Counted from the first letter of the stretch, positions 1 through 63,682 are shown. The stretch: DNA of 63,682 nucleotides from Catajapyx aquilonaris (GCA_000934665.2 KZ538533.1:1-63682); one strand, 5' to 3'. Translations and numbers: made by a program. Notes: a model not told the origin generated them from the sequence alone.

Positions 1-103
1 GGCTTTCTGTCTACACCCCTCAGTTGTACGTTATTATAGAAAGTCAGCCAACAAAATTGTTGGATGCGCAATTCGTGTTGTACAGAAATTCACTCACAGA
101 GAA

Positions 104-159
104 TAGGCCCCGCATTTAGTTCTTGCCCTAGGCCCCGCACCCACCTAGGGCCGGCCCTG
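104..159. mobile_element. Probable right end of a hAT-type non-autonomous element
   Basis: Ends ...CCTAGGGCCGGCCCTG (reverse complement CAGGGCCGGCCC, a common hAT-MITE terminus) with duplicated TAGGCCCCGCA subterminal motifs. The partner end is not in the window. Confidence 0.4.
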
Positions 160-304
160 CAGTATAGTATAGTGACAAAAATCCTACACTCATATAATAA
201 GGTGTTGCCACAAACCACAATTCCATGACCAACCCATGTAATTTATAAAATGTTCCTAATGCATCACATGATCCACTCATTTTCTTGCTCATGTCCTTCA
301 CCAG

Positions 305-742
305 AGGATCCAGTAGACTTCATAGGGGAGTTGTTGACTAAGCTGCATGCCAGCAGACTAAAGAGTGACTCATCCCTCCTACGCTACCATTCTGGCCATA
401 TGGAAACCTTCTACAAGTCATTAGATCCTTGGGACCAGGGATATCTCAATGTTAGCCAGTACCATGATGCCATGAAGACATTGGGGCTATGCAATTATCA
501 GCTGAACCCCATTGGATGTGAAAGCAACAGAATTGCCAAATCAATCTTCTTGGTCAATGTGTAAGTCACACTTCTTGTTATTTTTATTGCATAATGCCCT
601 AATGTAACAACTCTAGAGATGACTGAATTTTTTTTTTTAAATGCCAGGTGATGTAACTGTCTCATTCTAACATCTTATCTTTGGTAGTAACATAGCCCTG
701 GACAGAGCCATAACTGACATCAACAAGGTTCTCCCGCCATGA
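305..742 (+). CDS. 3' exons of an EF-hand domain protein, EFCAB10-like (5' part lies outside the window)
   Basis: Exons 305-560 (AG at 303-304, donor GTAAGT at 561) and 688-742 splice in frame: ...(E)DPVDFIGELLTKL...FYKSLDPWDQGYLNVSQYHDAMKTLGL...VNIALDRAITDINKVLPP*. The PEDP-type dimerisation segment plus EF-hand-like LDPWDQGYL resembles EFCAB10. AATAAA at 814-819. Confidence 0.65.
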
Positions 743-1062
743 TGTGTTCTGCAACAATGCAAAGTTGTCAGGTGCTTCATCCTTTGTCAACTAATTTTAC
801 AAGAAAAAGTCACAATAAAAATGTTACTCACCCCAAAAAAATAACATATTTCAAATGTCATGCAAAAGCAGGATTGAAGAAATGCTATTAGAAATTAGGA
901 TATTTTTTTTTTATTGTGCCAGTAATATAACATTGCAGATAATTTTGGTTCAGGTCTCCAACCACACATGCATAAAATTTCTTTCCTCTTTCAAAAATTT
1001 GTTACACTTAAATATTTTTGGATTTTGTGCTTCTTTTTTCTAGTGAATTGCGGCATGTGTGA

Positions 1063-4000
1063 TTAGTCCTTTCTTTCGGGTAGAGGTGGGTTAAAGCCAA
1101 CAGGAGCAAGAGTGGTGTCTGTAGGAATAGGAGGTCGGAGTTCAGGCATAGGATGCACACTAGAAAAGAGAAACAGAATTGGTTGGAAACAAAGGAATAC
1201 AACACAGCATGCAAAAGAGAAATATTTATTATTCAGAGAAAATGGTGTAATACTCACAAATGTTCTTGTCAAGGAATAACTTATAACAGTGCAAGTCAGC
1301 TCACAATTTTAAACGTAGGGTAAACTGAATTTGCACAATCACATACTATACATAATGCACATGCTACAGGTAGATGTTATAGAAAAATAACTATCAACAA
1401 AGGCATGTAGGGACATTACCATGTGTCTTTTCGGGTCCTTTCCTGAACATACTTGATGATATTTTGAACCGCCTCGATGCTTGTAGCAGTCCCATGCAAA
1501 TCTGAAAAATTGAGGAAAAGTTCGGCTTCAGAAGAATTAGCCTAGGATCTTCCGATAAAATATTTCAGAGACTTCAAAACTCTGCAACATCCCAGCAGAT
1601 TGTCAGACTTCATGATTGTTATACAAAGGTTCCATGCAAGTGTCAAATTCTTCAATCAGTGGTTTACACTGGGAACTTCATACATAAATCAACAATGTAA
1701 TGTTGTGGGCATTTTGCTATTATTAAATTCATGTTTGAATATCAACGAGACTAACCACAAACACTACATAATTTTTGTTAAGCTGCTGCAATATATTGCA
1801 ATGGTCCTGACCTGGCGTGTGGATCTTGTCCTCATTCACGGTCTTGTAGATTGCATCTCTAAGCATATCAGCATGTGGTGTGAGCTCAAGGTGGTCTAGC
1901 AGGTCAACAGAGGCATTGAGCATGGCAATTGGATTTGCAATGTTCTTCCCAGCTATGGCAGTGCCTGTGTTTCGTGTACCAGGCTCAAAGATGGCATACT
2001 TAGGACCATAGTTGCGCAGGGAAAGCAGTCCAGCACCACCCACCAGCCCACAGAGGAGGTTCGTCACAATGGTGCCATACAGATTGGTCACAATCATCAT
2101 ATCAAACTGATCTGGGCGTGAAACCAACTGCATGCATGTGTTGTCAATGATCATGTCATTCGACTCTATTTCTGGGTATTCTTTTGCGACTTTGTGGCAC
2201 ACATCTAACAAAAGGCCATCAGACACCTTCCTGTAGGGTGGGAAAAAAGATGAAAAATTACCTCTGCACATGTAATGCTAAGGTAATGTTCCTTACATGA
2301 TGTTGGCTTTATGCACAATGGTGACCTTCTTGCGACCCAGCTTCCTGGCCAGTCCAAATCCATACTTGGCAACACGTTCGATGTTTTGGCGTGTGACTAC
2401 TTTCAGGCACTCCACCACACCTTGCACATTCTAGCAAAAGAAATTATAGCCATGGCATCAAATCAGATACCTACAGAGTCACAAACACATCTGGTTTAGC
2501 CAAAGGGACTGACCTCATGTTCCATCATGGCGTACTCTCCTTCAGTGTTCTGCCTCACAACAATGACATCCACATTATTGTGACGCATGGGGATTCCAGG
2601 AAAGCTCTTGCAATTGATCACACTCACATACAAGTCCAATTCATTTCGAATGGCCACATTACGAGAAATAACATCGGCATTCATGCTACGTGTCTCAATG
2701 TTACCTGTGTTGAAAAGAAAAAGCACTAACTGTGAGTCTATGATCTTTGTCACTCTTTAAAAAATAGTAGGCTTGAAGTAACAACCACAGCTCTACCTTT
2801 GATGGCCAAACCATTACGGTGGATAGATGTCAGGGCATAGTTGAGGTCATCATCAGTCTCGCTGTCGGGGTCTACATTCACTTCCTCAAAGTCCACTGGG
2901 ACTCCTGCATATCTGAACACCTCCTTCACAAAATACATGTTTTCTGGGCCGATCCCACCTCCAGGAATCATGGTCACAGTGTGACGCCCACCATACTTGG
3001 CCACGGGCATAGACTGCCACATGTGGAAACAAATATTGGACACATGTTAATTTCTGCACATCAGTTTCCATTACTTGGCAGTCTGCCAGCTATACACAAG
3101 CTTACACTCACTACTCACATACTATGCACACACCATGCAACACCTTCCACACACCATATTTGCATTAGCAAAAGTACAGGACATAAAGCAGTGTATATCA
3201 GGCAATGCGAATAACTTAGGCTCTCAAATAAGTAGGTTAAAAGGATGGATCCTGTTGGGATTTACTTTTCTCTCTGCCTCGATGACTCTTAGTGGACATT
3301 ATTACATTGGAAAAACATGCTCATTTGCTTATTTATTTCACACCCAGGTTTAGGGCCGGTTTCACCAAGAGTGGTATATGATAAAACCGCAGTTCTTTTG
3401 GAAAATCCCTACATATTTGTATGAATTTTCTGAAAGAACCAAGGTTTTATCACATACCGCTCTTGGTGAAACAGGCCCTTAGTGAACAATATTTGGCATC
3501 ATGTACAGTTTACAGTAAATTAAAATTCTTAAAGGTTCATCCTGAGGTTCATACTTTCTGCACAGCAATACTTCTTCTTCATTACTATTTCTCAAGCTAC
3601 TGGTTGCCCAAAATGAGTTCACATCAAGGTAAATGGTGAGCCAGTCTATTACACACCGCAACTAGAGGAATATGCATAAAAGTGTGCAACATGCAGTTGC
3701 ACAAACATGCACACCTACCTGATACAAGTGGCAGAGCAGTAGTATAGACACGACAAGTTATGGGATTCTGGGGAGGGGAAAAGAGCTGGGTTATGTTACA
3801 TCAAGCTTATTACATTAGGTTAGGACGGCGCAGTAAGAATATGGTCACTGTTGTAATCATCTCATGTAATAGAGGAGAACATGCATTTCCTTAAACTGTG
3901 CAAGACATTACATGGCATGGGAAGAGAAACAGTCTAGAAAATAAAGCTGTGATAGAAGAACGGGGGAAAAGCAAGGTAACATGCAATTGTTGCAGAGTAA

Positions 4001-4890
4001 AACACAACACAGCTTTACCAGTAGAAGGAACAGTGGAATCCGCTGCATTGCACATTTGCTAGAAAAATTTTATGTTGAGTACAGGAAATGTAAGAAAAAT
4101 GGTGCCAGTAAGTTGTGTTAGAAATTCAGCCTCGGCAAAACTGATGCACTGCATAGGAGTAATCAAATGATTTGCTTTTATGTGCATGATTTATATTTAT
4201 GGGCATGAAGGTAAGATTAGGGATTTAACAATTTGATGCAAATATACTGTGGGTATTGTGCAATTAAGTGGAGTCAACTGTACCTGATCTAAGTCACAAA
4301 CTCTCACATCAAGACTTGCATAGTTCACTTCATCATGCTTTTAAACCATTTGTAGCACATGTGCACAACAGATTGACATGAATTACTATTGCAGATGAGT
4401 TCAGATCACATGAGGACCATATTTTTATAATAATGCCTACCTTAAATTGAGTGCCTTCCCGTAAAACATGGCGTGATTGCTTTTTACGCAGAAATCACTC
4501 CATGCCTACAATGAGAGGCTCTCTCGAGAAAAACTGTTCAAAAAAATGTACCCCTGATTTTTCTTTCTCTGTGACCTGCACTCCTCCCATTACAAGCTCC
4601 GCTGCACTTCTTACGTTTGTCTTGTAGTACGACCGATTTTGAGTCCATGACTGGTTTCCCAGCTTGCCCTAAAAAGCAACGACATGATTATTGCCCATTC
4701 ACTGACCACATGGCCCTACAATAATTACACCCCCTGCCCCCCCCTCTGATTGTTGTCCTTGGATGACCTGCTGCTGTCCACTCCCTCTCCAGACCTATAC
4801 CTGTGAAGCTACCAGGACCGCCGACAGCTGGGAAACACTAGGGATTTTGTGGACCAACTGGAGGCCCGATCTGCCAAGAACCGTAGCCAT
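1063..4890 (-). CDS. IDH3G: Isocitrate dehydrogenase [NAD] subunit gamma, mitochondrial
   Basis: Exons on the minus strand: 4801-4890 (MATVLGRSG..., presequence-like), 4615-4668, 2797-3013 ([20 protein letters not shown]), 2514-2704 (VRQNTEGEY), 2297-2430 (VHKANIM), 1812-2230 ([37 protein letters not shown]), 1420-1501, 1063-1159. All are GT-AG and phase-consistent. [10 protein letters not shown] is diagnostic of the gamma subunit. The 5' exons are less certain. Confidence 0.93.
3353..3478. mobile_element. PIF/Harbinger (Tourist-like) MITE, 126 bp, in an IDH3G intron
   Basis: Inverted ends GGGCCGGTTTCACCAAGAGTGGTATATGATAAAACC / GGTTTTATCACATACCGCTCTTGGTGAAACAGGCCC, flanked by TTA on both sides (3350-3352, 3479-3481). 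Confidence 0.8.
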
Positions 4891-5830
4891 CACGACGAAT
4901 TTTGAGTTGAAGCCGAAATATCTACCAGCTGACCGAGGGCACCTCGCTCGATCTGGTGGACTCTGATTGGCCCGTTGCCTGGCAATCTGCCAACGGGGGG
5001 AGGTTCAAACAGTGAGAGCGCCATTATGCAATTGCGCTGTTTGCTGGGGGGTAATTACTTCGTAGTTAAATGTGTGTACCGGTGCTGGTGTAGTACCACA
5101 GGTGCAATCAGGGTATTGATACAAACTGGCCCGTGTGTACTGTGTACTGTCAACTGTACAGTACATACTGAGTACAGCGGTACTTATAGGGATGTGTTTC
5201 ATATTTCCGTATTTTCATATGAATGTCCTGGTTTGACAGTGCCAATGACAGTTTGCTGTGTCCATCCTCATGATTCCCTGCACTCATCACCAGTGAGGAG
5301 CACATACATACACACAAAAAGTGTGGGTGGGGGAAAAGGCCTCTCTAGGTGACGGAATCTGTACAGTACCCTCCTTGCGTGTATCCCAGGCACACACTAA
5401 AAGCGGAAGGCAAAGCTGGTTGCATGAGTAGAATGGGAGAGGATGTCACGCGGCATCAGGTTTTAGCTGGAACCCGTGGAAGTTGCCAGGCCCACACATA
5501 TCGATCATTTCACTACGCTTCTTGCGGGGACCCACGCTTCGAGACAGGAATTCTGGAGAGCAAGTTGCCAGATTTACATATAGGTGAATAGGCAGGGTTG
5601 TTTGGAGCAGATTGTTCGTGTGTTTCACTCGGGGATGAGTAGATTACACTGTGTTGAACAGGCCGGTGGTGATAGCAGGGTTGGAGAAGGCACCTAGCTG
5701 GTGCTGTGCGCCACTTTGCACTTACGATAAATCTGGCAACGTGGACGTAAATGGTTTCCCGAACAGTCGAACGTGACGTCAGAGTGGGCCCCTACCCGAG
5801 CGCAACCCCCCTACCAGCAATGTCTCTATC
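4891..5830. promoter_or_regulatory. Putative shared/bidirectional promoter region of IDH3G and HCF
   Basis: The divergent ATGs at 4890 (-) and 5831 (+) are 940 bp apart. CCAAT (reverse, ATTGG ~4966), DRE-like TATCGATC ~5499 and CRE palindrome TGACGTCA at 5774-5781. Confidence 0.55.
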
Positions 5831-8800
5831 ATGGCGGCTCCCATCCCGAAGTGGAAGCGGGTGACAAATACGAGCGGAACCCAGCCAAGACCCAGGCATG
5901 GACACCGGGCTGTGGCCATCAAGGACCTCATGGTCGTCTTCGGCGGCGGGAACGAAGGGATTGTGGACGAGCTGCACGTGTACAACACAGGCAAGTCTTC
6001 CTTCGACCCCCTACTCCCCCGGCAAGATCGCCTCTATAGGGCCCAACATGGCGTCCTCAGAGAGGGTCGCGCTTATAACCGCGCCCCCGCTCGGACCGCC
6101 ACTTTCAGCTGTCCCGGGTGTCAACACCAGTACTGGCGGGGAAACTTCATCGCTGCAAGGGATATGTCACGACGGGCGAATTTATATTTGCGACTGTATT
6201 TTGGCGGGCCCCTCCTTGGCTGGGTCCAAGATGGCCGCCCCCTACTGGGGCTCATGACGCTTCAGTTCCGGTCTTTTTAGGACAGGGTTGTTGTGCGGGA
6301 AAAATTGGCGGTAAAGGGTGTCCCAAATAGAGCGGGGATCCGGATGGGGCTGATGTTTGGGGCAATGTCGGAGGGTTGACAGCGGCTCAATGGGGGTGGA
6401 CGGATCGGAAATTTCAGCTAGTATGTCGGACCCGGTCGGACCGTTTGATGAGGAGGTTGGGCATACGAGATGTCAGGTGCGGTTTATTAGGGCCAGTTGG
6501 TGAGAAAGGCGGCGGATTATTTCGCGCGGGAAGCAGCGTTACATGAGAGGTAAACCGCGCCCCAGGCGGCTACGGACGAAGCCGGTACGACCTTGGAGGC
6601 TTCAACGGGCACATCGCCTGCACTCTGTTCGCTTTAGACCCACCTGACGCCGTATTGCCCGATACGGTACATCCGGGAACGGACGGCGGACAGCGCCGCC
6701 GTGGGGTCCCCCTTCCGATATGTGCAGTACAGAGAATGCGAAATATGCGGATCATGCGCGGGCTGGCGGAACAGAGCTGCGGGGGAGGGGAGGACACGGC
6801 AACAATGGAAAGGGTGTCTTGAGAGGGTCCAATATGGCTGCCGGTAATGGCGGACAACGCCCAGTCATGTATGGGGGTGGGTTGAGGCCGGAGTTGTGGC
6901 CGGGTCCGGTTTGGCCTCCTCGATTGTTGTAATGTGTGGATGCCCTTTTTTGATGGGTGTGTTCGGTTTTGGCAGGGTTGTCGCCTGGTTGTAGGGGGCA
7001 GGGCAGGCGGAGGCGGGATTTGCGGTGGGGGCTGGAGCTGTGACATACCATGTCCTGTTGACATACTGCTTTATGACGTGGGATGAGCGCCAGTTATTTT
7101 ATGGCCATGAGCAATGTCACTGACTTTTCCACAGATTAGCATGCTTCAGGTCAAACCATGGTCGTGCAGGTTTGCATGGCTTCCTGTGAGGTCACCAGGA
7201 GATCCATCAGTCAAGGGCCATGGGGCAATGTGGGGAACATGGAAAAAGACACCAGACAATGGTGACTGGAATTATGCAATGACAAACAGATGCTGCAGTT
7301 GGACTCTTGTTCAAAAACTCCACGCTACTGTGCCATCATGAGCCTTTGTAGAATTGCCCTGCATGACGTCCTACTCCAGCATCACTCACCAAGTCGAATA
7401 ATAAAGTTTTCCCGACCTATCCTTTCCGAGTTCATTAGTTTTGACAGGGCGACGCGGTGGCGTAGCGGTTAGCGCCAAAGCCTGCCCCAAAGCCTTCCAC
7501 CTCAGGTCCCGAGTTCAATCTCCGGGTTGGACAGAGGATACTTGTGTGGATAGTTTCGATGGGTTCTCTCCGTGTTCATGTGGGTTTTCTCGGGGTTCTC
7601 CCATTTCCTCCCGCAATCAAAATCCATCACAGCGCAGGCAATGATTAAAGTCAGTCAATTAAAAGATTGGGCCTATCATGGGGTATCCATCATTATCATC
7701 ATTATTAATTAGTTTTGATGTAGCTTCAACTTCCTCTCCTAAGGGCACAAGTGTACGTTGGCTGCACTTCAGATAAGGCAAGCGTGCCTTGCCCAGATTC
7801 AGAGAATTGCCTCGTCTGACTTGCCTATTACCACTGAAGACAGAAATAGTAGGGCAAACGTCATGAAACACAGTTTTGCCCATGCTCAACTACAATGAGG
7901 TTGTACAGCAAATCACTGTGATTTGGAGGTACAACATGATTTGTGGATTTAGATGAAATATGTTGAAAAGGCAATCGTACTTTTTCAGGAGAACAAACAT
8001 CTGGTACACATTTACTGTGGAATGACTAATGTCTTAAAATGAAGCGTGAATTGAAATTTTTGGAATAGCGCCAAATTCTTATGAAGGCAGTTTCTCTTCC
8101 TTGATTGTTGGCAGTGTATTTTCATTTTTTGAAAAAGAACACAAACATGACTGCAATATTAGTTTACACTGGTTTTGCTTTATGGTCTAGGAAACACCAC
8201 TCACTTTGACATGAACAAATCAGTTATCCTCATATACTAAGCATTTATAAAATGTAGTCACCTCAAGTGAAACTAAATTGCACAAGTCCTGTTGTATGCA
8301 GAAGTTCAACGATGGATTTCGCAAGGAAATTGGGAGTGGAAGGATGGGGAGAATTTCTTCATCACTGTCCTGCTATGGTGCATGGCCAAATTCATTGTTG
8401 CCTCCAACAATGCCATCAGATGAGCTGTTTAACCAGTACCAAGCCAGGTGCCAAGTTCCTACACTCAACAGTTTTTTGAAAAAGTAGATATCTCATGGTT
8501 GCTACCTAAGAATGAGATGTTACAATTACAATTATAGCATTACTTATGCATACAGCTATGCCCTTCATGGTCGAGGCAGAGTTTTTTTTTTTTTGGGGGG
8601 GGGGGGGAATCATCCATGAGGAACAACAATAAATTTCAAACTTTCCATTGCTTTAAAATGGGGGTCTTTTAAATTTCATGTGGTTATCACTTAATTATCC
8701 TTGGGATTTATTGTGATATAGTTAGGGTGCTTGAATCAGGCTTTCTGACAATATGTTGCATCAATTTTGATAAGCAAATAGAGGTGACTACATTTTCGAA

Positions 8801-11800
8801 ATGGATGCTAGAAATACAAGGTACAGTTGCTATTTTTCAAGTGTGCGTCGAAGTTCAGTTGGAAACAGTGCTTTCAACAAGTATCTTCATTGATATGGTC
8901 ACTTACACTCTTTTTCTTACATCTTGCAGCGAACAACCAATGGTTCATTCCACCAGTGAAAGGAGACATACCACCAGGATGTGCTGCTTATGGATTTGTT
9001 GTGGACGGGACGCGGATCCTGGTCTTTGGGGGCATGGTGGAATATGGAAAATACTCCAACGAATTATTTGAATTGCAGGTAAGTGTAGAGGCAGTGATGT
9101 TGAAATGAAGCTACACTGTCTGTATGTAATTCACAGCCATTGGTTTCTCAACAGGCAAGCAGGTGGGAATGGAAGCGTTTGAAGCCACGCCTCCCCCGCA
9201 ATGGGATCCCTCCTTGCCCAAGATTGGGCCACAGCTTCACTCTGATTGGAAACAAGGTGTATTTATTTGGAGGACTGGCAAACGACTCCGACGATCCAAA
9301 GAACAACATCCCTCGCTATCTGAATGATCTTTACACCTTGGAATTGCGTCCCAATTCATCAGTAGCATGGGAGCTCCCTGTTACATATGGGCAGCCACCA
9401 TCCCCAAGGGAATCACATACTGGGGTTGCATATGCAGAGAAGGATGGGTCAAAGGCCAAGCTGCTAATTTATGGCGGAATGTCTGGATGCCGACTGGGTG
9501 ACCTGTGGATGCTTGATGTTGGTGCGTATAGAGTTGCTATTTTTCTGACCTCTGCAGTGAAATGTTAAAGAAGTGAGTTGACTTTTTTCTCCTCCGGAAA
9601 GGTTAAAAATGGTCCTCGTGGATTAGCAATCTTTTACAATGTGTGTTGACACTTTTTGTCTGATTTTACCCAGTCGTGTCCATAGAGATGTTTTGACTTT
9701 GCAGTGCTGCTTGCATGAAATGTCCATTTCTCTGGTGATTTAGAATCTATGACATGGAGCAAGCCATTGGTGCATGGAACAGCACCTCTCCCACGCTCCC
9801 TGCACAGTGCAACCCTCATCGGCCACCGCATGTACGTATTTGGTGGGTGGGTCCCACTGGTGATGGATGACATGAAGGTTGCCACCCATGAGAAGGAATG
9901 GAAGTGCACCAACACCTTGGCATGCCTGAATGTTGGTAAGTATTATGACTTTTGCTTTGGGAAGCTAAGGTTATATCTGGTATTGTTCATTTGCTCAGAA
10001 ACTATGACATGGGAGCCTCTCAATATGGAGATGTTTGAAGAGGCAACACCTAGAGCAAGGGCTGGGCATTGTTCAGTGGCAATTCACACCAGATTGTATG
10101 TCTGGTCTGGCCGGGATGGCTACCGAAAAGCATGGAATAATCAAGTAAGTTTTTTTGTTGTGGAGTCTGTGAGATGGTTAAATCACACTAGTAACTGATT
10201 TCAACTATCAAGGTGTGCTGCAAGGACCTGTGGTACCTGGAGACAGACAAGCCACCAGCCCCTGGTCGTGTTCAACTGGTCCGTGCCTCCACCCATTCCC
10301 TGGAGGTGTGTTGGGGGGCCCTTCCAACATCTGATGCCTATATCCTGCAGGTGCAAAAGTATGACATGCCTCCAACTGCCAACCTCTCTGCACTCCCTGG
10401 TGCTTCCCCAACACCAGTTCCACCCCCATCCACCCCAACTGCAGCTCCTGTGACTCCCACCCCTGCTTTGATAACTCCAGCTCCTGCTGCATCTCCTCTT
10501 GCCGCTCCACCCACACCAACCCTGATCCAATCACCAGTGGTGGCTTCTCCAGTGTCCACACCAGTTGTAGTCACCGGGGCCTTGCCTTCACCTGTGGTGG
10601 CCTCACCAACTGTTGCAACCACGGCCACTCCCATCACCATCAAAAGTCCAACTGGACATGCTGTTATTCGACCTGTAACACCTGCTTCCTCCCCAGCTAT
10701 GGTCACTCTCGCTACAGGGGCACAACTAAAAGGTGATTCATTGTTCCATGTGCTAATTACATTGTACATAGTTATGAGTGTAACATTAAATACCTCATGT
10801 TTTCAACAGCAACCCCAAATATTGTGCGTGTCCGGGCTCCTCTGGGCATGGCTGCTGGGCAGACAATTCGTGTGGTAGGTCCTGGGGGCACCCCTGCTCA
10901 GATCATCAAGAGCCCTATGAGTGTTAATGTGTCGGGTGGGCAAGTGGTTACTGCTGGAGGTGCTACCCAGCAAGGGATGTCGGGAATCCAGGCTCTGGCT
11001 GCTGCAGCTGCAGCAACACAAAAGATCACCACCAAGGCAGCAACTGTTACATCCACCACTGTGTCCTCTGCTGCAGTGGGAATGCCTGGGGTGAGGGTCC
11101 TGCAGCCTGCCATCGTAACCCAACAAGGAGTGAAGGTTACTCCTGGGACACAAACTGTGCGTCTAGCTTCTCCTGGTGCAACTGTTCTCAAGGCAGGCAC
11201 AGCACTGGGAGCTGTGGGCCAGCAGACGAAGCAGATTATACTGCAGAAGCCAATAGGGGGTGTTGGTGGAGGAAGTGGGCAGCCACAGATTGTGACCCTT
11301 GTCAAGACCAGTCAGGGCATGACTGTTGCTACCGTGAGTTCACTTGACTTGCATCTGAGTCTGTCATTTTTTGATATTTGAAAATTAATGGTACTTATAC
11401 ATTTTATGCATTCTTCAGATGCCTAAAGTGAGCCTGATCCCAGGCAAGGCTGGTGTTCCTGGAACAACCCAGATGGCCACCATTCAGAGCCCTGGTGGGA
11501 AGACGACAACCATCCCTCAGGGTGCCACAATTGTCAAGCTGGTCAACACTGCTGGGGGTAAGGGAGCAGACTAATTTTTGTGTTGGGAGGGCAAAATCTA
11601 GCATTAAATGTTGCAATATTTGCCTGAAAAAAATGACAATAGGCAAACCAGGCACGGCGATCCTGACCACCCAGGCAGGCATGTCGCAGCCAACCATCTT
11701 TGGAATATCCAGCATGGCCCAGAGTATTCAAGGTTGCTGTTATTATATCCCACCATACTAGCTTTGCATGACTATATGTTAGGCTCAAACCATGAAAATG

Positions 11801-14800
11801 GCCATTGGGCGAAAAAAACCGACCAGACGTATGTCTGGCCGCCTTCAACACAGCCAGAACTAGGTGTGGTCATATCCAAACAGACACAGCTAGTTCTGCT
11901 CGTTCCTGCTTATTATTATACCTATGGATATGGAGGTGATAGGGCGATGGATGGAGCCCTTTGTGTTGGTGTGGCTGTGGAGCTTGGGGGTGACTGAACC
12001 AGGACTGTTCTTTGTTGTGGCCCTGCCGCGCACGGTCTGTCGCATTGCCCGATAATCTTGGTTAGTTGCGAGCTGAGCACTTATTGTGTGTTGTGCATCT
12101 GCCCAACAATACTTGTCTTGTACGGTCACCGGCCAACAAATGTTATTGGGGCTTTGCCAAGCACATTCCAGTAATTTGCGATTGGCCAAGCCACAATAAC
12201 GTTCGTTGGCCTGCGGCGCACAAAGACGGACAATATTGTCGGGTGGATACACAGCCCACAATAAATGCTCAGCTAGCTACGTTCGCAATGAACTAAAAAT
12301 CATCGGGCAATGCGACAGACCAAGCCTGGCAGGGCCACAGCAAAGGACAGTCCTGGTGCTGTCACCCCAAAGCCACACCAACACAAATCCATCTCCCAAT
12401 CACCTCCTTATCCATAGGTATATGAATGAGCAGGAGTGATCAGAACTAGCTGTGGCTGTTTTGGTCTTTTTTTCAGGCCTATTGGCATTTTCGGGGTTTG
12501 AGCCTAACATATACACACTTACAGGATCCTCTCTTTTTTACATGAGGATTCTGTTTCTTCCAGAAGATAAGCTCTTATTGTATTCACACCTTTCTTTTGT
12601 CAGGTGGTGCAGCGAAGGTGCTGTCCACAATGAAGACACTCCCGTCCAACATGGTGACAGTGACCAAAGCTCATCCAACTCTTACAACTCAGACCATTGG
12701 TGGGAAGCAGACTATCGTGATTACCAAGCCTGGAGGGGGTGGATCAATACGTCCCCAAACACAACAGATAATCGTTGTGACTACTGCATCTGGGCTCAGA
12801 ACAGTGCAGACGCTCTCAAGCTCTCAGGCAGCTCTGGGTAGGTTGACAGCTGGAGCAGTTGGTGGTGGCTTTGTAATATCTTAACCACTACTCATTCTAA
12901 ACAAAATCCATATATATGCTTACCCAGAAAGTGATGGGTTCATGATGATAATGAGGAGGATTTGTGTGGGCTTTAATTAAATGAATTTTTGGCAAAATCT
13001 AGGGAAATGTGACGTATTTTATTGGGCACTTGATCATTGAGGAAATTTTTCTGGATTGCTTCTGCCTATATTAGGGTCATTCCCACGTGCCACAGGGATC
13101 ATGATCCTTACCCCCGAAAAACGCGATTGGAGTGTTCCCACATGCCCTTCCTCCACTCGAACGTGTTTACGAAGGTGACTGTGGCAGCCAGCTTGAGGAA
13201 GTTGGCTGCCACTTTCCGAGTCGCGATCCTGACGTCACTCCCCCTCCGGACCGGGTCTTAGCCGAGCAACATGGCGGCTCTCTTCTTGGCCCCATCTGCC
13301 CCCACGCTCTGCGGGCAGCCAGGACCTGTGTAATAACGTAGATAGCATTCCTCCATGCTATTACTGCCAGGCCTCTCGTAGAGTCACCCGTGCCTTTGTC
13401 CGGGAGCCGAAGCGAGAGTCATTTTTTCGCCAGGCGGGAGGACGTGCTTCCAGACCCATCTACCGATAATCACGAAAAGTACGTGGCTTGTGGGAACAGT
13501 CACCAAGATTTTGCCCATCAGAATCGTGGTTGGAGATCGAGATTTTGTGACACGTGGGAATGACCCTGTTGAAGTTGACAATTGAATCAGAATTGGTAAT
13601 CTTTCTACAGGAACTTCAACCTCCACCATGAATGTCCTACCCATGGTCACTGGTGGCCAGGTGACAACTGCTGGCGGGATGAAGATGATTGTTGTGTCTT
13701 CAGGTGCTATGGGAGGAGTCAGTGCCCTGCAGGGCACAGCCAGCACATCCGGCCTAGGCTCTGGTGCCACCACAGTCACTTCTATTCCCAAACCCATCAC
13801 CATTACTGTGCCTGGACAGCAAGGCGCACCCCCCAAGACAGTCACCATTGCCCACAAGTCCGCTGCTGGAATTGCAGGAGGCACTACCCTTTTGAACACA
13901 GGAGGACAGATTCTGGCTGTGCCAGCACAGGGAATTCTGTCTGGAACTGGCCAACAACAGCTTACTATTGGAGGGAAGCCAGTCACAGTCCAGGTGGGAG
14001 GATTTCTCTTGTCATTTGAAAATCGGGTTCTCCACAAGCTAGACCAAAAATATGGATGAACGTGTCTGTAACGAAATGTTGTTATCTGTTCCAGGTGACA
14101 ACTGCAGCTGGTGGCCAGAAGACTGTGGCTTTGGTGTCATCGAGCCAAGCAATGACAAGTGGCACTCAGGCGAAGGTGCTAACTGTGGCTGGTAAGAACC
14201 AGCAGGCAGGTGCTGCTAAGGTTATGGTAGTGTCTCAAGGACAATCACAACAGCCACAGCCAACTGCATCCTCCATTGGGTCGCTGGATGGACCTGCAAC
14301 CACAGATGCAGCCCTTGCCGCCTTGGCTGCTGAGGCAGGCCTGATTGACCCCCCTGTAGATGAGCTGGGCCAGCTGGCTGCAGCCACTGGTGCAGCAACT
14401 GTGAGGCTGGCTGTAAGTGGAGATGGAGATGAAGAGGCAACGATGGGGGAAGGAGAGGCTTCATTTATAGCCTCTGGAGGAGTGCTGGGAGAGGAAGATC
14501 TGGAAGGTGTGATGCAGGCTGCTGTTGGAGAGGAGAGGATGGCTGTTGATGATGCAGCACCTGGAGAGCAGCCAGCAGAAGAACCCATGGAACAAGATGA
14601 AGGGAACCCTGGTAACCCAGGAAATCCAGGAAGTCCTAACCCAGGGAATCCGGGAAACCCAGGCAACCCCGGGAGTCCTAATCCGGGAAACCCGGGGAAT
14701 CCACATAATCCGGGGAATCCAGGCAGCCCTAACCCAGGAAACCCTGGAAATCCAGGTAACCCTCATAACCCAGGGAACCCAGGAAGTCCTAACCCAGGGA

Positions 14801-16534
14801 ATCCAGGAAATCCCCATAATCATGGGAATCCTGGCAGTCCTAATCCAGGGAACCCTGGAAATCATAACCCAGGAAACCCCCATAATCCTGGGAATCCAGG
14901 AAGCCCCAATCCTGGAAATCCTGGCAACCATAGAAATCCAGGTAATCCACACAATCCTGGAAACCCTGGAAATCATGGCAATCCACACAACCCTGGTAAC
15001 CCTGGAAATCACGGCAACCCACACAACCCTGGGAACCCTGGGAACCCTGGCAATCCACACAATCCTGGGAACCCAGGTAATCATGGTAACCCTGGAAACC
15101 CTGGAAACCCTGGCAACCCACACAATCCTGGAAATCCTGGCAATCATGGGAACCCAGGCAACCCACATAATCCTGGAAATCCACATAATCCAGGAAACCC
15201 ACACAATCCTGGAAATCCTGGCAATCCACATAATCCAGGAAACCCAGGTAGTCCAGGAAATCCTGGCAATCCTGGAAACCCAGGCAACCCTGGAAGCCCC
15301 AAGGATGAGGTCAAAGATGAGGCTGAAGAGTTGAAAGAGCCAAAGGAGGAGCTGAAGACAGACGTTAAGAAGGAGGAAGACTCTCAGGAGGAAGGAACCA
15401 GGCACGGTGACACAAAGGATAAGACCAAGGATGAACTTGATGCAGATAAGCCAGCAACCAGTGAGGCGCACCTTCTGGATCCATTGTCCACCTTGGCATC
15501 AGCAGCCATCAGCTCAGCCAACAGTATGGCCAAGGATGACACAACCATGGCTATTGCAGCCAATGCCACAACCACTACTCCAGCTACTACAGCTGCCAAT
15601 GGACTGAAGGTTGACGACGATTCAAAAACAGTAGCTAGACGTGATAGTGCGTGGTATGATGTGGGTGTTATCAAGGGGACATCATGTATCGTTCAAGCAT
15701 ACTACCTGCCACAGGTTAGTTGTAACTGTAAGGGCGATTATTATCAAAGACTGTTGATATTTCGGGTGTAATATTAAATGTTACCTTCTGCAGGAGGGTG
15801 TTGAAAGTAAGGAGATTGACTGCGAGGCAGACTTGGACCCTAGCTTGATGGTGCGTATGGAGCTGAAGCCAGGCACAGCGTACAAGTTCAGAGTAGCAGG
15901 CATCAACTCAAGTGGACGTGGCCCATGGTCAGAAGTTTCTGCCTTCAAGACCTGCCTTCCAGGCTTCCCAGGGGCTCCATCAGCTATCAAGATATCCAAG
16001 CTGGCAGATGGGGCCCACCTGTCATGGGAGCCACCCCAGAGCACTACAGGGGATATCATAGAGTACTCTGTGTACCTGGCTGTCAGGAGTGCCACCACTC
16101 AATCCGCTGGTGACACCAAGACAGTGGCCAGTACCCCATCACAACTGGCCTTTGTCCGGGTCTATTGTGGACCTGCCAACTCCTGCACTGTGGGCAACGC
16201 GTCACTGTCAGCTGCTCATATCGACACCACCACCAAGCCTGCCATTATATTCCGGATTGCAGCACGGAATGAGAAGGGGTATGGGCCTGCTACGCAAGTC
16301 CGGTGGCTGCAAGGTATGGCCTGATTCCCGTATTAAGGTATATCTTCGTGAGCAATTTTAATTGGTAACCAATTTGTGCACCTAACTGTTGAGTTAACTG
16401 ATATGGTTCCTTCTTCAGAATCTGCCTCTCCTTCCTTTGGAGCAAAGGGTGCACCTGTGAAGAGGCCAGCTGTTGACCTGAAGGCACCATTTACAGTGAC
16501 CAGCAAGAAAGTCAAATCAGACGAGTCCTCATGA
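5831..16534 (+). CDS. HCFC1: Host cell factor 1 (Kelch beta-propeller, split Fn3, basic region, GNP repeat, acidic region, C-terminal Fn3, NLS)
   Basis: 14 exons: 5831-5990 (GC donor), 8930-9078, 9155-9521, 9744-9935, 9999-10144, 10213-10732, 10810-11333, 11419-11557, 11643-11732, 12604-12837, 13611-13993, 14095-15714, 15794-16313, 16419-16534. Hallmark peptides: [122 protein letters not shown], and basic [11 protein letters not shown]...KKVK. Confidence 0.96.
7447..7670 (+). mobile_element. tRNA-derived SINE with a V-domain-like core, in HCF intron 1
   Basis: A box TGGCGTAGCGG (~7458) and B box GAGTTCAATCT (~7511), followed by TGTGTGGATAGTTTCGATGGGTTCTCTCCGTGTTCATGTGGGTTTTCTCGGGGTTCTCCCATTTCCTCCCGCAATCAAAA, which resembles the conserved V-SINE central domain as recalled. 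The 3' boundary is approximate. Confidence 0.7.
11773..12513. mobile_element. Foldback/MITE-like element, ~740-bp imperfect palindrome, in HCF intron 9
   Basis: Ends TATATGTTAGGCTCAAAC / GTTTGAGCCTAACATATA. Complementarity continues inward (e.g. CAGCTAGTTCTG/CAGAACTAGCTG, TACCTATGGATA/TATCCATAGGTA, GGTCTGTCGCATTGCCCGAT/ATCGGGCAATGCGACAGACC) to a centre near 12170. Confidence 0.85.
13073..13567. mobile_element. Non-autonomous DNA transposon, ~495 bp, in HCF intron 10
   Basis: TIRs AGGGTCATTCCCACGTG(C)CACA / TGTG(A)CACGTGGGAATGACCCT. The CpG-rich interior differs from the flanking intron. No clear TSD. Confidence 0.7.
14602..15300 (+). repeat. Coding tripeptide repeat (GNP)n with GSPNP, HNP and GNH variants, 233 aa, inside HCF exon 12
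   Basis: Direct translation within the 14056-15771 ORF. 9-bp periodicity with varied synonymous third positions. Confidence 0.95.
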
Positions 16535-17649
16535 GGTCAAGCAGGAACTGGCAATGCTTTTCAGTTTGCATAGCCGTGATACGGATCTATGATTCTATGA
16601 TCTTTTTTTTTTTTTCCATTGGTTGTGGGGAGGAAAAAGGTGGGTTTATTCACATCCATTTATCAATCTTTACCTCTTCTATTCCTTTTTTTTTTTTGTA
16701 TGTTGTAATCATTCCCCATCACCTGTACATTGGATTTACAACAGTTAATCTTAAATGAAAGTTGAAAACCCAACCCCCTCACCATACATACATTTATGTT
16801 TGCATCTTTATTTTAAATACCTCCCCTCCCTTTTAAGCATATTGAACTGCAATGTACAAATATTCGTTGGTTACAGCCAGCGAAGGTAGTGTTCCCCTCC
16901 CACTAATCCCCCCCTCCCCTTCCTTTTATGGAGTTAAAAGGAGATGACATTGGTTCAACCGAACAATGAATTTTTGAGTAGAAGTTCAGCACTTTCTTTT
17001 TGTGAATGTCAAGGTAAAATTGTTTCGAGAGGGTTACTAACATTTTAAAATCTAGATTTTTTCCGCGTCATACCAATTAGGTCCTGAGATTTGTATTGAG
17101 AGCAGTTAGAACAATTGGCCAAGTGATAAGTACCTGGATTTCATTGTCCCTGATTTTGTGGTGCATTTTGCGTGTGTAACTGCTTTCGTACAGTTTTACC
17201 CCCCCTCCTGTACAGGTGTTTTTTGAAAGCAGCAATTTAGTGTGTAACATTGGGGAAGGGGGGGTAGAAGGGTGCTGATAATACAGCAATCTCTCACCTG
17301 TTTGCAGTTTTTTCTGACCCTCTCCCTCTAGTAGTAAGGTTAATATATCATGTTTCTTAGATTGGGGACATGTCCATCTCAATTTGCTTATGGTATGTCA
17401 CGGTCAGGTCATCTGCTCTGTTGGGGGGGAATGTGATCCAAAATTATTTTAGTGAATTTGCCCCCTGAGCATGTAACTTCATTCTTCTCATTATCACAAG
17501 TGCTACATGACCAGCTTGTAAAGAGAGCCGATAACATTGCCCTTCTTGGCTCCTCCTGAGGAATGTACAGGGTAGTCATTACGGAACATTTGCACTTGCA
17601 CCTTCCTTTCCAATTAGGGCCAGTTAAAGGGGAAGTGATTGGTTGGTGC

Positions 17650-17971
17650 ATGCTTGGTCCCGAGTGAGAGCACAGAAACTAAATTCAGAGAGAGAGGTGC
17701 AAACACGCAGCATATTTTGGGTCAGTTTCTCTTTGTGGCCGGAAAAGACTTCCTGTGGGTGTCAAGGATGGGAGGTACAAGGTGCAAGTGAATTGTCTGG
17801 AATGGCCATTTTGTGAGTATGGATGGTTAGAGTAGTGGAGATTCCACCTGAGACGGATCAAGAGATGACCCAACTCCAGACGAGATGAACAGGGGGGGAA
17901 ACCTGAGCTTGGGATCGAACCCAGGACCCTACCATCAGTGGGTGCATACATTACTGCAGCGCCACTCTGCC
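17650..17971 (-). mobile_element. tRNA-derived SINE-like element (second family)
   Basis: The minus strand starts GGCAGAGTGGCGCTGCAGTAATG (A-box-like) and has B box GGTTCGATCCC (plus-strand 17911-17921). No complete cloverleaf. The 3' boundary is uncertain. Confidence 0.5.
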
Positions 17972-19289
17972 TTTCAGTAGACTTCCATTGTGGGTACGAA
18001 GCGCTGAGAAAACCCATCAAAATTTTTACGCATAACTTCTATTATTAATTTATCAACTTGGGTTGGAATGGCTGCTCCACCCTTCCCCAAGAATTTTACA
18101 GTGTGATTTGACAGTTTTGTCCAAAGAATTGACTGGTGACCATAATTGAAGTGGCTATTTGGATCACCTAGGTTTTAGCTTCCTTTTCACTAGAGCACAT
18201 GGCCTTGATTGACATGCACCAAGTGAAATGTGATGGGATGGCCTGTAGCATTTTTTATGTAAAAGTGTGGAGGGAAATGTGGAAAAAGAGATGAGTTTTT
18301 GCGATTTTGCAGCTGATGATGATTACGATTGAATGATGCAGACTTTTCCGATGTCCCTCCTCCCCCGAGTAATATTTTTTGTACACTTTGTAGTGTTTCG
18401 CCACATTTGATCTACCCTCGATTCCTCTTTCATCGGCTTCCGTAGGCATAGTCTCACCTGGTTTTCCCTCCCCTCTGCTGATGTGGTTAGTTTTTACAAC
18501 ACTGCATGTATTTAATCATAAGTAACTTAAGACGTAGGCCACAGTGGATGGCACTTGGGGACAGATAATTTGGTCATGGCACAAATTTTTGCAATATACA
18601 ATTTTATCAAAAGCAAGTTAGCTGATCCGCAAGCGCAATCCATCTGGCATCCAAGGTAATTTGTCAGACAAGTATTATATTTTGATGCATTGGAGCAACA
18701 TATGTGATGAGCGCTAAATGCAATATCCTGACAGGTTGCCAGTATTTAAAAGAAGCAAAAAATTGTGATGGATAACATCATCAAAATTTTCCTCATCTAG
18801 CCACTCTGAAAAGACAGACAGCACATTTGGGACCCCACGAGTGACTTTTTGCAGACTATGTTAATCGGATCGTGGGACTGCTCCAATTTTGATTTTGTTG
18901 ATTTTGTTTCAGTGACAAATCATACCAGTAGTTGTAAAGTGTATTATAAAGGGGACGCTAATAATACCCACATATTTTTGTGTGACGATAACTTCTTTTT
19001 GCAACTACAAACATTTGGGCTGAGGGTTGGGTCAGACTTGACTAATGGTACCAAAATTTCTTGAATCATGAAATGACATGTTCATTTTTTTTTTAAGTAT
19101 GAGAAAATAATGTAAGCAAATAATTGGAACCGTTTGCATCCAAGGGTATACATTTGTGGCTCTTGTTGCGCGGGGAGCGAAATAAAACAAAGTTTATTAT
19201 GTTGCTGTATTTTTCGTGCAAGAGCAATAAAGAAGGGGATGAAACGGCTGAAGTGGAGGTTTGATTTGTAGTTATTGACAAACACGGTA

Positions 19290-22200
19290 TCATTTTGGAA
19301 CAAAATGTTACCCAGTTGCAAACACAATCACAGGCTGACTGGCAGATCACGCCGACCCAAAGACTCGATGAACCCAGCTTTAGCTCACGGAAGAGTTCAA
19401 GTGTGGACTGATTTCATCGTGTTGCATCCTGTCATCCAGCATTAGTCACACTTGCAGCTGTAGTTGGTTAGGCACTGCTGATCACTTGGTGATGCAAGTT
19501 CTGAGTACATCAGGTGGAGTCCATCGGCAGCAGGTGCGAATGTGGAGTCAATGGGATGCAATTTTCTGGGCTGTTGCTTCCTACCTGGGATTAATTGCAC
19601 GTTTTTATTTTGGGTCGTGAGTAGTTCCTCGCTTCTGCATCATCCTGTGCACCATTTATGCGGTCACCATTTTGATTCGCAAACATCAGAAATCAGCAGG
19701 TGCCACCCTGATTAAACAAATGCGTTGGGAGACGTCTCCAGGAATCCATTGCGGAGGTGGGGAATGTTGGTACACAACACTTGTAATTTCCTGCATCTAT
19801 ATCCGAGCTCCTTTGCCAAATTTTCAGCCCATTTGTTTGTAATCAAAGCCCACGATTTGTCATTAGCGCATACCACCCGGGCTAAAATTGCTTAGGAAAG
19901 TGGCCGTATCTCTCACTACCTTGGCCGACATGAATCACAATTTTGGTTTTAGGTGTGTGCGACCATCATCTGGGTCTACTTATGGTGTCACCACATTTTT
20001 AATAATGAATGACCAACATCCTGTGTAGCACGGTGCCCACATTTTAAATAAGTTAATTGCATATGGAAAATGAGTGTCAAATGAGACGCCTCAGTAGTTT
20101 GTATAGTCAAATGAAGCTGCCAGATTCCACTTCACCCTCCCCCCCTCTTTTTTTTCAAAATATAAAAATAAAATAAAAAATCCAAAAAAGAAAAATGTGG
20201 TGGGCAGCTACATTTTTGATGGGGACACATGGACCCGTGACGTTGACGTTTCGAGAATTCCGCGCGTGTTTTTGCATCGGGCGCAGTGTGCCGAAATAGA
20301 AATAGCGAGACTAAATCGGGCCTTTAGGAGGGGCCAAAATATAGCGGGATGGTTAATTTTGGCCTTTGCCCATTTTAGACTGTAAGTAACTTCAATGCAC
20401 CCTTGACATCATAAATAAACAAAAGGGAATTCCTGACCGGCATTATCCTTTGTTTGCCCTTGGTGGCGCTGCCGTCGGCGCTTCCGGTAATGGCGTCGGA
20501 GCCGCTTCCGGTCCCGATTGCGATTGGTCCCGTACTTAAATGTTTGGATGATGTCGATATCCTCCTGCAAATTGCGACAGAAGCCGGCGCATATTTGCGG
20601 AGGAGCAAAAACCGCAACGTTATGACTGGAAACTGCGCCAAGCTTCGGTTTATAATATATATTTTTACCGCCATTTGCGAAAATTTTTAAATATAGTAAA
20701 TAAATAAAATAACATAAGTTGCGTGTTAACAAATTTATTGCTGGTATAATGAGCAAGGATTTCATGTGTTGGCCATTCTTGCGTGCCATTTGCAGGTACC
20801 AATTTTGGATCCAAGGTTATTTAGGATAACCAATGGCTTTTTTTTTTTTTTAAAGTGAAAATGTAGGCCTATGTTGTTTACACCAACACGGAATAATATG
20901 TTATTCGGCTGTCGCAATAAGTGCTTCTGGTAGGGTTTTTAAGAAACACGCTGCGGAAATTGGGATCATCGCCAGGCAATGCCTCTGCACTACTCTTAAA
21001 ATAATTGTAAGTTCGCGATTCAAGCAGTTATTTTGATCGTCCAGTTTGTTTTGCGAACCATGTAATGACATGGCAAAATTCGTCTTAAAATAAATCAGGT
21101 AATAAGACAACATTTTCATGGAAAAAAGGTGTGGTTCTCCCTTGTATGCATTACTAATATTTTGTAGTCCATGTTTTAATATGCAATTACAATTTTAATG
21201 AGATAGAATTTTTGCAGACTCTGCCTCCAAGAAGTGCTATATTTTTCTCTCAAAGAACTTTGTGATATCCTGCGTTCTTGGCAACCCGGATAGCATGTGG
21301 CTTATGGGTTCTGGCGATGAGGCAAATATGTGAGCGGTAATGAGCAGAATATCCGCTCACATAGCATACTTTAGCGTACTTAACAACTTTGTGTGGTTCA
21401 AACATGTGTTTGGGAAAAGGCTTCGTAATATCACACTCAATAGGTGATGATGCCCTGATGCAGTCTTATTGTTCAGTGTATAAGGTGTGTATGTGAATGA
21501 CTTGACTAGCTGGATGCTGCCCAAGGGGAAATCTGGCCGTTTGTGTATGTAACAGACGTATAGTTTCTCAACATACTGTAACTACCCCCCCCNTACTGTA
21601 ACTACCCCCCAGCTCAACCACCACCACCTTTGATTAGTGCTCTCTATACGTCATGTACTGGTTTAGGCTACTTTATAACACCTATATGGAATTCCCTGGA
21701 GCTAAAGGGAAGGCCATGTCTCCTTGCGTTGTGGATCCCATTTTTTTGTTAGTGTTTCTCAACTAATTGCATTACGGCAGCTGTATACAGCAGTGCTTGA
21801 GTAGCCTACTATTAGAAAGGCTATTGCGCTCTGTTTATACAGCTATTGAGTGACGCCATATCTTCTAATCATACTATTCGTAGAAAACTTACTTATATTA
21901 TTTTGCATAATTCATGTACATCCCTTTGGTTCTATTCAGGTATGTTGAGTAAAACAATAGTTTGTGATTAATCAAGTGCCACTAAGCAATGTTTATCCAC
22001 GCCTCTTCAACACGATTTTAAGGAATCATGACTCAATATAATGTTCAGCATATATGCGTACGCAGCTGACAACACACCAAAGTCATTGCCATTTCTGGGA
22101 TTTCTCTAATGCACAAGTCTAGTCATGTTTACAGTACCAATATTTGCTGATTAGTTTTTTTTTTCAAGTTCTATATAAAACTTGTGGAGTTGGAGCACGT

Positions 22201-23297
22201 GCGGTAGCATTAAATTACAGGTTGTTCTTACCTGGGTGATTAGTCTGTCTTCAACCCTGATGCTCTTCTTCTCAAAAACTTGTATTCATTAGTGACGTGA
22301 TAGTCAGCTCACGTCACGAGCTATCAATCCCCTGTCAAATTTACACCTGGGTTTCAATCACATTTTGACACTAATTTCACGCATGAGTGAGCGTCATTCC
22401 TAGAAATTTAACCACGTTTGAATTTAGCGTTGCCGGAAACGGTACCTTATAGTGTATGTTTTGCTTTCACCTCTCAGCACCTTTGCAAATCCATCGCATG
22501 CTGTAAGACACGAATTATGTGAGAAATATAGCAATAATGAGCTTACCTGCCAATCAGAGCCGTTAGTAACAACAAACGGTAGCCAATCAGAGCCAATCGT
22601 CACGCGCAAAATGGCGGGGGGGGGAATCAGTATATGTGACATAGATTGCAACTTATTCTCGTCCTACATAAAAACGCAACCGTAACAGGGTCATTCATTG
22701 TCACAATCACGCCTGCCAATGACCGTGCTGCGTGAAGAACATGCGGCAATGGATCTTGACACTGACTTGACCCGATGGGTTGCAGTTTGGAGCAACAACC
22801 TGTCTTATCTTTAGAGACTACTTTCTCTGGTCGTTTACTTTATTCGTCGTTCATTGATTCGCTTATGCAGTAAAAAAAAAATTGTGTGCACGTATCTCTG
22901 TAGCTATACCGGTATGCCTGATAGATTTTTTTTAAAGTCAACGGAGTAAATATAGCTGGTTATATTATCAGTAATGCTGAAGAATGTTGATAACGGGGAA
23001 TACCTGCATTCTTTGGATGACTAGAGTGCTAATCATACTTATGATAGCGGTTATGCAGGTGTTAATAGACTGTCTATTCAGAATGTTATGGGCATTTTAT
23101 TACATACCGGTACTAGAAAAGCCATCTATGGATGATTGGATGACGTCAAACATTAATTGTCTGTGTGACGTCAACCAACCAAGATGGCTTCCTTTGTGGG
23201 TAATAAAACTGCAGTGCCCACTTTCCTTATAGAGAAGCCAATTCTGACCCAAACTACTTACCTTCATAGATATGATAATTTTTTGTGTCACTCATTT
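19290..23297 (-). pseudogene. Candidate spliced gene or pseudogene with a polybasic linker and a frameshifted cysteine-rich (spaetzle-like?) tail
   Basis: Phase-consistent GT-AG exons 23262-23297, 22232-22278, 20438-20564 and from 19584 downward. The cysteine pattern is split across frames. AATAAA (-) at 19193-19198. The family assignment is inference only. Confidence 0.3.
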
Positions 23298-24128
23298 CTG
23301 GGAATACAGTAGAAAATAAGTACAAACATGTGATAATAATTCATCCTTTATTATCTAATCCAATAATAACTTACTAAAATAAATACTGATAAAGGTTCAA
23401 AATATCTTGCTGTGCACATGCACAACCCTATTTAACTTTGTACATAATAAAGAAATGGGGAGGGGGGGGGGGGGATAGTACAGGTGTACAAAAATAGAAT
23501 CGCGCCACATGCCACTTTTTGCAAGGTTGATTCTCATGAGTATTACGCAGGCTTACCGCTCAATTTACATACTGAGTGTATGTGTAAGGTGAGGAGTGAC
23601 GTTCATGGATGGGGGATTACCGGGCGCGATCCTTGAAAGTTTGACCCAAAAAAAGTACAAAAATACTGCGGCGACAATGTTAAGTAGACCCTTTTGAAAA
23701 ATTTTCTCAGGTGTTAACCACGTCATTGTTTTTTTTTCGTTTGTTTTTTATTACAAATTACAACATTAGGAAAACATAAGTGTCTACCGGAGTTATGCCT
23801 GGACTAGAGATATTTCGGTGCAGAATGTACACTTTTTTATTTTTTTTCAAAAAAAAAAGGCCTGAAAGGCTGAGAAAACAAACCGCTCATGTTATTTTGT
23901 ATGACGTGTGTATTTTCTGCACAATGAAAGCGTTCTGTTTAAAAAATATTAACAACAAAAATTGTACAAAAGAACTGTAGGAGTTTTTTTTTTTGATATT
24001 TAAAATTTACATACTATACAACAATGTTAAATCACACTAATTATATACATAATACAACATGGCGAAGAATATTTCTCTCAGTCTGTCAAAACCACTGCAA
24101 TGAAACAACCATATATACATTTTTACAC

Positions 24129-24130
<2 letters not shown>

Positions 24131-24206
<76 letters not shown>
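24131..24206. repeat. (TAA/AAT)n microsatellite, ~25 units
   Basis: Perfect trinucleotide run read directly. Confidence 0.98.
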
Positions 24207-24207
<1 letters not shown>

Positions 24208-25461
24208 TAACAAGAATAGTCAACCACAGTATGTAGGAATTTCCAGGTGTTGATTTCACAACAATATCACTCTGGCCGTGTTAAAACTAATCTAGATTAA
24301 CCTAGCAAAATAGGCGATGGAGGTTATGACAGTTATAAAAAAATAAATAAGAATGAGATTGCAAATCAAGATGATCGACAGATATTTAAAACAAAATAAT
24401 GAAGGAAATATGCAAATACCTGGAAATGTTGATAATCATCACTGGTAAAAAAAATGCCTTTATTGGAGTTTTTTTTCTTATCAGTTCTAATTCACATCCT
24501 ACATTTTTTTTTTACTTTTAAAAATAAGGCTGCAGTTTGCTGTGATTATTATTGTTTTTTTTTAAAAAAAATCCAAATTTGATCTACACCTGTTGGGAAG
24601 CATCCAATAAATAGGAAGACCTGAGTAGTTTTAAGGAATAACTGTTTCTGAACTGTCGTAGCTGTTTATGTCAGAAGGCGGAAAGGAGGCATTATCTTTA
24701 GAAACGAGCGTCGGGGTTTTTATCAGGAGAGCAAGCAGACGGGGGTTAAAGGTCAAGATTTGAGGTCACCTTCGCTTGCTTCCCATCTAGCAAAACTTTA
24801 GGGTAGAAAAAGCCTCGGTCCATAACTTCAGTGCGATTGCCCATTTTTATGCGCTTATTTCATCACAATATCAGACAATTGATAGTACAATCATAATTGC
24901 TTAATGGTTATGTGTGAATAATCTAATCAGGCAAATCTATTATACATTTTTTTTTCATTGGACATTACATGTTATTGCTCCAAGTTATGATCAAAAAATA
25001 CCTGCAAATATCTGCACTTTTTTGATTGTTGCACCAATCAATCCTCGAGTTAACGTCAATAGGAAAAACTTTGTCCTCGCCTTATGTGGCAAGAAATGGA
25101 AAGGAGGTTGTGGGTTGGGGTCAAGGATGGAGGGACCGGCGATAGGCCGCCTATCAAGAAGCGACGCAAATTGTCATTTAGTTCTAACACCATCCAAAAA
25201 CCTCATTTCCGCCTGAGGATCCTATTAATGGGTCCATAGTTTGAAATGCAAAATGAAAAGAATTGCCATTTATAGGATCCATAAGTGACAGTACCCATGT
25301 TTGGTGATACACATTAATATCACAGCAGAAAACCCCAAGTTGAGCAGCCATCATGGTACGAACAGTATAAAGATGTAGAAACTGGTAGAGTAAAAAATAC
25401 GTGAGGATTCTCCATTTCGTTTGACTCAGTAGTGTAGTCATATGACTACGAAATGAACCCT

Positions 25462-25626
25462 TGGACATTAATCGCGTCGTACTGCTAGCGACATTTTCAG
25501 TTGCGGCAGAAGCGTGTGACCCGTGCGAGTAAGAAATGGTAGCCCTTGGGTGACGTCACTCGCACGGCTTCGATTTGAACTTCTGCCGCAACAGAAAATG
25601 TCGCTAGTAGTATAACACTATGTCCA
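25462..25626. mobile_element. MITE family B copy (TGGACAT...ATGTCCA ends), internally deleted
   Basis: Inverted arms TACTGCTAGCGACATTTTC(A)GTTGCGGCAGAAG / CTTCTGCCGCAAC(A)GAAAATGTCGCTAGTAGTA. Homologous to 40648-40735 and 45575-45849. Confidence 0.8.
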
Positions 25627-25903
25627 CTCTAGGAAGTTAGAAGCAATGGCATACATAGGTTCATTACGTTTACACAATCATCCGCACTGGCAAGACATGT
25701 CTTTGGTCAATGTGCGGCAAGGTGCACATGTCATCGGTCACAACATGGACACCGCAAATGGTTTATAATACTTGATGCGGCTGTCCTGCGAAAAGTTCCA
25801 CCTGAGCAGGTCTGAAGAACCTGGTCCGGTTTGTACTACTCGATAGCAAAAAGCCTTGCCAGTGCGGTCACTACCTATAGGTGACCTGACCTCCATCTGG
25901 AGA

Positions 25904-28900
25904 TTAGGAGCAACCGCACTCCCTGACGATGACGTTCTTCCATTGCGTCACCTTCATCTTGGTGGGCTCATTGTTGTCTGCGTACAGGATGTCCAGGTTA
26001 CCCAACTTTGTTGGAGCACAGCATGGCCTGGGTACCTTCTTCCTATCACGCATATGAAGCATCCCTTGCAGAAGGGCATGGTCATGAGCTGGGAGGAACC
26101 TGGACGGACACCGTCCTCGACAGAAGAATGCATCGAATTCGGAGGGTTGAAGGATGAACCCGAATCCTTCTAGGTCCTTCAGCACCACCTTCATCGACCT
26201 GAGATGAAGGAATCCATTGTTAGTCGCGGTGTGAAGAAACCTGAAGGATGCACAATGGAACTCATTGACCTCTGAGGACGTCACAACGTACCCCAGAATG
26301 ACCTACCTGCGACAGCATCGTCGGTTTCCTTTCCCGCCTTGTCGTCCACAGTCGGTTCTGCCAGGAGGTGGTTCCCTGTCGGACGACGTAGGCCATGCTG
26401 ACCGTCGTACCCGTCCGGATCCACTAGGGGCCAACCGCTGCTCCTTGACCATCACATTCAACACTGGCGCATTGTCACCCTCACTGTCCACACTCACTCT
26501 CACTTCGTCCGGAGTCTCCACCACTAGAGACATCCGTCGGTTACGTCGACGAGACCGTAGCCACTGTTCTAACGCGCGGCTGACGTCGACGTGTACCCAC
26601 TCTCCCGACGGCCACGTGGACGCGTCACGGGCGTCCAGGAGCAACAACCGGGAATAGTCATCGTCCTCCGCGTCCTCACCACCGTCCGCACTGGACACCT
26701 CTAGTCTCTGGTACACGCGCACTGTGGCGTCCGACGACGCTGATGTGTCCTCGTCCGACTGATGACGGTGCAGGCGGAGGGTGGCGTACCCTGGACGGAA
26801 CCGGACATGAGGAGAATCCATCTCGCCCATATCTATGGAAAAGTTGAGCCGCCATATTTGGGAGTCCAAACCGCCTGCTGTCGACCGTCGTTGTCGTCGG
26901 CCTGTCGTCTCTGAACCTAAACAAAGACAGAACATGGTTTATTTGTCTAGAACACATATGTTCACTATTACCCAGGTCGGCCCGACGTCGGCAAATGACA
27001 CCGGGCCAATGTTGGGGAGCGATGTCGGGCCAATGTAAAACAGTTAACTTTTTGTCACATCGGGCCGACGTTGGCATCCGATGTTGGGCCGATGTTGGCA
27101 TACAGTGCTGACCCGATCTATATAATATGTGTGGCACATACACTTATTTTTGTGCAATTATGCGATAGACAAGATATTGACCCCCAGATGTATATATCAT
27201 AATTACGTCATTTCTGAGTTTACTCTACCTTGACTTGGGTTCAAAATTTGCGTCCAGGATATAGCTCATAAATTATATTTTTATTTGCAAAAAAAAAAGA
27301 GTTACGCATGCCATTCCCATGAATCTTCGTCCCTGACGCAAAGGTCGTGGATACGTGTTGCTAATTGTCATTTGGCCGCTTGTTTTTTTTTTACCGGATC
27401 TTACCATTTTTTTTTTACAAGCCCTATGATTTGGGAAACTTTTTCGAGGATCACAAAAAAACTAAAGGTATATCTAACCGTTCTCAGATCGTAATACTAG
27501 AGTAGTTAAAAAGAACAGCAGAGCGTGTTACGGTAATTTATTCCCGGAAACCCTTGGCTCTGAAAGTCCTTTAACTTATCGCCCTCATTCCTTATACAAT
27601 CGTTGTCTTACGTTGAAGATGGTGGGGGGAAAACCCAGAAGATCTAGATTGCAAAAGGGGAAAATACCCTTTAGTGGAATTTCGCAGCTGAACTGTAACT
27701 CACATTATGACGGCAGTAATTACCGTTACAATTTCGACAATGCGATTATTACAAGTAAATGTGCTTGTAAACAATTGTGCCAATGTAGGTGGTTTCCCTA
27801 CAAGTTCTTGCAATATATATTTGTTTTACCCCGTGATAGGCCTACATAGGCCATGTTGGGGGGTGGTATACCACCATCAATTTTCTTGTATTTTTCTTTC
27901 CTCCAGTGCAGTGCAAGGACAGGATACACTCTTAACCATTTACCTTCTCTAGAGAGGGTAAANNNNNNNNNNNNNNNNNNNNNNNNNNNNNNNNNNNNNN
28001 NNNNNNNNNNNNNNNNNNNNNNNNNNNNNNNNNNNNNNNNNNNNNNNNNNNNNNNNNNNNNNNNNNNNNNNNNNNNNNNNNNNNNNNNNNNNNNNNNNNN
28101 NNGGGGGGGGGGGGGGGCACTGGTGGAGGTGCAATGTCTCAAGTTGGGGGTCATGTGTAGTCCCTCATCTCCCTAGATGCGGGTCAGAAACCCCCCACAG
28201 ACACCGCACCTCCTCATGGACGAGACAATACGGTCCGTACTACGGTTCCTGATAAGATCCGGTTATAAGAGACATATACAAAAAATAATGTGATTCTCCT
28301 AATTATCTCCCTGCTACCTTCCCCACCCCTTGCAAACAGTTTGTTAATACAAGTCTATGAAGTCTTGGCCTTGTAAGGTGAGCTGAAAGCTGAAGGTAAA
28401 TAAATAAACCAACGGTGCGGAAAGAACTTTTCGCCCCCATCTTGCCAACCAAATTAGCAGCTACGTCACACATTCAGGTTTCCAACACCACACAAACAAG
28501 CAGGGGAGGTTGGGCAATAACTGCAGACACCCCAAAGTGTTTACGGGGTAGGAAGTATGTGACCTCTTCCTTTTTTCTTTAAAGGCCACGTGCCCGAAAT
28601 GGCTGGCTGTGGGCCAATCAGATAGAGGACCAATCAGGAAAATGTACCTGAGGACATGCGCGTCGGATCCGGATACCACGTGGTCCAAAATGGCGGATGA
28701 TTTCGTAAAAATTGACCGGAGAGGTCAGGGTCATTTATAGCATACCGGATCCACAGTCTCAATCGTATATTAATCGTTACTTAAGAGGGTTGACCTCTCG
28801 GATAATTGGTTAATTGGTACGATAGAGGTTCACTCTTGTTAACCTCTGTCATAACAGTTGCAAATGGGTGACTGGGACGTGTAACAGCTAGTATCTATAA

Positions 28901-31900
28901 TAATTAACACATTTAATTCGCATGAAAATTTGCTTAAAATTATTTTCGACCGTGTCATTGATAATTATTTTCAGATGGTGTCTCACCCTATAGAATCATA
29001 AATTAAACTCGATTTTTTTTTCTATCCAGGTATATCCTGCTGGCAACGCACAATTTCCTCCAACACATTCATCCCGCAAATTGAGTCATTGCATATTTAT
29101 ACCACAGCACACCCGTAATATGACATTTGGAAACGTAAGCGACCTCCTTGAGCCCATTCCGATTCTCCCATCTGGGACAGAATGAATGGAGGCGTTGAAA
29201 AGTGAAAAAAGAACTAGAGTAGAAATGGGACCAAGTCCAACACATTCCTCTTCCTTCATTGAACCCACGCTTCTTCCTAAACAAAAATGGCGCCCTAGAT
29301 AAACTCTTCTTTGAAGAATTTTTTTTTTTGAACAGTCTTTCTTCCGTCACGAACATTTTTTGACCTATTGTTCTTCCAGTTCGTCTCCGTGACTCACGAG
29401 TTTAGGTAAGAATGAGGAAGAACAATATGCTACTTTTTACCCTACAATTTTTGGGGGGTTTTAGTTCACCTTTGGTTCAGTCGTGTGCCCTTTTCATTGG
29501 AAAGTTATATCCTGGGTACCCTCACAACCCGCATAACCAGGGTGGCATAGTGCACAGGATGCAATGGAAACAATTTATCGGTTACTCTATCCTGGTCTTG
29601 AAGCAACCCCACAGGCCCCACGGTGAGGAATGTATTAAGTGGTCGAAACTAATTGAGAGCAATACACTCTTAACCATTTACCTTCTCTAGAGAGGGTAAG
29701 AAAGAGGCCCTTTTTTACCCTCTATTTTCTAAGGTAATACATGCAAAATTTACCTTAGAATCAATTTACCCAAGAATATTTACCCTACAATGTAAGGTAA
29801 AAAATGGCCACTTTCTTACCCTCTCTAGAGAAGGTAAATGGTTAAGAGTGTAGTACATAGTGTAACATAAGTATGGCATAGCCAGAAATGAGATCTCAAA
29901 CTTCTAAAGGGGGAGGAGGGATTGTAAACACACATGGCGTATGATCACAATATTTTGTGTTTCACGTGAGCTCCATTATGCAAATGCTAATTGGCATGTC
30001 TGCACCTTTCGAGTATGTGGTTACAGGAAGATCCGGATCACGCGACTCCTTGCTATTGGGCACCATACATTTCCTTCTAATTTACTGTGTGAGAATTGGC
30101 CAAATTCATTTTTAACTATATTATTTATTTTATGTACTTTAGGTATACTGTATTTTTTTAAATATAAAAGTGAAAATTCACACCATGTATGCGATGGCGT
30201 CATTGCGTTTTGAGTTATGATCGACATCGCGTCAGGGATTCAAAAATACGTGGTATGCAATCCTACACATATTTGCTACAAAAAATAACAAAAATGGAGG
30301 ACGGGAAATCCGCGTCAGGCATTTTGCAGCATCCATGATTCAATTAGCCCCCACCTTAAGCCGGGGGTTTTCCACTTTCTTGAGGGGGGCACATGAGAAT
30401 AGCAATGACCAAGGATAATAGCTCTATCTATATACATTAGAGGGTACAGTACACTCTGGCGCAATAAAATATGCTGCGGGTCACCGATCAGTACAAAAAA
30501 GTGATTTGGTGGTTACACATGTGTAACAGCAGCTGCACTATCCAAGGTGACGTCATATGGTGAAAAGTGTTAACACGGGAGCTGCCTTCTCACTGGTGTG
30601 GAACATAAAGGGGCCAGGTGCTAATTGGCGCCGCCTTCCAGGTGACTACCTTATTTTTTTATCCCCCAAATATATTTTTTTGTGGCCCACCAAATAATTT
30701 TCTAAAATCGGCCCGGTATGTTAGAAAACAAGGGCGAAGTCTGCCGTCAACAACCTTGGACGCTAGAAGCAAGGGTCAGAGGTCACAACCACAGGGCGCA
30801 GCTTCCTCTCCATATTTATCTCACAAGGCATAAAACCTATCTGCACGAGCAACTAGAAAAAAAAAATAGCCGCCATGTTGTACACATCAGCAAAATAATT
30901 TTACAGAGTTTAATCATGTAGTTAAATAGAGGGTGAATAGCCTTAAATTAATTGTTGGTGAAAAACAAGTGTTTTCTTAGAATTGGGTCTAAAGCCATTG
31001 GCACCTGTAGACTAATCAGGCTTCAAGGTAGAAGTTTGTTGACATGAGCAAGCAATCACTGCTTACGTGTACTTAGAGGTGACGTCAGGTCCATCCTCAC
31101 CTCAATTACTCACCAACGTCTCATCACCTGTATTTTTAAGCTCTGATTGATCTGGTTTTTTTTCGGAGGGTAAACGATTCCATTTTCGCACTTAGGTCAC
31201 CTTGCTGTGTTATCATCCAATTGACGTTGTGCAATTTTTTGACAACAAATGTTTACAACAAGTTTCATTAGGGTGAGTAGCAGGTGGGCTCTTTTTAATT
31301 GGTTAGTTAGTGCAGCTGCTTGATTTTGGGTAAAAAGAAAGCGTTTGAACCTGAATTCGTTTATTGCCTGTAATTGCCATGAAATCTTGGTTCCGTTACG
31401 GGACGATGAACAAGAGGCCGATTTCAAGATAGGTTTGTAAGGCCAGATTTGTCAGCGGCATCGACACCTTAGTGTTTGTGTAACGGAGCCTAATCTCGTA
31501 TGTAAAACAGGAGTCGAAGAAGGTGAGAGAATTTCTTATATGATTTCTATTATGATTTTAACACCTAAGGTATAAAGAAGTCGATTCACGTTCGCCGCTT
31601 TTGAAGTTACAAACGAAGTTTATTTGCTTAGGCACCAACCCTTACCAAAATGGTGGGTATATATAAACGAGTTAGGTTTTTTTTTTCTCTCTTCGAACTT
31701 TCTTGGTGGGTTCCTACTGGGAGGGTCTCATCTTCCTCAAGGATTTCATTTGTCACCTACACGCTAATCACGTTCCAAAATGATTTATGTTATCCTTGAT
31801 ATGTATGCGGTCCAAGTCTGGCGAAAGTTTGCATTTTTTTGTCATCGTTAATGGTGTAGTGTGCCAACCCTGCTGTCAATATCTCCTTGAAGTACACTGC

Positions 31901-34859
31901 AACAATCGGAGATGGCATTGTTGCTTTCATTGCATATGGACCACTCCACACTTATAAAATAAACTTTGTCAGATTACAAATTTAACGATAGATTTTACAT
32001 CCCTATAGGTCCAGGCTCAATCTGTCCACAAATCATTCCTAACTTAACTCTTGGAACGGGCCTAGAAATATTTTTACAGTCTCTGTCCTAAATTGCTACT
32101 TGCCTGCGCCCCCCTTGTATAAGGATAAATTGCATCGGGCTAAAGGTGCGCCGAGGGTTAATAGCTGGCATTTTTTTTCCACGTCGGCTTTGTTGCCCAC
32201 GGCATTATTTCTCACGTCTGCCAGACAGATGCTAAACGGGTCAAATTTTTCCTAACGGCAATATGCTGATCAGCAAATACCAACCTTGATGCACGAAGGA
32301 ATAGAACCGGTGTATATGCCTGGCATCGTCATCAGCGTCGTCGGCATCTCGAGCACGTCGTCGTGATTCCTCAACACTCTGACGGTACACTCGAAGTCCT
32401 CTTTCCATCTCCTCAGCACTTATGTTCATCTAAAGAATGAGAAAAAAAAAACAGAAGACAAATGATCAGACACGTTTTCTAGGAACAAGAGGAATGACAC
32501 TACCAACTAAGATTTACCTATTTGTTTAAAAAAAATGTCACGTGATATATTGCAAGGTCAACCTGGGGAAAAATCCGTGACACTATCTTCAAGCCGGATT
32601 TTCAACAATTTGACAAAAAAATGTCCAATTGTCATTCTGATCTCTCAGAAGGCCAAGGAGAACAGCGTAACGGGACGAAGATTATGTCATGTGATTCAAC
32701 CGGACATATGGGGAAAGCCCTTTGGTATGACCTTGTCACCTGTCACAGGGAGGCGCTGTTGAAATATTAGATTGTCACGTGTCATACCAAGCCACACCTC
32801 CCACAACCTTGCAGAGGATTCAAAAATCAGGCGCGCAAACGTCCAGAACCAATCAGTAATTTCCGGGAAGGAATTGGACGAATGGCTAAGTAGGATTGGA
32901 ATGTAGCGAAAACATACATCCGCCTTTCAAATAATCCTATTTACCTACTTTTTCTTTAACTTCTTTTTTTCAGCCATAAACCTCTTAAGGATTTTTACAA
33001 TCCTGCAAAATACCTGTGTTAGTTAATGAGGTTAATAATGAGACCATTTGAAGGACAACAAATACAGGGCAACATAAAAAAAACCAGGGGGCCCTCTCTT
33101 TTGTTCATGTCATCGTGTTTTTGAGCGGTTCCTTTGTGAGGTCGGGCCTCTTTTTGTACAGGTAAAAGGGATTGAAAGTAAAACAATGGCGAAGGTTAAA
33201 ATAGGAAAGTTTCCGATTTTTGTACCTCCAAGATTAACTTAGCAAGTATTTGTACGATATTTTTACCTAATATTAGCCTAGTGCATGATTCTAATATTTG
33301 AAACCTCCAATTGCCTATTACAACACTGCAATTTCACTATTTCAGCCTTTTATTGATATATCGATAATGTATCGATATAGTTCGTTACAACCGACAGTTT
33401 CCTGGTTTTCACTTTCTAGTAAATCTATGTAACATTTTGTAGACGACTCTACATATATGAACTAGATCAGAGATCAAGGAGGCAAATCGGTTGACTTTGA
33501 GTCACCCATTTTCTCCGATTAGATTAACTATGGGCGGTTAGAACAGTGGAGGATAAATCAGCTGGACCAGCCTTCAAATGTCCTTCCTAAGGGAATGACC
33601 ACACCCGATTTNGGGGGGGGGGGGGGGGGGTAAACATCAGCATTCCAGAGATGACACGAAGTAAAGTGTTAGAAACAGGTACAAGGGGCCGGGCACGCGT
33701 TGACTGGTACACTTGGGTAAAACCGGACACCGTCTTACCAATCGGCAGCCTCTTATTGCATACCTTCCAGGGAAAACAGGTTTTTTAAAAAAAAAAAAAA
33801 TTGAATATTTTTTTTTTGTGGAAGTCTGGTTGTTGTATTAACCTGTGTGCACCTGGGTGCGTGGGAGGAGGATCACCTGGCAGGATGGTATGTCTATCGA
33901 TTACATGGTATTTAATTAGGAGGGGGTAATCAATGGATTTTGTTAATAGGGCACCGTTGCAAAATTGCAATTTTGTAAGAAATTTTTTGCAAACAAAATT
34001 ATCATTTGACTAATACACCTGAGCGTAACACCTACATTACAAAGACGGATCTCCTTCCTCAGCATCACAAATCCAAACGGGAAAATCCCAGCATCCACCT
34101 CTTTTTATACCACCTAGGGAAGGCCAAAAATCCGGGGGAATCCTTTTAAATTTTTTTTTATTCAAATTTACCTACGATTTTTCATGCTCTCGCAATCAAT
34201 GACGTCACTTTCATCTTGTCCGCTAATTCATGGTATGGTAAGCAGTTTAGGTGCCAAAATTCCTGACACGTCATATGTTTGCGTTGGTAAATATCAAGGA
34301 AGTAATAAACGCCGGAAGTTACACTTTTGGATACCACCAAATGAATGTGTGTATACATCTGCTAGGGTATGTGTGGTCAATTGTCATACACTCTTAACCA
34401 TTTACCTTCTCTAGAGAGGGTAAGAAAGTGGCCATTTTTTTACCTTACATTGTAGGGTAAATATTCTTGGGTAAATTGATTCTAAGGTAAATTTTGCATA
34501 TTACCTTAGAAAATAGAGGGTAAAAAAGAATGGCCACTTTCTTACCCTCTGTAAAGAAGGTAAATGGTTAAGAGTGTACTAAGGACCATTTGGGTTGAAA
34601 TTCAAGTCAGCACGTGGGTACCCACCTTGGAGATATCCGGAGGTCTTTCAAGTCCTAATCCGTCTAATAGCAGCTTCCGGATCCGGTCCAGTTCGGCTAC
34701 CCGGAATGCTTCTTCGTCCACCAGTTCGCCCAGGTCGCTCTCCTCCTCCGGTACCGACCCGTATGGATACGGATGCGAAGACACAAGACAACTCGCGAGT
34801 AAGATGATGAGGAGGAGGAGAGGCGACGCTGCCACTGACCTCCTCCCAACTGTGGCCAT
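25904..34859 (-). CDS. mav: TGF-beta superfamily ligand, maverick-type
   Basis: Exons on the minus strand: 34626-34859 (signal peptide LLLLIILLASCLVSS; IRKLLLDGLGLERPPD prodomain helix), 32285-32429, 26307-26916 (furin site RVRR), 25904-26198. The mature 9-Cys domain C...RCCRR...GFGFILQPSEFDAFFCRGRCPSRFLPAHDHALLQGML...VPRPCCAPTKL...ECGCS* matches the recalled Maverick signature (GFEFILQP..FDA..C.GRCP....PAH.HALLQ). Confidence 0.9.
26969..27120. repeat. Subrepeat array of (TC)GGGCCGATGTTGGC-like units, probable MITE fragment, in mav intron 2
   Basis: About six degenerate GGCCCGACGT/GGGCCAATGT/GGGCCGATGT units following TACCCAG. Confidence 0.5.
27927..27962. mobile_element. MITE family A, left end (remainder lost in the N gap)
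   Basis: TA|CACTCTTAACCATTTACCTTCTCTAGAGAGGGTAA is identical to the TIR of the 29665 and 34389 copies. Confidence 0.8.
27963..28101. other. Assembly gap (N run)
   Basis: Run of N followed by poly-G. Smaller gaps at 37306-37319, 21593 and 33612. Confidence 0.99.
29665..29850. mobile_element. MITE family A, 186 bp, TA target duplication (Tc1/mariner-type)
   Basis: TIR CACTCTTAACCATTTACCTTCTCTAGAGAGGGTAAGAAAG / CTTTCTTACCCTCTCTAGAGAAGGTAAATGGTTAAGAGTG, flanked by TA. Confidence 0.9.
34389..34576. mobile_element. MITE family A, near-identical copy in opposite orientation
   Basis: Same TIRs and TA flanks. The interior is the reverse complement of the 29665 copy. It lies ~50 bp from the mav exon 1 donor. 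Confidence 0.9.
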
Positions 34860-35762
34860 CAAGGTGTTGGGAGGTCAGAGGTCGGTTATTTGGGTTTGGG
34901 TCACAGGGGAGCACTGACACTATCCGGAGTCACCGGAGTCCAGTCGGCAACAGTGGCCATAGATGTTCCCGTGGGCACGGCCCGACCAGCTCTGGCCCGT
35001 TGCCACCCACCGCACCACCTTTTATTCTGTGGGGCGGAGGGGCAACCGGGGGGTGGGGGCTGGAGGGGTGCTCACTGATGGGGGCATACACACACGTGAT
35101 ACCGGAATATTATACAGGTGTATTGCCGGAAGTTGTCAGGACCTATGGTGGGAGTCAGGGGGAAAGCCCCTGCGGATTTATTCAGGATTACGTTATGTGG
35201 AGTAATGTGGATTTATTGGTTTTTGTGTGGGATTGGGAGTGAATGTCCTTGGTATTCTTGGTGGTGCAATTGTCCGGATTTTTTTTTCTTCAGAGGGTCT
35301 AACTTACCTATTGATAATGGGCGCTAATTATACATGAGGAATTGACAGGGATGACATGGCGAATTCCTTCACATTGATATCATCAATAGGGTGATTTTTA
35401 AAAAAAAATTAATGCTATGGTAGCGATGATGTACATCAACATCATGATAAAGTGTGTCTCGTGATGACTGGTTGCGTATCAAGTAAATAACGCGTGCTGC
35501 AACTTTTGCATTCGTGCAGTTTACATAAGCGTGGCTTGTACTTAACAATTTTCATTGGTACAACAGTAACACGAATAAAGCATGGCTGTACTCTCAAAAT
35601 TACAGGTGTTACAATTGTTGCAATCAAAATTCCACAACAGCTTGTCAACATTTCGCACATATTTCCTGAGTTTACGTTTACGTTATAGATACCCACATAA
35701 TCTATTGTTGCGCCATAGTTTATCATACTCTACGAAATTTTTTAAAACTATTTATCCACACA

Positions 35763-35902
35763 CTGCAATAATTTTTGGTCATTGTTTAAGTTACAAAAAT
35801 TTGTAGCTGTTTCAGCTACAAATTTTGTATCTGTTTCAGTTACAAAAAATTTGTAGCTGTTTCAGCTACAAATGTAGCTGAAACAATGACCAAAAATTGC
35901 AG
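35763..35902. mobile_element. Small TIR element with internal palindromic tandem units
   Basis: Ends CTGCAAT..TTTTTGGTCATTGTTT / AAACAATGACCAAAAATTGCAG. The interior repeats TTTGTAGCTGTTTCAGCTACAAA. Confidence 0.7.
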
Positions 35903-38900
35903 TTGTCATCGTGTCCAAAATAGTTGCAATTGAGCTCAAAAAAACACAATGCGCCAAAGTCAACACCTAACAGAAAATAGCACACGTGAGTACATGTGGT
36001 TGCCTACATACCAGGATATGCCAATTTTTCTCTCAGGACTTTTGCAAACGAGAACGCAAAAAGTAGGCGGAAATCCCAGCAAAAGAAAAGGACAACCGCG
36101 GATAAGTATCATTTGGTATCATGCAGACTTGAGAAAATCTATGGCATTAAGTACCTAGAGGGAGGGGAGGAAGTAGGCCTTTCGTGTCTCTGGATGCTGG
36201 GAAAAATTTTGCTGGCCATCATTCATTGGCGAAATATATATATATTTTTTGTGACCAAACAAAAAAAAGGGTCACTCCGCCCAAAAATTGCGCGTTGTTT
36301 TGTTAGTATATATGACATGCGTAGTGGGTGGCAAATTCAACGATTTTTCGTAGAATCTAATGGAATATTAAAAGGGGCGTTTTCCCTTAGTTTCACAGGA
36401 AAAGGGGAATCTTCTATTCGCGGAAAATTAAATTTTTCCGTTAGTTTATATCTTATCATAGTGTCAGGAAATGGAGCTCAAATGACCTGGTAGAAGGATA
36501 TTCCTGGTAACACCCTAACATGCAAGACACATTGAGTTCAGCAATATTTTTGGACAAATTTTTTTGCCATTTTCTCTCATTGCTTTTGCCACCCCATCAT
36601 TTTCAAACCACACACGCAACTTCTTAAAAAATACAATTTTTTTTTTCAAAAAAACATTCTCACGTCCTTTTTGTCAATTTCGCAACCAGCTTTCACCACC
36701 GGCTTTCATTTGTACGAATTAGCTGATTTTTTTTTTATTTTAAATTATTGCAAAAATTCCATATATTTCAGCTCCACAAACAGGTATATTAATACCAGTA
36801 TGACTTACTGCTTACATCAATATTGAATTACTTACATTGTTACACAATAGGTGAGTCAAAACCCAGCTCTGATTTCGACGAACTTCCCCGACCTTGGAGG
36901 TCAGCTGGAGGTCCGAATGACCACTGGACACCGTTGTTCCCGGACCGACCAATAAATTCCAAGCATAACCTCGACGGTTCAGTGGGAAAGCCTGGGGAAT
37001 GTCGTTCGTAGAACCTGCTTAGTGTGAATCATACCACGTGACATTGGCACAGCTTGGGGTTCATTGATCACCCCCAAAGCAGGATATGGGTACCGGCATA
37101 GGATGGATTCAATATTTATTACAAACCACGTGGTCACACACATTTTCTAAGCAATTTGTACTTGTACGTACTATAAGCAGCAGTTATTGATATTAATGTA
37201 TCCCTTTTAGCTACGTATGACCAGATTTTTTTTCTCAGAATTTTTTGAACTCGTATATCCGCCGGTACATTGATTTAATATTATGTAACATTTGGGGGGG
37301 GGGGGNNNNNNNNNNNNNNGGAATATCAGCGCTTAGAGGCTTCACCTATATGAACGCTTTAATAAATGTTGCAACGATGGGTCCTTTTTAGAAGCAACCT
37401 TGAGCTAAGCAAGAGCAAGGTAATCAACTGAGGAGCCATTTTTTGTTCTCTAAAAATGAAGGGGGGGTAAGATCGATCCGAAAAAGAAAAAAAAAAATCT
37501 CAAGACCATTATGAGGGCCTCAGCAAAGACACAATTCCCATCAAAAAATCTAGCATTGCGAAATGAACACTAATTACTATTTTTACATATATCAATAATT
37601 TTTGGTTTCATGGAAAGTGAAAGGGCGATAATTATGGGAGAAAGGAGGCTACTGGTCTTGCCATATTCTTTATTTTGTGTGCGAAACGAAATAAAGTTTC
37701 ACTCCAGTTTCGGTGGGATGGATCGATGGCCCATATTATACTCCCCAACACCTCCACCCCCTGCCTTGTCACAATGAGTCTATTAGATTGTGAGTCACCC
37801 ACCGCCATTCATGGAAATTAATTATCGGTGCCGAAAAATGGATGAATCATGGGCGAAAGGGATTCTGGGTATCCAAAGATGTCGTGACATCAAATTGGAC
37901 ATGATAATTTCGTTTTACAAAATATTTTGTATTTTTTTTTCACTGAAATGCATTTTCTTCAAAACTGTAGCCTATGTATTTTCCTGTATGTATTTTTTCA
38001 AAAGTATTTTTTTTCCCCGAAAAGGTCCGTCACAACAATGGTGTCAGATGTGGATGTGCGGGATCAGTCGAAATTCATAAGTGCAAATATTTGTATACAT
38101 ATTTTTTGAATTTATTTACATACGCTAATTTATGCACATTTATTGCACACTTGTTCATGATTAGCCGTATCAGCAACTTCCGCCCACATTTCCGGCTATA
38201 TTGTCCCATATATTGTCTGAAAATTATATAATATAAAAATCCGGCGCCCTGTCACGTGTGTGGGATGTTGGCACGTTGTCTGCACGTCCAGAGATGAACA
38301 TGCTGATGTTTCTCACACACATTAACACGCATGTGAAACCACGCCCCCACACGCCAACCCACATATGCTGCATACCGATTAGCCCAGCAGACACCAGAAA
38401 TATGCACCTTGCGTAAGTGCCGAATATTACGGTAACTCCATCGTTTTTGACTCAAACTTTGTGTCAATTTGAGATCCTTTAATGTCAACGAAAGTACTAT
38501 TTTTTATAGGTTCTTACATGACGTTACGGCTTCTGAAGGATCTCATCCGGGATCTCTCGCTTGACTGATCGGGGAAGCCCAAAAACCAAGGACGTAAACA
38601 CCCTTTTTATATACTTTAATTTCAACATCCATTTTTTTAAATTCACTAACTAATTCCGTTACTAACCACACTATTTTAGTCTATGCCAATAATAGTTTTT
38701 GCGCGGAATATTGAACCCATTTTTTTCTCTCTATACAACTACAGGGTGTTCCCATAGGTCCCCATCTAATTGTAGTACAGACGGAACTGGAGACTGAGCC
38801 AAATTGTAACACACAGATTGCCTCATAAATTACGTCACCAGATTTACGAGTTTTTCTCACAGCTTCCGGCTAATTGTGCGGTAGGTCACATCTTGTTCTG

Positions 38901-39042
38901 AGAGACCTCCGTGACAAACTCGCAGGTATTTCCCATCATTCCTATACTGCCAACAGGGTGTCTAAGAAGTATGTTGATGAGTAACTCTAAATGTCTTCAG
39001 TTGTTCGCCATTCAGGTGTTCGCAGTTCAGATGTGCGCCGCG

Positions 39043-39310
39043 CCGTTCAGCGGTCTTACCTTATACTTAGGCCTATACTTACCTTATACTCCGGAGTATA
39101 AGGTAAGTATACCTTATACTTACCTTATACTTATACTTACCTTATACTCCGGAGTATAAGGTAAGTATACCTTATACTTACCTTATACTTATACTTACCT
39201 TATACTCCGGAGTATAAGGTAAGTATACCTTATACTTACCTTATACTTATACTTACCTTATACTCCGGAGTATAAGGTAAGTATAAGTATAAGGTAAGAC
39301 CGCTGAACGG
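39043..39310. repeat. TIR-bounded tandem array with a 58-bp period, each unit containing a 38-bp perfect palindrome
   Basis: CCGG centres at 39091, 39149, 39207 and 39265. Palindrome TATACTTACCTTATACTCCGGAGTATAAGGTAAGTATA. Outer inverted ends CCGTTCAGCGGTCTTACC / GGTAAGACCGCTGAACGG. Confidence 0.92.
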
Positions 39311-40647
39311 TTGTTAAGACGATTGTTAAGAAAATGGGCCTTCCTCACCCATTTTCTTAACAATCGTCCTTGCTAGTTCTGAGAAAACATTGTTATAAGT
39401 TCCATCAATCTGTGTGGTCCGATTTACTTTGGGCCCGGTTTTTTGTTATCGTCTATGGTCCGTGGGTGGGTTTAAAAAAGCGGCTCTTTTGAGCTGCGTC
39501 ATGGCCAGACGACCTAGTGCAAACAAGTGCAAGTCCAGTGGTGGCGAAGCCCAGAGGGCTTCGTGCCCTCACACTTCTCTATTATTTTCTACTCACGCGA
39601 TGCCGGGAAAACTTGCTAGTTCAAATTACACCTCTTTATAGAACTTTCCCCATATCTTGGGGTAGTTTTTTCTTCAAACTCTCCCGGGCCTTTTATCCAA
39701 CCAATTATTTCCAATCTAACCTTGTCACATTCACTTTACAAACTGTAATACAAATGAGGCTTGTTTTTGCAAGATCAATTGCCACGCCTTTGGGGTTTTT
39801 TTTGCAGGTTTTTTTACAGGTTGAGGAATAAGTAGATTTAAAATGTTTTCACAAACAGTTGATTATTAGATAATTTTTTTCAAACAAAAATTATTATGGG
39901 GCATAATCCATAATGGGTTTGAAGATCATGTAGGCTAAATTTTATTGCTGAAAATGTCAACATACAGGGTGCACCTAGCTGATAATGACATCAGTACAGC
40001 AACACACACTATTAGTTTAAAGAATGTACTATGCTCACATACAATAACTGACAAGCAATGTCGAAAGTGGTTGAAATTTTGTGTACTGTAATTCGCATCA
40101 GGTGCACCAGTAGCACCCTGTAACAGCAATATAACTTGAATTTAAGCAATAGGACAGTTGTATCAGGAAAATATCTCAATTCCCGAACAAAACCGGTTAG
40201 AAAATCATGGGGGTTTTTACTACATAAACCGCAATCGAGAAATTCCGTAAAAGCTACAAATAAAAATTTAATAGCAACTGCCAATTAAATATTACCTAGA
40301 AAACTTATGAACAGATATTACCGTTAGTAGGTAACAGGCAAGTAACATGACTCACCAAATGGTGTACACACAACTCCTTTTTTGAGAACATCTAAGCAAA
40401 CGGTACTGTATTAATAGCTCTTCATTCATCGGTCCATGGTTGGCTCGTTGTTCTTAAAAAATGCAGTAAGTTGTATGCTTCTTTGGAATTCCAGAAGATT
40501 CCGCAGAAATATTGATCCTTTTGACTCACACCGGAAGCCGCCATGGAATTTCCCCAAACGAAACCCATTGATCCCTACATTCTTACAGTGTTAGCTCAGG
40601 CAGCTCAGGTAATCATTGATTTCCACTACTGGTACATATAACACATG

Positions 40648-40735
40648 TACTGCTAGCGACATTTCCCGATGTGGCAGACATGCAACGAGCCGTGCGAGTA
40701 AGAAGAGGTAGGCCTTGAGTGACGTCACGCACTGT
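40648..40735. mobile_element. MITE family B, single-arm fragment
   Basis: TACTGCTAGCGACATTTCC...CCGTGCGAGTAAGAAGAGGTAGGCCTTGAGTGACGTCAC matches the arms at 25480 and 45592. Confidence 0.7.
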
Positions 40736-41891
40736 GCTGCCTCTGGCGAACTTTACAGAACTAATGCGTAATATGTTGCGTAACTTGTCCGCATATCGGG
40801 CGCGGATATGAGGCGACAAAAATTATGAATGGTGGCAGAGATAAAGGTTAATTCGGCTTTAGGTCAAGGAGGGTTGTAACAAGTTTTCCGTTCGTTGCCG
40901 ATAAGATGGCCTTATGACCTTCATTTAATAGGCTCGGGTCAAGGTGACCAGAGGGCTTCAATTTTCAGAAACTGGCAAGAGGGATGCCACGTTTATTACG
41001 ATCATTTCCTTGTCTTTCACGAACTAAGTGCAGGTTAATGCACACTTTTGTGCACCGGGTCTTGCACGCAAGGCGAGGATGCTGCTTAGCTCACTTCTTG
41101 CTGCAACATGCACTGTGTAACAACAAGTTTGCGATTCAGGATGTCAAGTAGAGCGAAAACTACACAGCGATAAAAGTGGTCGCCAATAAACACGACAAAA
41201 CAGACGGAAATTTAGGTCGGGCAGTTTTGCATTTTAATTACGGCAGATATGGTGTCAAGGCGGCTACTTTAGTGAGGGGGGGCTTAAATTCGGCCTATTT
41301 CTGCCGCCGAAGTTTGGCCACTATGGGGATATTTAACGTGCACCCGCTTATTCCATGAGTTACGTTGTTTCAAGTAACGCGCCATTTTTTTAAATATTTG
41401 AAGTAGTTCCAGTATCGCCGGTAGATGCCACCACATCCTTGCAGTCCTCAATTGACTTTCCGCCTTGCCCTGCCATCTGGTGGCCCTTGTCTTGTGCAAA
41501 CTGACTGTAGCAAGATGGCGTCTTAAAGCTCGATCTATTGCATAGTCCTTGCCGTATGAAGCCACCCACCCACCCTCACCCTGGTCCCTCCCGTGATCCC
41601 CGAGTAGGCAGGCAACCAGGCGGACTTGCGTGCGGGGCTGCCCTGGCTGGCTGGCTGGGTAGATGGGAAATGGCGGCCGGGGTGGGCTGGGTCCGAGGTG
41701 GCGGCGGGAGCGGGAGGAGGGACTAGGCCGGCTTTCCTCTTCATCTGCTGCTCGGACAGGAGGGGCCGGGGACTAGCTGGCGGGACCGGCCCACCCGCCC
41801 CACAAGCACATCGAAAGGAAGGAACGGCCGTTGTGTGTAGTTCAAGTGCGGGACATTAGGAGGACAGAGGAGGGTGTCGTCCGAGTGGAGG

Positions 41892-44800
41892 ATGACAGCT
41901 GGGCCGGAGGGAAGGAGGATGGTGGCCCAACTGTGCTGCTGGGCCGTCGTCGTCTTGTTGGCCACTCACGCTGGTAAGTGCTTGCCTTGCAACCATCGTT
42001 CAACAAAACATGGCAGTGTGGTGTGCCTGCCAACCCCATGCACGACATGATACATCCCCAGTGCCATAAGGGAACACCTGCCGTTCACCCTTTGCCAGCC
42101 ATGCACATCAAAAGGCTGCCTTGGGATTACCTGCAGGTGTATGGGGCAGATCCGTAATTAAGACACTTCATTTCAATTTCAAGGCCAACTGGCCTAATTC
42201 CATAGAACAATGCAGGATGTTGCAGTTTAGTTAATTTCATACTGGCAATAACCTGCTGCGGAGCAGTTTCTTGTAAGAGGAGCTGCACAGATACCGCCTC
42301 TTATGCGTCGTTGTTGACCAGCCAGTAATAGCCGAGACAATTTTTAAAAAAATGATGCCCCTAGGCATGCAACTCTATGTGATTGCCACCCAGTTGCCAC
42401 CTCAGGGTATTGGGACTGAGTCTTCCCTTATCCTGTCAGTGTCACCTTACAGCTTACTCCACGCCACAAAAGACCCCCAGAGGAGTCCTTCTCCATTCCC
42501 TCCCTCCCTAGCCCTGCTCATTCCCCCCTTTCCCTCCTCCTAATTAATACAACACTTCAATCCAACCACATGTGAATATGCATCTCTCACATTAATATTC
42601 CTGCGAGTACCATGTTTTGGTTGACCTACTGTACCTCTCTCCTGTCAATCATATTGGAGACAAACGTTGCCTATGTTGTAGGATAATATGCCCTGTGGGT
42701 TGCAGGTCATACCTAGGTGTCATTTTGCAATCACAAGTGCCTGTTGTTCAGTTGTTATATTGGTCTTATAACCATGGAATCATGCATCACCTGACTGCCC
42801 TTTTTAAAGAGAAGGTAGTGCTGCTTGTCATTTGCATAACCGAAAAATTGCATCTGGATAATGACTGATTGGGCGATTTTCTATGATGCTCTTCTGCCCC
42901 AATTACAGTACTCTCAATCAGAGTGATTTATTTATTTCCATTCATATGGAGGTTGAATTTATGGTTCACAGATCATGGGTCTATTGGCATGAATTTAAAG
43001 ATTATCAGATTGAACGTCACAGTGATGGCATCATTTATTATTGTGTATTTTTGTTATGTCTTTAATGTGGGTTAGTAATATAAATGCTGAATTCATCAGT
43101 TGCGGGAGGTTATGTCAACTAGGCAGAACATAAGTAGACTGTGACCTTTAACATGTGTTGAAAGTGGAAGGAAGTAAGAGTGTGCCATTTAAGTCTTGGG
43201 CATCCGAGAATGGCTTATCAGTGTGAACTAGATGTTGGACTATTTATGCCTATCAAAACCACAGGAGTGGGGTTGATAAGCCTATGATGTGAGCACAATT
43301 GGATGTCATCATCTTCACCGGAACAGTCCCTTTTCCACTGACCGTTTCGGTTAGCAAAGAACCATCCATGATGAGGTTGAAGTATTTTTAGTTATTTACA
43401 ATGTCATATATTGATGGAATACTTGAGAGGGATACACTGTCAATCAAGAAGTCATTGACTTGTATAGGGTAGGTTTTTGTCAATAGAAGAAAATATTTTT
43501 GGCATGCTGCGTGGTTTTGTGCCTTTGTCAAGGCAGTTTTGGCTTCTTTTCAAGGACTGGACGATGTTCAGCATAATCGTGTTTTTTGTCACATTTTTTG
43601 TCGTGTTTGATATAAGCGGCAGCTGCTGGATGACTCCCGTGCATTTTACCAGGACATGCCACATTTGCACAAGAATTGTGGCAAGATTTAATTTGTTTGT
43701 AGAGTTGCAGGCATGATAAATGGAATAAACTTGGTATCACTTTTGTGTGTGTGTGGCAGTATGTGAGGTATTAAAAAGGCCAGCGGCAATTTCCTGTTCA
43801 CCTTGAACAGTATCCCAGAATCACATTGTGCAACAAGAGCATGGGAAATTGCAGAATTTATTTGGAAGCTATTTTATACAAATCTGATATAATGAGAGAT
43901 TGCCCCTTTCAAACCGCTCCATAAAGCTGGACCATTACTTGTGTGGTAGGTGAATAAAGGCAAATATGCAGATGTGTAGACAAAGCATAGTTTTCTTGGC
44001 CATCACTCATACAGGGTGAGGCTTCATGACATGCCTACATTTGCTGCCGTCAATTTAAATGAATGCTCCTTGTAAATGTGTGTAGGGCTGCATTCCTACA
44101 TACTCAGAGAGTAACAAACTAAGGCGTCATCACACCAAATAATGGCCACTGAAAGTGTAGAAAATAGTAATACATGTGCAGGGTACAGCACCATTATTTG
44201 ACATGGAAAGGTAAAGCAACTGCAATCCTGAAATAAGTTATATTTTCGATATATCTGAATTTTGAATTTTGTCTCCAGTGTTATAACAATAATTGGTGAA
44301 ACTTACTTACAAAAGTAGAAATGGCAATGTCATATTTGCAGAGCTTTACAAAGATTTAAAAACACTGCTAAGAATCTGGTTTCCTTACAATTAGGCATTT
44401 TGGTTTCTTATATTTTTCTCCTCCTTTGAACATACAGTGGTATTTTGGAAAAGGGACATCAAATTAAGAGCAGTACTACCTGCTCAGTATGATTATGTGC
44501 TCTGTTCAGCCTGTGAGAGTGACTAATTCATGATCAATACTGACATTTCAGGTGGGGTGGATATCACAACTGTGCAGGTCTTGGGTCCTTCTTCGGAGGT
44601 GGGTGAATGTGCAGACGTGACCTTAGCTTGCCAGGCGACTCCATGCAATGCTACGTTGTGGTGGAGCCTGCGTGGGGTCAACCTGACCGGGAGCTTTACC
44701 TCCCCCTGTCCAGCAGAGGAAGTGGAAAACGGGGTGTCGTCCTTCTCTGCTGTTCAGGAAGGATTAGTGGGAGATGGTCCTGACTGGCAGGGGGTGGAAT

Positions 44801-47800
44801 CCACTCTGCTGCTCAACTGCACTCATGTGACACAGGCTGGGAATTACACCTGTCATGCTGCCGACCCCGATGGGGAAGATGTTCAAGAGAGGGCTGTGGA
44901 GCTGTGGGTCAAAGGTAGGATCAATTATAAATGTTAGCTGAAACTTGCTGGGCTTTGCAGACTTGGGCAAGGCAGGAGCCGGCAAAACTGAGTTACTGTC
45001 TGTTGGCTTCTGCTGTTGTAGTGCGTAAATTGGCCAATAAAATTACGGTGAATTACTGTATAAATACAAATCAAATGTGCAAAAAGTTGTACCAAATCAA
45101 TTTCAATTTATTAACTGCATCAATGCAGGGAGGGACCACACTCACTTTACATTTGAGAAACAACAATTATACAGAGAAGGCTCTGGCCTCAACCAATCAG
45201 GCAAATTGCCCCTGCCCTCTTCACATTCTTTTAGAGCCTTGTCTTACCTTACATTGTTTTAGGGGTGGGGACTAGACATACTTGAGAAAAAAGAGGAAGG
45301 AAATCTCCATTAGAGCAGGGGTTTGCACACTCCTGTGTTTGATCCTTATAGAACGAAGGAAGTAGGAAGTGCATAGATACAGTTTTACAAATTAGCATGC
45401 CATTTGGCCACATACACCAGGTAATAGAACAGTGTTTTAATGTGCCTAATGTGCTCTTTTGGCCGAGTATCAAACAATAAGATAAAGCCATTTCTAGGGA
45501 CTTGGGGAAAATTTTTGAGATAGGAATTTCTTCCACCTGAGAACATTGGACATTCGTATATGATATGGTAGTTGTGGACATTAATTCCGTCATACTCCTA
45601 GCGACATTTTCCATTGTAGGAGACGTGCAAATCAAAGTGATAGAGTGCAAGCCATGCGAGTAAGAAATGCTAGCCCTTCAGTGATGTCACTGGCTGGGTA
45701 CGTACAAGCCTTTTCTCCATTGTCCCTCAGCCGGTGATGTCACTCAAGGCCTACCTCCTCTTACTTGCACAGATCACACTCTACCACTTCGATTACCACG
45801 TCTGCCGCATCTGAAAATTTCGCTAGCAGTATGATGGAATTAATGTCCAGCACTGTACCAGTCTTCGGGTAAGTTTAAATTACATAGAGAGCAGCTTTCA
45901 GATGGATCTATCTGTACATGGCGCTTATTACCCAGAGGGATCCAATTAGCATTAGTTCTAATACTGACCAGCATCCTACTTAATGTATAGTCCATTTGTT
46001 CTACCATGTAGAAGGCTGGGAAGTATCTGTGGTTATCATAGAGGGGCTGTTTATCCAGATTGTTTTTTGATTGTTTTAAGCAATATTATAGTCATTTATA
46101 ACTTCGTTATCCATCATTACTTGCGCTAGCGTACAGAAAGTTGTACCATGTAAGCAATCAGATAAAATAATATTTTAAGATGTATCATTTTATGTCCCAG
46201 GAGTATAATTTATTGTCTCATTTGAAATGTTCACTGTATGTATAGATTTTTTAAAACTCCAGTCAACTCCTTTGCACTAGAATCTTATGCACTATGCAAG
46301 TGCATTGCAATGGAAAGAGTGTAATTTGCAAAAGAAATTAAATTTCCCACTGTTGTAAGTGTTACAGTAAGGCAGTTTCCTACGAATATTTATTGCTCCA
46401 CAGCATTTGGGGTAAATAATGGGCCTTCATCCTTGTGTTAAACATTCAAGGGTTGGTATTGATTTAGCAGGGAATTTTGGAGCTGTGGATGCTTTTTATC
46501 TTGCACATTCCCCTGAAGTCGTCATTGAACTTGCCTAAGAACTTTTAGGCCTTGAATTTGAGAAACTTGGGAAGGGGGCCTGCTGGCTGCCCAAAACTTT
46601 TTATGTAGTGGTCGCCATGAGCACGAGGAGTGCTTCAGCACAGACAAATCTTGATGAAAAGCAGCACAAAGCAACTTTGGAAAAGAAGCAATCTTATCTG
46701 AAACGCATTTAAATTATTTACACCAGCATGTGTGATGCTAATGGAGTTATGGTATTTTACAGGGTGTGAAAGCTATATTTTTAACTTCTTATTTATTTCT
46801 TTAGCAGGGCAGAAGGGGAGTTTTTGAGCCCTTGGGTGGTGAAGCCAGATGGGAAGGGAGAAACCTGGGCTTGCACAAACACTTAAGGCATATTGGACAT
46901 AAGCTAGAAGTTTATCTTTTGGTTTATTTATGCCTTATGCACTGACTCCTTATTAAACAGATATCTACATGCTGTGGGTTGCAGTTACACTTGTGTACTC
47001 TCACAGCTAGTATGACAGCCAAGCTTAGATAATTGTGTGTGGTGCACTTGTGGTTTTAATTGGTAATCTCCCGTTAAATGCAATGTGATAGGGCAAGCCA
47101 GTGACACGCATTCTTCTCCTGTAGTTCCTCTGGAAGTGATACAGCGAAACAGTTCTCATGGGAAGGTGGGGTCAAAGGCCCACCTTTCTTGCACATTTCG
47201 AGGGCATCCCCTGTCCCAGCTGGAGTGGAGGAGACTCGGCCATCCTCTCCAGCTCAAGAAGGATAAGTGAGTATTTTACACACACTTCTTGTTCGTTTTT
47301 TCTCCCTTCCCTCCCTCAGATGTCTTCACATCTGGCCCCTGTCATAAGAAACAAGCACTCATTCATTTTTTGTTGCACTTTTTTCCCTTCTTGTGGTTGG
47401 CGAAGTCTGGGGAAAGAATATCTAGCTATGTTCTCACTCTCTAGGTACAAAGTAACTGTGACCAATCTGTCTGAGGTGGAATCCATCCTGATGCTCAAGG
47501 TCGAAAATCTCAACAGGAAGGACAATGGCAGCTACCAGTGCCTTGCCAAGAATGCACGGGACAAAACCATGGCACTTGTGGACTTAATAGTGCTTGGTAT
47601 GACCAGTTTCTTGCACATGGATTCAGTAGAAATAAATGAGTCATGCAAAGGTCATTCGAATGATCACATGTGCACTACTTATGCCTAATGAGGACTTGTA
47701 GTTGTTTTGTGCACAGTGTTTTTTTGTTTGGACTTTTTTTTCTGCAGGCATTCTGTCAGCGTTTGGGGACTGTAGAATACTCTTCACCTTTCAGACAAGC

Positions 47801-50800
47801 CTCAGGTATCAATAGAGTTTGCAAAAGCGGTTGGTGCAAGGCAAATCTTCCTAAACTGGACTGTTGAAACAGGAAATTCGCCAGTGCAGCAGTACTTCAT
47901 TCAGGCATGGCGAAAATGATATTTCTCAAACAATGAACTAGTGGCACTGACGACTGCTGACTTTTCCCTCTCTTTTACTTGCAAAACAGAGGATGAAGAA
48001 TGGATCAAACATGTGGTTGCACAACCAGGAACCCATACCAGGGGACCGCACCAGCTTCATCCTCAAAAAACTAGACCCCTCCAGCACCTACAACATCCGG
48101 CTTCAGGCAAAGAATGAGGTGGGAACAGGAGAGGTGTATACATTTCCCCACACGATCTCAACTCTGGAAAAGGATCCTGTGGTGGTTCCGGATCTAGCAG
48201 TCAAAGGCTACACCCCTGAATCAATAACTGTTGGTTGGACGAGCCCTCCTGCAGAGTTAAGAGAGTATGTGCACTACTACCAGCTGGCAGTTCGTTACAA
48301 CGTGACTCAGAGAGAGGCAGTGCAGCATGCCTATGGCCTGAACCTGTACCTGTTCGCTGACCTGAGACCAGCGGCAATGTATTTCTTCAAGGTAGCTGCT
48401 TGCAGTGAATGGACCAAATCATGCGGAAATTGGTCCAAGGAAGTGAATGGGACGACAATGGATGGAGGTAAAGGAAATCAATACACCAAATTTTCCACCA
48501 TTTAATTTTTAATTGTGCATTTCAATTCAAGTACTAGACGCATAAAACCTTATAGGGGACAACCTAAACAGTAGTAAAACTGAGTTTTCGTCATTTTCTC
48601 CTGCATTTTCAGTGTCAGGACCACCCCACAATGTTACTGTGTCATGCAAATTTGACAACATAAGCCGCACCAGCTTTGTGTACACTTCATGGGATCTACC
48701 CTTGCAGCCGAATGGGGTCATCACGCATTACAATGTATGTCATTCTTGGGAGATTATCTAACTGCACGTTACTACAACACATGCTTGTTTATTACTTCCT
48801 AAAGGTTATCTTGCAAGGATGGGCTGATTTCATGGGTGCAGCAGGCTACCTGGAGCAAATTTCCTGGGGACCGAAAATCAAAAATGTGGATGGACAGGAA
48901 AGAAATGCAAGATTTGATGTTGTTCCACCGAATACCAATTACACCGTACAGGTATTTGTCCTTGTAGTAATGAATATAAGTCACAGCGCAGTTGTAGCTG
49001 ACACAACTACATTCATGTGCAGGTTTGTGCTGTAACTCGAAGTCGAAAATGTGGTCATGTGTCCCAATCTCGGTGCTCGATGCCGCCAACTGTACCTGAG
49101 AAGGACCAGTTGTCTCATTTTAACTGGACCAAAACTGAGCAGCATGGGAAGTGGGTTTTTCGCCTCTTTGTGCCACGCGTATCAGAGAGGAATGGGCCTA
49201 TATGCTGTTACAGGTACTATACACACCCAAATTTTGGAAACTAGCAAATTATATTTGAGGAATTGGTAGTAATTATTATTATTGCAATGGGTTTTACTTT
49301 CAGGGTTGTGTTGGTTCGCATGCAAGCATGGCAGAGTGTGACTGAATTGCCATCGCCTGAAGATCTACAGCTTTCCACTTACGAGGAGGTGCACAACAGA
49401 CCTGATGGATGGGGAGCATATGTGGCCGAGATGTTTGAGAGGTAATGATGCCACTTTTTAACACTGCTATTATTTAATGGAATTCTGGTAAAAGTGGATC
49501 AAAATGACGTGTTAAGATTGTTATTCTGATGGCTAAACCACCATGACAGGGTTGTATGTCGTCAGTTCAGGAAACTGATGAGTGAACCGGAATATTCAGT
49601 TGCTAAATATAACGATTTGAGAAATTAGGACAATTTATTATTGTGAAACTCGAGGTTAGGTAGCAGAGATATACTGCATTTATGCAGATGAAAAAAAAGC
49701 GTCGTATCACATTGTTTGTAATGGGATACCCATCGAAAGCTAATTTGATTGTAGTGAGCCTCCTTCTGAGATAGTGTAGCTCACTACAATCAAATACATA
49801 AAATACTTTTTAGTTGAAAAAATTAACATGGCAATTTATGAGCTGCAACCTTTGCAGCCTACATAATTTGGCATGCCAAGAATTTTCCTGGTTGCTGCCT
49901 GGATTATATTTATGCACAGTAGCCCACAGTAGATGCGCAGTGCACTGCTGCTTTAAACCTAAAATCAGCCCTGTTTACCACATTTGCTGGTCCAATGTAT
50001 TTGCGTCACACTAAGTAGGAAACAGGAAACCAGAAAGCGATAAGTGCGCAATCCATATCTTCTCCCATGTTTAGACCTCTGTCTTTTCTTGCAGTGACCA
50101 TCTGAACAACCAGGTGATACTTGGTGATGGCTACTCTCTGAATGTGGAGAGTCCCCAGTGCCAGCTGTGTCTGCATCACCTGCCAGTCTTCCCATCTCCC
50201 CATCCCAATCACCCTCATCATTACTTCCCGCCCCAACCCTCAGAGATCCCTTCTGAACCCACCACGCCCCAGTCGGTACTGCAGCCAACAGCAGGAAGTG
50301 AATCCCCAGAAGTGTCACCTATGATAGTGGAGGATGCTGAGGTTGTGACACAGCCCCAGCCCAGTTTGGTGGAGCAGAGGAAGAGAAGGGAGCTGGTGAC
50401 TGGAGGGAGAGACGACGCTGCTTTTGGTGTGCAGGATGGTGATCTGAAGACTGACCGGAACTACACTGGCTTTGTGGAAATAATTGGTGAGAACTATAAC
50501 ATGTGCATGTGTTTGTCATTGGGAAATTATAATATTGAAACCTGTATTTCAGCAATAGTTCATGCAAAATCTTATTTTTGTCCAAATGATTTGGTGCAAA
50601 AGTTAAGTCAACTTTCTAGATCTTGATTCATGTGTGCAGTTTTTTCAAATAACATTGGAATAGTTATGCTTCTAGCTTTCTTTCCTGTTGATAAGAGTTC
50701 TGATATGCAACTTTTACGTGGTTGGTAAGCCAACGTCAGTACAGTGGTTGGGGAGGGACTGCTGACCTTGTGTTGTGACGCATGAACACTGAACATATTA

Positions 50801-53800
50801 TATGACATTTTCTGAGCTTAGCTGCAATGCCATTCCAGTTTTGAACCAGGAAGGCTCTCCATTGAAGGCTCACAGTGCATACTTCTCCCCGATGATTCCT
50901 GGTCCAAGCCTCGTCTTAACTGAGGACAATGCGCTGCTAGTGGCCATCACAGCCACTGTTCTCTGTGGCCTGCTACTGCTGGTTTTACTTTTACTGGTTG
51001 TCTTTTGCGTCTTGAGGCAGTCAAAGAGGGTTGCCGGAGATGTGGATCGCACCGAAATGTCGATCCGATCGTCCATCAGGTATGGTTATAGAGGTCACTC
51101 TCTTCAGTCAAGTTCACCCTGATTATCTGCAACCATAAGATAATTTTAACTGTAATTCTGACTAGATTATTTTGAAGTAATAGATCATTGAATTGACTTA
51201 GTCAGGAGTGTATATGTGTGCAGTATTTTCCTCACTGTTGTTTGTGCATTGAAGTCCGCCTTACCTAATGACCAAGCCCCGAGCATAAAGAGGGAAACTA
51301 AATTGGGGTGTTGCAAAATTATTGCCCCTTGACATGAGATTGGTTCTGATTGGCTGTATTTTTTTGTGTGGCTTTCCCCCCACCCCTGCCACCCTCTTCC
51401 TCTTCGGTTCCCTTGGGAAGGCCTGCTGTGTTTTACAGGACCCTGTGCCGTACCCTGAGGGGCCGCCACGTCTTGGTCCCATCAACACCTCCGGACATGG
51501 CTCCTATTGCCAAGGATGACCTGGTTGGCGCTTATGTTGAACGCCACCGAGACTCGGATTATGGTTTCCAGCAGGAATTTGAGGTAGGGAGCTAGGGTAT
51601 GGGCTGCATTGTGCACTGTAGTTTTATGAAAATGTCATTTAGTTTCACATACTTGGGAGTTTTGTGCGTTTGGTCCAGTTCATGTATAGCTTGACGTGTG
51701 CTTAACAGAAGTGAGATGTTATTGTGTGTTACGATTTACCATGCCAAAAAAACTGCTTTTGTGGTTATTGTGACAGCTTTTGCCAGAATGTATAGGAAAA
51801 CCATTGCAGAATAATAATTTTCGATTCCCAAAGGGTAATGTATTACCAACATGGGACGTTAGAGGAACAGTTGATAGGCTTTCACTTTGCAGATGAACAT
51901 TTTCTGTTCAGGATATTTATAGATCCTAGATGCATGTGAATCACCGGAGATTCCCATTCATCATGGCTGACATCTTGAAGTTACTTTGGGCCTCCCAGAG
52001 AAATAATGCAGTTCATCGATATGTTGCCATACAGGCACAAATAACAATTTTCCCTTATAATATGAAAGGTTGACACACACACACACATGCAGGGTTCCAC
52101 TCTTCAACATGCTTTGATTCTATGACAGTGGATGAAACAAGAGCCCGCCTTGAATTTTGGAAGTCCACACAATTTTTTAAGTGGCGTTGATTTTAATGAT
52201 TTAATTGTATAAAGCTTATGTGTTCCTAGTATTTATTAGCCTTCTAATGTAATTTGCTCCTCTAGATGCTTCCAGATCGCTTCCCTGATCGCACAACAAG
52301 GGCATCTGAAGCCCGTGAACACATATCGAAGAACCGCTATCCTGACATCAAGGCATATGACCAGACCAGAGTGAAGCTTTCAACCCACTCCAGTAATAGC
52401 ATCAGCTCTGATTACGTGAACGCCAACTTTGTGGTGGGATACAAGGAGCGCAAGAAGTTCATATGTGCTCAGGGCCCCATGGAAACCACACAAGTTGACT
52501 TCTGGCGCATGGTATGGGAGCAGCGTGTGGAGCTCATCCTCATGCTGACTAACCTGGAAGAGTACAACAAGAGCAAGTGTTCCAAGTATTGGCCTGATGA
52601 AGGCAGCAACACTTGCGGGGATCTCACCATTTCCTACGTCAGTGAGAAGAGGTTTTCTGGTGAGTGATTCAGAAAATGTGAAATGTAGCGTAGGGAAAGG
52701 GCAGCTAATCGTTATCTTTTTTTTCTGGCAACAGACTATGTGGTCCGCAACCTGAAACTGTCCAAGCCACCACAGTCTGCCTTCCAATCAGCGACAGGCA
52801 ATGGACCCATGTCAACCTCCCCCAGCAATGTGGACATTGAGAAGGATGGTAACGGCCCAGTGTCTGGGGAGGCCTGCTCAGACCTGGTGGTAGATGGAGA
52901 TGCCCACGCCAGCATTGTGAATGCTGCTGAGACAAATGGTGGAATCACCATTGTCAGTGCTGGTGGCGGAGACAGCGTGAGAAGCAGTGCACCCTCATCT
53001 CCAGCAGGTCCTCGTGAACGTCCCCTGGTGCAGTATCACTACCTGGTGTGGAAAGACTTCATGGCGCCTGAGCATCCTGCAGGGATCCTCCGTTTTGTGA
53101 AACGTGTTGGGGAGGTGTGCTCGCAGGGGAACCAGGGCCCTGTCCTGGTGCACTGCAGTGCTGGGGTGGGCCGCACTGGGACACTAGTGGCCCTGGACTC
53201 TTTGCTGCAGCAACTGGCCGAGGAAGGAGAGGTGGCCGTCTTCAACACTGTGTGTGAGCTGCGGCACCAGCGTAACTACCTCGTGCAATCACTGGTCAGT
53301 TGCATCAGTTTAGGCTGCTCCTTTACCCATGCTGGCTAGTGTTCTTAATGGCTAAAGTGTATATCTTCCACCCCATCCAACCATGCAGAAGCAATACATC
53401 TTCATCTACCGCTCGTTAATGGAGATGTCACAGTTTGGAGACACAGAGATTGAGATCACCAAGCTGAAGGTCACCCTGGAACGCCTGCGTGCCCGCTCTA
53501 ATGGGAAGGAGAAGGTTCCGCTGGAAGAAGAGTTTCAGCGCCTGTCCCAAGTTCTGGAGGATCGAAAGTCCTTCTCAGTCGGGGCAGGGCCAGAGAATGC
53601 CCCCAAAAACCGGGGTGGTGGAGTGATTCTACCGTATGACCGCAACAGAGTCATCCTCACTCCAATTCCAGCGAGAGAGCATTCCACTTACATCAATGCA
53701 AGTTTTGTGGAGGGATACGACAATAGCGAATCCTTCATCATCGCACAAGACCCCCTTGAGTGCACCTTGGGGGATTTCTGGAGGATGCTTGCTGAACAGG

Positions 53801-54584
53801 GAATCTCCACACTTGTCATGCTGTCTGATGTAAGTCTTTGAAAGGTTGCTTTTCTGTTCTGAAACCATCTGAAGTGATTTTCTGCTTTCCACTAAGGGAC
53901 AGTTGTGTTTGTGTCAACAAGTGCTTTTGTATGTGCATGAATTTCAAGTGTTCCTTTTCCTCCTATTAGTTGGGTGAGGGCGAGGGCAAGTGCCCACGTT
54001 ATTGGCCCGAACCAGATGCGGAAGCTACGTATGAGCACATCCGTGTCCGATACCTGCAAAGTGAGAGCTGCCCGTATTACACATGGCGGGAGTTTGCAGT
54101 GAGTAACACCAAGACGGATGATGGGGTGGTGGTGACCCAGTTCCAATACCACGGCTGGCCCATGGGAGACGGAGAGGTTCCTGAGGTGACTCGGGGACTG
54201 GTGGACCTGGTGGATACCACCCAGAAGCATCAGGAGAAGCAGCCCACTTCAGGTCCCATCGCTGTCCACTGCAGCAGTGGGACTGACAGGAGTGCCATCT
54301 TTGTTGCTCTGGCCATCCTGGCACAGATGATTCGCACTGAGGGGAGACTTGACGTGTTCACCATCGCTAGGAAGCTCAGGTCCCAGCGCCAAGGGCTTCT
54401 CAGGAATTTTGTAAGTAAATTGGCAAATGGTGCACACCCTCGCTTGGTTAATTTGTGCAGCGTGATCGTCCTGCCAGCAGAATTAACTAACAAGCATTGT
54501 CTTTTCCAGGCACAATACGAATTCCTGTACCGCGCCGTTGTGACATACGTCGAGCTTCACAACTTATTGGAAGATGACTTGTGA
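41892..54584 (+). CDS. Ptp69D: Receptor-type tyrosine phosphatase 69D-like (signal peptide, 2 Ig, 3 Fn3, membrane-proximal region, TM, D1 and D2 PTP domains)
   Basis: 18 exons: 41892(or 41919)-41973, 44552-44914, 47125-47266, 47445-47596, 47795-47904, 47990-48467, 48613-48734, 48805-48951, 49023-49213, 49304-49441, 50095-50486, 50839-51079 (TM), 51439-51583, 52266-52659, 52735-53294, 53389-53829, 53970-54410, 54510-54584. Motifs: RVSERNGPICCYR, HRDSDYGFQQEFE, KNRYPDIKAYDQTRVKL, WKDFMAPEHP, VHCSAGVGRTG (D1) and VHCSSGTDRS (D2). Confidence 0.95.
45575..45849. mobile_element. MITE family B, longest copy (275 bp), in Ptp69D intron 2
   Basis: TIRs TGGACATTAATTCCGTCATACTCCTAGCGACATTTTC / GAAAATTTCGCTAGCAGTATGATGGAATTAATGTCCA. 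Confidence 0.85.
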
Positions 54585-56328
54585 GCTGCATTTCTCGGGG
54601 AGGGAACAAACAATGCTCAACTCTAAAGGAGAGAATAGAGAGAGAGAAATTAAGAGTTAAATGAAGGGTGCGTGTAATACCAAAGCAATTTTTTCCAAGG
54701 CGAGTCGAAGAGAGAGAGACATGAATCTCAAGTGTGGGCCATTGAAAGTCACTTCCTTATTTTTAATTTTGTAACCCCTCCCAACTTCCTTCCTGTTAGT
54801 GCCATAATCAGGCCAGTACATTCCCAGTGGTCGTAGGGAACAACATTTTCCATGGCTTTCCATTTGTTTAGGACCCTCTGCAGAGCCAGTAAATTGGGTC
54901 AGCTTTTTCGCCAAATGCCTCCCCGCCCCATCCATTCTTGCGTTGATCACGACCGTGTTTTTCACTCCTATGGAGTAAAATGCAGCCACAGCACTTCAGT
55001 TTCCTGTCGCAGGCAGTTTGCTCAGTTCTTTCCAGCGTTGCAAGTCTGGGTACCCAATGCTTGGCTCTGCAGGCTGCCATACATATTAACGCTTGTTTCC
55101 AAAGTGGCCCCATATACAAAGACTTGAATCTCCAGTTATAGCGTTAGGGAGTTACTACTTCAGTTCATTTACTTTTACAAGTAGCCTTCCATGTGTACTA
55201 ATGTGTACAGAGCATGTATGTGTAACATGCGTCAAGTCATTTTGCTTTCCACCCCTCCCCCAAGCATGGATTTTTTGGGAAAACGGTAGGGCAAGGGTGT
55301 AGGTAGGACCAGGCAACACTTTTTACTGTGTGGTGTGTGTCGGCAGACAAGCTGCAAAGTTCGGAATTGCAATGAAGTGAGCTCATGTACAGCATTTTAC
55401 GTTCCAGTGTCTCCCGGAAGGAGAAAAAAAATTCCATTCCAAGTGCATGTAATTATATCATTTTTATTTGCGGAACCGAAGCCAAAGGGAGCCATTTTTT
55501 CCTGCGTCATTCGCTCATGCGAGGGGCCGGACAATTAGGCAAATCTTGGGGGAATCTCATGTGTTCATTGGACGAACCCTCCAATGTAAATGGGTACATC
55601 TATGTGAATCTCTTACATTTTTGTCTGACTGCCCGACCCCTTGCGCTCATGCATTACCATACGAGTATGTACGTAACGTGTGTGTATGTGTTTGTGCCTG
55701 TTTTATACCCAGTAGTAGCCAAATGCATTTATGTCCCCCCCCCTCAAGTTTCTAAAACGATGTAATATGAATCTCATCCCATCCCCCTGCTTATTTTTTA
55801 TCTGTTTGTTAGTTTTGTACACTTTTTATAATGGTGACTGAAGGAGTTGTTGTCATGTGGAGTATGTAAGATGTGTGGGGAAAGGAGGGAACTACAAGTC
55901 AAAAGCACTCTAAAAAGGGAGTTTGCCGATTTAAAAGGGCCAAACCAAGCTTTTGTTTAAGTTTGTGTGTTTTGTATCGCTTCGTGTCGTCATTCTCCTC
56001 GTGTATTTATTGACTGCTTTTTTGTGAATAACAGATCTGATTGAACCTCTGGATTTTATTTGTAGCCGTAGATTTTCTGAGCGTACTCTTCCAGTGCCTG
56101 TGCTTCAAGGTGTATACCTTGCTATGCTTTCATAGTAATCAATAGGCAGCCCCTGGTGGCAGTAATACCAACTACTCCACACCATCTTTTGGATGGAAGT
56201 AGAACTACTTTCTGGTTGTTGATGAGGTTTGTTTGCTTCCAATGGTATCAAGCTTCTTCAGACTGATTTTGTGACAGTCCGTCCACATGTAGAGTTTGAC
56301 AGTGTGGTGACAGCTGTGCCTTACCGGG

Positions 56329-58243
56329 ATGTCCAGCACCAAGACTAGTCCAGTTAGAAAACAGGTCCGTCCAGGGTCTGCGGGAGGGTCGTCTACGAGC
56401 GGTGAGCATGTCCGGCGTTGCAAGGCGGCTTACCACTGCATCAAGCCCTCAGTTGGGGATGACCTGGAGTCCAGGGAGGAGCTCACACAAGGTAGCTGAC
56501 ACTCAATGTAGCTACCTAGTTGACATTACCGCTGATGCTTTCTTTTAAGCTCTGCGTTATGCTGGATGCCACCCGACTCCTGCCGTCCTGCAGCAGCTAT
56601 GGCCAGCCGGAAGCAAGCAGCCAGTGACTTTTTCAGCGTTTTGTGATGCAGTCTACTCCCAGGCGAAATTAACTCAGAGGGGGCTGGAAGAGCTGTTTGA
56701 GGCGCTCAGGATATGTGAAGGAGGTGCTGTCGATTTGGAAACACTCGCCACGCAACTCACAACTGTCAGTAGTACTCTTTCCTGAAGGTATTTGCTGTTG
56801 TTGTGAAGCTAACTTCTTTTTCCAATGCAGAAAGGTGACAAGTTGAGTCCAAGTGAGCTGAAATTAGCCTTCGATGATGCTCCAATCACGCCAACTGGCA
56901 AGCTTGACTATCGTGAGTTCTGCCAGCGCATCCTCCAGACTGCCAATGAGGTCAAGTTGCTATCAGAGCGCAACATGGAATTGCGAGAGGAACAGATGCG
57001 CATAAACACCAAGACATTTGTGGTCCGTAAACGTGACCGCACCAAGTTAAGCCCATCCCGGAGCTTGGATCAGACTGACTCCTGGGACGCCCTTGCCTCC
57101 AAAGGCTGCCTTTTTGTGGAGTCTGAATCTTCCATAATTGGCCACCAGTATACCTTGGATGTGGCCATGCCCACTCAAGTCCACATTTCAGTCCGGCCAA
57201 CCACATCACGTGTGGATACTAGGATGTGCATATATAGAGAGGAGTCTGGGCGGCAGTTGGTGGGTGTTACCATGGTTGAACAAAAATACCGTGCTTGGGG
57301 TGGTCGGATTGAACCTGGCCGCTACCATTTGGTCCCATTCACGACTGGATGTCACTTGAAGAAACGAGGAAGTGATAATGCTGAGCCAGTACCACTTGTT
57401 GATGTCAAGGATAACATTAGCCTTACACCTCGATTTAAAGATGTGCTCAAGTCCGTCTTTGACCAGGTAATACCATGGATGAAATGTATTTTGCAATTTG
57501 ATTACCACGTTTCTAATAAACCAGGTTGATCTTGACTCCAATGGACTGCTGAACCGTCATGAGTTTAATCTGTTCAACTGGCGCACCTCAGGCGAGGAGG
57601 TACGAGATGAAGAGTGGGGTGTACTGGAAGAAAACTTCCACCTGGAAGATGGCCAGCTCACCCTGGCCAGCTTTCTCGACCTTCACCAGATGGAGGCAGA
57701 GGACAATGCTGGTGACCCCCGTGAACTTTGGGTCACCCTCTCTCAGATGGGCTTCAGCAAGAGCCTGACCCAGGATGAAGCCTGCCCTTTCCTGGTTGAG
57801 GTCAGGACTGAGGTACCTGGATCTGCTGCCCTGCAGGTGTCAGCCATGAAATCCACGGGGCTGCAGATGGCCTTGGTTGGTCTGATGATGGAGCAGGCTG
57901 AATCCAGAGCTCTCAGCTCTGGCGAGGCAAAGGTGTTGCTGTATTCTTACCGTGATGATGACACTGCAGCACTCATGGTGGAGAACAAGGCTGCTGTGCC
58001 AGTCAGAGTAGACATTGATTGCAGTGGTAGTATCAACTGCGTCACCCATCAGACGTCTCTTGTGTGGAGAGAGGAGATCCCAGGGAAGAGTGTTATGGTG
58101 AGAAACATAATTGTTACCTACTCATTTATTGGCATGCCAATGTATTTACTGTTTCTGTGTTCTTATAGATTGCCCACTATTTGATGCCCGAAGTGGATTC
58201 TCTGGATTGGACCGTAGACTGTAAAGCAACGCTGATGAAATAA
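56329..58243 (+). CDS. EFCAB7: EF-hand calcium-binding domain-containing protein 7
   Basis: Exons 56329-56491 (RCKAAY), 56550-56764 (ALRYAGCHP), 56831-57466 (GKLDYREFC; GRYHLVPFTTGCHLKK), 57525-58097 (DLDSNGLLNRHEFNLFNWRTSGE; FLDLHQMEAEDNAGD..ELWVTLSQMGF...LTQDEACPF), 58169-58243. All splice in frame. Confidence 0.88.
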
Positions 58244-59256
58244 TTAAGCCCGCTAATGATGGGTGTTAGGAACTGCTATTTTGGGCTGCTGATTGAGTTT
58301 ACATGCACAATACCAATTACAATCTTTACATTTTATTCATTCCCAACTGTGGTGTAATATAGCAGCTACTACATATAATTGGGCACCTTGAACAGGGTGC
58401 AAAAAGCTATACAAAAATAACAACCTTGGAAGAAATTTGCAAGAAAGGTCTCGGATACTAGGAACACACTGTATTACATACTGGAAAGGCATGACCACAG
58501 ATCTAATGAATCAGTCTATGGAAGATGGGAAGAATAATCTCCTTCCTTCTACTGGTAAAAAAATAGGCACCAGAAATGCTCTCGCTCTTTCTCTCTCTGT
58601 GTGTTCTGGGAACAGCACCAGAAACGGCAGCTAAAGACACTGGCCATTGATGGATTCAAATGGGAATGTGTCTTTATAATGTAACGCATCTGCCAGAACA
58701 AGGCTTGATGAACCGTTTCTAAAGAAAACATGCATATAACATTTCTGCTACAACTGATATAGCACAAGACTGCACAAGTTAATCAAAGAATTCTCGACAT
58801 TCCTTAGCCCATTTATTTTTTACATCTAATGTGGTACTGTAGGTGGCTGCTTTGGGTGGCTGCAAGTGTATTTTTCCTTAATAAACACATGACCCAAATG
58901 CCCCACTCTCATTTCGGATCTCTAGTGTTTGCAGGGCTTCAAGTTGGCGGGCATTGTTGATGGTATCGCCCGTGCTATTGCAAGTTCCATCGTCATGACG
59001 ACATATTTTCCTTCCCTTCCTTCAGTTGACTGGGTCAAGTAAGGAACAAAATTATCGCGGGGATTGCATCAGCTGGTCAGGAGGAGGTGTGCTGACCCAC
59101 TGCTGACCCTCTCAAAGCTGGTGAGTCCCGTCCCGTCCTCCTGTTGCCGAGACACACGTGTCATTACACATTCTGGCCCGAAATCCTCCTTCATGTGAGG
59201 GTGGTGAGGCTTATTAGGGATTGGATTGATTCTAGTGCTGTCCATTGCTAGGAATT

Positions 59257-61097
59257 ATGAAGGGACTGGCCGTGCTGTTCCTGGGGCTGCTCCAGACGTG
59301 CTGGGCTGGCTACGGATGGAACACTGGGTCAGGCGAGAAGGTCCTCCTGAGCGACGTCAAGGTGCTGACCCTCTACCACGGGCGCATGACCACAGGGAGA
59401 CGCTCCAGCCCAGTCTCACAGCTGCAGTGTGTTGGAGGGAATGCGGCGCATGAGTTCGTGCCCCAGGTGGTGCAGTGCCACAATCAGGGCTCAGACGGAC
59501 AGGACGTGCAGTGGGAGTGCAAGACTGATATGGACAACATCTACCGGTTTGGAAAGATTGAAGTCGTGTGCGAGGGTTACGAATATGCCGATGACCCTTA
59601 CATTCTTAAAGGATCTTGCGGGGTGAGTGCCTCACAGCCTATCTGTGCAGACAAGAGGTTGTAAGTCTGGCCTACTTTTATGACGTGTGAAGGTGTTTTT
59701 GCAGAGTACTTGCATGGGATATGATGCAGCAAAGTGATGATGCATCATGTCCTTTGCACTTGGTACTCCATAGACATTTTTTTTTTTTTAATGGACCAGT
59801 CTAGGTGCAATATTAGGATCCGTAGACGAGACATATAGGAGATAATGCATTGTGTTTCAATTAATTTTTGTTTTTTATTGCATGGTGTAGTTGGAGTACA
59901 CTCTGGACCGAACAGGTAAAGGCTACGAAAAGCACGACTCTTACGGCGGTGGGAGCTATCAGAAGCCATACAACCAGTACTCGGATCATCACTATACTGG
60001 AAAGAGCAGTGGATTGAGCAACATCATTATCCTGTTGGCTGTGCTAGGAGTCATGTATGCATTGTACAGGACCTGCGTTGCACCTGCTATGATGACTGAT
60101 CGAAGGTAAACCACTTTTGGCTTTAGTAATGTTGTGTCAGATTCCGAACTGTTAATGAGCTTGCAAACAAAACACCTCAGCATACACAATAATGATTCTA
60201 TGTCTGATGCTGCTTATCTGTCGGTATAGGGCCAGAATATCTTGATCCAGCAGTGACACGAATATTCACACTGTGACTGGCAGGAAATAATCTTGGATTT
60301 GAATAAGTTGTGTCATGCTCATGTCATATCTATTTCTGCCCATTTAAGCCGAATCTTCCATGTTCATTTCGGATTTGCTTATTTTTGTTAGTCAGCAGCA
60401 ATACCTTCATTCAAAACTGCCTCCCTACCAGGAATATATGTGAATCCCCACAAGTTAGTCATGGTGTTCACTTTTTCAGCTCGACTAATGACGATTATCC
60501 AGATAACTCCATGGGTGGTGGTGCTGGTGGTGCTGGTGGTGCTGGAGGGTGGCGCAGACCATCAGCCCCTCCACCTCCTGGCTTCCGTGATGGCTACACA
60601 GCAGGAGGAGATAGTTGTGGGAGCCAGGCCGGCTACCAGGGATCAACAGCTGGTCTTGGTGGCAGGAATGCTGGAGGCGGTGGTGGATTCTGGACTGGGA
60701 TGTTTACTGGAGGAATGCTGGGATACATGTTTGGAGGAAATCGAAATGAGTATATATCAATTTTATTGTGGAAAAGAATATATTGTATTGTGGGAGAAAG
60801 CCAACATGGGTGCAACCAAGGGAAGCCTTTTGTTTCCTTTAGAACTTGCGAATAATGTTCCATTTGAAGTATGGTATTACTGCAGCATATTATTAGAATA
60901 GTTTTTACCATATTCATGACTAGAATATGTCACTTCAATTCTCTTTTAGCACTGGTTATGGCACTGGATATGGATATGGCACACGTCCAAGATACTCTCA
61001 ACCTTATACTGGATCCAGTGGATACTCCTTTGGGTCTAGTTCATCAAGTTCAGGGTCTCGAACAGCTTCTGGTTTTGGTGGGACAAGGAGGAGGTGA
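59257..61097 (+). CDS. SARAF: Store-operated calcium entry-associated regulatory factor (SARAF/TMEM66)
   Basis: Exons 59257-59622 (signal peptide; VLLSDVKVLTLYHGRMTTGRRSSPVSQLQCVGG...DVQWECK...CEGYEYADDPYILKGSCG), 59891-60105 (LEYTLD; TM), 60480-60749 (PPPPGF; GGFWTG), 60950-61097 (SGFGGTRRR*). Probable 5'UTR intron 59121-59251. Confidence 0.95.
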
Positions 61098-61914
61098 ACA
61101 GGACTGCTGCATTTTTTGGGGGTTTATACCACTGATATTGTAATCAGAGAGTGATTGGAACTATTCTGATTACTTTGCATTGCTTTCTTTTGGGGTTTTA
61201 ACCTAGTCATAAAATATCAAATTTACATGTATATGGCAGTTACACTGCTCTGGCTTGAATTCAGAACTGAAAATATGTTTCTACATCACTGACGGATTTG
61301 ATGATTGTAATATTCTACTAACTTTGAGTGTGTCGAAACCACAACCTTATATTTTTCAGGTAGTATTCTGTATTGTACAAGTGAATTCTTCATTTTCTGA
61401 TTCTCCCATGAGAGGCTTGATGGTATATTTTCTTATATTCTACCCTACGTAAAGTCACACTGACTTAAAACAAAGGTGGTCCTTTTGACTGCTGCGTGAG
61501 TCACTCCACTTTAGAGCACTTTATGTGCATGGGAAAGTTGTTTCACAACTTCGCAAGTATACAACTATTGTGATACTGCGCATTCAGCTGTGGTATTCTT
61601 GACAACTGCAACTCCAGTACTGGAGATGTAATAGCCATATCAAAGACATACTCTGTGACTTGTAGACATGGCACTGGAGTCTTAGTTGCATGAATCCGTA
61701 GGGGATGTGTAAGAGGTTTTTGTACATATTGTTAACGGATTGTTACTTATTAGCCCTTCCGGCATTATGTTTGATACCTCAGTGTACCATCAGGAGCAAA
61801 AGGTAGACAGACACTGAGAAAGCTACCATGGTAGCATGAAAAAACAATATCTGGACAAAGTGTGGTTGGTCCAGCCCTGTGACACATCCAGCCTAGCCCT
61901 GTGTTGACGGCAGT

Positions 61915-62137
61915 TTAATATATAAGTCTCCGCCATGGAGGTAATTTGGCGCTGGCACGCCCACCATAGGAATCTATTGGTTCGGGTTGGTTCGGGTTGG
62001 CCGCCTTCCAAACCAACCCAAACCATCCTTCCCTCTGAGGGCATTCGAAGACTAGGATTTGGATGGCTGGCGGCGGTAGATCCCTGTGGGGGGGCACCAG
62101 CGCCTAATTCCCTGCATGGCGGAGACTTCTCTATTAA
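61915..62137. mobile_element. MITE-like inverted-repeat element, ~220 bp
   Basis: TTAATATATAAGTCTCCGCCATG...AATTTGGCGCTGG / CCAGCGCCTAATT...CATGGCGGAGACTTCTCTATTAA. Confidence 0.7.
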
Positions 62138-63682
62138 CCCAGATATGCCTGGAAAAGTTTTTGTTGAATATTTGAACTTTTTTTGTTTCTATTAGTTCAT
62201 ATTAGTTCCCAAAACACAAAAATTGAGATGAAACATTTTTCTGAATTCTTGTTTGCGAGAAAATGGCTGTTCCCTATAATTATGGGATGCTAGGAAAATG
62301 TAACCTACTATGGCTATAGCAGTTGTTGATTTCATTACCATGGCAACAGTGACATTCAGCAATATCCATAGTTTCATAATATCACCAATGATTGATTGTT
62401 GTCGATTGCATTACCACGGAAACAGGCCGTGCAAAGAAGGGGTTGTGATTGAGTAACAATCAACAACAATCAAGGATTGTTGCAACTGTTGCCATGTTAA
62501 CCAATTGCCATGTAATCTCGTTTTAATTGTATGGGTTCGTTAAAATACAGTAGTTCAACAAAGAGTACAAAATCCACAGACATACTTTACTTGTCCAAAT
62601 GTGGGTTCATTTGCCTCTTGCGTTCCCCAGAAGGGACACCAGATTTCAACACTACTCTCAGACAAGGAAAGTAAAAAATATTTCTATATTTCCACATCGA
62701 CATCATTCATCATTCATAAGTTTTCTAAGTATTACAAACAAAAAATAACTCATAATGCTAATCAACATTCGAGAATTAATTACTAATCGTCTTCGGAACG
62801 TGGAGGTGCAGCCATTATTTCCTGAGTTAAAATTCAAACACCTGTATCTTAAAAATCTGAAGCAATATTGAGCAGGTTTGAACTTGTATAGTTAGCTGGG
62901 ACTCTACTGAAGCCCCCATCACTACTGCCAGCTCTTTAGCAGCAGAAGAACCTGCGCAAAAAATTAAAATGTAACAACTGTGCAGGTGTCCCCTGTAGGG
63001 GACACTCGGCATATCTGGGTTAAACAACTGTATCATATGTGTGTGAGGGGGCTGGGTTGGTCATATGAATTCCTTTGCTCCAATTAGGATGCCACAACGG
63101 GAAGTTTCTTGCTGACTGTTCTTACCATTTGTTCACATCAGTGCATAAGAATTGCAAGACCTACGTAATTGCCCATGGCACAATACATCACCAGTAGCAG
63201 TCAGTGTCGTAGATTGCCGAGAAAAATGGCATTAGCATTACTTGAAGGAAATCATGATATACATTAGGAATAATTGGGATACTATATTTTATATTGATTT
63301 GAATGTCAATTTTATATGCATTCACTTTTTGCGATAGACATTTACTGTAGTGGATTTTCCATGTGAATTGCCACGACTGATGTGATGAGCGACTGTCCGG
63401 ATACAACAACACAACTTGAAGGGAATAAATGTGATTATGTTTAGATATGCACAATAAAGAGATATTTCCTTCTGAGTCAATGAGTTGATATCGGCGCGCT
63501 CCCCATTGCATATGCGCGCGCATGTGTCCATGAGTACCATCTGTGTCCGCAGCAGTGTTTTGTGGCGCCACTGTCGCTGTACACTCCGCGTATTCCTTAA
63601 CCCTACCTCGGCTCAACTGGCGCTTCCGAATGCGCATCACCGCTCTCCCGCCGTGACGTCACATGCGTGACGTCACATGTGG

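Follow-up and report, generated by a model that had tools for sequence, protein, structure and literature searches.

We report that the HCF gene of Catajapyx aquilonaris encodes, in its central region, a 233-residue tract of Gly-Asn-Pro repeats (14602-15300, + strand; 699 nt, 233 codons, HCF residues 1146-1378), within a window of 63,682 nucleotides that is the whole stretch of DNA analysed here (GCA_000934665.2, KZ538533.1). Judging from the sequence, this tract is probably a transcribed, selectively maintained and disordered spacer within the acidic linker of HCF, a nuclear protein that acts as a core cell-cycle and chromatin cofactor. The spacer would lie downstream of a conserved 20-residue motif and upstream of the Fn3c module, and would govern how far apart, and how flexibly joined, the N-terminal portion of HCF and its C-terminal Fn3/NLS module are.

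The gene at 5831-16534 (+ strand) is HCF, and its product has Kelch_HCF at the N-terminus and Fn3 at the C-terminus. Its 14 coding exons (5831-5990, 8930-9078, 9155-9521, 9744-9935, 9999-10144, 10213-10732, 10810-11333, 11419-11557, 11643-11732, 12604-12861, 13611-13993, 14095-15714, 15794-16313 and 16419-16534, all on the + strand) make up a CDS of 5184 nt, or 1727 residues, in a model that combines tblastn of three HCFs, splice sites, an open spliced frame and Pfam; the exact donor position of exon 10 is uncertain by a single Gly codon. Five N-terminal exons match Pfam Kelch_HCF (PF13854; profile positions 2-337 of 345, E 1.3e-20 to 4.4e-62), fn3 (PF00041) matches at 15794-16324 (E 1.8e-12), and Rfam has no match within the window. 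Identity to Periplaneta HCF reaches 83% over the first 400 residues, the C-terminus is 66-72% identical to those of arthropod HCFs, and the best exon-level identities in protein searches are 50-69%. In a tree of 21 rows and 1118 columns, whose rows include no chelicerate and no non-arthropod, the window sequence falls among arthropod HCFs, outside both the pterygote clade (99) and the copepod plus malacostracan clade (96), whilst its order relative to Strigamia is left unresolved.

As the earlier note had placed it, the tract belongs to a single exon, the twelfth of the 14 coding exons in the gene model (14095-15714, + strand; 1620 nt, 540 codons, phase 0 at both ends, residues 977-1516). This exon is limited by an AG acceptor at 14095 and a GT donor at 15714; its 3' junction, joining 15714 to 15794, is present in a spliced contig of run X5, and its 5' junction is backed by the HCFs of Hetaerina and Petrolisthes, in which KPVTVQ runs contiguously into VTTAGGQKTV. 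The stop-free frame around the tract extends over 583 codons (14020-15771), and the repeats share their reading frame with the conserved HCF motifs that flank them. Upstream, the conserved 20-residue arthropod HCF motif (14287-14346, + strand) is followed by an acidic stretch, with 21 D/E against 2 K/R in the 80 residues preceding the tract. Downstream, a K/E/D-rich C-terminal flank (15301-15714, + strand; 23 D/E and 12 K/R in 60 residues) gives way to the conserved anchors LSTLASAA and WYDVGVIKG, which run into Fn3c.

The HCF mRNA contains the repeat tract. Run X5, the listed kind of which is '?', comes from an independent sample and another study, and its contigs are taken as RNA-derived solely because one of them is without two GT..AG introns: intron 12 (15715-15793, + strand, 79 nt) and intron 13 (16314-16418, + strand, 105 nt). 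X5 contigs span 14619-14925 and 15147-15300 of the tract (461 of 699 nt) with 0 mismatches, and one of them (15147-15564) bridges the 3' end of the tract into the flank, also with 0 mismatches; coverage is absent at 14926-15146 and anywhere upstream of 14619. It is because spliced X5 contigs contain tract sequence that we place the tract in mRNA; no splice joint across it occurs in the X5 contigs, and minor isoforms without the tract are possible at the low X5 depth of 2-4. Within the tract there are three CAGGTAA sequences that resemble splice donors. Could the tract instead be an artefact, either misassembled or part of an intron? Short-read contigs are indeed broken by repeats, and DNA contigs end within the tract at 15144 and 15225. 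However, X5 contigs that are spliced elsewhere include the tract and reach past its 3' end, three runs yield DNA contigs (possibly the assembly's own source) that tile all of it with overlaps and 0 differences, and the intact frame of 233 codons is continuous with conserved flanks; we regard the chance of an artefact as next to negligible. The earlier note had held the tract to be real and had named its removal by splicing as one danger to that claim: contigs from a second sample carry it with 0 mismatches, and it is kept in RNA-derived sequence. As a separate observation, one DNA contig of run X4 skips 45 nt in frame by joining 15168 to 15214, with only 22 letters to one side of the joint. 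The two 45-nt segments are 31/45 identical, and the skip could reflect either a route of the assembly graph through the repeat or an allele of different length.

Only six residue types compose the tract (P73, N72, G59, H20, S8, R1), Pro making up 31% and Gly 25%, in agreement with the uninterrupted run of G, N, P, H and S and the one R counted earlier. Its first half consists of GNP runs with GSPNP as punctuation six times, in its second half HNP and GNH serve as the punctuation, again as first described, and in total there are 45 GNP and 8 GSP units (8 PxSP motifs) together with 14 H-N and 7 N-H dipeptides. Within 13.5% of the protein, the tract holds 20 of the 39 His and 72 of the 105 Asn of HCF, and one charged residue only, between acidic flanks. 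Codon usage is mixed throughout: GGA25/GGG14/GGC13/GGT7 for Gly, AAC34/AAT38 for Asn and CCT32/CCA32/CCC5/CCG4 for Pro.

We posit that tandem amplification, both of a 9-bp GGN-AAY-CCN unit and of higher-order units measuring 36-111 bp, gave rise to the tract. The amplification would be old enough for synonymous sites between copies to have become randomised, the residues of the tract having since been held by purifying selection. At a lag of 9 nt, mismatch rates at codon positions 1, 2 and 3 are 0.21, 0.30 and 0.66, and same-residue pairs share 62 identical codons, compared with 65.8 expected under random codon draws. Between higher-order copies, mismatches fall at position 3 in 15/16, 15/15, 13/13 and 10/11 cases; synonymous to non-synonymous differences stand at 14:1, 15:0, 13:0 and 10:1 between copies in the first half, and at 34:14 and 30:8 in the second. 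The inter-unit comparison of dN and dS that had been suggested beforehand gives, by NG86 on the first-half copies, dN of 0-0.02 against dS above 1 (1.4-1.8, or saturated). By these substitution patterns, purifying selection acts on the tract peptide and the array is an old one: the impression that codons are shuffled whilst the peptide is preserved now has figures from the codon-position, copy-pair and NG86 analyses, and the exclusion of recent slippage stands, synonymous sites being randomised between repeat copies.

Selection on the tract may nevertheless act against harmful residues alone, and not for a spacer role. Perhaps this is a tolerated low-complexity expansion without a function of its own, i.e. 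a coding minisatellite lying harmlessly in a disordered linker, constrained only to avoid stops and hydrophobic or aggregating residues. Such a reading would fit with the absence of the tract from most arthropod HCFs, with a linker length that varies from about 150 to about 570 residues among HCFs, and with the lack of any structure predicted by AlphaFold2. On the other hand, a dN of 0-0.02 at saturated synonymous sites is tighter than the avoidance of harm needs, and GNP, GNH and GSP units recur at the same site in a centipede; we consider a merely tolerated expansion unlikely.

What would a maintained spacer look like? With Pro at almost a third and Gly at a quarter of its residues, the tract should form neither amyloid nor a globular fold, and would be an extended, turn- and PPII-rich, uncharged stretch separating two acidic segments. 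AlphaFold2, run on a single sequence, gave a mean pLDDT of 44.5, a pTM of 0.11 and no secondary structure, although this low confidence is weak evidence of disorder because the run used no alignment; the best score in the ESM Atlas was 0.79, below the level of a meaningful match. The bulk of the non-HCF matches are bacterial surface proteins with PGNP-type linkers. These share the tripeptide repeat of the window, and short GNPGNP segments are flexible linkers with high B-factors in a Nonomuraea xylanase (PMC5442702). However, the bacterial linkers belong to unrelated extracellular proteins, are usually shorter and are without His units, and so serve as an analogy only.

The composition of a disordered spacer would also leave room for regulation: the 20 His could become charged below about pH 6.5, and the eight P-x-S-P sites could take phosphate, P-x-S/T-P being a MAP-kinase-type consensus. 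We could therefore imagine the tract as a regulated module that tunes HCF, whether as a His-based sensor of pH or metal (Zn/Ni/Cu), as a platform for multi-site P-x-S-P phosphorylation or as a condensate domain; the pH, metal and condensate ideas had been put forward in the earlier note. In its favour, about half of the His of HCF are gathered here in regular HNP and GNH units, six of the eight PGSP motifs are spaced by 14-22 residues, and His and Ser units are also found in the Strigamia tract. Against this, the Ser codons of the tract are all AGY, and since these are one step from the AAY codons of Asn, GSP is maybe tolerated mutational noise; strong self-association is further disfavoured by the high Pro content. 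Taken together, a regulated module seems distinctly improbable.

The earlier note had also raised the prospect of a collagen-like helix, which the register of the repeats disfavours. Pfam Collagen (PF01391) does score 50.1 bits (cut-off 27.2, E 2.3e-13) over the last 56 residues of the tract, and phmmer returns PDB collagens and the collagen-like fibril protein 8zxl_X; indeed, the likeness is one of Gly at every third residue in short runs and of high Pro. However, interruptions of the register recur every 3-7 triplets and no Gly-X-Y run goes beyond 7 triplets unbroken, with His at Gly positions and with GSPNP moving the register by two residues. We consider the PDB matches to be compositional, because their bias terms are larger than their domain scores (e.g. 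57.2 bits with a bias of 113.9), and we reject membership of the Pfam family, whose score above the cut-off comes from composition. A triple helix would moreover have to form in a nuclear protein that carries a basic cluster towards its C-terminus and has neither signal peptide nor trimerisation domain, the AlphaFold2 monomer being structureless; this alternative is accordingly hardly credible.

The disordered-spacer reading gains from comparison with other HCFs. The HCF of the centipede Strigamia maritima (P0096, an N-terminally incomplete UniRef/metaclust record of 1714 residues) contains a 224-residue tract of GNP, GNH and GSP units (residues 1089-1312; G65, N59, P40, H15, S15) between the same anchors, after an acidic stretch and before LSTLASAA and WYDVG, with a similar layout and protein length. 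The shared 3-mer mass of the two tracts is 79, whereas 1000 composition-preserving shuffles average 20.5 and reach 35 at most. They differ in that the Strigamia tract, compared as protein only, is built mostly of heptads (GNPGNHG), has additional Gly and is more often interrupted by D/E/V/S, whilst that of the window is purer, triplet-based and punctuated by GSPNP and HNP. Their likeness may be convergent, or may reflect close kinship, the latter being possible because the tree does not settle the place of the window HCF relative to Strigamia. A literature search combining HCF and Strigamia found no paper describing the centipede tract. At the same linker position, the HCFs of two odonates (Hetaerina americana, P0002, and Ladona fulva, P0108) are rich in xNP, and those of Blattodea (P0114, P0115) have weaker stretches of this kind, but these span only tens of residues, follow no regular pattern and are interspersed with E/D/S. 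In density, the window has 18 NP per 60 residues, Strigamia and Hetaerina 11 each and Ladona 7; the remaining 97 of the 101 anchored HCFs have at most 4, among them traces in Zootermopsis (4) and Periplaneta (2).

Beyond these, the tract is scarce. It is absent from 97 of the 100 other anchored HCFs. Among 80 metagenome loci found with the Fn3 exon, no frame on either strand exceeds 2 NP per 60 residues, and the tract is missing from all 13 loci that are long enough to be informative (an open frame of at least 250 residues upstream of Fn3c). A search of 1.84 billion representatives with the N-terminal flank gave 15 matches, with the tract in none of the 8 new ones, and a search of exon 12 against proteins of similar length gave 55, of which 52 were new and 24 of these carried an HCF motif; GNP counts in these 24 were 0 in 23 and 1 in one, the GNP-rich matches to exon 12 being bacterial linkers or collagens. 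Since most sampled arthropod HCFs do without it, the tract is dispensable for core HCF function. The module was at first thought lineage-specific, which the Strigamia tract and the short odonate runs contradict; similar tracts do exist elsewhere, which in part bears out the refuting case named in the earlier note, yet they are rare (3 of the 100 other anchored HCFs).

We find it reasonably likely that a G/N/P-rich region, present in centipede (at about equal length) and odonate (shorter) HCFs as well, has in the window tract taken an expanded, regular form. We propose, but do not regard as established, a family of arthropod HCF G/N/P linker tracts, defined by GNP/GNH/GSP units between a DAALAAL-type motif and the downstream anchors (13 residues), an arrangement that the window HCF shows. 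A bolder proposition, which we hold to be unlikely, is that of an ancient HCF module no younger than the common ancestor of myriapods and the lineage of the window, with remnants in odonates and in cockroaches and termites, and with independent losses in Holometabola and Malacostraca. It would have been kept under strong purifying selection and would have a specific role, e.g. as a His- or phospho-tunable platform for docking or spacing in an activation-type acidic region, and the tract, in its one large central exon, would be an invertebrate counterpart to the HCF-1PRO region.

A specific role would make the HCF linker a recurrent site for new regulatory modules, and would offer a natural and very pure (G-N-P)n polymer for studying selection on the composition of disordered regions. 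If the tract is only a spacer, it still illustrates cleanly how a coding repeat can hold its peptide constant whilst every synonymous site has turned over. Might it rather be a new proteolytic region, replacing the Taspase1 site or the HCF-1PRO repeats? We know of no protease for GNP, and 11 of the 14 named arthropod HCFs have neither QxDG nor the tract. It is the case that the 1727-residue HCF model contains no Q[ILVFM]DG site, the nearest being SLDG at residue 1039. Drosophila HCF is cut by Taspase1 (PMC4549301, PMC4840301, PMC3102056), which requires Q-[ILV]-D|G-x-D-D (PMC3102056). However, a maturation site is not universal in the family, because Trichoplax HCF is also without an evident one (PMC4840301). 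Vertebrate HCF-1PRO repeats are likewise lineage-restricted tandem repeats at the centre of HCF within one large exon (PMC4840301), and their 26-residue unit, with a cleavage Glu and a conserved Thr-rich region, is cut by OGT (PMC4549301). Glu and Thr, which define the cleavage and threonine regions of HCF-1PRO (PMC4549301), are absent from the window tract; a new processing region, as the earlier note had suggested, is very unlikely, and the tract as an HCF-1PRO repeat is rejected, having no sequence similarity to it. The centre of HCF is known to have gained, in vertebrates, OGT-cut repeats of major functional weight, and the GNP array adds a second type of repeat at this site, unrelated to HCF-1PRO and with a counterpart in a centipede HCF.

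The HCF gene occupies 5831-16534 (+) and has 14 coding exons; its CDS measures 5184 nt and specifies 1727 aa. The model combines tblastn alignments of three HCFs from arthropods with inspected splice sites and a check that the spliced frame stays open. Pfam Kelch_HCF matches fall on five exons upstream of the Gly-Asn-Pro (GNP) tract, and an fn3 match lies at 15794-16324. The tract itself (14602-15300, +; 699 nt, 233 codons) is contained in exon 12 (14095-15714, +), where the earlier note had placed it, and forms aa 1146-1378, or 13.5% of the protein; of the protein's 105 Asn, 72 lie here, as do 20 of the 39 His. Translation also confirms the composition described there, of G, N, P, H and S plus one R with different punctuation in the two halves: the residues are solely P73, N72, G59, H20, S8 and R1, with GSPNP closing GNP runs six times in the first half, and with HNP and GNH interrupting the GNP runs of the second, which ends in GNP/GSP. 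The Ser codons are all AGY, a single step from Asn AAY. Tandem Repeats Finder gave a 9-nt period and higher-order periods of 36, 42, 51, 60, 63, 66 and 111 nt (65-83% matches), the longest exact internal repeat being 31 nt. The tract lies inside a 583-codon stop-free frame (14020-15771), and the GNP frame alone runs on into conserved HCF sequence at both ends; as the repeat cannot make stop codons, the further open frames across it are by-products. Upstream, a conserved arthropod motif (20 residues) is followed by an acidic stretch with 21 D/E versus 2 K/R in 80 aa; downstream, a K/E/D-rich stretch precedes LSTLASAA and WYDVGVIKG, which lead to Fn3c and lastly a basic C-terminal cluster. The charge pattern of both flanks therefore makes the tract an uncharged insert within the acidic portion of the linker, a region that in human HCF-1 is an activation domain.

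The first HCF intron (5991-8929) appears to be GC-AG, with donor GCAAGT after ...AACACAG, since the spliced frame and homology (YNT|ANNQWF) fit this junction only. Head-to-head with HCF are isocitrate dehydrogenase exons (1729-3046, -; Iso_dh, E 2.5e-30). Elsewhere the window carries an ORF with a TGF-beta propeptide domain (26303-26938, -; E 2.3e-9) near an N run (27963-28102), a receptor-type protein tyrosine phosphatase gene with Ig and fn3 exons and two Y_phosphatase domains (44527-54584, +; E 2.7e-27 to 6.6e-34), and exons of SARAF, a store-operated calcium entry regulator (59236-60855, +; E 2.4e-55 and 1.8e-11).

Five sequencing runs were compared with the window over 13300-16700: four DNA runs from one sample, from which the assembly itself may have been built, plus run X5, from a different sample and study, its kind unrecorded. 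DNA contigs of X1, X3 and X4 tile the tract without differences (13538-15144, 15116-15225 and 15197 onward). One X5 contig reads 15540-15711, 15791-16311 and 16417-16485 in succession, skipping two GT..AG introns, so X5 contains spliced RNA-derived sequence. Further X5 contigs lie within the tract (14619-14797 and 14772-14925) or bridge its 3' end into unique downstream exon sequence (15147-15564), all with 0 mismatches, so that 461 of the 699 nt are present in transcript-derived contigs from an independent sample. Because these contigs contain the tract, and show no joint across it over 14619-14925 and 15147-15564, it is neither an intron nor an assembly artefact; across the covered part the two samples agree exactly. 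Presence in RNA, which the earlier note had proposed to check, is thus established for that part; at the low X5 depth (2-4), minor isoforms lacking the tract may also exist.

One X4 DNA contig joins 15168 to 15214 and so omits 45 nt (15 codons) in frame, one side of the joint having only 22 letters; it may reflect either a length allele or a path through the assembly graph. Donor-like CAGGTAA sites, made by CCA-GGT-AAY codons, occur in the tract at 14753, 14939 and 15074; no use of them was seen in X5 contigs (14619-14925, 15147-15564; depth 2-4), and GGT is the rarest Gly codon in the tract, at 7/59 versus 31/152 in the remaining CDS. In HCF intron 10, 13300-13565 reaches a DNA contig depth of 500-1600, against ~20-30 elsewhere in 13300-16700; numerous short, diverged contigs and loose ends occur there, and the segment is probably part of a transposon or a dispersed repeat.

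The claim that the peptide was preserved whilst its DNA diverged proved correct, and strongly so. At a lag of 9 nt, mismatch rates are 0.21, 0.30 and 0.66 at codon positions 1, 2 and 3, and same-residue codon pairs three codons apart share an identical codon in 62 of 159 cases, where random draws predict 65.8; synonymous sites of neighbouring units are fully randomised. Between copies at lags of 111, 60, 42 and 66 nt, position-3 mismatches number 15/16, 15/15, 13/13 and 10/11, with synonymous:non-synonymous ratios of 14:1, 15:0, 13:0 and 10:1; in the second half, copies at lags of 36 and 63 nt give 43/63 and 33/46, with 34:14 and 30:8. By the Nei-Gojobori method, first-half copies have dN 0-0.02, with dS either 1.4-1.8 or saturated; second-half copies have dN 0-0.23 and dS from 0.4 to saturated. 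With copies differing mostly at synonymous third positions and dN low relative to dS, the array is old and purifying selection acts on its residues. Observed/expected CpG falls from 0.55 in the window to 0.27 in the remaining HCF CDS and 0.13 in the tract; the few CCG and CCC codons in the tract fit CpG avoidance, and germline gene-body methylation would fit the strong depletion in the tract and the entire HCF CDS.

What kind of module could this be? The collagen-like character that was suggested earlier for a spacer is disfavoured. Pfam Collagen scores above cut-off on the last 56 residues, but no Gly-X-Y run exceeds 7 unbroken triplets, HNP units put His where Gly would stand, and GSPNP moves the register; phmmer matches to PDB collagens and to 8zxl_X, a collagen-like fibril protein, carry bias terms larger than their domain scores. 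Two papers describe HCF-1PRO repeats as vertebrate-only units that need both a cleavage Glu and a Thr region (PMC4549301, PMC4840301); the tract has neither E nor T, which rules out this identity. AlphaFold2 on the single sequence, with no alignment, returned no known fold or secondary structure (mean pLDDT 44.5, pTM 0.11), a prediction consistent with disorder. Nor was any link found between tract and cleavage. The same papers report, for invertebrates, that Taspase1 cleaves HCF in Drosophila (PMC4549301, PMC4840301), and the Taspase1 consensus is given elsewhere as Q-[ILV]-D|G-x-D-D (PMC3102056). The window's HCF contains no Q[ILVFM]DG, the sole near match being SLDG at aa 1039; among 14 named arthropod HCFs checked, QVDG occurs in three (Vespa, Bombus and Lepeophtheirus; P0024, P0099, P0116), and such a site is lacking in the other 11, including Strigamia, Odonata, Blattodea and decapods.

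The tract is coding, transcribed, old and under purifying selection; it forms an uncharged segment with acidic stretches on both sides, and no structure is predicted for it. It probably serves as a spacer or hinge inside the HCF linker. Its Pro/Gly-rich sequence would give an aggregation-resistant chain rich in turns or PPII structure, and short GNPGNP stretches are described as flexible linkers in one paper (PMC5442702). The His residues of the tract could bind metal or become charged when the pH is mildly acidic, and its eight P-x-S-P sites are candidate phosphorylation sites.

No prior description of such an HCF tract was found in open-access papers and bioRxiv, and a 5.8-billion-protein collection contained no near-identical protein, the closest HCFs reaching only 50-69% identity in the neighbouring exon. 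GNP counts among HCFs in 107 matches are 23 in Strigamia maritima (P0096, a sequence already public), 8 in Hetaerina americana (P0002) and at most 2 in every other. We surveyed the linker in 101 sequences with both anchors, the conserved motifs flanking the tract, window included, a set that is biased because two source searches used words from the tract itself. Maximum NP per 60 aa was 18 in the window, 11 in Strigamia, 11 in Hetaerina, 7 in Ladona, 4 in Zootermopsis, and at most 3 in all others, including Hymenoptera, Coleoptera, decapods, isopods, Schistocerca and Ephemera. Independently, the Fn3 exon was used to scan contigs from metagenomes and metatranscriptomes; in the 80 HCF loci recovered, NP per 60 aa never exceeded 2 in any frame, and 13 of these loci are informative, since only these have an open frame of at least 250 aa upstream. 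The proposed lineage-specific module thus has to be revised: Strigamia has a counterpart at the same site and the odonates Hetaerina and Ladona are NP-rich there, while other surveyed HCFs and the 13 informative loci lack it, so the tract is rare but not unique. In a quick maximum-likelihood tree of 21 rows and 1118 columns, the window's HCF falls outside the pterygote insects and also outside copepods plus malacostracans, its branching relative to Strigamia not being settled. The tract may be an old mandibulate feature repeatedly lost, a convergent gain or, should the organism be a myriapod, a trait shared with that group.

What emerges is an HCF with a lineage-restricted central repeat, clean, selected and common to deep arthropod lineages, with a probable role as a spacer. 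In Strigamia maritima the tract (~1089-1312; G65, N59, P40, H15 and S15 of 224) shares a 3-mer mass of 79 with the window's, where 1000 shuffles of the Strigamia residues average 20.5 and reach 35 at most; it is likewise built of GNP, GNH and GSP units, and lies between the same anchors at nearly equal distance from the C-terminus.
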